Part shown: piece by piece, positions 1 to 24,000 of the stretch
Numbering within the stretch: position 1 is the stretch's first letter
How the letters are laid out: each line of letters starts with the position of its first letter
Assembly: GCA_036305845.1 (NCBI GenBank)
Contig: JAXKAR010000015.1
Coordinates: 9,674-33,673 of the forward strand
Length of the DNA: 24,000 bases
Origin: Emergencia sp.
GTDB taxonomy: Bacteria > Bacillota > Clostridia > Peptostreptococcales > Anaerovoracaceae
Direction: 5' to 3'
Made by a program: the position numbers and the translations under genes
Notes under the pieces: generated by a model
Database searches by the model: none
Seen by the model: the letters and a program-made list of their open reading frames with translations, nothing else
Told to the model about the DNA's origin: nothing

Positions 1-4
1 TCAG

Positions 5-343
5 ATGATTTTACCATCGCATCATAGTGACAACACCAAGGTGCAGACAAGTAGGACTGTCAATAAGTATGATGACCCTATAGCCTTTTATATGGACAAG
101 GAAAAAAAGAAGCTGCAGGAAATTGATGAGTGCATGGAGAAACGGGATGCGATTATAAAGGTTATAGAGTGCCTACAGAACCCTATGGAATATGATGTGA
201 TATTTATGCTCTATGTGTTAGGGCAAGGCGGTCAAACGGTTGCTCAGAGCCTTGACAGGTCATATTCATGGGTTACAAGTACACACAAGACCGCATTGCA
301 ACATATACAGGCAATATTAGATAGTAACAACGAGGATAAATAG
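5..343 (+). CDS. Small sigma-70 region-4-like / DUF1492-like HTH protein (phage- or ICE-associated transcription factor)
   Basis: 112-aa ORF. The C-terminal stretch 'YDVIFMLYVLGQGGQTVAQSLDRSYSWVTSTHKTALQHIQ' fits the region-4 HTH pattern (hydrophobic..YS..V...H..AL) of phage late-gene sigma-like regulators. The ATG at 5 overlaps a TGA at 6-8 (ATGA), which suggests coupling to an upstream gene outside the window. The surrounding DNA is AT-rich. Confidence 0.5.
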   Translation: MILPSHHSDNTKVQTSRTVNKYDDPIAFYMDKEKKKLQEIDECMEKRDAIIKVIECLQNPMEYDVIFMLYVLGQGGQTVAQSLDRSYSWVTSTHKTALQHIQAILDSNNEDK

Positions 344-368
344 TATAAGCCTATGGGAAAATATTAAG

Positions 369-494
369 ATGGTTGGAATACCTGTAATAGAAAGGCTTGA
401 ATGGCTCGAAGAACAGGCGTATAATCTAATGCAGAGTGGTGGAACTATTGAAGAATATCAGGAAATCAATGAATTGATTGATATGTTAAGATAG
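369..494 (+). CDS. Hypothetical 41-aa protein (MVGIPVIERLEWLEEQAYNLMQSGGTIEEYQEINELIDMLR)
   Basis: I translated this by hand; it is below the ORF-track length cut-off. It is tightly packed between the flanking small + strand ORFs and is helical and acidic, as small phage proteins often are. The ribosome-binding site is weak. Confidence 0.3.
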   Translation: MVGIPVIERLEWLEEQAYNLMQSGGTIEEYQEINELIDMLR

Positions 495-497
495 GAT

Positions 498-698
498 GTG
501 ATGGATTTGGATGCACAAAAGATAGTTGAAAGAATAAGGAAAAAGGAAGAACTGGATGATGAATGGTTTGAAATATATGATGAAATCGTGCAGTTTCTGA
601 AGGAAGACCACCCTGAAGAAGAAAAGAAGGTGTTCAGACCTTTGGGGTATTTGGAAATGGTCAGCATGATGTGTGATGGCATTGAACAAAAGGAATAG
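498..698 (+). CDS. Hypothetical small acidic protein (start GTG 498 or ATG 501)
   Basis: 66-aa ORF that begins 3 nt after the previous stop and is followed directly by a rho-independent terminator. I recognise no motif. Confidence 0.4.
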   Translation: MMDLDAQKIVERIRKKEELDDEWFEIYDEIVQFLKEDHPEEEKKVFRPLGYLEMVSMMCDGIEQKE

Positions 699-699
699 A

Positions 700-735
700 A
701 AGCACTTTGCAGAGTAAATGCAGGGTGCTTTTTTC
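700..735 (+). terminator. Rho-independent terminator of the small-gene cluster
   Basis: 11-bp stem aagcactttgc / gcagggtgctt with two G-U pairs, a 9-nt loop and a T6 run at 729-734. Confidence 0.7.
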
Positions 736-762
736 GTGTGAAAATACGTGCGATTTCACACG
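735..762. repeat. Perfect 9-bp inverted repeat cgtgtgaaa-N10-tttcacacg
   Basis: Read directly from the sequence, immediately after the terminator. It could be a second hairpin or a protein-binding site. Confidence 0.5.
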
Positions 763-845
763 AAAATTTATATCTTGGAACAGCTAATGCATAACTTTAG
801 TGTTAAAATAGTGTTAATTTTTTAGTTTTTTCTTAAAAATGAGCA

Positions 846-882
846 AAAGAAAACCGCTGAAATCGTTGAAAATCAGCGGTTT
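846..882 (-). terminator. Rho-independent terminator downstream of the tRNA (partly bidirectional)
   Basis: Stem accgctga (853-860) / tcagcggt (873-880) with a 12-nt loop. On the minus strand the hairpin is followed by TTTCTTTTG. Confidence 0.75.
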
Positions 883-959
883 TGGTGCGCCATGAGGGAC
901 TCGAACCCCCAACCTTCGCATTCGTAGTGCGCGACTCTATCCAATTGAGCTAATAGCGC
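883..959 (-). tRNA. tRNA-Arg (anticodon ACG), CCA encoded
   Basis: I folded the reverse complement by hand: GCGCTAT-TA-GCTC-AATTGGATA-GAGT-C-GCGCA-CTACGAA-TGCGA-AGGTT-GGGGG-TTCGAGT-CCCTC-ATGGCGC-A-CCA. The acceptor stem has 7 bp with one G-U pair. The T-loop is TTCGAGT, the anticodon loop is CT-ACG-AA, and the length is 77 nt. Confidence 0.9.
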
Positions 960-983
960 CTGTACTGTTTTACGTACTGCATT

Positions 984-1012
984 ATTATATAAAATTTTAT
1001 TGCGTTTGTCAA
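984..1012 (-). promoter_or_regulatory. Consensus sigma-A promoter for the tRNA
   Basis: On the minus strand the sequence reads TTGACA (1012-1007), a 17-nt spacer, then TATAAT (989-984). It lies about 25 nt upstream of the mature tRNA 5' end. Confidence 0.75.
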
Positions 1013-1183
1013 TAAATATATCTCAATGAGTTGTAAAAAAGAATAATCACTGAAGTGAAAAGAATAATCTTGGTGTAGCCGGAAAAAGCAGAATCGGATT
1101 TCCCCTTCAATTATAGCTGGAATTTTCTATACTTTATCACGACGCTGTAAGGAAATCGTCAGCTTTAATTCATGCAAACTTTA

Positions 1184-1212
1184 TTGAAAAGAGTCGAAAA
1201 AAATGTTAAAAT
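1184..1212 (+). promoter_or_regulatory. Candidate sigma-A promoter of the LCP gene
   Basis: TTGAAA (1184-1189), a 17-nt spacer, then TAAAAT (1207-1212). An extended -10 TG sits at 1204-1205. Confidence 0.55.
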
Positions 1213-1245
1213 AAATAAAATTATTTTGCGAAGGGGAACCGGGAA

Positions 1246-2505
1246 GTGAGAAGCAAGAAAAACAAAATAACCCAGGATTTTGATGGGATGAAATACAGTC
1301 CGGAGCTGATTCGGCAGTTATCTGACCCGGAGTATGCCAGAGAGGAAGAACGCTATGCCAGGCAGGCGCAGAGGCGGAAGAACAGTCGGTCAAACGCCTA
1401 TTATGACAGCGATCCGCAAGGTGTACAGACCGTTGGACGGCGTCAAAAACGAAAAGGCAAGGGCTCCGGTTCAGGCAAGAAGAAGTATAGATGGAGACCG
1501 GGAAAGTTGATTCGCAACCTGTTGATTTTATTGCTCATTGTTGCTATAGCGGGAACGGGCGTCTTTTACAGTCTCACCGGTAGCTTTGACAAGATCGATA
1601 CGGATCGGGATGGACTTGCGATTGATACCCAGGTGGCGGATGATTTGAGTGGGTACAGAAATATCGCAATATTGGGTGTAGATGCCCGTGCAGATGAGGG
1701 CTATGACGGCAGTCGAACTGATGCGATTATTATTTTGAGTATCAAAAAATCTAACGGTGAGATTAGAATGATTTCAGTGATGAGAGACTCATATTTGAAG
1801 ATGGATGACGGCAGTGGCAATCTGATTTTGGACAAGATTACCCATGCCCATGCTTTTGGCGGGGGAGAAAATACCATTCAGGCTCTTAACCGAAGCTTGG
1901 ATTTGAATATCGAGGAGTTTGTTATCTTTAACTGGAAGGCAGTAGCTGATGCGGTAGACTGCTTGGGCGGTATTGAGGTTGACGTAAAGGAAAGTGAGAT
2001 TAGCGATCTGAATACATGGGGACCGGAAACCGGGGACAATGTAGGTCGTCCATATACCGAAATTACGGAGACAGGCAAACAGACCTTGGATGGGGTACAG
2101 GCCACAACCTACTGCAGAATCAGAAAGAACAGCGGTGGTGATGCAGGACGAACCCAGAGATACAAGAAGGTTATGGCTGCCATGATGAAAAAGGCTATTT
2201 CTCAGCCTTGGAAATTGAGCAAACTTTCTGATGAAGTCTTTCCGAATATCAGAACAAACATGAGCCAGACAGAAATGTATACTGCAGCTATTCGCGCACC
2301 TTTCTACAATTTGGGTAAGAATGTGAGCTGGCCTGAAGACTATTATGCAGGGCTCTTAGGAGATATTTCCTATGTAGTACCGATTACCCTGGAAACCGAG
2401 GTCAAAAAACTGCACAAGGAAGCCTTTGATCAGGATAATTATACACCTTCTCTGACTTGCCAACAGATCAACGAAGAAATCATGTACAGCACAGGTATTT
2501 ATTAA
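1246..2505 (+). CDS. LytR-CpsA-Psr (LCP) family cell-envelope phosphotransferase
   Basis: The LCP core 'ILGVDARADEGYDGSRTDAIIILSIKKSNGEIRMISVMRDSYL' is present. A long basic cytoplasmic tail is followed by a single TM helix (LIRNLLILLLIVAIAGTGVFYSL). The start is GTG with GGGGA upstream; ATG 1285 is an alternative start. Confidence 0.9.
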   Translation: MRSKKNKITQDFDGMKYSPELIRQLSDPEYAREEERYARQAQRRKNSRSNAYYDSDPQGVQTVGRRQKRKGKGSGSGKKKYRWRPGKLIRNLLILLLIVAIAGTGVFYSLTGSFDKIDTDRDGLAIDTQVADDLSGYRNIAILGVDARADEGYDGSRTDAIIILSIKKSNGEIRMISVMRDSYLKMDDGSGNLILDKITHAHAFGGGENTIQALNRSLDLNIEEFVIFNWKAVADAVDCLGGIEVDVKESEISDLNTWGPETGDNVGRPYTEITETGKQTLDGVQATTYCRIRKNSGGDAGRTQRYKKVMAAMMKKAISQPWKLSKLSDEVFPNIRTNMSQTEMYTAAIRAPFYNLGKNVSWPEDYYAGLLGDISYVVPITLETEVKKLHKEAFDQDNYTPSLTCQQINEEIMYSTGIY

Positions 2506-2532
2506 GTAAAAACTGGAAACGCATAAACTATG

Positions 2533-2579
2533 ATGGACAGATTACCCAATCAGACGGTAATTTGTCCATTTTTATTTTT
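2533..2579 (+). terminator. Rho-independent terminator after the LCP gene
   Basis: 14-bp stem atggacagattacc / ggtaatttgtccat with one G-U pair and a 9-nt loop, followed by TTTTATTTTT. Confidence 0.85.
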
Positions 2580-2615
2580 GAGGGAGAAGCATCCATTTCG
2601 CACATTTTCACGCGT

Positions 2616-2654
2616 TAAAGCGCTTTAGTGCCTAACAGTGTGAAAGCGTTGAAA
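2616..2654. promoter_or_regulatory. Two cre-like (CcpA-type) elements upstream of the PFOR operon
   Basis: A perfect 12-bp palindrome TAAAGCGCTTTA lies at 2616-2627. TGAAAGCGTTGAAA at 2641-2654 has one mismatch to the cre consensus TGWAANCGNTNWCA. Confidence 0.35.
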
Positions 2655-2713
2655 ATTCAAGATTTTATACTTTTGGATGAGAATGTACACCAAAAAAAAC
2701 ATTGAATTTTCAA
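2649..2713. promoter_or_regulatory. Pair of TTGAA-WW-TTCAA palindromes (candidate operator pair)
   Basis: TTGAAAATTCAA at 2649-2660 and TTGAATTTTCAA at 2702-2713. Their centres are 53 bp apart and they lie just upstream of the predicted -35. Confidence 0.4.
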
Positions 2714-2733
2714 CGAAAATCGCGCATTGGATA

Positions 2734-2762
2734 TTGACTTTGAATAGTCATGGGAGTAAGAT
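2734..2762 (+). promoter_or_regulatory. Candidate sigma-A promoter of the polyferredoxin-PFOR-nfnAB operon
   Basis: TTGACT (2734-2739), a 17-nt spacer, then TAAGAT (2757-2762). A strong ribosome-binding site AAAGGAGG at 2812-2819 precedes ATG 2829. Confidence 0.5.
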
Positions 2763-2828
2763 AAAATTGAAGTTGTATACAGAATATTTGAATAAAATCA
2801 AGTATATAAGGCAAAGGAGGAATTAGTT

Positions 2829-4091
2829 ATGAATGCAAAAATTCTTTCGCTTCTGCCAGGCGGAGATTGTTTCGGATGCGGGGGCTGTGGTAAAGCAACC
2901 TGTGCGGAATGTGCTGAAGCAATCGTAGCCGGCGAAAGTGTTGCACTCTGTCCTGCCTGCAATCAGGCGGATGTGGATGCAATCGCAGAGGCATTAGGAA
3001 GAACGACAGAAGAAGCAAAGGACCAGATCGCTTTTGTGGCCTGCAGCGGAAATGCAGCAGGGAAAGCCAGATTTGCCGGATGCAAATCCTGTGAGGAAGC
3101 CGTTGAAATGGGCTTTGTCAAAGGGGAATGTAAGGATGGCTGCGTAGGCTGCGGTTCCTGTGTCGCTTTCTGTAAGTTTGATGCAATGAAAGTGGTTGAC
3201 GGCGATGTGATCATCGATGCAGAAAAGTGCAACGGCTGTGGTGCATGTGCAGCGGCAGAAGCCTGTGTACAGGGTATCATCAAGATGGTGCCTCGTGATG
3301 CAACCAACTTCATCCCATGTTCCAATACAATGGAAGATGACGAAGAAGTCAGAAAGACTTGCGGTTTCGGCTGTATCGCCTGCAGTGACTGTGTAAGAGC
3401 CTGTCCGGAGGGTGCAGTGGAAATCATTGATAACCACGCTGTTATCGACTATGACAAGTGTGTGGGATGCGTTGCATGTACAGTAAAGTGCAAGAAGAAA
3501 ATTATTGTAGATACTATGCACGACCTGACCAAGCTGAAGGAAAAGGTCGCCTTTGTCAAATGTAGCGGAAGCAACGAATTCGCATATAAAGAAGCTGGAT
3601 TTGCAAGCTGTGCGGAAGCTGCTGCAAAAGCTGATCCGAAAGCAATGGGAATCTGTACTACAGGCTGTGCAGGTCAGGGAGACTGTGTAAAGGCTTGCCG
3701 CTACGGTGCTATCGAAGTCGTAAACGGAAGCGCACAGGTAGATCCTGATAAGTGCGTAGGATGTAAGGACTGCTACTACGCATGTCCAAAGAACCTGATC
3801 GAAATGGTTCCTTACAAAGGTGCAAAGATGGTTCCATGCAGTTCTACAGCAGATTATGAAGATAAGGCTGCCGTATGCGGAAGTGCATGTATTGCCTGCG
3901 AAGACTGCTTTGCAAACTGCCCGAACGGCGCAATACATATGGACGAAGCGCACGCAGTGATTGACCCTGAACTTTGTGAAAACTGTCAGGTTTGCCAATA
4001 TATGTGCCAGAGAGGCGTAATTAAGGAAAGAGAAGTTCCTGAATATAACTACTTGCAGAGAGCCGCTCTTGGCATCAGGGAAGGAGAGTGA
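2829..4091 (+). CDS. Soluble RnfB-like polyferredoxin (N-terminal RnfB-type Fe-S domain plus four 2x[4Fe-4S]-type modules)
   Basis: The N-terminus 'LPGGDCFGCGGCGKATCAECAEAI..CPAC' matches the RnfB N-terminal Fe-S domain, but there is no preceding TM helix. It is followed by repeated CxxCxxCxxxC(P) motifs, for example CIACSDCVRACP, CVGCKDCYYACP and CIACEDCFANCP. The 420 aa include 51 Cys by my count from the ORF-track translation. Confidence 0.85.
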   Translation: MNAKILSLLPGGDCFGCGGCGKATCAECAEAIVAGESVALCPACNQADVDAIAEALGRTTEEAKDQIAFVACSGNAAGKARFAGCKSCEEAVEMGFVKGECKDGCVGCGSCVAFCKFDAMKVVDGDVIIDAEKCNGCGACAAAEACVQGIIKMVPRDATNFIPCSNTMEDDEEVRKTCGFGCIACSDCVRACPEGAVEIIDNHAVIDYDKCVGCVACTVKCKKKIIVDTMHDLTKLKEKVAFVKCSGSNEFAYKEAGFASCAEAAAKADPKAMGICTTGCAGQGDCVKACRYGAIEVVNGSAQVDPDKCVGCKDCYYACPKNLIEMVPYKGAKMVPCSSTADYEDKAAVCGSACIACEDCFANCPNGAIHMDEAHAVIDPELCENCQVCQYMCQRGVIKEREVPEYNYLQRAALGIREGE

Positions 4092-4096
4092 TTACG

Positions 4097-7000
4097 GTGA
4101 GAAAATTAAAGACAATGGACGGAAACACGGCTGCAGCTCATGTTGCATACGCATTCTCTGAGGTTGCCGCTATTTACCCAATCACCCCATCCTCACCAAT
4201 GGCAGAGAGTATGGACGAATGGGTGTCCCAGGATAGAACCAATATTTTTGGAGAAAAAGTTAAAATCGTAGAAATGGAATCTGAAGCAGGTGCTGCAGGT
4301 GCTGTACACGGCTCTATTACAGCCGGTTCTTACACCTCCACTTTTACCGCTTCTCAGGGACTTCTCCTGATGATTCCAAACATGTATAAATTAGCAGGTG
4401 AACAGACGCCTACAGTATTCCATGTAGCAGCAAGAGCCCTGGCTACTCATGCGCTTTCCATTTTCGGTGACCATTCCGACGTTATGGGATGCCGTCAGAC
4501 AGGCTTTGCTATGTTAGCGTCTAACAGCGTGCAGCAGTCTATGGACCTTGCGGCAGTAGCTCACCTTGCTACAATCGCAGGCAAGCTGCCTATGCTTCAT
4601 TTCTTCGATGGTTTCAGAACTTCCCACGAAAATCAGAAGATTGAAATCTGGGATTATGAAGACCTGAAAGAAATGGTAGACTGGGATGCAGTAAAGGCAT
4701 TCAAGGCTCGCTCCATCCATCCAATGCATCCACATAGCATGGGTTCTGCAGAGCAGCCTGAGACCTTCTTCCAGCATAGAGAAGCATGCAACAGCGCGTA
4801 TCTGGAGACTGCTGATCTGGTTAACGAATACATGGAAAAGGTTAACGCGAAAATCGGCACAGACTACAAGCCGTTCAACTACTATGGCGCACCTGATGCA
4901 ACAGAAGTGATCGTAGCTATGGGTTCCGTTTGCGACGCAGCAGAGGAACTGGTAGATTACCTGACAGCACAGGGCAAGAAGGTAGGTATCATCGAAGTAC
5001 ATCTTTACAGACCGTTCTCCGTAAAATACCTGCTGAATGTTATGCCTGATACCGTAAAGAAGATTGCTGTTCTCGACAGAACAAAAGAACCGGGCGGTCT
5101 GGGAGAACCTTTATTCCTGGACGTTGTTGCTGCACTGCGCGGCACCAAGTTCGAAAACTGTCTGGTTGTAGGCGGTCGTTACGGACTGGGCTCCAAAGAT
5201 ACTCAGCCGGGAGATATCCTTGCTGTATATCAGAACCTGTGGGCAGACGAACCAAAGAAAGAATTCACCATTTCCATCACGGACGATGTAACCGGTCTGT
5301 CCCTGCCAACAATAGAAAATCCTGATGTTGCTCCTGCAGGCACTAAGGCTTGTAAGTTCTGGGGTCTGGGCGCTGACGGTACAGTTGGTGCAAATAAGAA
5401 CAGCGTAAAGATTATTGGTGACCACACAGATAAGAAGGTTCAGGCGTACTTCCAGTATGACTCCAAGAAATCCGGCGGTGTAACCATTTCCCACCTGAGA
5501 TTTGGAGACGAACCAATCAAGTCTACCTATTATGTAAAACAGGCTGACTTTGTTGCCTGCCATAACTCTGCTTATCTGCAGCGTTACGATATGGTAGAAG
5601 ACGTAAAACCGGGCGGATTCTTCCTGCTGAACTGTGTATGGAGCGACGAAGAATTAGAGGAACATCTTCCTGCAAAGGTTAAGAGATATATTGCAAAGAA
5701 CAATGTACAGTTCTATACCTGCGATGCGGTTTCCATTGCTAAGGAAATCGGTCTGGGCGCAAGAAGAACAAACTCCGTTCTTCAGGCTGCATTCTTTAAA
5801 CTTGCCGACATTATTCCAATCGATGAAGCAGTCGGCTACATGAAGGACGCAATCAAGAAGACTTACGGCAAAAAGGGTGAAGCCATCGTTAATATGAACC
5901 TGGCTGCCGTTGACGCCGGCGTAGCAAATGTACATAAGGTAGATGTACCTGCCGCATGGGCTGACGCACCGGATGATGCACCAGCGCCTAAGATGGTAGG
6001 TCGTGATCAGGTGCATACAGATTATCTGAATAACATTCTGCATCCGACAAATACCTTAACGGGTGATGCAGTTCCGGTTTCTATTTTCCAGGATACTGCC
6101 AACGGTATGATTCCGGCTGGTACAGCTGCTTACGAAAAGAGAGGTATCGCAACAGACATCCCTGTTTGGAATAAAGACAACTGTATGCAGTGTAACTGGT
6201 GTTCCTACGTCTGTCCGCACGGTGTAATCAGACCGTTTGTTATGGATGAAACAGAAGTTTCCGGCGTAAACGGCGATTACCTGAAGATGAAGGGCGTTAA
6301 GGGCAAATTCTTCACTCTGGGCATTTCTGCTCTGGACTGCACAGGCTGCGGCTCTTGCGCACAGGTTTGCCCGGCAAGAAAGAAAGCACTGGAAATCGTT
6401 CCGGCAGAAAACGATGTGGTTCTTCCTGCACAGGAAAAATACGATTACTTATTCGCAAATGTGAACGAAAAAGAAGTTCCATTCAAGGCAAATACAGTCA
6501 AAGGCTCCCAGTTCAAGCAGCCTCTGCTTGAGTTCTCCGGCGCTTGTCCGGGATGTGGAGAGTCTCCATATGCAAAACTGGTTACGCAGCTCTTTGGCGA
6601 AAGAATGTTTATCGCCAATGCAACAGGATGCTCCTCCATTTGGGGCTGTTCCGCACCGAGCACACCTTATACAGTAAACAAAGAAGGCAGAGGTCCGGCT
6701 TGGGCTAACTCCCTCTTCGAAGATAACGCTGAATTTGGTTTGGGTATGGCAATTTCCATGCAGGCAAGAAGAGCTGAACTGAAATCCGCAGTTGAAAGAG
6801 TTGCAGATACAGTAGGTGTTCCGGCAAAGGCATGGTTGGCTTCCATGGATGATGCAGAAGCAGCAGAAGAAACCGGCAAGATTTTGGCAGATGCCTGCGA
6901 AAAGATTGCGGATCAGAATGCTGATGCAAAATATGTAGTAGAAAACAAAGATATGCTGATTAAACCGTCCATGTGGATCTTTGGCGGTGACGGATGGGCA

Positions 7001-7621
7001 TACGATATCGGTTACGGCGGTCTGGACCACGTACTGGCTTCCGGAGAAAACGTAAACGTTATGGTATTCGATACCGAAGTTTACTCCAATACCGGCGGAC
7101 AGTCATCCAAAGCTACGCCTATCGGTGCAGTCGCTAAGTTTGCGGCTTCCGGTAAGAATGTAAAGAAGAAAGACCTGGCACAGATTGCTATGGCTTACGG
7201 ATATGTATATGTAGCACAGATTGCTATGGGTGCAAATCCTGAGCAGACTCTGAAGGCAATCAGAGAAGCTGAGGCTTATGATGGACCTTCCCTGATTATC
7301 GCATATGCGCCTTGTATCAACCAGGGTCTGAAGGTTGGCATGAACAAGGCCATGTTAGAGATGAAGAACGCAGTTCGCGCCGGTTACTGGAACCTGCTTA
7401 GATTCAATCCTGTTCTGGCAGCAGAAGGTAAGAATCCACTTTCCATCGACAGCGGCGAACCAAGCGAAAATTACAGAGACTTCCTGATGAGCGAAGTTCG
7501 TTACAACTCCCTGCAGCTGAAGTTCCCTGAAAGAGCAGAAGAACTGTTCAGAAAGTCCGAAGAAATGGCTATGGACAGATACGCACATCTGCAGAATCAG
7601 AAGAAGAGCTACGATAATTAG
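4097..7621 (+). CDS. nifJ: Pyruvate:ferredoxin (flavodoxin) oxidoreductase, single-polypeptide type
   Basis: The canonical N-terminus 'KTMDGNTAAAHVAYAFSEVAAIYPITPSS' is present. The internal ferredoxin domain shows CMQCNWCSYVCP and CTGCGSCAQVCP. The TPP motif 'GGDGWAYDIGYGGLDHV' is present. The ORF track starts at GTG 4088, only 1 nt from the GGAGA ribosome-binding site (4082-4086). GTG 4097 gives a 10-nt spacing and an MRKLKTMDGN N-terminus, so I prefer it. Confidence 0.96.
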   Translation: MRKLKTMDGNTAAAHVAYAFSEVAAIYPITPSSPMAESMDEWVSQDRTNIFGEKVKIVEMESEAGAAGAVHGSITAGSYTSTFTASQGLLLMIPNMYKLAGEQTPTVFHVAARALATHALSIFGDHSDVMGCRQTGFAMLASNSVQQSMDLAAVAHLATIAGKLPMLHFFDGFRTSHENQKIEIWDYEDLKEMVDWDAVKAFKARSIHPMHPHSMGSAEQPETFFQHREACNSAYLETADLVNEYMEKVNAKIGTDYKPFNYYGAPDATEVIVAMGSVCDAAEELVDYLTAQGKKVGIIEVHLYRPFSVKYLLNVMPDTVKKIAVLDRTKEPGGLGEPLFLDVVAALRGTKFENCLVVGGRYGLGSKDTQPGDILAVYQNLWADEPKKEFTISITDDVTGLSLPTIENPDVAPAGTKACKFWGLGADGTVGANKNSVKIIGDHTDKKVQAYFQYDSKKSGGVTISHLRFGDEPIKSTYYVKQADFVACHNSAYLQRYDMVEDVKPGGFFLLNCVWSDEELEEHLPAKVKRYIAKNNVQFYTCDAVSIAKEIGLGARRTNSVLQAAFFKLADIIPIDEAVGYMKDAIKKTYGKKGEAIVNMNLAAVDAGVANVHKVDVPAAWADAPDDAPAPKMVGRDQVHTDYLNNILHPTNTLTGDAVPVSIFQDTANGMIPAGTAAYEKRGIATDIPVWNKDNCMQCNWCSYVCPHGVIRPFVMDETEVSGVNGDYLKMKGVKGKFFTLGISALDCTGCGSCAQVCPARKKALEIVPAENDVVLPAQEKYDYLFANVNEKEVPFKANTVKGSQFKQPLLEFSGACPGCGESPYAKLVTQLFGERMFIANATGCSSIWGCSAPSTPYTVNKEGRGPAWANSLFEDNAEFGLGMAISMQARRAELKSAVERVADTVGVPAKAWLASMDDAEAAEETGKILADACEKIADQNADAKYVVENKDMLIKPSMWIFGGDGWAYDIGYGGLDHVLASGENVNVMVFDTEVYSNTGGQSSKATPIGAVAKFAASGKNVKKKDLAQIAMAYGYVYVAQIAMGANPEQTLKAIREAEAYDGPSLIIAYAPCINQGLKVGMNKAMLEMKNAVRAGYWNLLRFNPVLAAEGKNPLSIDSGEPSENYRDFLMSEVRYNSLQLKFPERAEELFRKSEEMAMDRYAHLQNQKKSYDN

Positions 7622-7640
7622 GAAAGGAGGATGAAGAGTA

Positions 7641-8495
7641 ATGAAAATGTTTGAAGTAACATACAAAAGAAGACTGAATGACAACATGGTATGGCTGAAA
7701 ATCTATGCGCCTCTGGTAGCAAGAAAAGCAAGACCGGGTCAGTTCATCATCCTTCGTACTGATGAATACGGTGAGAGAATCCCTCTCACCATGGCCGGCC
7801 ACAACGAAGAGGACGGCACAATTGACCTGATTTATGCAGCAGTAGGCAGAACGACCATGCTGATGGATCAGCTTGAAGTAGGTGACTGCCTGGCTGATGT
7901 TGTAGGACCACTGGGAAAACCGACTCATATGGACGGTTTGAAGAAGGTCTGCGTAGTGGGCGGCGGCACAGGAAATGCACTGGCTTACCCACTGGCAACC
8001 GGTATGCATGACCATGGTGTAGAAACTGTTATGATTGAAGGTTTCAAAACTAAAGATCTGGTAATTTTGGAAGATGAATTCCGTGCAGGTGTAGATAAGC
8101 TCTACGTCATGACCGATGACGGCTCCTATGGAGAAAAGGGTTTCACCACTGCTAAGCTGGAAGAATTAATTCAGGCTGGCGAGAAGTTTGACGAAGTCAT
8201 CGCTGTAGGACCACCGATGATGATGAAGTTCACTTGCCAGATTGCAGAAAAATATGGCATTCATTCTGTTGCGTCTCTCACTGCATATATGATTGACGGA
8301 ACCGGTATGTGCGGCGGATGTCGCTGCAATATCGGCGGTGAAGACAAGTTCGTATGTGTGGACGGACCTGAATTTGACGGCGCCCTGGTTGACTGGGATG
8401 AGCTGATTCAGAGAAGCGCATATTACTCTGATCAGGAAGCAGAAGACAGAGCGCATGTATGCCGCTTGACAGGAGGTGTTCGTTACCATGATTAA
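7641..8495 (+). CDS. nfnA: NfnA-like subunit (ferredoxin-NADP reductase / sulfide dehydrogenase beta-type; FAD plus [2Fe-2S])
   Basis: The motifs 'APLVARKARPGQFIILRTDEYGERIPLT' and C-terminal 'GTGMCGGCRCNIGGEDKFVCVDGPEF' are present. A ribosome-binding site GGAAAGGAGG lies at 7621-7630. Confidence 0.85.
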   Translation: MKMFEVTYKRRLNDNMVWLKIYAPLVARKARPGQFIILRTDEYGERIPLTMAGHNEEDGTIDLIYAAVGRTTMLMDQLEVGDCLADVVGPLGKPTHMDGLKKVCVVGGGTGNALAYPLATGMHDHGVETVMIEGFKTKDLVILEDEFRAGVDKLYVMTDDGSYGEKGFTTAKLEELIQAGEKFDEVIAVGPPMMMKFTCQIAEKYGIHSVASLTAYMIDGTGMCGGCRCNIGGEDKFVCVDGPEFDGALVDWDELIQRSAYYSDQEAEDRAHVCRLTGGVRYHD

Positions 8496-9885
8496 TTTAG
8501 TAAGAGAAAAGAATCCGATGCCTGAACAGGACCCTAACGTTCGTAACAAGAACTTCCTGGAAGTTTCTTCGGGCTATACGGAAGAAATGGCCATCAACGA
8601 GGCAATGAGATGCCTTAAGTGCCGCAAAAAGCCTTGTATGTCCGGTTGTCCGGTAATGGTTAAGATTCCTGATTTTATCGCAAAGATTGCGGAAGGTGAG
8701 TTTGAAGAGGCTTATCAGATTATCAGCGAAACCAGCAGCCTTCCTGCGATCTGCGGACGTGTCTGCCCGCAGGAAAACCAGTGTGAAGGCAAGTGCGTTC
8801 ACGGTGTAAAGGGTGAACCTGTTGCTATCGGTCGTCTGGAAAGATTTGCTGCTGACTGGCATGCTGCAAATTGTGGTGACGAGGAAATCAAACCGGCAGA
8901 AAGCAACGGACACAAAGTTGCTGTTATCGGCGCAGGTCCGGCAGGCCTTGCATGTGCAGGAGACCTGATCAATAAAGGTTACGAAGTAACGGTTTACGAA
9001 AGCTTACATAAGACCGGCGGCGTTCTGGTTTATGGTATTCCGCAGTTCCGTCTGCCAAAGGAAATCGTAGCAGCTGAGGTTGCAAAACTGGAAGCTAAGG
9101 GCGTTAAGTTTGTGACCAATGCTATCGTAGGCCGCGCAATTACAGTAGATGAGCTGATGAAAGAAGAAGGATTTGAATCCGTATTCATCGGTACTGGCGC
9201 AGGACTTCCATCTTTTATGAAGATTCCGGGCGAAAATCTGCTGGGCGTATGCTCTGCTAACGAATATCTGACGCGTATCAATTTGATGAAGGCTTATCTG
9301 CCTGAGTACGATACCCCGATTCAGAAGGTAAACAGAATTGCTGTAGTCGGCGGTGGAAATGTTGCAATGGACGCTGCAAGATGTGCAAAGCGTATGGGTG
9401 CAGAAGAAGTATATATCATCTATCGTCGTAGCATGGATGAACTGCCTGCAAGAGCAGAAGAAGTTCATCACGCTATCGAAGAAGGCATTATCTTCAAACT
9501 GCTGACCAACCCTGTAGAAATCAAGGGTGACGAAAAAGGTCATGTGACCGGTATCGAATGTGTCAGCATGGAATTGGGCGAACCTGATGCTTCCGGAAGA
9601 AGAAAACCGGTTGTTATCGAAGGCTCCAACCATGTAGTTCCTGTAGATATGGTTATCATGTCTATCGGAACCAAACTGAACACCCTGATTTTGGATACTA
9701 CTGAAAATCTGGAAGCAAACCAGAAGGGCGGTATCGGCGCTGATGAAACTGCAGCAACCAACCGTGACGGCATCTTCGCCGGCGGTGACGCTGTAACAGG
9801 TGCAGCTACAGTAATCAAGGCTATGGGCGCAGGTAAAACTGCGGCTGCAGGAATTGATGAATACCTGGGCGGCGAGTGCAAGTAG
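8488..9885 (+). CDS. nfnB: NfnB-like subunit (GltD-type NADPH-dependent oxidoreductase; 2x[4Fe-4S] plus FAD)
   Basis: The motifs 'CLKCRKKPCMSGCP', 'ICGRVCPQENQCEGKC' and the dinucleotide fold 'VAVIGAGPAGLACAG' are present. The track start GTG 8476 lies inside the ribosome-binding site AGGAGG (8471-8476). ATG 8488 is therefore preferred, and it overlaps the nfnA stop (ATGATTAA), implying translational coupling. Confidence 0.85.
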   Translation: MINLVREKNPMPEQDPNVRNKNFLEVSSGYTEEMAINEAMRCLKCRKKPCMSGCPVMVKIPDFIAKIAEGEFEEAYQIISETSSLPAICGRVCPQENQCEGKCVHGVKGEPVAIGRLERFAADWHAANCGDEEIKPAESNGHKVAVIGAGPAGLACAGDLINKGYEVTVYESLHKTGGVLVYGIPQFRLPKEIVAAEVAKLEAKGVKFVTNAIVGRAITVDELMKEEGFESVFIGTGAGLPSFMKIPGENLLGVCSANEYLTRINLMKAYLPEYDTPIQKVNRIAVVGGGNVAMDAARCAKRMGAEEVYIIYRRSMDELPARAEEVHHAIEEGIIFKLLTNPVEIKGDEKGHVTGIECVSMELGEPDASGRRKPVVIEGSNHVVPVDMVIMSIGTKLNTLILDTTENLEANQKGGIGADETAATNRDGIFAGGDAVTGAATVIKAMGAGKTAAAGIDEYLGGECK

Positions 9886-9907
9886 TTCGAACCATAAAGA
9901 AAAATTC

Positions 9908-9944
9908 AAACAGCAGACAGGTCTCGCCTGTCTGCTGTTTTGTT
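9908..9944 (+). terminator. Rho-independent terminator of the redox operon
   Basis: Perfect 14-bp stem aaacagcagacagg / cctgtctgctgttt with a 5-nt loop and a T-rich tail. Confidence 0.9.
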
Positions 9945-9972
9945 AATCTTCGGGGCATAGGAGGGCATTAGG

Positions 9973-10230
9973 CCAACGGTTTTTTGCCTTTACTGAAAAT
10001 CCACCTATAAGCATAGATAAAAGTAAAAATAAGGGGAACGCCATGTTTAAAGGCTGAAGAGAAGGTTAAAGAGACGGATAAAGCCCTTGGGTTTTAATGA
10101 ATAAACGGCAAATAGATTGATTTTCAGTAAGAAAGCATCGTAAAGCTCTGGGAAAATATGATGAAGGTCAATTATTTTACTTTTTAATGCTCGATTAGTG
10201 ACTTTTTCAGTAAATGTAAAAAACGTTTGG
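9973..10230. repeat. 258-bp noncoding segment bounded by 27-bp imperfect inverted repeats (MITE-like, or a structured RNA or operator array)
   Basis: The segment 9973-9999 (ccaacggttttttgcctttactgaaaa) matches the reverse complement of 10204-10230 at 23 of 27 positions without gaps. A third copy of the core, GATTTTCAGTAA, lies at 10118-10129. Only tiny ORFs (4-9 codons) are present inside. Confidence 0.55.
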
Positions 10231-10262
10231 GTGACAGAACCTGGGATTCAATTGGAAATTGT

Positions 10263-10291
10263 TTGCGCTGGATAAAAGCTTGTAGTATAAT
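10263..10291 (+). promoter_or_regulatory. Candidate sigma-A promoter of the amidotransferase-macro operon
   Basis: TTGCGC (10263-10268), a 17-nt spacer, then TATAAT (10286-10291). Confidence 0.55.
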
Positions 10292-10324
10292 CAAGCCATC
10301 ACAGATAGAAAGAGATTTTACCAG

Positions 10325-10993
10325 ATGAAGAAGATTTTAATTGCAGGCTGGGAGACAGCCATTGACAAATATGATGACGATATTGCAGCTTTTGCTAAGT
10401 TGGGATGTAAAGCTTTTCTTTCCCTGCATCCTGAGGATGCGGATGACGTGGATGGTATTGTATTTCCCGGCAGCATGCAGGGGGTAAACCCTAAGCTTTG
10501 GGGCGCAGAGAGCCAGGAAAACTGTGAGCTGAACGATGAGCTGGATAGACTCCAGGGGGTTTTTCTGGAAAAAGCCATAGAGAAACGGATTCCGGTTTTG
10601 GGTATTTGCAGAGGCATGCAGTACATCAATGTCCATCTGGGCGGTACGCTGAATCAGAAGATTCCAAGCTGGCAGATTCATCGGATTACAAAGCCGGAAA
10701 GCTACCACCAGATGCATCCGATGGAGGGAACTTTTATGGAGAGGCTTTTCGGAGAAGAAACGGAAATCAACACCCGCCATTACTGGGCGGTAGAAAACCT
10801 GGGTAAGGGACTTTATCTTACTGCCTTGTGGCATAATCCCGATAGCCGGGAAGAACAGGTTATAGAAGGGTATGCCCACAAGGATTATCCCATCATTGGC
10901 GTCCAGTGGCATCCGGAGAGAATGGTAGTGCATGGAGATCCGGTTCAGCAGGAGAATGGCAAAAAGATGCTGGAATACTGGCTTAGTTTATAA
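10325..10993 (+). CDS. Class-I glutamine amidotransferase-like / peptidase C26 (gamma-glutamyl hydrolase family) protein, paralog 1
   Basis: The nucleophile elbow '[13 protein letters not shown]' and the His motif 'IIGVQWHPE' are present. Confidence 0.85.
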   Translation: MKKILIAGWETAIDKYDDDIAAFAKLGCKAFLSLHPEDADDVDGIVFPGSMQGVNPKLWGAESQENCELNDELDRLQGVFLEKAIEKRIPVLGICRGMQYINVHLGGTLNQKIPSWQIHRITKPESYHQMHPMEGTFMERLFGEETEINTRHYWAVENLGKGLYLTALWHNPDSREEQVIEGYAHKDYPIIGVQWHPERMVVHGDPVQQENGKKMLEYWLSL

Positions 10994-11007
10994 GGAAGGT
11001 GATACCC

Positions 11008-11682
11008 ATGAAAAGAATGATGATCGGCGGTTTTGAAAATGCGGAGAACCGATGTGACAATTATATAGAGGCATTTGCCAAGCTGGGCTGTGAAGCGTTT
11101 GTTTCTTTATCTGTGGAAGATCTTTTACATGCTGACGGACTGATTCTGCCGGGCAGCAGTCAAGATATGAACCCAAAGCTTTGGGGCGCAGAAGATGAAT
11201 GTTCCAATGACATTAACGATGGGTTAGATGCGTCCCAGTGGGCGCTTTTGGATCTGGCGAAAGAAACGAGTAAACCGGTTTTGGGAATATGCCGGGGAAT
11301 GCAGTTTATTAACGTGTATTTTGGCGGTACGTTGATCCAAGATTTAGACTGTGCAGAGTATCATAAAGCCGGCACGCCTGAACGGTATCATCAGCTGGAA
11401 ACTACTGAAGGCGGTTTCATGGAAGAACTCTATGGAAAGACTTGCCTGGTGAATACTCGTCATCACCAGGGGGTGGGACGTCTGGGCGATGGTCTTTCTC
11501 CCGCGGCGTTGTGGATAGATAATCGTCAGCAGGGCGAATCGGTTGTCGAAGCATTTTCCCACAAACAGTATCCGTTTATCGGCGTCCAGTGGCATCCGGA
11601 GAGGATGTTTGTCTGCGAAGAAAGAGAGGTTTCAATGGATGGAGAAAAATTGCTTCGCCATTGGCTTGGAGGTATAAAATGA
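11008..11682 (+). CDS. Class-I glutamine amidotransferase-like / peptidase C26 protein, paralog 2
   Basis: It carries the same motifs ('[13 protein letters not shown]', 'FIGVQWHPE'). By eye it is roughly 40-45% identical to paralog 1 over the full length. I prefer ATG 11008, which has ribosome-binding site AAGGAAGG at 10992-10999, over the track's GTG 10999. Confidence 0.85.
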
Positions 11683-12185
11683 TTAGGATATACAGAGGAG
11701 ATATAACAAAACTTCCGGTGGATGCTATTGTCAATGCAGCGAATCACAGTTTGCTTGGCGGCGGCGGTGTAGATGGAGCAATTCATCGGGCGGCAGGACC
11801 GGAGCTTTTGGCAGCCTGCCGTTTGCTTCACGGTTGTGAGACAGGGGATGCGAAAACGACAGAAGGATATCGGCTTGGTGCTAAGTACGTCATTCATACT
11901 GTAGGACCGGTATGGCAAGGTGGAGACCGGGGCGAAAGAGAAGCCCTTTCCGGCTGTTACCGGCGATCTTTGGAGGAAGCAGAGAAATATGGATGCAAAA
12001 CCGTTGCTTTTCCGGCAATCAGCACCGGGGTTTACGGCTATCCTAAGGAAGAGGCAGCAAAGACCGCATTACAGGCAATTCGTGCATATTTTGCAGCACA
12101 TAACAAGAGCTGTATAGAAGAGGTATTGCTGGTGGCTTTTGATGCGGCCAACGAAGAACTTTATCGAAGCTTGCTGAAGGTATAG
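11679..12185 (+). CDS. Macrodomain protein (MacroD/YmdB-type O-acetyl-ADP-ribose deacetylase / ADP-ribosyl hydrolase)
   Basis: The motifs '[27 protein letters not shown]' and '[13 protein letters not shown]' are present. ATG 11679 overlaps the upstream stop (ATGA) and follows GGAGG at 11668-11672. The track's start at 11589 is an in-frame over-extension into the previous gene. Confidence 0.9.
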
Positions 12186-12220
12186 CTTGTTACGAGAGAA
12201 TATGAAGATGAATCAATGAT

Positions 12221-12263
12221 CAAAAATCCGTCTTTTGGAAAAGTCGGATTTTTGATTTTTTTT
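12221..12263 (+). terminator. Rho-independent terminator
   Basis: Perfect 10-bp stem caaaaatccg / cggatttttg followed by a T-rich tract (ATTTTTTTT). Confidence 0.8.
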
Positions 12264-12267
12264 GGAC

Positions 12268-12322
12268 TTTACAAACCTTTAACATAAATATGATTACACA
12301 CTTTACATTTCTTCGGTATATT
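12268..12322 (+). promoter_or_regulatory. Pho-box array plus -10 element (PhoP-type promoter of the pst operon)
   Basis: TT(T/A)ACA repeats occur at 12268, 12279 and 12302 on an ~11-bp register, with ATTACA at 12293. TATATT follows at 12317-12322 and no -35 hexamer is present. This resembles Bacillus-type PhoP-activated promoters. Confidence 0.5.
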
Positions 12323-12375
12323 AATCACGTAATCAAGTGAACAATAAAAAGAAAATAAATAAAAGGAGAAGAAAG

Positions 12376-13263
12376 ATGAAAAAGTTAAAGAAAATTTTAG
12401 CCGTAGGTATGGCGCTGGTTCTTATGGGAACAATGTTTACCGCATGTGGTGGTGGAGATGATTCTGCAGAAGGCGGCAGCGCAGCAGGCGGAATCCATGT
12501 TGTAACCCGTGAAGAAGGTTCCGGAACAAGAGGCGCTTTTGTCGAACTGTTCGGTATTGAAGTAAAAGACGATGCCGGTGAAAAAGTTGACCAGACAATC
12601 GAAACTGCAGAAGTAACCAACAGTACTTCCGTTATGATGCAGACTATCGCAGGCAATGAATCCGCAATCGGATATATTTCTCTGGGCTCCCTGGACGATA
12701 CAGTAAAAGCGCTCAAGGTTGACGGCGTTGAAGCTACTGCTGAAAATGTAAAGAGCGGCGACTACAAAGTTTCCAGACCGTTCAATATCGTAACTAAAGC
12801 AGATGTAAGTGAAACGGCTAAAGATTTTGTTTCCTATATCATGAGTGATGAAGGACAGGCTATTGTTGAAGAAGAAGGCTATATCAGTGAAGGCAGTGAA
12901 GGTGCATACGAAGGCGCAGGCGTTTCCGGCGAAATTACAATCAGCGGATCTTCCTCTGTAACACCGGTAATGCAGAAACTGGCAGAAGAATATATGGCAC
13001 TGAACAAAGATGTACAGATCAATGTACAGCAGTCCGATTCCACGACAGGCGTAACTGACGCAATCGAAGGCATCAGCGACATCGGTATGGCTTCCAGAGA
13101 AGTCAGCGAAGAAGAACTGGCACAGGGCGTTGAGGCACAGGCAATCGCACTTGACGGAATCGCAGTTATTGTAAACAACAACAGCACCCTTTCTGAAATC
13201 GCTTCCGAGTCCGTACTGGGTATCTATACCGGAACAATCACTGACTGGGCAGATGTGAAATAA
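12376..13263 (+). CDS. pstS: Phosphate ABC transporter substrate-binding lipoprotein PstS (circularly permuted variant)
   Basis: Ribosome-binding site AAAGGAG (12362-12368) precedes ATG 12376. The signal peptide has a lipobox Cys (MFTAC, TGT at 12445). The phosphate-binding motifs 'REEGSGTR' and 'ISGSSSVTP' are both present, but in reversed order relative to canonical PstS. Confidence 0.9.
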   Translation: MKKLKKILAVGMALVLMGTMFTACGGGDDSAEGGSAAGGIHVVTREEGSGTRGAFVELFGIEVKDDAGEKVDQTIETAEVTNSTSVMMQTIAGNESAIGYISLGSLDDTVKALKVDGVEATAENVKSGDYKVSRPFNIVTKADVSETAKDFVSYIMSDEGQAIVEEEGYISEGSEGAYEGAGVSGEITISGSSSVTPVMQKLAEEYMALNKDVQINVQQSDSTTGVTDAIEGISDIGMASREVSEEELAQGVEAQAIALDGIAVIVNNNSTLSEIASESVLGIYTGTITDWADVK

Positions 13264-13274
13264 GAAGAAAATCC

Positions 13275-14138
13275 ATGAATAGAAATTTTAAGGAAAAAGC
13301 AATGCAGCTGGTATTTTTACTGGCTGCATGTGCGTCGATTATCGCAGTAATTTTAATATGTGTATTCATGTTCGGAAACGGCATACCGACCATGAGTAAA
13401 ATTGGTTTTTGGAATTTCCTCTCTGGAACAGAGTGGAAACCGATGCAGGATATCTACGGCATACTGCCAATGATAGTAGGCAGTATTTATGTGACGGTAG
13501 GCGCGATTATTATCGGTGTGCCTATTGGTTTGCTTTGCGCTACTTATATGGCGAGATTCTGTACGCCAAGGCTTCACAGTATGATGAAACCGGCTGTAGA
13601 TCTGCTGGCGGGAATTCCGTCTATTGTTTACGGATTCTTTGGCCTTGTGGTTATTGTGCCACTGATGCAGGATATTTTCCCGGGAACAAGCGGAAAGGGC
13701 ATTCTGACGGCTTCCATCATGCTTGGGATTATGATTCTGCCGACAATTATCAGTGTGTCAGAAGCGTCTATCCGCGCCGTTCCCGAGCATTACTATGAAG
13801 GTGCGCTGGCTCTCGGCGCCACCCATGAACGCAGTGTGTTTTTTACCGTTTTACCGGCCGCAAAATCAGGCATTATGGCTGCAGTGATTCTAGGCGTTGG
13901 CCGTGCAATCGGAGAAACCCTTGCCGTATCGGTTATTGTCGGAAACAGTGCTGTTATGCCGGAAAGCATTCTCAGTATGGCCAGAACCATGACGACCAAT
14001 ATCGTTATGGAGATGGGTTATGCTCAGGGATTCCACAGAGACGCACTGATTGCGACAGCCGTAGTTCTGTTCGTGTTTATTCTGATTATCAATCTGCTCT
14101 TTAATCTGATTAACAACAGGAGGGCAAAGGAATGTTAA
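13275..14138 (+). CDS. pstC: Phosphate ABC transporter permease PstC
   Basis: It is a multi-TM protein with the EAA-type loop 'ALGATHERSVFFTVLPAAKSGI'. It occupies the first permease position in a pst operon. Confidence 0.9.
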   Translation: MNRNFKEKAMQLVFLLAACASIIAVILICVFMFGNGIPTMSKIGFWNFLSGTEWKPMQDIYGILPMIVGSIYVTVGAIIIGVPIGLLCATYMARFCTPRLHSMMKPAVDLLAGIPSIVYGFFGLVVIVPLMQDIFPGTSGKGILTASIMLGIMILPTIISVSEASIRAVPEHYYEGALALGATHERSVFFTVLPAAKSGIMAAVILGVGRAIGETLAVSVIVGNSAVMPESILSMARTMTTNIVMEMGYAQGFHRDALIATAVVLFVFILIINLLFNLINNRRAKEC

Positions 14139-14965
14139 AAAAGTATAAAGGTCAGCCGTTATCCCTCTTTCTCAGAATTCTTGTCAACTTGGCAGCGCTG
14201 ATTACGGTAGCGGTTCTGGTTTCTGTAGTGGGCTATATTCTGATTAAAGGCATTCCGAATCTGAAACCGGAGCTGTTTGCCTGGACGTTTACCACGGATA
14301 ATCAGTCCATGATGCCGGCAATTATCAATACACTGACGATTACGGCAGTAGCGCTTCTGATTGCAGTGCCGTTCGGTATTGGATCGGCAATCTATCTGGT
14401 GGAATATGCAAAAAGGGGAAACAAGCTGGTAAATGTTATTCGCCTGACGACGGAGACGCTATCGGGTATTCCTTCCATCGTGTATGGTTTGTTTGGCTAT
14501 CTGATGTTTGTCGTGGCTCTGGAATGGAGTTATTCTCTGTTGGCAGGAACATTGACGCTTGCGATTATGATTTTGCCGCTGATTATGCGAACCACAGAAG
14601 AAGCGCTGAAATCTGTGCCGGATACTTTCCGAGAAGGAAGCTTCGGCCTTGGTGCAGGAAAGCTGCGGACCGTATTTCGTATCGTTCTGCCTTCAGCCGT
14701 TCCCGGTATCCTGTCCGGTATCATTCTGGGAATAGGCAGAATTGTTGGCGAAACGGCAGCTTTAATATATACAGCAGGTACAGTTACAGGTGTTGCAAAC
14801 GGTCTCTTCTCCTCAGGACGAACCCTGTCAGTGCACATGTACGCACTCCTCTCCGAAGGGCTCTATACTGAACAGGCCTATGCAACGGCTGTAATACTGC
14901 TGATTGTGGTCATTGTCATCAATGCTATTTCCAGCATGATTGCAAAAAAGGTGACGAAGAAATAA
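14132..14965 (+). CDS. pstA: Phosphate ABC transporter permease PstA
   Basis: The loop 'GLGAGKLRTVFRIVLPSAVPGI' is present. It overlaps pstC by 7 nt, and AGGAGGG lies upstream. Confidence 0.9.
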   Translation: MLKKYKGQPLSLFLRILVNLAALITVAVLVSVVGYILIKGIPNLKPELFAWTFTTDNQSMMPAIINTLTITAVALLIAVPFGIGSAIYLVEYAKRGNKLVNVIRLTTETLSGIPSIVYGLFGYLMFVVALEWSYSLLAGTLTLAIMILPLIMRTTEEALKSVPDTFREGSFGLGAGKLRTVFRIVLPSAVPGILSGIILGIGRIVGETAALIYTAGTVTGVANGLFSSGRTLSVHMYALLSEGLYTEQAYATAVILLIVVIVINAISSMIAKKVTKK

Positions 14966-14977
14966 AGGGAGTTTTAC

Positions 14978-15727
14978 ATGGATAAATTTACGATAAAAGA
15001 TTTGAATTTATATTACGGTGATTTTCATGGATTGAAAGATATCAATCTGAACTTGCCGTCTAACGAGGTTACCGCCTTTATCGGCCCTTCCGGCTGTGGA
15101 AAATCCACTTTGCTGAAGACGCTGAACAGAATGAATGATCTGGTAGAAGGCTGCCGTATTGTAGGCGATGTACGACTGGATGGAGAAGACATCTATGGGG
15201 ATATGGACGTAAATAACTTGAGAAAACGGGTGGGCATGGTTTTTCAGAAACCAAATCCGTTTCCTATGAGCGTTTATGATAATATCGCCTATGGTCCCAG
15301 AACCCATGGCATTAGAAGTAAAGCGGAGCTGGATGAAATCGTTGAGACTTCGCTGAGAAATGCAGCAATCTGGGATGAACTGAAAGACAGACTGAAAAAA
15401 AGCGCTCTTGGCCTTTCCGGCGGGCAGCAACAGAGGCTTTGCATTGCCAGGGCTTTAGCGGTAAATCCGGAAGTGCTGCTGATGGACGAGCCAACCAGTG
15501 CGCTCGACCCAATCTCTACATCTAAAATCGAAGACTTGGCGCTGGAGTTAAAGGAAAAGTATACCATTATTATGGTTACCCACAATATGCAGCAGGCGCT
15601 TCGCGTATCAGATAATACCGCATTTTTCCTGTTAGGAGAAGTGATAGAATACGATAAGACAGAGAAACTCTTCTCTGTACCGTCCAACAAAAAGACGGAG
15701 GATTATATTACCGGGAGGTTTGGTTAA
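14978..15727 (+). CDS. pstB: Phosphate ABC transporter ATP-binding protein PstB
   Basis: Walker A 'GPSGCGKST', signature 'LSGGQQQR' and Walker B '[11 protein letters not shown]' are all present. Confidence 0.95.
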
Positions 15728-16389
15728 TGAGAAACAAATTCGACGAACAGCTTGCACTGCTTAATGTGGAGCTGATTAAGATGGGAAGTCTTTGTGAACT
15801 TGCGATTTCCAACGCAATTAAAGGGCTTCTGGATGATAATGACGAGCTGCTCCATCTGGCGGCAGAGACAGATAGTGAAATCGATGAGAAGGAAAGAGAA
15901 ATCGAGAATATGTGTTTCAAACTGCTCCTGCAGCAGCAGCCGGTAGCAAGAGACCTGCGAACGATTTCTGCAGCATTGAAGATGATTTCTGACATGGAGC
16001 GAATCGGTGATCAGGCTTCTGATATTGCAGAAATTGCAGAATTTATCGAAGGGGAGCAGTCCAAGGAACACACACATCTGAAAGCGATGGCTGAGGCGGC
16101 GTCAAAGATGGTGACAGAATCCATTAAGTCCTTTGTAGATAAGGATCTGCAGCTTGCCAATAAAGTTATGGGGGATGATGATGTAGTGGATCATCATTTT
16201 GAGCAAATGAAAGAAGACATCATTGGTTTGATTCGTCAGGGAGAAGCCAGCGCAGAGCTTTCTCTGGATCTGCTCATGATCGCCAAGTATTTGGAACGAA
16301 TCGGTGATCACGCTGTAAACGTGGCTGAGTGGGTAGAATTCTCTATTACCGGTCAGCATATGAGTGAAGAGATGAGAACCAGAATATAA
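15727..16389 (+). CDS. phoU: Phosphate signalling regulator PhoU
   Basis: It has the two-repeat PhoU architecture with 'MERIGDQASDIAE' and 'LERIGDHAVNVAE'. Its start overlaps the pstB stop (TAATG). Confidence 0.93.
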   Translation: MRNKFDEQLALLNVELIKMGSLCELAISNAIKGLLDDNDELLHLAAETDSEIDEKEREIENMCFKLLLQQQPVARDLRTISAALKMISDMERIGDQASDIAEIAEFIEGEQSKEHTHLKAMAEAASKMVTESIKSFVDKDLQLANKVMGDDDVVDHHFEQMKEDIIGLIRQGEASAELSLDLLMIAKYLERIGDHAVNVAEWVEFSITGQHMSEEMRTRI

Positions 16390-16417
16390 AATGCGTTTTG
16401 CAGAAGAAAACATAACA

Positions 16418-16451
16418 GAAAAAGGAGTAGCTTATGCCGACTCCTTTTTCT
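16418..16451. terminator. Bidirectional hairpin terminator between the convergent phoU and nhaC-family genes
   Basis: Perfect 12-bp stem agaaaaaggagt / actcctttttct with a 10-nt loop. The A and T runs lie within the arms. Confidence 0.65.
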
Positions 16452-16494
16452 GTTATAGGTTTATGTTTTAAAAAAGTTACAATATTGTGTGCCT

Positions 16495-18000
16495 TTACGC
16501 AGCAGCTTTTTCTTCCTTGGTCTTCAGTCTTACCTTTGGTTCCTTTGGCAGTCCGAACAGAGGAATGAATCTGTCTGCGCCGGTGAAGGTCAGAAGCAGC
16601 ATGGAAGCAACTGCAATCATAGCCATGAAGTTGTACTTGATGAAGTCTGTGTTTGCGAAGTCGAACAGCGGATATACGTTGGCTGCGATACCTACATAGA
16701 AACCCAGATATACGTGCCATGGAATCAGCTGGGAACCGAATACGCCCATTGCATCTCCGAAAGTTGCGTTTCTCAGCTTAATCTTGTACATGTCTTCTTC
16801 TGTTTCAGCTACGATGTTTTCTTCTGCGATACCCTTGATGATTGGGCCAACAGTTACGATCTGTGCCATTTCGTCAGACAGAATGGCATTACCGGCAAGG
16901 CAGAGAACGCCGTTGCAGGTCATCAGCTGTCTTACGTTTCTGGAAATCTTGACGATCAGGTTTGCCAGCGGGTCAAAGGCCTTCATTGCGCCCATGATGC
17001 CGCCGAATGCAGCAACCCACATCATCATAACGACTACCCAGGATCCTGCGTCAGCAAAACCTGCCATACACATATCCAGGTATTCCTGCAGTCCGCCGGC
17101 TGCGAAGGAAGTTGTTCCTGCAAACAGTCCCAGGATATAAGCGGAAACGATACCGCTGCCGATGCAGGCAAAGGTGTTTACGCCAAGAACTGCTAAAACG
17201 ATAACCAGAATCAGCGGAATAATCATGTAAACAGCAACGCCGTGCTGTACCTGGTTCAGCAGATCGATAGCTTCCGGTCTTTCGCCTGCCAGATAGTCCA
17301 GCGCACTTTGCGGTACGGAATCCATAACGTTGGTTGCAACAACGGATTCACCAGGCAGATCCATAAGGATACCTGCAACGAAGAATGCAATTGCAGCCAG
17401 AATCAGACAGAGAACGGACCAAACGCCCTGACTTCTAATTCTGTCAACAACTTCTACGCCCTGAATACCGGAGGATACGATGGTGGTATCGGAAATCAGA
17501 CCGATATTGTCACCGAAGCATGCGCCGCCGGCGATTGCGCAGGTAGTCAGAAGCAGGCTTCCGGTTTCGATACAGTTCGGGTCAACGATATGTACTAACC
17601 ACAGGAAAATCGGTGCGCATGCAGCGAAGGTTCCCCAGGAAGTACCGGTTGCTACGGACAGAACAGCAGTTACACACAGACCGATAACGGCTGTAGTCTT
17701 TGCTGTTACGCCCAGAGACAGTGCGATGTTTACAACGGAAGCGCCTACGCCAGTAGACATGAATGCGCTTGCCATTGCATAGGCAAACATCAGGATGAAC
17801 AAGGCCACGATAATGTTGCTTACGCTGCTAATGGATGCATCAATACATTCTTTAAATGTAAGCTTTTCGGTAATTTTTGCTACCACTACGGCTACACAGG
17901 CAGCGATAGGCGCAGCAAGCAGTGCGTCTTGTCCGGTCATCATCAAGCCTGCCAGTACGATGATTGGCACGAACTTGAATGCGGCTTTTAGAAAATTCAT
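16495..18000 (-). CDS. NhaC-family (Na+/H+ antiporter-type) membrane transporter; substrate unknown
   Basis: 501-aa polytopic membrane protein whose composition and length fit the NhaC family (for example 'ATGTSWGTFAACAPIF' and 'GACFGDNIGLISDTTIVSS'). A strong ribosome-binding site AAAGGAGAAAG is read on the minus strand at 18004-18014. Confidence 0.75.
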   Translation of the reverse strand: MNFLKAAFKFVPIIVLAGLMMTGQDALLAAPIAACVAVVVAKITEKLTFKECIDASISSVSNIIVALFILMFAYAMASAFMSTGVGASVVNIALSLGVTAKTTAVIGLCVTAVLSVATGTSWGTFAACAPIFLWLVHIVDPNCIETGSLLLTTCAIAGGACFGDNIGLISDTTIVSSGIQGVEVVDRIRSQGVWSVLCLILAAIAFFVAGILMDLPGESVVATNVMDSVPQSALDYLAGERPEAIDLLNQVQHGVAVYMIIPLILVIVLAVLGVNTFACIGSGIVSAYILGLFAGTTSFAAGGLQEYLDMCMAGFADAGSWVVVMMMWVAAFGGIMGAMKAFDPLANLIVKISRNVRQLMTCNGVLCLAGNAILSDEMAQIVTVGPIIKGIAEENIVAETEEDMYKIKLRNATFGDAMGVFGSQLIPWHVYLGFYVGIAANVYPLFDFANTDFIKYNFMAMIAVASMLLLTFTGADRFIPLFGLPKEPKVRLKTKEEKAAA

Positions 18001-18062
18001 TTTTCTTTCTCCTTTACTTAATTGATGATAATTGCTTGGAAATAAAATCCGTAACTATATAA

Positions 18063-18078
18063 AGCAAGCACCGTGCCA
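18063..18078 (-). promoter_or_regulatory. Sigma-54 (-24/-12) promoter of the NhaC-family gene
   Basis: The minus strand reads TGGCAC-GGTGC-TTGCT, an exact match to TGGCAC-N5-TTGCW. It lies 62 nt upstream of the ATG at 18000. Confidence 0.85.
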
Positions 18079-18203
18079 ACTTTGAAAAAAATTTAACAAA
18101 CAAGATAAATAGCGGTAGATGAGCGAAAAATGGGGAATCCGGACAGTGTGAATGAAAGTTGGGATTGAGAAACTCGACATAGATGAACCGAATTTGGTAA
18201 AAG

Positions 18204-18245
18204 ATTGTCAAACTTGTCCCGAAAATGGGTCAAAACTATTGACAT
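18204..18245. promoter_or_regulatory. Candidate enhancer (UAS) for the sigma-54 activator
   Basis: The imperfect palindrome TTGTCCC-N6-GGGTCAA (18214-18233) is nested within TTGTCAA (18205-18211) and TTGACAT (18239-18245). GTCAAAC-type half-sites are repeated. The region lies about 130-170 bp upstream of the sigma-54 promoter. Confidence 0.4.
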
Positions 18246-18267
18246 TTACGCGCTGTAGGAATAGGAT
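18239..18267 (+). promoter_or_regulatory. Candidate sigma-A promoter of the regulator (and the downstream giant gene)
   Basis: TTGACA (18239-18244), a 17-nt spacer, then TAGGAT (18262-18267). A ribosome-binding site AGGAG at 18302-18306 precedes ATG 18313. Confidence 0.45.
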
Positions 18268-18312
18268 GAAAATAAGATGGATTTTAGATGGTTAAGTGAT
18301 TAGGAGAAACCA

Positions 18313-20394
18313 ATGAAGAAATATTATGGTCTGGATAGAGTGCTGGAGCCTAAGGGCATGGTGCCTGCAACAGCATGGAAACTGGATAATGGCAAGAACC
18401 TGGGACCAAAAGAAGTCAGAATTTGTTTGGAGCGCATTCACCTTGAATGGGGGAACTTCCAACAGATTTGTTCCAGCTGTGGTTTTGACGAGGCAAAGAT
18501 GCGGGTTAAAATTATGGATATCATCGAAAAACGGGGAAAACTGCATAATCCGTTTACTGGTTCGGGCGGAGTTCTCATCGGAACAATTGATGAAATACCT
18601 GAGGCGAGCAGAGAAGGGCATGAGCTAAAGGAAGGCGATCGGATTTACTGTATCACTTCACTGAGCTGTATCCCTATATATATAGAAGACATTTTTGAAA
18701 TTGATTTTAACTACGGGCAGATTGTCTGTTCTGGTTATGCGATTCTCTTTGAAGCTTCTCCGGTGTATAGGATGGAAAAAGGGATGCAGCACAACTATAC
18801 TCTGGCAGCCATCGACGAGGCGGGAAGCCTTTTCGGCGCTTACAACATTGCGGTAGAGCATAAGAATCAGAATATTATTGTCATCGGGCGAAAAACTTAT
18901 ACGGTGGCCATGTATGCAGAAGCAGTGAGAGAGGCTACAGGCGCTTCCACCGAGGTGATTGCCATTATGGACAAACATGCTAAAGAAATTCTGACCCAGG
19001 AAGAAATTGAGAAAGCGCTGTCTCCACTGGTGAAAGCGACTTACTTTGTGGATTTAACTGATCCGGTCAATGCGTTCCATGGACTTCTTGCGCAGAATTC
19101 CAAATTGACTATGGCAGATCAGGTTATCGTGGCAGAAAATATTTTTGGTTCAGAGACCCTGGCCGTTATGCTGGTCAAATCCTTTGGTGACCTATATTTT
19201 ACGGCGGTGGAAAATCACTATTCAGAAGCACAGCTGGTGGCCGAATCTATGGGGAAAATTGTGACGATGTATGCTTTCGACCAGTACGTGAAAGACTATC
19301 CTGAGTTTACTATTCGGATCGTCAAAAGTATCAAACCGATACTGGATACGATCAATCATCTGTATATAGAACGAGAAAAGCAGTGGAGGAGAAACGAAAA
19401 TCGGGAAAAGAGTATGATCATAGAAAATGCCGGTAAACTGGATAATTTTGTTTATCAGAGTCAGGTAACCCGAAGTATGGTGGATGAGGTATTGAATATT
19501 GCCAAGTATGACTGTAATGTAATCATACAGGGAGAAACCGGCGTAGGGAAAGAGCGTGTGCTGTCCTTGATTCATCAGAACAGTGAACGATGTGGAAACC
19601 CTTGTATCAAAATAAACTGCGCAACTATTGCAGAAAGTTTGGCCGAATCTGAGTTTTTCGGATATGAAGCAGGCGCATTTACCGGTGCGCAGACAGCCGG
19701 AAAACCGGGATATTTTGAAATGGCCAATAAGGGAATTCTGTTTTTGGATGAAATCGGTACGCTCTCTATGAATATGCAGTCGAAGCTTTTACGGGTGCTG
19801 CAGGAAAATCAGTTCTATCGAGTTGGTGGAACCCATCAGGTATCCGTCAACGTGCGAGTTATCGTAGCGAACAATATTCCACTGAAGGAGCTTGTTGATG
19901 CAGGCAAATTCAGAGAAGACCTTTACTACAGATTGAATATCTGCAAAATTGATGTGCCGCCGCTGCGTGAGAGAAGAGCGGATATCCTTTGCCTGGCTAC
20001 TACTTTTGCGGCAAACTGGGCTAAAAAATACAACATCAGCAAGGAACTGTCTCAGGAAGCATTGGATAGTCTATATGATTATTATTGGCCGGGGAATGTG
20101 CGAGAACTGGAGAATGTGATTCACAGGCTGGTCATCAGCAGTAAGGATGTGGTTATTGGGAAAGAGGATGTGGATGAAATTCTGGGAGAAAATGACTACG
20201 ATAACAAGCTGCTCAATATGAAGAAGCATTTCGACCGTAATGAAAATCTGGATTTCCATCAGCTTATGGATCAGCAAGAAAAACTGATTATCGAATATGC
20301 ACTGAAACAGGAAGGGACTACCAGAAAGGCAGCGGATTTGTTAGGGCTGCCACAGACGACTTTTGCCAGAAAGAAGTTAAAGTACGGGTTATAA
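18313..20394 (+). CDS. Sigma-54-dependent enhancer-binding protein with an N-terminal MDR-dehydrogenase-like (3,5-diaminohexanoate dehydrogenase-like) sensor domain
   Basis: The AAA+ core shows Walker A GETGVGKE (19531-19554), GAFTGA (19672-19689), Walker B 'ILFLDEIG' and 'WPGNVRELEN'. A C-terminal Fis-type HTH 'TTRKAADLLGLPQTTFARKKLKY' is present. The N-terminal ~370 aa ('DRVLEPKGMVPATAWKLDN', 'RGKLHNPFTGSGGVLIGTIDEI', 'LKEGDRIYCITSL') resemble Kdd/MDR enzymes from memory. Confidence 0.92.
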   Translation: MKKYYGLDRVLEPKGMVPATAWKLDNGKNLGPKEVRICLERIHLEWGNFQQICSSCGFDEAKMRVKIMDIIEKRGKLHNPFTGSGGVLIGTIDEIPEASREGHELKEGDRIYCITSLSCIPIYIEDIFEIDFNYGQIVCSGYAILFEASPVYRMEKGMQHNYTLAAIDEAGSLFGAYNIAVEHKNQNIIVIGRKTYTVAMYAEAVREATGASTEVIAIMDKHAKEILTQEEIEKALSPLVKATYFVDLTDPVNAFHGLLAQNSKLTMADQVIVAENIFGSETLAVMLVKSFGDLYFTAVENHYSEAQLVAESMGKIVTMYAFDQYVKDYPEFTIRIVKSIKPILDTINHLYIEREKQWRRNENREKSMIIENAGKLDNFVYQSQVTRSMVDEVLNIAKYDCNVIIQGETGVGKERVLSLIHQNSERCGNPCIKINCATIAESLAESEFFGYEAGAFTGAQTAGKPGYFEMANKGILFLDEIGTLSMNMQSKLLRVLQENQFYRVGGTHQVSVNVRVIVANNIPLKELVDAGKFREDLYYRLNICKIDVPPLRERRADILCLATTFAANWAKKYNISKELSQEALDSLYDYYWPGNVRELENVIHRLVISSKDVVIGKEDVDEILGENDYDNKLLNMKKHFDRNENLDFHQLMDQQEKLIIEYALKQEGTTRKAADLLGLPQTTFARKKLKYGL

Positions 20395-20409
20395 ATGAGG
20401 AACAGTAAG

Positions 20410-23400
20410 ATGCAAGTGTATGAGGAGTTAAGGAATGCCCTGAAGGATAAAGGGTTTCTGAAAGAAATCGGAAAAACGCAGTCTCAGGTGGACACGGAGC
20501 TGATGCAGAATAACGGAAAAGCTTTTAGCCGGGCTCTCTGCGAAAGAGTGGGAGAGGGCGGCAGATTTTCCGTGCAGGATGTAGTGGAAACGGCCAAAGG
20601 ATGGATAAATCTTTTTTTGGATGAACCGGAAAACGGATGGGCAAATCACTGTTACCATTATATTCTGGGACAGATTTTTCCTGAAAAAGGACTGCCGGCA
20701 GATGCGGAAAACTATCGGCAGGGCAGACAGCTTTTACTGCAGATCCTCAGAGGAATTTATGCCTATGAGGCTAAATATCTGCCTTTTGATCCTACCAAAA
20801 ACCTGCAGCTTTTAAGTGACAAGGAGATACTTGAGGGAGGATTTACCCATGAGTATATAAAACTTCATAAATTAGTCAAGCAAAAATATATCTATGAGTT
20901 CATGCGCATAGGTGCGGATATTACGCCGTTTAATACCCTTGGGCATATTGGCGGAGTGCATTATGTAGCGCTGTATATGGCCAGACAGATGGCTGAAGCA
21001 GGGATACCTGTGGACCTGGGACTGGTTTCCGGTGCTGCAGCAGGACATGATATCGGCAAGTATGGCTGTAGAAAAAGTGAAGAGCGGCGGATTCCCTATC
21101 TGCACTATTACTATACGGATATTTGTTACAGCAGATTTGAGATGCCGAACATCGGTCATATTGCAGCAAACCATTCAACATGGGATTTGGAACTTGAGAA
21201 TCTGTCTGCAGAGTCGCTGCTTTTAATCTATGCGGATTTTCGTGTAAAAAGTGCACGTAACGAAATCGGTGAGGAAATCGTTCATTTTTATAGTCTTGAC
21301 GATGCATATCATGTGATTTTGGAGAAGCTGGACAATGTGGATGAGGTTAAACGGCTGCGTTACCAGAAAGTATATAATAAGCTGAAAGACTTTGAATCCT
21401 ACATGAAAGAAAACGGGGTGCAGACTTGTTTGCCGGCAGATTATAGCCAGAAACCGGAAAAGGCGGGAAAAAAGATTCAACGTGAACTTGTGCTGCTCAG
21501 CGGTCAGGATGTGGTTGATCAGTTGAAGTTCAGCGCTGTGGATCATAATATTCGTCTGATGAGTCGTTTTCACAGTGAGAGTGAATTCGGCAGTCTGATT
21601 GAGGCTGCGCGCAGCGAGCGTCAGTGGAAAAATCTGCGTACCTATATCAGCATCTTTGGTGAGTATTCTACTTACATGACAGAGAAACAGAAATTGCTGA
21701 CATTGAAGTTTCTTTACGAACTTTTGGCACATAAAGAAAGTGATATCAGAAACCAGGCAGCGCTGATTATGGGACAGATGATTGCCGGATTCAGCGATGA
21801 ATACAAAAAAGAGGTGCCTGAAGGAACCATGGTGCCGGATCGGATAGTAAATAATCTTACATTATGGGAACAATACCTGGATAAAATTATCATACCGGAT
21901 CACAAAATGACGGAGCAGCACCGAAAGTGGATCTCCAATTGTCTGGATAGAGTAGCAAAAGCCGTCCTTAATCAGTGTAAGGTTTCCTGCAGATACCGAT
22001 ATTTTGATATATTACAAAATTATTATCGAGAAGAAAAGATGTCTAAAGAAACAGTAATGGTTCTTTTGGATACGGCTTGTGTAATTTCGCCGGAAATCTG
22101 TACCAGTGAGTTTTTGCAGAGATTAGGTGCATTTTTGGCTGCTCAACATGGATGTTATGACAAGAGTATTGATATCGCTGTGCTGAAAACGGCCCACCAT
22201 TTTTTTCCGGGTTACAGTGACGACGATTATCGCAAAGATTTGCGAGAAGTCATGGGAATTTCAGGTGATGATACTGTCTTTGATGATAATCTGTCAGTTA
22301 TGTTTTTGGATAATCTGAAGACCGGAACCCCATGGATTCAGAAGGTGACAAATATTGCTTTTATGCTTGATTATGTGGCAGAAGGCAGTGATAAGGGCAA
22401 GATGCTTCATGTGGCAACCCACTTGGCCAATTTGCTGAAGGTCAGTGAGACGTTGACCGTTCGCCGAGCAGCGGGAGAAGGGCTGCTGGAGATTATTGGA
22501 CACATGCCGATGGAGCAGCGAAACGAACTGACGGTGGAACTGTTTAATGGTTTGGAGTTGGGAGACTATCAGTTTTCGAAATATGTACCCGACTATCTTG
22601 GTCTTGTCATGCTATATCTGCCGACTAAGGAGTTGGACGAGTCCGTAGACGAGCTGCAGAAAGTTTTGGAAACCGGAAATGAAAAAGCGGCTACTTCAGT
22701 TATCAATACGCTGGGGGTTATGGTAGAGCATTACGGGCAATATAAAGTAAGATTTTCTGAAGACCCGGCAATTACAGAAAAACGGCGTTTTCGTCTGCTG
22801 AATATGATTCTCAAAGCCTTTGCCAATTTTAATCCGATAGTTTCTCAGGAAGCATTTTGGACGTTGGGTGTACATCTTTTCGGCAGTGAAACCCTTTCCT
22901 TTGAGGAAAAGACAGAGCTGTTTCGTCATTGTTATAAAAAAGTCATGTCTTTACTGCTTGAGAAAAAAGAGGAAGACCTGGACTTTTACAATCATGCGGC
23001 AGTACTCAACCATATTTATCGTTACATTGCAAGATATCAGGTGGAAGAAGGTAATTTTGATCTGAAACCGGTTAAAAAAGTAGCGTTCTTCCCGGGAACG
23101 TTTGATCCGTTCAGTTTGGGTCACAAGGCGGTGGCTACGACCATAAGAAACATGGGATTCGAAGTCTATCTGGCTTTGGATGAGTTTTCCTGGTCAAAGA
23201 ATACCCAGCCTCGACTGCAGCGAAGAAAGATTATGACAATGTCCATCGCAGATGAGGACAACATTTTTGTCTTCCCGGAAGATATTCCGGTCAATATCGC
23301 CAATCCGGCAGATATCCGGCGATTGAAAGAAATTTTTAAGGGAAAAGAACTGTATATTGCCGTAGGAACAGATGTTATCAAAAATGCCTCTTGTTATAAG

Positions 23401-24000
23401 GCTCTGCCCGAAGAAGATTCTATCCATACCCTAAATCATATCGCCTTTGCCAGAGAGTCTAATGAACAGACTGCTTCTGCCGAAAAAGGATATCCGATTA
23501 CTGCACACGTGATTCACCTTACGCTGAAAAAATACTATGAGGATATCAGCTCAACTAAGATCAGAGAAAATATTGATTTGAACAGGGATATTTCTAACCT
23601 TATTGATACGGTTGCCCAGAATTACATTTATGACAGAAACTTGTATTTGCGGGAACCGGCGTACAAGCACATTTTACAGGCAAGGGAAATCAGTATCAGC
23701 CCTTATCGGCACAGGAATTTGGATGAAATGGACGGCATAGAGGAGGAAATGCTGGAGAGGGGCTATGATGTGGAAAAAGTACGCAAGTATCTTGAACGGG
23801 AAGGTGTGAGAAACTTATATGTGGAAAGCGGTATGCGTCACCGGCGTATCAATGCCTTTGCAGCTGCGCACCGTGTAGAAACCGGACAGCTTCTTGCAGA
23901 ATTTGAAGAACCTGCCGTTGCAGCACATATACGTGAAAATGCTTCCGGCAGTATTGCGGTTATCGGCGCATTGTTTACGGCGAAAGGCAAAAGTATTTCC
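20410..24000 (+). CDS. Giant multidomain protein, 3'-truncated by the window (>=1197 aa): HD phosphohydrolase domain, HEAT/ARM-like helical region, NadD/cytidylyltransferase-like domain, further C-terminal region
   Basis: This ORF is not in the supplied track. I translated it by hand line by line and found no stop in frame 1 from 20410 to 24000. Ribosome-binding site GAGGAA lies at 20397-20402; an alternative in-frame ATG lies at 20395. HD motifs are 'GHIGGVH' and 'AAAGHDIGK' (CAT-GAT at 21046-21051). HEAT-like signatures are 'SDIRNQAALIMGQMI' and 'TVRRAAGEGLLEIIG'. Nucleotidyltransferase motifs are 'GTFDPFSLGH' (23095-23124) and 'ISSTKIR' (23545-23565). Confidence 0.85.
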   Translation, partial: MQVYEELRNALKDKGFLKEIGKTQSQVDTELMQNNGKAFSRALCERVGEGGRFSVQDVVETAKGWINLFLDEPENGWANHCYHYILGQIFPEKGLPADAENYRQGRQLLLQILRGIYAYEAKYLPFDPTKNLQLLSDKEILEGGFTHEYIKLHKLVKQKYIYEFMRIGADITPFNTLGHIGGVHYVALYMARQMAEAGIPVDLGLVSGAAAGHDIGKYGCRKSEERRIPYLHYYYTDICYSRFEMPNIGHIAANHSTWDLELENLSAESLLLIYADFRVKSARNEIGEEIVHFYSLDDAYHVILEKLDNVDEVKRLRYQKVYNKLKDFESYMKENGVQTCLPADYSQKPEKAGKKIQRELVLLSGQDVVDQLKFSAVDHNIRLMSRFHSESEFGSLIEAARSERQWKNLRTYISIFGEYSTYMTEKQKLLTLKFLYELLAHKESDIRNQAALIMGQMIAGFSDEYKKEVPEGTMVPDRIVNNLTLWEQYLDKIIIPDHKMTEQHRKWISNCLDRVAKAVLNQCKVSCRYRYFDILQNYYREEKMSKETVMVLLDTACVISPEICTSEFLQRLGAFLAAQHGCYDKSIDIAVLKTAHHFFPGYSDDDYRKDLREVMGISGDDTVFDDNLSVMFLDNLKTGTPWIQKVTNIAFMLDYVAEGSDKGKMLHVATHLANLLKVSETLTVRRAAGEGLLEIIGHMPMEQRNELTVELFNGLELGDYQFSKYVPDYLGLVMLYLPTKELDESVDELQKVLETGNEKAATSVINTLGVMVEHYGQYKVRFSEDPAITEKRRFRLLNMILKAFANFNPIVSQEAFWTLGVHLFGSETLSFEEKTELFRHCYKKVMSLLLEKKEEDLDFYNHAAVLNHIYRYIARYQVEEGNFDLKPVKKVAFFPGTFDPFSLGHKAVATTIRNMGFEVYLALDEFSWSKNTQPRLQRRKIMTMSIADEDNIFVFPEDIPVNIANPADIRRLKEIFKGKELYIAVGTDVIKNASCYKALPEEDSIHTLNHIAFARESNEQTASAEKGYPITAHVIHLTLKKYYEDISSTKIRENIDLNRDISNLIDTVAQNYIYDRNLYLREPAYKHILQAREISISPYRHRNLDEMDGIEEEMLERGYDVEKVRKYLEREGVRNLYVESGMRHRRINAFAAAHRVETGQLLAEFEEPAVAAHIRENASGSIAVIGALFTAKGKSIS

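Follow-up and report, generated by a model that had tools for sequence, protein, structure and literature searches.

A sigma-54 activator with a KDD-like sensor and a widespread giant-gene operon in Emergencia: probably two separable units joined in one clade

Results

The window analyzed here, 24,000 nucleotides of Emergencia sp. DNA, carries an NhaC-superfamily transporter gene, a divergent gene for a sigma-54-type activator (enhancer-binding protein, EBP) with a KDD-like sensor and, directly behind the latter, a giant gene that continues past the window end (Table 1). Further upstream lie genes for an RnfB-like protein, PFOR, a GltA-like pair, two GATases, a macro domain protein and pstSCAB-phoU. 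The flanking synteny is housekeeping-like, with gltA-GATase-macro upstream and rpmB-recG and murB-rapZ-whiA nearby, and the composition profile has no obvious discontinuity at the locus. The Rfam scan returned a tRNA at 886-959 alone. With a second locus from the same species (L169), about 28 kb of this species' DNA was covered.

Table 1. Features of the locus, in window coordinates
Feature	Position	Strand	Basis or detail
NhaC-superfamily transporter	16495-18000	minus	ORF of 501 aa; PF03553 match
sigma-54 promoter TGGCACGGTGCTTGCT (-24 GG / -12 GC)	18063-18078	minus	exact TGGCAC-N5-TTGCT
Two inverted candidate EBP-binding sites	TGAACCGAATTTGG 18184-18197; CCGAAAATGGGTCA 18219-18232		conservation of position and sequence
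sigma-70-like promoter of the EBP operon, TTGACA-17-TAGGAT	18239-18267	plus	10/12 consensus matches only
EBP gene	18313-20394	plus	693 aa; sigma-54 interaction domain, AAA lid, putative HTH
EBP sensor domain, full-length KDD-like fold with degenerate dinucleotide-binding loop	18313-19347	plus	7DL3, PF26370, NF052381
EBP output part	19453-20394	plus	AAA+ residues 381-546, AAA lid 552-627, putative HTH 649-693; stop 20392-20394
EBP-giant junction	20395-20409	plus	RBS GAGGAA 20398-20403; alternative ATG 20395; no terminator
Giant gene, residues 1-1197 of 1589	20410-24000, runs past window end	plus	ORF and full-length P0001
Putative HD phosphohydrolase domain of giant	residues ~130-340; nt ~20917-21264	plus	H179, H213-D214, H255, D276
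HEAT/ARM-like alpha-solenoid of giant	residues 365-880; nt 21502-23049	plus	predicted structure
PPAT/NadD-like nucleotidyltransferase of giant	residues 885-1085; nt 23062-23664	plus	GTFDPFSLGH, ISSTKIR, PF01467
GNAT-fold domain of giant	from residue ~1094, rest past window end	plus	predicted structure
Weak phosphoribosyltransferase-like tail of giant (VILIDDLLHKG)	past window end	plus	weak PF00156 matches
LDH-like gene, then FMN-reductase-like gene	past window end		directly downstream of giant gene

The transporter belongs to the PF03553 superfamily (64 bits against a cut-off of 23 in profile searches) and falls far below the equivalog cut-offs for NhaC (TIGR00931, 49.6 against 370 bits) and ArcD (34 against 650 bits); its substrate is probably an amino acid. 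As an earlier note on this DNA had claimed, it bears a sigma-54 promoter, 62 nt upstream of its ATG. This element is the one exact match to TGGCAC-N5-TTGCT in the window, where the pattern with up to one mismatch is expected about once by chance, and it is kept at the same position in six orthologous loci (L017, L080, L089, L091, L092 and L093). Transporter orthologues of 75-87% identity lie divergent to an orthologous EBP in eight loci (L017, L080, L089, L091, L092, L171, L173 and L174).

In the 312-bp divergent intergenic region, the 2 candidate EBP sites stand 106-154 bp upstream of the transporter's sigma-54 promoter, with a third, weaker candidate near 18119-18136. The site consensus of the EBP family is the palindrome TGACCC-N6-GGGTCA. 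L017 and L080 keep both sites, in sequence as well as in position; in L089, L091 and L092 the pattern matches at one site each, the other having been read by eye. Perfect palindromes of this type also occur upstream of other sigma-54 promoters in L080, L094 and L114. From this conservation we infer that the EBP binds at 18184-18232, and the transporter, given its conserved promoter and candidate sites, is probably a sigma-54-dependent target of the adjoining EBP. The sigma-70-like promoter of the EBP operon lies 6 nt downstream of the second candidate site, and its layout, TTGAC(A/T) followed by TAGGAT or TAGCAT, is found again in most orthologous intergenic regions.

The EBP itself has the AAA+ sigma-54 interaction domain (PF00158, 211 bits against a cut-off of 20.2), with the GAFTGA motif, Walker A (GETGVGKE) and Walker B (LFLDEIG) all visible in the translation, together with an AAA lid (PF25601, 71.8 bits) and a C-terminal HTH that scores slightly under its cut-off (PF18024, 24.2 against 27 bits). 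The output part matches PrdR best among NCBIfam models (328 bits), in an alignment that extends to residue 690 of 693, and the protein stays under every equivalog cut-off in that search. An AAA+ domain with GAFTGA and a nearby putative cognate -24/-12 promoter with candidate upstream activator sites are thus both found here. The N-terminal 345 aa are homologous end to end to the solved L-erythro-3,5-diaminohexanoate dehydrogenase (KDD) 7DL3 (E 8.5e-24, residues 5-338) and match PF26370 (KDD_N). Against the KDD equivalog NF052381 the score is 148.2 bits, under the cut-off of 200. Where KDD enzymes have the Gly-rich NAD loop GAGGTAG (GxGGxxG), the sensor reads IGRKTYT: the region is VIGRKTYTVAMY in the window, LGAGGTAGLL in KDD enzymes and IGANGKSGIL in 7DL3. 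Judged from this replacement, the sensor is a pseudo-dehydrogenase that has lost the NAD(P) loop, as had been proposed. All 80 sensor relatives found in metagenomes (80/80) are likewise EBP fusions.

The 15-nt gap between the EBP stop and the giant ATG, the ribosome-binding site within it and the lack of a terminator are all as the earlier note described them; an in-frame ATG at 20395 would reduce the gap to 0. Terminator-like sites number none in 16300-21000, where shuffled sequence gives a mean of 3.8. The gap runs from -4 to 21 nt in 13 EBP-giant loci, one of which (L093) is unreliable for this measurement, and the junction remains tight in every such locus measured, with sensor identity down to 45%. 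On these grounds the EBP and giant genes are likely co-transcribed, as the earlier note also claimed. No internal sigma-70 promoter was found on the plus strand in the EBP 3′ end (19527-20410), and neither the window nor the related loci scanned have a sigma-54 promoter or EBP site ahead of the giant gene.

The full-length giant protein (P0001, 1589 aa, Emergencia sp.) is 100% identical to the part encoded in the window. Its HD region scores below the profile cut-off (PF01966, 13.2 against 22 bits), and the HD residues listed in Table 1 are invariant in 13-16 sequences. An AlphaFold model of residues 1-880 (pLDDT 86) is all-alpha, with solenoid matches. Profile, invariant residues and model together support the HEAT-like and nucleotidyltransferase parts, and a putative HD part, that the earlier note had named. 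The nucleotidyltransferase belongs to its superfamily (PF01467, 46.7 bits against a cut-off of 21) and scores far under the equivalog cut-offs for NadD (TIGR00482, 48 against 112.45) and PPAT (24.6 against 103); its motif is S-L-G-H, of the PPAT-like TxGH type and not the HxGH of NadD, with ISSTxxR present. This was the only domain matched when the protein was searched against PDB as a single sequence and as two profiles. The C-terminal model (pLDDT 74) has GNAT matches (Foldseek probability 1.0, target TM 0.55-0.68), and the family consensus there, KxxSIxN, is without the glycines of the acetyl-CoA motif Q/RxxGxG/A. PF00156 (PRT) matches weakly in 8 of 11 family members.

Among 80 species genomes, the order giant, LDH-like, FMN-reductase-like recurs in 65 of 67 loci. 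At 50% identity (E<=1e-30) the family resolves into about 300 clusters, almost all of proteins of 1550-1650 aa, and it gave at least 457 matches among species-representative genomes. Hundreds of anaerobic species, most of them Bacillota, have the giant operon, and the EBP hardly ever accompanies it: of 63 species loci, 2 have this EBP upstream, and in 3 of 80 the transporter is nearby. Co-occurrence of the 3 genes, which the earlier note had set as the test of its three-gene module, therefore largely fails. EBP-linked giants all belong to a single clade, whose named records include Emergencia, Hornefia and Ihubacter. EBP-less giants are nested inside this clade on several branches, a pattern which implies that the EBP was lost repeatedly while the giant operon stayed in place. 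In L174 the EBP-transporter pair adjoins folate genes with no giant gene; invariable coupling of EBP and giant gene is thereby ruled out.

More distant EBP relatives, at 32-36% sensor identity, sit mostly beside kdd-kamA-kamDE, with sigma-54 promoters, and related EBP genes lie directly upstream of kdd in lysine-fermentation loci. Descent of the EBP family from regulators seated at kdd-kamA-kamDE operons is the best explanation of these placements. In the window, tblastn with kdd, kamA, kamD, kamE and kce matched the EBP sensor itself and nothing else, which rules out lysine-fermentation genes hidden there. The earlier remark that no lysine genes in the window explain a Kdd-like sensor is therefore right about the window, but the sensor is not unexplained, because membership in an EBP family found at kdd-kamA-kamDE operons elsewhere accounts for it by descent. 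Close EBP relatives have no kam, kdd or kce within 10 kb, save a BKACE-family gene in Hornefia loci. In sister species the same binding motif and sigma-54 signals stand ahead of small proteins of ~77 aa beside a genuine D-serine ammonia-lyase gene (dsdA, 682 bits against a cut-off of 246), whose own promoter is sigma-70-like. These EBP-linked genes (the transporter; the small proteins and dsdA) lie on both sides of the giant operon in L080, L089, L171 and L173, and on the downstream side only in L094. In L035, from a distant lineage, the giant operon is adjoined by dsdA and the transporter, which are divergent neighbors. In the window's own species, dsdA is absent from the window and the 4 kb beyond, L169 having a SurA-like gene just past the window end and so ruling out dsdA there; the small EBP-linked genes are absent from the locus as well.

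Discussion

The reading we consider probable is that the locus brings together 2 separable units, joined into one transcription unit in one bacterial clade. In the first, the EBP would bind TGACCC-N6-GGGTCA-type sites in the intergenic region, its KDD-derived sensor, without an NAD(P) loop, would probably bind an amino-acid-like ligand, and the AAA+ domain would then open the sigma-54 promoter of the NhaC-family transporter. The second would be the start of a widely conserved operon, in which the giant gene is followed by genes for an LDH-like dehydrogenase and for an FMN-reductase-like flavoprotein. The regulator-transporter pair appears to have been inserted ahead of this housekeeping-like operon in this clade, and since the EBP gene now lies directly ahead of it, the operon is probably read from the EBP's sigma-70-like promoter. 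The 3 genes of the earlier module are thus real and probably share transcripts, but as parts of 2 separate units. The EBP signal is most likely D-serine-like or lysine-derived, because of the kdd-kamA-kamDE ancestry and of the motif and sigma-54 signals beside D-serine ammonia-lyase in sister species; with dsdA and the small genes absent at the species' own locus, the D-serine argument is indirect.

That all these genes form a single integrated module strikes us as unlikely. In it, a metabolite taken up through the transporter would be sensed by the EBP, and the giant protein and its LDH-like and FMN-reductase-like partners would process either this metabolite or a cofactor or protein linked to it. 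The terminator-free, tight junction in every EBP-giant locus measured speaks for such a module, as do candidate EBP sites that abut the promoter probably driving the giant operon, the EBP-linked genes that flank the operon on both sides in 4 sister loci, and the dsdA and transporter genes beside it in the distant L035. Three of these points also sit uneasily with 2 separable units: the gene placement on both sides, the L035 arrangement, and the junction itself, which chance adjacency alone might not keep tight at the lowest sensor identities seen. So too do Hornefia-type loci, where the EBP is kept with no sigma-54 target visible within 10 kb. However, the EBP is missing beside the giant operon in 61 of 63 species loci, as is the transporter in 77 of 80, the nested branches imply repeated EBP loss, the EBP-transporter pair of L174 has no giant gene with it, none of the loci scanned has a sigma-54 promoter ahead of the giant gene, and vertical inheritance can account for synteny restricted to a clade. 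We found no support for the proposal that the transported metabolite is a substrate of the giant protein. The earlier note had left room for genes downstream of the window to supply another explanation, and the LDH-like and FMN-reductase-like genes have turned out to be real, conserved partners in those 65 of 67 loci.

It is also improbable, in our judgment, that the EBP still serves the lysine pathway, sensing lysine, beta-lysine or 3,5-diaminohexanoate, with a lysine-importing transporter and with kam and kdd elsewhere in the genome as further targets. The full-length homology of the sensor to KDD and the lysine-operon clade with its sigma-54 promoters are what this predicts, and NhaC-family genes do occur in Clostridiales sigma-54 amino-acid regulons (PMC6615313). 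Yet the sensor is just 32-36% identical to that clade, close relatives have no kam, kdd or kce within 10 kb apart from the Hornefia BKACE-family gene, and the genes that share the motif in sister species are neighbors of dsdA. We give very little credence to the idea that the giant protein is a defense or conflict system, or mobile-element cargo landed beside a regulator. HD and nucleotidyltransferase domains are common in conflict systems, and a large multi-domain protein with both invites the thought, but PADLOC models matched neither the giant protein nor the LDH-like, FMN-reductase-like and small ones, 65 of 67 species share one fixed architecture and set of partner genes, and the housekeeping-like flanks and smooth composition do not fit an arrival of this kind.

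Beyond the two-unit reading, a speculative extension, for which we would claim no more than an outside chance, is that the giant protein and its LDH-like and iron-sulfur-flavoprotein-like partners form an undescribed complex that makes, repairs or removes a nucleotide-linked cofactor or modification in anaerobic Bacillota, and that in the Emergencia/Hornefia clade it has been placed under an amino-acid-sensing EBP and so linked to D-serine- or lysine-type catabolism. Hints in this direction are the EBP-linked genes on both sides of the operon and the independent dsdA-transporter adjacency in L035.

For the regulator, the lesson is a clear case of an enzyme turned sensor, the KDD fold minus its cofactor loop being joined to a sigma-54 activator. 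In gut anaerobes, related EBPs appear to act as so far unlisted regulators of the fermentation of lysine to butyrate, and KDD-type EBPs offer a testable handle on how the use of lysine, and possibly D-serine, is switched on; our literature search on KDD-type EBPs or a sigma-54 D-serine regulon found nothing relevant. The giant operon is the larger question, as a fixed three-gene unit with a five-domain enzyme for whose architecture the literature search found no described function. With the LDH-like and FMN-reductase-like proteins recognized as its true partners, in place of the regulator and transporter, experiments on it take a new direction. Should the arrangement be no more than a chance fusion, it is ordinary as regards the regulator and simply flags an uncharacterized family.

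Among known systems, KDD itself (PDB 7DL0, 7DL1, 7DL3 and 7DL7) shares full-length homology with the EBP sensor, which differs in having no Gly-rich loop, in scoring 148 against the cut-off of 200 and in its fusion to AAA+ and putative HTH domains; unlike the kdd-kamA-kamDE lysine-fermentation operon, the window has no lysine-pathway genes. The closest regulatory parallels are the sigma-54/EBP amino-acid regulons of Clostridiales, OrdR with ord-ortBA-oraSEF-orr-nhaC, MdeR with mdeA-metT, and PrdR (Nie et al. 2019, PMC6615313), in which an NhaC-family transporter is a regulon member and in whose description neither a KDD-type sensor nor lysine or diaminohexanoate is mentioned. Our locus resembles these in an EBP with a specialized N-terminal sensor, AAA+ and (here putative) HTH, in a sigma-54 promoter with upstream (here candidate) sites in the neighboring intergenic region, and in its NhaC-family member. 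It is unlike them in its KDD-derived pseudo-dehydrogenase sensor, in having the transporter as sole visible target and in a regulator gene joined to an unrelated operon. The dsdCXA system for D-serine utilization in E. coli consists of a LysR regulator, the GntP-family transporter DsdX and the deaminase DsdA; the sister loci likewise bring a dedicated regulator and a transporter together with a genuine DsdA, but their regulator is a sigma-54 EBP and their transporter is of the NhaC type, and the window's own locus lacks dsdA.

The giant protein has its own relatives in architecture. Citrate lyase ligase CitC joins a GNAT to a cytidylyltransferase-like domain, and the NadD-YqeK fusion is known as PRK07152. 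Like NadD-YqeK and PPAT/CoaD, the giant protein joins a putative HD domain with a cytidylyltransferase-superfamily domain bearing GTFDPxSxGH and ISSTxxR, and like CitC it has a (here predicted) GNAT fold beside the nucleotidyltransferase; its domain order, additional solenoid of ~500 aa, PRT-like tail and fixed LDH-like and FMN-reductase-like partners set it apart from all of them. Bifunctional modifying enzymes of the GlnD/GlnE type combine a pol-beta-like nucleotidyltransferase with a removal domain. The giant protein may be likened to these, as a resemblance only, in placing a transferase and a putative phosphohydrolase in one giant polypeptide with a possible docking scaffold, whereas its nucleotidyltransferase is cytidylyltransferase-like and not pol-beta-like.

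The giant gene and its operon

Around the giant gene, the open reading frame that runs past the window end, 80 species loci with 10-kb flanks were searched by tblastn, and each feature was counted over the loci with enough DNA to judge it (67, 63 or 80). Genes for an LDH-like protein (~330 aa) and a Cys-rich FMN-reductase-like protein (~350 aa) lie directly downstream in 65/67 loci, and the trio recurs on gene-called contigs of Megasphaera, Hornefia and Emergencia. A sigma-54 enhancer-binding protein (EBP) of the KDD (3,5-diaminohexanoate dehydrogenase) type was found directly upstream in 2/63 loci and a transporter orthologue within 10 kb in 3/80, so that the co-occurrence of transporter, EBP and giant gene across genomes, expected by the earlier note, mostly fails. 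In the window's species, the next gene overlaps the giant gene by 4 nt, and the order continues LDH-like, FMN-reductase-like and an unrelated SurA-like gene; the conserved partners of the giant gene are thus found past the end of the window. An Emergencia-type bacterium is the source of the window; a protein with 100% identity to the giant ORF is named Emergencia sp. by NCBI. In Hornefia (L004, L005), there is also a gene of the BKACE family, to which the lysine-pathway enzyme Kce belongs, between rapZ and whiA. It sits ~6.7 kb past the end of the giant gene and has no sigma-54 promoter close by.

The full giant protein has 1589 aa. In its putative HD domain, residues H179, H213-D214, H255 and D276 are invariant in 13-16 sequences, with a sub-threshold Pfam score. 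An alpha-solenoid of ~500 aa is modelled with confidence (pLDDT 86, pTM 0.82) and resembles PP2A-A, importins, CAND1 and designed armadillo proteins. The cytidylyltransferase-superfamily nucleotidyltransferase domain (motifs GTFDPFSLGH and ISSTKIR) is of the PPAT-like TxGH type and scores far under the NadD and PPAT cut-offs. A GNAT fold is predicted from the model (Foldseek probability 1.0, target TM about 0.6), the usual acetyl-CoA glycine motif being absent from the family's GNAT consensus, and the PRT-like tail carries VILIDDLLHKG; 8 of 11 members give a weak phosphoribosyltransferase signal there. Together with the redox partners, this domain set suggests nucleotide-cofactor or modification chemistry. 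The family is large and fixed in architecture: at least 4925 proteins at E<=1e-10, at least 457 matches among species-representative genomes, and about 300 clusters at 50% identity (E<=1e-30), nearly all of 1550-1650 aa. The giant protein had no match in PADLOC, and a literature search found no published description of the family; the giant operon represents a genuine family that is still uncharacterised.

The EBP, the transporter and their regulatory sites

As the earlier note had it, an NhaC-superfamily transporter (PF03553, 64 bits) is divergent from the EBP and has an exact sigma-54 promoter, the sole exact match within the 24-kb window. In a by-eye alignment of six orthologous intergenic regions, four elements are conserved: this promoter, two inverted sites (TGACCC-N6-GG and CC-N6-GGGTCA) and a sigma-70-like promoter, TTGACA-17-TAGGAT, 6 nt past the second site. 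Besides a sigma-54 interaction domain (211 bits) and the GAFTGA motif, the EBP carries an AAA lid and a predicted HTH. Its Kdd-like sensor likewise stands, all of the first ~345 residues aligning with the solved 3,5-diaminohexanoate dehydrogenase 7DL3 (E 8.5e-24). The Gly-rich dinucleotide loop is replaced, reading VIGRKTYTVAMY against LGAGGTAGLL in the enzymes.

The close EBP-giant junction was also borne out: GAGGAA lies between the EBP stop and the giant-gene ATG, and no terminator-like sites occur in 16300-21000. Over the 13 measured loci, the junction ranges from -4 to 21 nt, with L093 as an unreliable case. The window holds no lysine-fermentation genes, as had been noted; the upstream genes encode PFOR, a GltA-like pair, GATases, a macro domain and pstSCAB-phoU. 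Relatives L002, L171 and L173 also have the GATase-macro pair ahead of their giant operon. The PstS-like protein matches its family models in swapped order (residues 193-307 to model positions 34-155, residues 48-132 to 202-279), and the double PBP_like_2 match is present in relatives; this may reflect circular permutation of a phosphate-binding protein or a mis-set start.

Coordinates of features in the window and in related loci (L-numbers)
Locus	Feature	Position (strand)	Remarks
Window	tRNA gene	886-959 (-)	57 bits; sole Rfam match in window
Window	RnfB-like and pyruvate:ferredoxin oxidoreductase genes, then sulfide-dehydrogenase/GltA-like pair	2829-7621	RnfB-like polyferredoxin gene (420 aa) overlaps oxidoreductase gene (1177 aa) start by 4 nt (4088-4091)
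Window	Two tandem class-I glutamine amidotransferase (Peptidase_C26-like) paralogues, then macro-domain O-acetyl-ADP-ribose deacetylase	10325-12185	
Window	PstS-like protein	12337-13263	
Window	Transporter	16495-18000 (-)	501 aa
Window	Sigma-54 promoter	18063-18078 (-)	TGGCACGGTGCTTGCT; 62 nt upstream of transporter
Window	Inverted candidate EBP sites	18184-18197 and 18219-18232	106-154 bp upstream of sigma-54 promoter
Window	EBP	18313-20394 (+)	693 aa; stop 20392-20394
Window	Giant-gene ATG	20410 (+)	alternative ATG at 20395
L094	Small protein gene	19042-19275 (-)	
L080	Small protein gene	17263-17496 (-)	
L080	Metallo-beta-lactamase-fold gene	17832-18644	perfect palindrome copies at 17716 and 18661
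L089	Tandem small protein genes	12070-12306 and 12416-12652 (-)	
L104	Tandem small protein genes	9558-9773 and 9307-9516 (-)	
L035	Giant operon, dsdA (-), transporter orthologue (+)	3-9398	
L174	EBP and transporter	7421-11506	
L087	EBP and kdd-kamA-...-kamDE	9454-21932	
L116-L168	EBP and kdd-kamA-...-kamDE	e.g. L142 9932-20115	
L004	BKACE-family gene	21472-22302	
L005	BKACE-family gene	20021-20851	

Loci related through the EBP sensor

A metagenome scan by sensor domain gave 80 loci, every one of which (80/80) encodes an EBP fusion. Percent identity between their sensors and that of the window sorts them into three groups. At >=45%, the giant operon comes after the EBP in all loci in which downstream DNA is present, and about half of the loci have the divergent transporter with its sigma-54 promoter. 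At 35-42%, ORFs of ~70 aa stand behind a divergent sigma-54 promoter, and ~9 kb off, beside rnf genes, is a transporter of 65% identity that has a sigma-54 promoter and palindrome of its own. At 32-36%, the EBP is in front of kdd-kamA-kamDE in most loci, with exact sigma-54 promoters before kdd and, divergently, before a 130-aa hotdog (kal-like) gene. Directly upstream of kdd-kamA-...-kamDE, the KDD-type EBP looks like a sigma-54 regulator of lysine fermentation. Lysine is absent from the Clostridiales sigma-54 regulon paper (PMC6615313), and these relatives seem unreported in its catalogue.

In sister species, further sigma-54 promoters (TGGCACG-N4-TATGCT) are preceded by perfect TGACCC-N6-GGGTCA palindromes and lead to one or two ~77-aa proteins of no known family. 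Their genes come immediately after the giant operon and diverge from a D-serine ammonia-lyase gene (dsdA; 682 bits against a cut-off of 246) with a sigma-70-type promoter. Across loci, such small proteins of ~70-80 aa, often in tandem pairs and with the same promoter and palindrome arrangement, had no match in Pfam, NCBIfam or PADLOC. At the corresponding position in the window's species, dsdA and the small-protein genes are absent. In L080, a metallo-beta-lactamase-fold gene is inserted between the small gene and dsdA, flanked by a palindrome copy on each side. In the distant giant lineage of L035, the giant operon adjoins dsdA and an 81%-identical transporter orthologue, which are divergent neighbours; the promoter of this transporter is sigma-70-like, and no EBP was seen on the contig, which starts inside the giant gene.

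Interpretation

The best-supported reading, which we consider probable, is a composite locus of two units. One would be a sigma-54 circuit of ordinary Clostridial type, like those in the catalogue of Nie et al. 2019 (PMC6615313), and the other the first gene of the widespread giant operon, whose transcription in the EBP-linked clade seems to start at the EBP's promoter. In a neighbour-joining tree of giant proteins, every EBP-linked locus falls in one clade, within which EBP-less loci (L010, L045, L002/3/7, L008) are nested, a pattern that fits one EBP gain and several losses. Moreover, the EBP and transporter of L174 (54% identity in the sensor and 75%, respectively) are divergently arranged with a sigma-54 promoter, and folC-folE-HD-folP-folBK takes the place of the giant operon after the EBP; thus, each pairwise adjacency can exist without the third gene.

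That transporter, EBP and giant protein form one integrated system, as the earlier note proposed, is improbable. The conserved EBP-giant junction, the EBP-linked genes on both sides of the giant operon in several species and the dsdA-transporter adjacency repeated in L035 are hints in its favour, but this positive evidence is confined to one clade and one locus, and the distribution across genomes is against it. Synteny largely accounts for the proposed module; the giant operon behind it merits experimental work.

For the composite locus, we infer that the EBP ligand is an amino acid, with a D-serine-like compound suggested because of the sister-species genes and a lysine-derived one because of descent. 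The regulator itself is a known kind of system in a new form. Like the Clostridial regulons of Nie et al. 2019, whose catalogue includes NhaC-family genes, the window has an NhaC-family gene in a sigma-54 circuit; the twist, and the difference from those circuits (PMC6615313), is the EBP's sensor, a predicted pseudo-dehydrogenase derived from KDD.

What the first reader, a model, noticed from the sequence alone, without database searches (positions are those of the whole stretch)
18313..19446. Sigma-54 activator whose sensor is a dehydrogenase-like (Kdd/MDR-like) domain, probably a pseudoenzyme
Instead of the usual PAS, GAF, V4R, REC or PRD sensors, the first ~370 aa of this enhancer-binding protein (EBP) look like a complete medium-chain dehydrogenase fold. 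From memory, the motifs 'RVLEPKG..P..AWKLDN', 'RGK..NP.TGSGG..IGT...I' and a GroES-like 'EGDRIY' segment are the N-terminal signature of L-erythro-3,5-diaminohexanoate dehydrogenase (Kdd) of the lysine fermentation pathway. A Rossmann GxxGxxG would be expected where the sequence reads 'IIVIGRKTYTVAMY' (about 18865-18900), so the glycine-rich loop appears degenerate. That would be consistent with an enzyme fold recruited as a ligand sensor, perhaps for a diamino or beta-amino acid, rather than as a catalyst.
Basis: partly seen in the sequence, partly recalled or inferred. Interest (0 to 1): 0.7.

Follow-up and report, generated by a model that had tools for sequence, protein, structure and literature searches.

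The report
Sigma-54 activator with dehydrogenase-derived sensor
This gene encodes a sigma-54 transcription activator whose signal-sensing part is a disabled copy of a lysine-fermentation enzyme (3,5-diaminohexanoate dehydrogenase); it belongs to a widespread, undescribed regulator family that switches on the lysine-to-butyrate fermentation operon in some gut anaerobes and, in this Emergencia-like bacterium, a neighbouring transporter gene.

Summary
ORF 18313-20394 (+, 693 aa) is one protein: a Kdd-like domain (res 1-~355), a long linker helix, a sigma-54 AAA+ module with GAFTGA, and an HTH. The N-terminal part matches the NCBIfam Kdd model (E 2e-43, below its cut-off), aligns end to end with solved 3,5-diaminohexanoate dehydrogenase (E 2.5e-24), and its AF2 model (pLDDT 90.5) hits that enzyme first (Foldseek E 1e-27). 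Only the first glycine of the dinucleotide loop survives (GRKTYTV). No such loop occurs in 0/31 sensors of this clade, against 58/60 free enzymes. It is not an artefact: the identical protein is on 9 contigs, and 79 species genomes (Anaerovoracaceae) carry the same fusion.

New here:
- A perfect sigma-54 promoter (18063-18078, minus strand) drives the divergent NhaC-family transporter. Promoter, target and a UAS-like motif are conserved in 22 or more orthologous loci.
- A sister clade lies directly upstream of kdd-kamA-kamDE-CoA-transferase (kdd 48/52, kamA 38/43, kamD 17/17).
- Basal fusions keep the glycine loop and sit beside kdd-kce.

The family therefore looks like an enzyme-to-sensor exaptation that regulates lysine fermentation. 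The ligand, probably a lysine-pathway diamino acid, is inferred, not shown. I found no published description. Verdict: new variant of a known kind, interest about 0.6.

The parts
18313..20394 (+). Gene for the 693-aa enhancer-binding protein (Kdd-like sensor + AAA+ + HTH)
   Evidence: ORF list. Pfam and NCBIfam domains. The identical protein occurs on 9 independent contigs and as NCBI MEE0741063.1 / MFQ9894297.1, Emergencia sp..
18313..19377 (+). Kdd-like (3,5-diaminohexanoate-dehydrogenase-like, MDR fold) sensor domain, res 1-355
   Evidence: NCBIfam Kdd E 2e-43. PDB 7DL3 E 2.5e-24 over res 5-353. AF2 pLDDT 90.5. Foldseek top hits are 7DL0/1/3/7. Precomputed Pfam PF26370 KDD_N.
18532..18570 (+). 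RGKLHNPFTGSGG motif (res 74-86), shared with the enzymes; candidate ligand-site element
   Evidence: R-G-K-x-x-N-P-x-T-x-G-G is invariant or nearly invariant in enzymes and in all fused sensors. It is 93-100% conserved among 27 orthologues.
18874..18915 (+). Degenerate dinucleotide-binding loop IIVIGRKTYTVAMY (res 188-201); only the first Gly of GxxGxxG is kept
   Evidence: Alignment to 7DL3 'VVIIGANGKSG'. Column counts. Positions 194-198 drift freely among orthologues.
19201..19287 (+). Replaced enzyme motifs: TAVENHYS (enzyme FSMATSF) and AFDQY (enzyme GNGY), flanking the retained Glu311 (VAESMG)
   Evidence: The role of enzyme Glu310 is taken from PMC9902596.
19333..19428 (+). Long linker helix (res 341-366) plus low-confidence hinge (res 361-372) between sensor and AAA+ domain
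   Evidence: AF2 models. It is the least conserved segment among orthologues (35% vs 60-84%).
19453..20193 (+). Sigma-54 interaction AAA+ domain and lid: Walker A GETGVGKE 19531-19554, GAFTGA 19672-19689, Walker B 19738-19758
   Evidence: Pfam Sigma54_activat 211 bits and AAA_lid_14 72 bits. Motif positions.
20257..20391 (+). C-terminal helix-turn-helix DNA-binding domain (res 649-693)
   Evidence: HTH_50 scores 24.2 bits, just under the cut-off of 27. The region aligns to the end of the PrdR, NorR and AtoC models. The model shows three helices at 648-690. 84% conserved among orthologues.
18063..18078 (-). Sigma-54 (-24/-12) promoter TGGCACGGTGCTTGCT, 62 nt upstream of the transporter start codon
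   Evidence: It is the only exact match in the window, with 0.14 expected. A promoter in the same place and orientation is found in 22 or more orthologous loci.
18215..18232 (-). Candidate upstream activator site A, TGACCCATTTTCGGGACA (-154 from the -24 element)
   Evidence: TTGACCCATTTTYGG is present 89-167 nt upstream of the promoter in all 22 orthologous intergenic regions (27 sites vs 0.5 in shuffles). The half-site is shared with the lysine-operon clade.
18184..18201 (+). Candidate upstream activator site B, TGAACCGAATTTGGTAAA, an inverted weaker copy of site A
   Evidence: Read from the sequence. Half-sites TGAMCC/GGKTCA number 39 observed vs 3.3 expected in orthologous upstream regions.
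18239..18267 (+). Sigma-70-like promoter of the activator gene (TTGACA-17-TAGGAT); its -35 box lies in the palindrome GTCAA-N5-TTGAC (18229-18243), which overlaps site A
   Evidence: Consensus scan, 10/12 matches. This is a consensus match only; the idea of autoregulation is inference.
16495..18000 (-). Predicted target gene: 501-aa NhaC/ArcD-like (Na_H_antiporter family) transporter
   Evidence: Pfam PF03553 64 bits. Weak hits to NhaC and ArcD equivalogs. Orthologues 75-87% identical lie divergent to the activator in 24 loci.

Best explanation
The gene encodes a one-component sigma-54 enhancer-binding protein. Its sensor is a pseudoenzyme derived from L-erythro-3,5-diaminohexanoate dehydrogenase (Kdd), the third enzyme of lysine fermentation.

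Shown here:
- The domain keeps the whole Kdd/MDR fold and the residues shared by all Kdds in the N-terminal lobe and cleft (R9, E34, R74-G-K-x-x-N-P-x-T-x-G-G86, S116, E281, E311).
- It has lost the glycine-rich NAD(P) loop and the enzyme-specific FSMATSF and GNGY motifs.
- An intact AAA+/GAFTGA module and an HTH follow.
- A canonical -24/-12 promoter faces the divergent NhaC-type transporter gene, and conserved UAS-like half-sites lie 110-155 nt upstream of it.

Inferred:
- The protein binds these sites through its HTH.
- Without ligand, the probably dimeric sensor and the long linker helix hold the AAA+ domain inactive, as in XylR/DmpR and NtrC1/DctD-type negative control.
- A lysine-pathway-type amino compound binds in the former substrate cleft. 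My best guess is 3,5-diaminohexanoate, beta-lysine or lysine itself.
- Binding releases the AAA+ domain to form a hexamer, hydrolyse ATP and open the sigma-54 promoter. The transporter for that compound or its precursor is then made.

The family as a whole is the activator of the lysine fermentation operon. This window holds a paralogue that has been re-targeted to a transporter.
For: Architecture and fold.

Pseudoenzyme status:
- A glycine-rich loop is found in 0/31 sensors of this clade vs 58/60 enzymes.
- Table of enzyme-invariant positions that are lost or kept.
- Among 27 orthologues the loop positions drift while the shared positions are 93-100% conserved.
- The NCBIfam Kdd score is below the cut-off.

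The fusion is real: identical protein on 9 contigs, and all 79 GTDB loci carry fusions of about 690 aa.

Target:
- One exact sigma-54 promoter in the window, 0.14 expected, in the divergent intergenic region.
- The same arrangement with an NhaC-type gene occurs in 22 or more orthologous loci.
- Conserved UAS-like motif.

Link to lysine fermentation:
- Subclade B activators lie between two sigma-54 promoters. One drives kdd-(kdd)-kamA-orf339-MutS_V-like-kamD-kamE-CoA transferase, with kdd in 48/52, kamA in 38/43 and kamD in 17/17 loci. The other drives a divergent thioesterase-like gene in 54/66 loci.
- Basal fusions sit next to kdd, an amino-acid permease, BKACE (kce) and 4HBT.
- An NJ tree places the intact-loop fusions between the enzymes and the degenerate-loop sensors.
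- Pathway steps are as in PMC3149608.
Against: No ligand binding, DNA binding or transcription was tested; every step after 'a promoter and an activator lie side by side' is inference.

The window's paralogue is never next to lysine-fermentation genes. Its only conserved target is a distant NhaC/ArcD-like transporter of unknown substrate, so its ligand may have diverged.

Glu311 is retained; the equivalent enzyme residue contacts the nicotinamide amide. An Asp at the end of beta2 is also retained. Some nucleotide binding therefore remains possible.

The substrate-binding residues of Kdd could not be taken from the primary structure paper, which is not held. 'Retained substrate site' thus rests on conservation, not on a mapped pocket.

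The tree is a simple midpoint-rooted NJ tree.
Confidence: 0.6

Rival explanations
1. The architecture and target are the same, but the ligand of this paralogue is not a lysine-pathway compound. After duplication within Anaerovoracaceae the cleft was re-tuned to another amine or amino acid (for example arginine/ornithine, putrescine, 4-aminobutyrate or 5-aminovalerate), matching whatever the NhaC/ArcD-like transporter carries.
For: - Anaerovoracaceae genomes carry two or more paralogues, each facing a different transporter: NhaC-type, EamA with B3_4 and PNPOx-like genes, or AzlCD.
- The motif after RGKLHNPFT differs between the paralogue groups (GSGG, NTAGQ, DSGGM).
- The transporter gives weak hits to the arginine/ornithine antiporter ArcD.
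- nhaC-type genes are predicted arginine/ornithine transporters in the OrdR regulon (PMC6615313).
- No lysine genes lie within 10 kb in the orthologous loci.
Against: - The query group keeps the enzyme-type T-G-S/T-G-G motif and all positions shared with Kdd.
- One lysine-operon contig (L140) also carries a sigma-54 promoter followed by a distant NhaC-family gene.
- There is no positive evidence for any specific alternative ligand.
Confidence: 0.25
2. The domain still binds NAD(P)(H), in a non-canonical way. It reports redox or cofactor state, or even retains dehydrogenase activity, which would make this a bifunctional enzyme-regulator.
For: - Glu311 (the equivalent of Glu310, which H-bonds the NADPH amide) and an Asp at the end of beta2 are conserved.
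- The Rossmann-type beta-alpha-beta topology is predicted with high confidence.
- Basal fusions keep GAGGKLG or GAGGRSG.
Against: - Two of the three loop glycines are replaced by bulky residues (T195, V198), and R193, K194 and Y196 sit in the pyrophosphate turn.
- These positions vary freely among orthologues.
- The enzyme-invariant FSMATSF and GNGY motifs are gone.
- The score is below the Kdd equivalog cut-off.
Confidence: 0.1
3. The Kdd-like domain binds no small molecule. It acts as an oligomerisation or partner-binding module, for example pairing with a genuine Kdd subunit or with the transporter, so the signal is a protein state.
For: MDR-type enzymes are oligomers and the 3,5-DAHDH crystals hold several chains per entry. 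The sister clades are encoded beside real kdd genes.
Against: The window's group has no kdd nearby. Residues strictly conserved between enzymes and sensors cluster in the RGKxxNPxTxGG motif and around the E311 region rather than looking like a surface patch, although no interface was mapped.
Confidence: 0.04
4. The fusion is an assembly or frameshift artefact that joins a kdd gene to a regulator gene.
For: Some database entries are split or truncated: P0002 plus a 360-aa ORF in L009, and P0033 plus a 161-aa ORF in Cohnella.
Against: The identical 693-aa ORF occurs in 9 contigs from different samples. Continuous ORFs of about 690 aa occur in 77 of 79 species genomes. The exhaustive search found 21 full-length cluster representatives.
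Confidence: 0.01

Closest known systems
L-erythro-3,5-diaminohexanoate dehydrogenase (Kdd, 3,5-DAHDH; PDB 7DL0/7DL1/7DL3/7DL7)
   Same: Same fold over the whole length (res 5-353 vs 8-352; Foldseek E 1e-27, TM up to 0.83). Shared N-terminal motifs (G-x-x-R-V-x-E-P, AWKLDN, RGKLHNPxTGSGG, GDxI) and the Glu310 equivalent.
   Different: About 23% identity. No glycine-rich NAD(P) loop, and FSMATSF and GNGY are replaced. Scores 148 bits against the NCBIfam cut-off of 200. It is fused to AAA+ and HTH domains instead of being a free protein of about 350 aa.
Clostridial amino-acid-catabolism sigma-54 activators (PrdR, OrdR, LeuR and others; Nie et al. 2019, PMC6615313)
   Same: Same AAA+ and HTH output module (the best NCBIfam match of res 348-690 is PrdR, 328 bits). 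One-component logic, a TTGGCAY-N5-TTGCT promoter next to the activator gene, and amino-acid or transporter targets, including nhaC-type genes in the OrdR regulon.
   Different: Those activators carry PAS, GAF, ACT, CBS, V4R, PrpR_N, Fe-S or REC sensors. A Kdd/MDR-type sensor is not in that catalogue. The score is below the PrdR equivalog cut-off (328 vs 795 bits), and only the C-terminal half matches.
KamR of Bacillus thuringiensis (sigma-54 activator of the kamA lysine-2,3-aminomutase operon; PMC4428206)
   Same: A sigma-54 activator encoded beside lysine-aminomutase genes, which it controls, like subclade B of this family.
   Different: KamR is reported to have a PAS sensor, not a Kdd-like domain. 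It is a different regulator solving a related task.
Enzyme-fold sensor domains in other regulators (for example MocR/GabR aminotransferase-fold regulators; own knowledge, not tested here)
   Same: The principle is the same: a catalytic fold of the regulated metabolism is recruited as the effector-binding domain of a transcription factor.
   Different: Different fold (MDR/Rossmann vs PLP fold type I). Different output (AAA+ sigma-54 activator vs GntR-type HTH). Here the ancestral enzyme is still encoded in the regulated operon of the sister clades.
XylR/DmpR and NtrC1/DctD-type negative control of AAA+ activators (own knowledge)
   Same: An N-terminal regulatory domain is joined to the AAA+ domain by a helical linker. 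The proposed mechanism is relief of repression on signal input.
   Different: This is an analogy only. Neither the oligomeric state nor the direction of control (negative or positive) was tested for this protein.

Membership tests
Bacterial enhancer-binding protein (sigma-54-dependent AAA+ activator) | Sigma-54 interaction AAA+ domain above the curated threshold | tested here: met
   Pfam PF00158 211 bits (cut-off 20.2) and AAA_lid_14 71.8 bits (cut-off 27).
Bacterial enhancer-binding protein (sigma-54-dependent AAA+ activator) | GAFTGA sigma-54 contact loop and Walker A/B motifs | tested here: met
   GAFTGA at res 454-459, GETGVGKE at 407-414, LFLDEIG at 476-482, GNVREL at 594-599.
Bacterial enhancer-binding protein (sigma-54-dependent AAA+ activator) | C-terminal DNA-binding HTH | tested here: inconclusive
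   HTH_50 scores 24.2 bits (cut-off 27) and HTH_8 15.6 bits (cut-off 22). However, the region aligns to the C-terminal ends of the PrdR, AtoC and NorR models and is modelled as three helices.
Bacterial enhancer-binding protein (sigma-54-dependent AAA+ activator) | A -24/-12 promoter with upstream activator sites near the gene | tested here: met
   TGGCACGGTGCTTGCT at 18063-18078 (-). Conserved in 22 or more orthologous loci with a conserved upstream motif.
Bacterial enhancer-binding protein (sigma-54-dependent AAA+ activator) | ATP-dependent activation of sigma-54 RNA polymerase; rpoN present in the genome | not testable with these tools
   Needs biochemistry, genetics and the full genome.
L-erythro-3,5-diaminohexanoate dehydrogenase (Kdd, EC 1.4.1.11) | Score at or above the NCBIfam equivalog cut-off (NF052381, 200 bits) | tested here: not met
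   148.2 bits (full protein) or 149.5 bits (domain alone).
L-erythro-3,5-diaminohexanoate dehydrogenase (Kdd, EC 1.4.1.11) | Overall fold of the solved enzyme | tested here: met
   Foldseek E 1e-27, TM 0.67-0.83 to 7DL0/1/3/7. Sequence alignment covers res 5-353.
L-erythro-3,5-diaminohexanoate dehydrogenase (Kdd, EC 1.4.1.11) | Glycine-rich NAD(P)-binding loop, G-x-(x)-G-x-x-G | tested here: not met
   The loop reads GRKTYTV. Such a loop is present in 58/60 free enzymes and 0/31 sensors of this clade.
L-erythro-3,5-diaminohexanoate dehydrogenase (Kdd, EC 1.4.1.11) | Enzyme-invariant motifs FSMATSF (296-302) and GNGY (321-324) in 7DL3 numbering | tested here: not met
   Replaced by TAVENHY and FDQY. 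F296, M298, T300, F302 and G321 are lost, G323 is lost in this protein (Gln324), and only Y324 is kept.
L-erythro-3,5-diaminohexanoate dehydrogenase (Kdd, EC 1.4.1.11) | Oxidative deamination of 3,5-diaminohexanoate | not testable with these tools
   Needs an enzyme assay.
Pfam PF26370 (KDD_N) | Hit to the family model | tested here: met
   Precomputed hit listed for this exact protein and for all relatives. The model is absent from the local Pfam copy, so it was not rescored.
Medium-chain dehydrogenase/reductase (MDR) superfamily | GroES-like lobe plus Rossmann lobe fold | tested here: met
   After the Kdd chains, Foldseek lists alcohol dehydrogenases, enoyl reductases and quinone oxidoreductases at E about 1e-10, TM 0.45-0.54.
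Medium-chain dehydrogenase/reductase (MDR) superfamily | Sequence match to ADH_zinc_N / ADH_N Pfam models | tested here: not met
   No Pfam hit in res 1-378. Free Kdd enzymes do carry ADH_zinc_N hits.
PrdR (proline reductase activator, NF041552) | Equivalog cut-off and full-length match | tested here: not met
   327.8 bits vs cut-off 795. Only res 348-690 match model positions 238-575.

The most novel reading that the evidence does not exclude
The Kdd-like domain is a specific receptor for a lysine-fermentation intermediate (3,5-diaminohexanoate or beta-lysine). It evolved from the pathway's own dehydrogenase, and the stages are all still extant: free enzyme, then fused copy with an intact NAD(P) loop beside kdd-kce, then loop-less pseudoenzyme controlling the whole kam-kdd operon, then paralogues re-targeted to transporters. 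On this reading the family is the missing transcriptional switch of the gut lysine-to-butyrate pathway and a natural series showing how an enzyme becomes a sensor.
Probability: 0.4. Interest if true: 0.75.

Novelty: new variant of a known kind. Interest (0 to 1): 0.6.

Why it matters
Lysine fermentation (kamA, kamDE, kdd, kce) is one of the four bacterial routes to butyrate and is used by gut and oral anaerobes. In the literature I could search I found no description of its transcriptional control in Clostridia. This finding supplies a concrete candidate regulator family, its promoters and its binding-site half-sites, which makes that control directly testable.

It also adds a new sensor class (an MDR/Kdd fold) to the catalogue of sigma-54 activators. 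In addition, it offers an unusually clean case of a pathway enzyme turning into the pathway's sensor, with intermediate forms that keep the cofactor loop.

In practical terms, some of these fusions are annotated as 'L-erythro-3,5-diaminohexanoate dehydrogenase' (for example in Cohnella kolymensis). That annotation would inflate counts of kdd in butyrate-pathway surveys.

The sensor could also serve as a starting point for biosensors of beta- or diamino acids.

Tried and rejected
- The local Pfam copy gave no hit for res 1-378. The relevant model, PF26370, appears only in precomputed annotations.
- The primary structure paper on 3,5-DAHDH (Angew. Chem. 2021) is not held, so substrate-contact residues could not be mapped. 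Only the role of Glu310 came from a review.
It was repeated with closer sets.
- The afdb50 fold library was unavailable.
- A riboswitch or other RNA element upstream of the transporter: none found; the only Rfam hit is a tRNA at 886-959.
- An intrinsic terminator between the activator and the next gene: none found.
- An exact inverted repeat in 18001-18312: only a chance-like 8-mer. The UAS emerged only from cross-species comparison.
- Co-operonic enzymes that could reveal the transporter's substrate: none in the orthologous loci.
- A BKACE (kce-like) gene 8-10 kb downstream in some orthologous loci lies in a conserved housekeeping-like block without a sigma-54 promoter, so it was not counted as part of the regulon.
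- KamR of B. thuringiensis was considered as the same regulator and rejected, because it has a PAS sensor.
- Literature searches for a Kdd-like EBP sensor or a lysine-fermentation sigma-54 regulator found nothing relevant.
Full report
**1. What is in the sequence**

The finding sits in one ORF, 18313-20394 on the + strand (693 aa). It has an AGGAG ribosome-binding site 8 nt upstream of the ATG.

- The C-terminal half is an unambiguous sigma-54 enhancer-binding protein. Pfam gives Sigma54_activat at res 381-546 (211 bits) and AAA_lid_14 at 552-627 (72 bits). HTH_50 at 649-693 scores 24 bits, just below its cut-off.
- The functional motifs are present: Walker A GETGVGKE (407-414), GAFTGA (454-459), Walker B LFLDEIG (476-482) and GNVREL (594-599).
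- The best NCBIfam match of res 348-690 is PrdR, at 328 bits, far below its equivalog cut-off.
The string IIVIGRKTYTVAMY is res 188-201, nt 18874-18915.

**2. Is the N-terminal region really Kdd-like?**

Yes, by three independent routes.

- NCBIfam NF052381 (Lys_ferment_KDD) matches res 6-172 with E 2e-43 and 148 bits. The curated cut-off is 200 bits, so NCBI would not name this protein Kdd.
- phmmer against all PDB sequences finds only 3,5-diaminohexanoate dehydrogenase of Candidatus Cloacamonas (7DL0/1/3/7). The E-value is 2.5e-24, aligned over res 5-353 against chain residues 8-352, which is essentially the whole enzyme.
- An AF2 model of res 1-370 is confident (pLDDT 90.5, pTM 0.89). Foldseek against the PDB ranks the seven 3,5-DAHDH chains first (E about 1e-27, TM 0.67-0.83). 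MDR alcohol dehydrogenases, enoyl reductases and quinone oxidoreductases follow at about 1e-10.

The local Pfam copy has no model for the region. The precomputed annotations of the protein collection list PF26370 'KDD_N' for this exact protein.

**3. Pseudoenzyme or enzyme?**

I aligned 60 free Kdd-type proteins of about 350 aa, the 7DL3 sequence and 38 fused or fused-type sequences.

- 58 of 60 free enzymes carry a G-x-(x)-G-x-x-G loop. None of the 31 sensors in the clade that contains this protein does.
- In this protein the enzyme's G199-A-N-G202-K-S-G205 reads G192-R-K-T-Y-T-V198.
- Further positions that are at least 85% conserved in the enzymes are lost in the sensors. These are Q22, D49 (to E), S93 (to T), F296, M298, T300 and F302 (the FSMATSF motif, now TAVENHY), and G321 and G323 (GNGY, now FDQY).
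- Kept in both enzymes and sensors are G9, R12, P21, A24, E38, the R83-G-K-x-x-N-P-x-T-x-G-G95 motif, G99, G117, S125, P130, G150, D268, E280, G291, F295, E310 and Y324.
- Among 27 orthologues of this protein the kept positions are 93-100% conserved, whereas the former loop positions 194-198 vary freely (K/N/T, T/A/V, Y/C/F, V/T/S).

That is the signature of a domain still under selection for something other than canonical dinucleotide binding.

Two observations cut the other way, and I flag them. Glu311 corresponds to Glu310, which a review reports to hydrogen-bond the NADPH amide (PMC9902596). An Asp is also retained at the end of beta2. Non-canonical nucleotide binding is therefore not excluded.

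**4. Not an artefact, and not rare**

- The identical 693-aa protein is encoded on 9 contigs from different samples with the same neighbours. It is in NCBI as MEE0741063.1 / MFQ9894297.1, 'sigma-54 dependent transcriptional regulator [Emergencia sp.]'.
- An exhaustive HMMER search of 1.84 billion cluster representatives with res 1-370 gave 693 hits at E<=1e-3. Among the best 150 were 21 full-length fusions of 679-717 aa.
- A scan of one genome per GTDB species returned 79 loci. Each encodes a Kdd-like domain on the + strand, and 77 of these ORFs are continuous fusions of about 690 aa with a GAFTGA motif.
- Almost all of these loci come from Anaerovoracaceae: Emergencia timonensis (68% identity, same synteny), Senimuribacter, Ihubacter, Aminipila, Anaerovorax, Eubacterium nodatum, Aminicella lysinilytica, Clostridium aminobutyricum and Acidaminobacter. 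Several genomes carry two or more paralogues.

**5. What this copy regulates**

- The 312-nt gap between the activator and the divergent gene 16495-18000 (-) holds the only exact sigma-54 promoter match of the window. It is TGGCACGGTGCTTGCT at 18063-18078 on the minus strand, 62 nt before the start codon, with 0.14 matches expected by chance.
- The downstream gene encodes a 501-aa Na_H_antiporter-family protein. It is only distantly related to NhaC (50 bits vs cut-off 370) and to the arginine/ornithine antiporter ArcD (34 bits vs 650).
- In 22 or more orthologous loci the arrangement is the same: a TGGCAY-N5-TTGCT promoter 26-90 nt upstream of a transporter 75-87% identical to this one, divergent from the activator.
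- The otherwise divergent intergenic regions share TTGACCCATTTTYGG 89-167 nt upstream of the -24 element, with 27 sites against 0.5 in shuffles. This test is circular, because the matrix came from the same sites, but the cross-species conservation is real.
- In the window this motif is TGACCCATTTTCGGGACA at 18215-18232 (-). A weaker inverted copy, TGAACCGAATTTGGTAAA, lies at 18184-18201 (+).
- Site A overlaps a palindrome GTCAA-N5-TTGAC and the -35 box of a sigma-70-like promoter for the activator gene (18239-18267). This could allow autoregulation, but that is inference only.
- No riboswitch or terminator was found.
- The 1589-aa gene that starts 15 nt after the activator is absent from the 55%-identical orthologous locus L009, so it is not a conserved part of the system.

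**6. What the family does elsewhere**

This is the key to interpretation.

*Subclade B.* The sister clade (motif RRGKLHNPVTDTGG, also loop-less) was recovered in 80 metagenome loci, of which 76 carry the full activator. Among loci with enough flanking sequence:
- kdd follows within 2.5 kb in 48 of 52 loci;
- kamA follows in 38 of 43;
- kamD follows in 17 of 17;
- a thioesterase-like (4HBT) gene lies divergent in 54 of 66.

Sigma-54 promoters face both ways. The operon reads kdd-(kdd)-kamA-orf339-MutS_V-like-kamD-kamE-CoA transferase. This is the lysine fermentation pathway described in PMC3149608. Upstream of these promoters a palindrome TGAACC-N5-6-GGTTCA occurs in 47 of 91 regions (0.16 expected). 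It shares its half-site with the window's UAS.

*Basal fusions.* Members that keep an intact or nearly intact glycine loop sit beside lysine-pathway genes. Cohnella P0033 has GAGGKLG and P0093 has GAGGRSG; P0068 and P0083 belong to the same group.
- P0033 and P0068 sit beside a real kdd, an amino-acid permease, BKACE (kce) and a 4HBT thioesterase, without kamA or kamDE.
- The short contig of P0093 shows only the adjacent kdd.
- P0083 sits beside BKACE and a DctP transporter gene.

A midpoint-rooted NJ tree places these between the enzyme clade and the loop-less sensors. The tree is rough.

*Other paralogues.* Other Anaerovoracaceae paralogues face an EamA transporter with B3_4 and PNPOx-like genes, or AzlCD, or a small 83-aa ORF. 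A deep member precedes CoA transferase, thiolase, two class-III aminotransferases and a 4-hydroxybutyryl-CoA-dehydratase-like gene.

**7. Most likely mechanism**

*Shown:* the modular architecture, the promoter, the conserved upstream sites, the conserved target and the family's association with lysine fermentation.

*Inferred:*
- The HTH binds the two sites at about -111 and -154.
- The sensor, probably dimeric like MDR enzymes, and the long helix 341-366 keep the AAA+ module off. That helix is followed by a low-confidence hinge.
- An amino compound binds in the former substrate/nicotinamide cleft and releases the AAA+ module. The module then forms a hexamer, hydrolyses ATP and opens the sigma-54 promoter, and the transporter is produced.

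For subclade B and the basal group the obvious ligand is the Kdd substrate 3,5-diaminohexanoate, or beta-lysine or lysine. In the basal operons kdd is the first enzyme, so its substrate is the natural inducer.

For this paralogue I commit to a lysine-pathway-type diamino acid, but at only about 40-45%. A re-tuned ligand such as another basic amino acid or amine is the main rival, at about 25%. My component confidences are: real Kdd-derived sensor on an EBP 0.95; catalytically dead 0.8; activates the NhaC-type gene 0.8.

**8. Comparison with what is known**

- As an EBP, this protein meets the family's sequence-level criteria. As a Kdd enzyme it fails three of them: the curated score, the cofactor loop and the enzyme-specific motifs. 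I therefore file it as Kdd-like in fold, not as a Kdd.
- The published survey of 490 clostridial EBPs lists PAS, GAF, HPr, PrpR_N, ACT, CBS, Fe-S, hydrogenase-like, V4R and REC sensors. It lists no dehydrogenase-type sensor and no lysine-fermentation regulon (PMC6615313).
- B. thuringiensis KamR controls kamA through sigma-54 but has a PAS sensor (PMC4428206).
- A 2025 survey notes lysine 2,3-aminomutase among the sigma-54-regulated genes enriched in the class Bacilli, without describing the activator (PMC12316311).
- I found no paper on a Kdd-like EBP sensor.
- Databases already contain the fusion, with a Pfam domain call and generic names. At least one member is misnamed as the enzyme (P0033).

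**9. Verdict**

The thing itself is a new variant of a known kind: a sigma-54 activator with a previously undescribed, enzyme-derived sensor class. The added value is the family-level picture. This is the likely master activator of lysine fermentation, with an extant enzyme-to-sensor series, and this window holds a transporter-directed paralogue from an Emergencia species. Interest is about 0.6. It is a solid, testable and moderately surprising finding, limited by the lack of any ligand evidence.

Noticed in passing
window 20410 to beyond 24000 (+); full length in L001 11584-16353 and L012 12086-16855: A giant ORF of 1589 aa starts 15 nt after the activator's stop codon, with no terminator between. 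Its only family hit is a cytidylyltransferase-like (NadD-like) domain at res 893-1054; an HD-like 'HDIGK' motif lies near the N-terminus and the rest is unannotated. It is followed by an Ldh_1_N-like gene (330 aa) and an FMN_red gene (349 aa). It is present in E. timonensis but absent from the 55%-identical orthologous locus L009.
   Followed up: partly
L044 9304-9555 (-), Clostridium aminobutyricum; L081/L082, E. timonensis and relative: In one paralogue group the divergent sigma-54 promoter is followed by an 83-aa ORF with no Pfam hit, or by an untranslated stretch of about 1 kb before AzlC/AzlD exporter genes. The real target of that promoter is unclear.
   Followed up: partly
L045-L089 (for example L059 7518-9752): Another paralogue group (motif RGKLHNPFTNTAGQ) faces a sigma-54-driven operon of an EamA transporter, a B3/4-domain protein and a pyridoxamine-phosphate-oxidase-like protein. 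This combination has no obvious known pathway.
   Followed up: partly
L008 (Cohnella kolymensis JXAL01000003.1), L171-L174: Fusions that keep an intact GxxGxxG loop sit beside lysine-pathway genes without kamA or kamDE: kdd, an amino-acid permease, kce (BKACE) and a thioesterase in L008 and L172/L173, kdd alone on the short contig L171, and BKACE with DctP in L174. This suggests direct use of imported 3,5-diaminohexanoate or beta-lysine. The Cohnella protein is annotated as the dehydrogenase itself and is split by a frameshift (535 + 161 aa).
   Followed up: partly
L176 8001-18109 (GCA_023396175.1): A deep-branching family member precedes CoA transferase A/B, thiolase, two class-III aminotransferases, an HpaB-like (4-hydroxybutyryl-CoA-dehydratase-like) gene and an acetyl-CoA hydrolase/transferase. 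This is reminiscent of the aminotransferase variant of lysine fermentation or of aminobutyrate fermentation.
   Followed up: no
L081 3025-7647 (E. timonensis): A separate sigma-54 promoter drives 3-hydroxyacyl-CoA dehydrogenase, an SDR, a GntP permease and CoA transferase A/B (75% identical to the lysine-operon transferase). It lies 7 kb from the second Kdd-EBP paralogue.
   Followed up: no
L140 2531-4019: In one lysine-operon contig, a sigma-54 promoter is followed by a distant NhaC-family transporter (hmmsearch E 6e-29 to the window's transporter group). It lies 6 kb from the subclade-B activator.
   Followed up: no
window 886-959 (-); 2829-9885; 10325-12185; 12337-16389: The rest of the window is ordinary: a tRNA; a ferredoxin-like protein; an 1177-aa pyruvate:ferredoxin oxidoreductase; a DHODB_Fe-S / Pyr_redox_2 oxidoreductase pair; two tandem Peptidase_C26/GATase genes; a Macro-domain protein; and pstS-C-A-B-phoU.
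   Followed up: partly

Follow-up and report, generated by a model that had tools for sequence, protein, structure and literature searches.

What does the giant open frame at the end of this stretch of Emergencia sp. DNA encode, and does it belong to one gene or to several? The window, as the whole analysed stretch of 24,000 nt is called here, contains on its forward strand a frame that runs from ATG 20410 to base 24000. As an earlier note on this DNA had claimed, translation of this frame (frame 1) gave 1197 codons and not a single stop, whereas the other five frames of 20410-24000 contain 57, 94, 19, 66 and 61 stops. The frame is missing from the ORF track because ORFs that run off the source are not listed, which agrees with the note's explanation that a stop is lacking in the window. 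A ribosome-binding site, GAGGAA, can be read directly from the sequence at 20397-20402 (+), 7 nt 5' of ATG 20410, and this start agrees with the one chosen by the gene caller in P0001, a protein deposited for an Emergencia sp. MAG. A second in-frame ATG at 20395 is an alternative start.

The window ORF together with 2955 nt upstream of it matches the independent Logan assembly L001 base for base. In L001, the gene occupies positions 2956-7725 and ends with a stop after 1589 codons; P0001 is the same 1589-aa protein. The giant ORF therefore makes up the 5' three quarters of one intact gene, which encodes 1589 aa in an Emergencia-like Clostridium, and the gene continues beyond the window, as had been proposed: the partial CDS at 20410-24000 (+) comprises codons 1-1197, and the remaining 392 codons are located past the window end. 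The possibility that several genes were joined by a sequencing error is ruled out by the identity to L001 and by P0001.

Domains of the encoded protein

The product consists of six regions in the following order: an N-terminal helical region, an HD domain, a HEAT/ARM solenoid, a NadD-like nucleotidyltransferase domain, a GNAT-fold domain and a phosphoribosyltransferase (PRT)-like domain. The HD, HEAT and nucleotidyltransferase assignments of the earlier note and its guess of a GNAT-like domain all survived testing. The PRT-like domain, a fifth one located past the window end, adds to that list. The giant protein is an uncharacterised variant composed of known domains. The note's statement that no characterised protein shares this architecture held in all searches: no full-length NCBIfam model was found, no PDB relative outside the NadD-like domain, no PADLOC match and, in a literature search, no paper. 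Conservation was assessed in 32 core-family sequences down to about 52% identity, this protein included, and Pfam models were compared with a divergent set of 29 members.

The all-helical N-terminal region (aa 1-165; 20410-20904, +) was defined from the AlphaFold model (helices H2-171) and gave no match in a Pfam search. It is followed by a metal-dependent phosphohydrolase domain of the HD type (aa ~166-345; 20905-21444, +), whose ligand set H179, H213-D214, H232, H255 and D276 is invariant in the 32 core members and retained in most family members at 26-40% identity; H213-D214 lies at 21046-21051, exactly where the HD motif had been placed. The Pfam HD model (PF01966) scores the query with 13.4 bits (E 0.1) against a gathering score of 22 bits, and matches 14 of the 29 divergent members (best E 2.4e-4). 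The region also matches the PDB HD protein 1xx7 (E 0.045), and hhalign places its H and HD motifs onto those of Dgt, YfbR and GlnD. This set of six conserved ligands (H, HD, H, H, D) is suggestive of a two-metal centre.

A HEAT/ARM-type alpha-solenoid spans aa ~366-880 (21505-23049, +). In the AlphaFold model of the N-terminal part of the protein (pLDDT 80.6), it is formed by about 25 paired helices with pLDDT values mostly between 80 and 95, and it is around 500 aa long. Foldseek retrieved PP2A-A, CAND1, karyopherins and TOG domains (E 2e-4 to 3e-3, probability about 1.0), and a PDB profile search retrieved designed helical repeat proteins. The Pfam HEAT model matches 12 of the 29 members (best E 8.5e-6), while the query alone stays under the gathering score.

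The best-defined module is a NadD/NMNAT-like nucleotidyltransferase domain of the HxGH superfamily (aa ~888-1095; 23071-23694, +), which had been recognised as a cytidylyltransferase-superfamily domain with NadD/PPAT-type motifs. Its signature motifs GTFDPFSLGH (aa 896-905; 23095-23124, +) and ISSTKIR (aa 1046-1052; 23545-23565, +), both at the positions previously given, are invariant in the 32 members. The domain reaches 46.7 bits with PF01467 (CTP_transf_like; cutoff 21), aligns end to end with the NadD structures of S. aureus and E. faecium, and the best 44 Foldseek matches in the PDB are all NadD. The protein could simply be the housekeeping NaMN adenylyltransferase with a YqeK-like HD domain and accessory domains, acting in ordinary NAD biosynthesis. 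NadD is the best match in sequence and structure over the whole domain, JGI and UniRef use the name nicotinate-nucleotide adenylyltransferase, and NadD-HD fusions are known as the curated family PRK07152. However, the equivalog models are missed by far (TIGR00482, 48 bits against a cutoff of 112.45; NF000840, 41.2 against 150), and PRK07152 is matched with 38.9 bits against 315, with only positions 1-197 of its 361, the NadD half, aligned and its HD half left unaligned. The NaMN-binding motifs of NadD structures, PPHK and SYTxDT, have given way to SWSK and NIANPAD in the alignment; SWSK and NIANPxD are family-specific and invariant. In addition, the motif His is a Q in one subclade, the nucleotidyltransferase domain is degenerate in some members, and the fixed partnership with an LDH-like dehydrogenase and a flavoprotein, described below, would be left unexplained. 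A stand-alone nadD gene was not present in the fetched flanks of the loci, an absence that carries no information on this point. Judged from these motifs and scores, the giant protein is probably not the housekeeping NadD, and a role in ordinary NAD biosynthesis is considered unlikely, if worth keeping in view. The database names nicotinate-nucleotide adenylyltransferase and phosphohydrolase, the latter of which is also in public use, are mislabels.

Downstream of this domain lies a GNAT-fold domain (aa ~1096-1335), the first ~100 residues of which are encoded in the window (23695-24000, +) before it runs past the end. This part of the predicted model has pLDDT values of 80-94, and Foldseek matched it to NatD and Kre33 in the PDB and to dozens of viral GNATs (probability 1.0, TM 0.5-0.7, rmsd 3.5-5.5 A), so that the guess of a GNAT-like domain proved correct at the level of the fold. 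None of the 29 members has a Pfam acetyltransferase match, and the acetyl-CoA motif Q/RxxGxG/A is absent; the protein reads AKGKSISGINQ after strand beta4, and the family consensus has no glycine pair there.

The C-terminal domain, outside the window, has a divergent type-I PRT-like core with a PPi-type loop, VPFGK, and a PRPP-type loop, RPVILIDDLLHKG. Pribosyltran (PF00156) matches 9 of the 29 members (best E 0.003), all under the gathering score. In hhalign comparisons, the PRPP loops of Apt, Hpt, PyrE, PurF, Prs and Upp all fall onto one RPVILIDD segment, and the match to Apt has 67% probability (E 5e-5). The acidic pair D1406-D1407 is conserved, with D1406 kept in at least 90% of the divergent members, and the T/S-G-x-T half of the PRPP loop is missing, with H-K-G-Y-R in its place. 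The model of the C-terminal part has a mean pLDDT of 68, with values of 28-65 over much of the PRT-like domain. PRT folds act as sensors in PurR and PyrR, and this domain could likewise be a ligand sensor. The known pyridine PRTases (PncB, NadC, NadV) are of type II and not type I.

The GNAT fold also raises the question of whether the protein is a CoA or phosphopantetheine enzyme, in which the nucleotidyltransferase would act like PPAT, the GNAT domain would bind the CoA moiety, HD would remove a phosphate and the PRT-like domain would handle a phosphoribosyl group, a step modelled on phosphoribosyl-dephospho-CoA prosthetic groups. The SxGH motif does resemble the TxGH of PPAT, hhalign aligns the domain with E. 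coli CoaD at 96% probability, and many PPAT chains match its N-terminal half. These PPAT matches, however, span only the first ~60-85 residues, whereas NadD/NMNAT chains match the whole domain, also past ISSTxIR. The PPAT/CoaD model TIGR01510 gives 24.6 bits against 103.3, with only model positions 2-67 aligned, the match to CitC is negligible, and neither CoA-pathway nor citrate-lyase genes are found near the giant gene. Furthermore, Y996, an aromatic residue retained by at least 90% of the members, aligns with the conserved Trp of the NadD KWY segment, which stacks on the pyridine ring in NadD structures; a ribotide is therefore favoured over phosphopantetheine as the substrate, and we regard the CoA reading as quite improbable.

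Family distribution and operon partners

Among Clostridia and Negativicutes, at least 594 species genomes encode a member of the family, and the proteins are almost always about 1550-1740 aa long. Carriers among gut and rumen Firmicutes include Megasphaera, Blautia, Anaerotignum, Mogibacterium and Anaerovoracaceae, and the gene appears to be vertically conserved with a fixed architecture. Large multidomain nucleotide-processing proteins are common in defence systems, and a role in anti-phage defence or conflict, by depletion or rebuilding of NAD-type nucleotides, was considered as well. This is very improbable in view of the apparent vertical conservation, of neighbours that are housekeeping genes with no mobile-element genes nearby, and of the PADLOC defence-protein models, none of which (0 families) matched the giant protein at E <= 1.

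The giant gene is the first of a conserved three-gene operon. It is followed by a gene for an LDH/MDH-like dehydrogenase in 75 of 83 loci, at a median distance of 21 nt and overlapping the stop codon of the giant gene in Emergencia and Hornefia, and then by an FMN_red-like gene in 70 of the 83; no further conserved neighbours were found in these loci. The dehydrogenase keeps the equivalents of H195, R109 and R171, the catalytic His and both substrate-binding Arg residues. The third gene product matches FMN_red (E 1e-17 to 1e-19) and carries a four-cysteine cluster motif of invariant C225, C228, C233 and C242; this cysteine-rich, FMN-reductase-like protein is probably an Fe-S flavoprotein. No riboswitch or regulon pointing to a metabolite was found at the giant gene, and the adjacent sigma-54 activator probably serves another gene.

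The tight, often translational coupling to the Ldh-like gene, the protein-binding type of the long solenoid and the presence of a nucleotidyltransferase and an HD domain in one chain would fit a writer/eraser enzyme in the style of GlnD and GlnE. The nucleotidyltransferase would nucleotidylylate a protein such as the LDH-like partner, bound to the HEAT solenoid, HD would remove the mark, and the PRT- and GNAT-like domains would sense metabolites, as PRT folds do in PurR and PyrR. GlnD and GlnE, however, use a pol-beta-type nucleotidyltransferase, which Pfam does not find here, and the domain of the giant protein belongs to the HxGH (NadD/PPAT) superfamily, members of which, to our knowledge, act on small molecules and not on proteins. 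Protein modification is thus an unlikely function.

It could also be speculated that the catalytic-looking domains are ligand-binding modules of a scaffold or pseudoenzyme that organises or regulates the dehydrogenase-flavoprotein pair. Some divergent members have degenerate HD, nucleotidyltransferase or DD motifs, yet keep their length, and canonical cofactor motifs are absent from the PRT-like and GNAT-like domains. On the other hand, the HD and nucleotidyltransferase catalytic residues are invariant in the 32 core sequences and retained by most of the members that are 30-40% identical, and the most degenerate member examined has lost both operon partners, which argues against partner scaffolding as the sole role. 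This explanation is rather improbable; the degenerate motifs nevertheless mean that not all members can work by the mechanism proposed below.

Proposed function and significance

The reading that we tentatively prefer, with somewhat less than even confidence, is that the giant protein is responsible for the synthesis and turnover of a ribotide with an aromatic base, together with the corresponding adenine dinucleotide, in coupling with the two redox partners. The PRT-like domain would bind PRPP or a 5-phosphoribosyl compound, possibly forming the ribotide, which the NadD-like domain would adenylylate with ATP. The HD centre would cut the product or a by-product at a phosphoanhydride or phosphodiester bond, resulting in turnover or proofreading. 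The GNAT-fold domain may serve ligand binding or acylation, and the solenoid would hold the domains together, probably along with the dehydrogenase and flavoprotein partners. Several observations weigh against this reading: the PRPP loop of the PRT-like domain is incomplete and its Pfam scores stay under the threshold, the GNAT domain has no acetyl-CoA P-loop motif, the C-terminal model is of moderate confidence, the known pyridine PRTases are of the other type, and neither a riboswitch nor a regulon hints at a metabolite. A bolder version, which seems doubtful, is that a non-canonical dinucleotide cofactor is assembled and recycled along the single chain: the type-I PRT-like domain would ribosylate an aromatic base, the NadD-like domain would adenylylate the ribotide and HD would recycle it, with the LDH-like dehydrogenase and the Fe-S flavoprotein as dedicated users or maturases.

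Hundreds of gut and rumen Firmicute species carry this protein of about 1600 aa, in which five modules for nucleotide handling or scaffolding can be recognised, with its function unassigned. The chemistry of the protein could bring to light a new branch of dinucleotide metabolism in strict anaerobes, of the NAD type or another, or the way in which such metabolism is regulated, and, if the non-canonical cofactor reading is true, a previously unrecognised redox cofactor system of anaerobic gut Firmicutes. Solving it would also remove a systematic misannotation by which NAD biosynthesis is distorted in metabolic reconstructions of microbiome genomes, and would provide a rare bacterial case of a long HEAT solenoid that organises enzymes.

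Comparison with known systems

The closest known relatives are NadD and NMNAT (PF01467, TIGR00482), which agree with the giant protein in fold and in both signature motifs across all of the ~200-aa domain. Here, by contrast, the domain is embedded at positions 888-1095 of 1589 aa, its score does not reach half of the equivalog cutoff, Ser takes the place of the first motif His, and the PPHK and SYTxDT substrate motifs are replaced. The NadD-YqeK fusion of Mollicutes and the nadD-yqeK gene pair of Firmicutes likewise combine a NadD-like nucleotidyltransferase with an HD hydrolase; in the giant protein, however, the order is reversed (HD first), a solenoid of ~500 aa lies in between, three further domains are present, and no alignment is obtained between its HD part and the YqeK half of PRK07152. 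GlnD, the PII uridylyltransferase/uridylyl-removing enzyme, also carries nucleotide-adding and HD nucleotide-removing domains in one large protein, but its nucleotidyltransferase is of the pol-beta type and not the HxGH type, its ACT domains have no counterpart here, and in hhalign the two HD regions can be aligned over no more than 15 residues around the HD motif. Of the parallels to NadD/YqeK and GlnD drawn in the earlier note, the resemblance therefore stands, whereas membership in either family does not.

CitC, the citrate lyase synthetase, pairs a GNAT fold with an HxGH-superfamily nucleotidyltransferase as well, though in the opposite domain order and with negligible profile similarity (5% probability for either domain); Citrate_ly_lig gave a weak match in one of the 29 members. 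With type-I PRTs (PF00156), the C-terminal domain shares a hydrophobic strand, an acidic pair and a helix (RPVILIDD...), and the upstream VPFGK resembles their PPi loop. It differs from them in reading H-K-G-Y-R and not T/S-G-G-T, in Pfam scores under the threshold, and in ~110 extra C-terminal residues with invariant motifs of their own, YPFIGGD and NLILPY.

An intact gene of 1589 codons and its surroundings

The frame that opens at ATG 20410 (+) contains no stop in the 1197 codons up to position 24000; read in each of the five remaining frames, this stretch gives 57, 94, 19, 66 and 61 stops. The GC content per codon position of the giant frame (0.53, 0.32 and 0.45) agrees with that of the neighbouring sigma-54 activator gene. 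A Shine-Dalgarno sequence, GAGGAA, is located 7 nt upstream of the ATG (+), and a second in-frame ATG at 20395 (+) offers an alternative start. As the earlier note had observed, the frame is absent from the mechanical ORF list, because ORFs running off the source are not listed; the motif positions given there, HD at 21046-21051, GTFDPFSLGH at 23095-23124 and ISSTKIR at 23545-23565, are all exact. The downstream sequence, which it had proposed to obtain, could be recovered in two ways, and the frame runs on to a stop after 1589 amino acids. A homology search identified a complete protein from an Emergencia sp. MAG (P0001, 1589 aa) with 100% identity to the gene product, and an independent Logan assembly (L001), identical to the window in every base across the giant ORF and 2955 nt upstream, carries the gene at 2956-7725, closed by a stop codon. 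Thus, the giant gene is a single intact gene, the final 392 codons of which lie outside the window.

A gene encoding a sigma-54 enhancer-binding protein (18313-20394, +) ends 16 nt before the giant gene. Its N-terminal sensor is a relative of the KDD family, known from lysine fermentation, and resembles KDD_N, the N-domain of L-erythro-3,5-diaminohexanoate dehydrogenase. A role of this activator as regulator of the giant gene was considered and rejected: the adjacency is confined to the Emergencia/Hornefia group, the 16-nt gap is devoid of a promoter, and the one sequence in the window that forms a perfect sigma-54 promoter, TGGCACGGTGCTTGCT (18063-18078, -), faces the gene of an Na_H_antiporter-family transporter (16495-18000, -), which is divergent from the activator gene. 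For these reasons the activator probably does not regulate the giant gene; in Emergencia sp., the two genes may share one transcript. The transporter and the activator, in turn, may form a regulon that responds to a lysine-fermentation intermediate.

The window also contains a complete phosphate-uptake operon, pstS-pstC-pstA-pstB-phoU (12337-16389, +), which also precedes the giant gene in Hornefia (locus L002), so that local synteny is shared. Tandem Peptidase_C26/class-I glutamine amidotransferase paralogues (10325-10993 and 10999-11682, +) are followed by a Macro-domain protein gene (11589-12185, +); since its listed GTG overlaps the second paralogue, the true start is probably later. An oxidoreductase cluster at 2829-9885 (+) encodes a poly-ferredoxin protein (420 aa), a PFOR-type 2-oxoacid:ferredoxin oxidoreductase (1177 aa), a DHODB-type Fe-S binding domain protein and a GltD-like NAD(P)H oxidoreductase, and a tRNA-Arg(ACG) gene lies at 883-959 (-).

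Domain composition of the giant protein

In P0001 numbering, residues 1-165 form a helical region in the AlphaFold model and have no family match in Pfam. The HD domain follows at residues ~166-345 (+). The Pfam HD model scores 13 bits on the query, below its threshold of 22, and matches 14 of 29 divergent members (best E 2.4e-4); 32 members carry the metal ligands H179, H213-D214, H232, H255 and D276 without exception, and most members with 26-40% identity retain them. A set of six ligands arranged as H, HD, H, H, D is typical of two-metal phosphodiesterases and pyrophosphohydrolases, not of simple monoesterases, and the pattern suggests that the HD domain is of this two-metal type. Residues ~366-880 form a HEAT/ARM solenoid: the AlphaFold model of residues 1-885 (pLDDT 80.6, pTM 0.75) is an alpha-solenoid with structural matches (Foldseek) to PP2A-A, CAND1, karyopherins and TOG domains, and the Pfam HEAT model matches 12 of 29 family members. 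The protein might act mainly as a scaffold or sensor, which we regard as improbable; the catalytic residues of the HD and nucleotidyltransferase domains are intact and conserved.

The nucleotidyltransferase domain (residues ~888-1095, +) is NadD/NMNAT-like. PF01467 scores 46.7 bits on the giant protein (cutoff 21), NadD of S. aureus and E. faecium can be aligned with the domain end to end, and all 44 best Foldseek matches in the PDB are NadD. However, the NadD equivalog score is 48 bits against a cutoff of 112, and the family has invariant SWSK and NIANPxD in place of the PPHK and SYTxDT of NadD; where NadD has the conserved Trp of its 'KWY' segment, the giant protein has an aromatic Y996. A housekeeping NadD-YqeK fusion would account for the NadD likeness, but the protein reaches 39 of 315 bits with the corresponding model (PRK07152), of which the NadD half alone aligns, and this explanation is unlikely. 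CoA or phosphopantetheine chemistry is less probable still, as the score for PPAT, 24.6 bits against 103, also lies below the cutoff. No stand-alone NadD is encoded within ~6 kb on either side of each gene, a flank too short to bear on whole genomes. In one subclade (P0191, P0198, P0199, P0207, P0209, P0214 and P0236; alignment A4), SLGQ replaces SLGH at residues 902-905, and the exchange of the motif His for Gln suggests that adenylyl transfer is altered or lost in that lineage.

Two further domains complete the protein, and a GNAT fold and a phosphoribosyltransferase (PRT)-like core are present. The earlier note had guessed at a GNAT-like domain; the fold is indeed found at residues ~1096-1335 (+), where the model segment (pLDDT 80-94) has NatD and Kre33 as its structural matches in the PDB and also resembles dozens of viral GNATs (probability 1.0, TM 0.5-0.7). 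A Pfam acetyltransferase match was not obtained for this domain in the 29 members searched, and the family alignment lacks the acetyl-CoA glycine motif. The PRT-like domain (residues ~1336-1589) lies wholly beyond the window, and AlphaFold confidence for it is moderate only. Pribosyltran matches 9 of 29 family members (best E 0.003), and in hhalign comparisons the conserved RPVILIDD segment aligns with the PRPP loop of E. coli Apt (67% probability, E 5e-5), the loops of Hpt, PyrE, PurF, Prs and Upp falling on the same segment. A VPFGK loop upstream of it is similar to the PPi loop. In contrast to the T/S-G-x-T half of the type-I PRPP loop, the giant protein has H-K-G-Y-R. Profile searches with the whole family found no match among PDB sequences for the GNAT-like and PRT-like regions.

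Operon partners and distribution

Clustering of all flanking ORFs at 83 loci revealed exactly two conserved neighbours of the giant gene. An LDH/MDH-like gene lies directly 3' in 75 loci (median gap 21 nt), overlapping the giant-gene stop codon in Emergencia and Hornefia, and an FMN_red-like gene comes next in 70. The first partner has a carboxylate-type NAD(P)-dehydrogenase fold: it matches LDH and MDH structures (profile E 1.6e-10) and retains the equivalents of catalytic His195, Arg109 and Arg171. The second is a flavoprotein with an FMN_red domain (E 1e-17 to 1e-19) and no solved relative by sequence; its four invariant cysteines (DCxGCxYExCxHF...CFYGG) point to an Fe-S flavoprotein. In this third operon protein (L001 8741-9409; alignment A5), FMN_red is preceded by a conserved N-terminal half of ~170 aa with the motifs GESG, VDGxSELFTK and EATGSLxNF, for which neither Pfam nor the PDB gave a match. 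Context was also inspected at divergent-member loci (L091 11117-13607 and L090 6001-10677). The homologue P0203 (32% identity) keeps an overlapping LDH-like partner, and a Peptidase_U32 family protein replaces the flavoprotein; very divergent P0254, whose HD and nucleotidyltransferase motifs are degenerate, retains neither partner. When the window and seven diverse loci were scanned with Rfam, no riboswitch appeared ahead of the operon.

Exhaustive screening of 1.84 billion cluster representatives gave 860 matches to the giant protein, 300 of them at E <= 1e-30; the lengths of nearly all full-length members fall within 1550-1740 aa, and identity declines to as little as 26%. At least 594 loci in GTDB species genomes encode it. 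The best 80 of these belong nearly all to Clostridia (among others Anaerovoracaceae, Mogibacterium, Blautia, Anaerotignum, Tyzzerella, Oscillospiraceae, Peptococcaceae, Sedimentibacter and Eubacterium pyruvativorans) and Negativicutes (Megasphaera, Colibacter and Acidaminococcaceae), and they include a single Spirochaete MAG. A function in defence was rejected as highly improbable, since PADLOC found no defence homology for the giant protein.

Proposed function and comparison with known systems

Tentatively, we propose that the giant protein processes an aromatic-base ribotide and the adenine dinucleotide of that ribotide. The PRT-like domain would bind PRPP or the ribotide, possibly making the latter, the NadD-like domain would adenylylate it, and the HD centre would split a pyrophosphate or diester linkage, either for turnover or to proofread, with the solenoid keeping modules and partners together. 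A much bolder, and unlikely, extension of this proposal makes the protein a production line devoted to an as yet unrecognised dinucleotide cofactor, which it would both synthesise and recycle for use by the two redox partners.

The pairing of nucleotidyltransferase and HD domains had been compared with NadD-YqeK and GlnD. This likeness holds; membership in either family does not. A GlnD-like protein writer/eraser would share the pairing, but GlnD-type membership fails, and we consider this reading doubtful. A CitC-like reading was rejected because of negligible profile similarity. The protein is thus a member of none of the NadD, PPAT, PRK07152, GlnD-type and CitC-type families. Likewise, the claim that no characterised protein has this architecture stood up: no curated NCBIfam model covers it, solved structures extend no further than distant NadD relatives, and literature searches, which extended to accessions and to operon composition, yielded no description of the family. 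Source databases name it 'phosphohydrolase', 'nicotinate-nucleotide adenylyltransferase' or 'hypothetical' only; such misannotation matters for microbiome metabolic models, and the function is of interest to specialists in NAD and nucleotide metabolism. Every module belongs to a well-known superfamily; both the domain architecture and the operon, uncharacterised and widely conserved, are thus assembled from known components.
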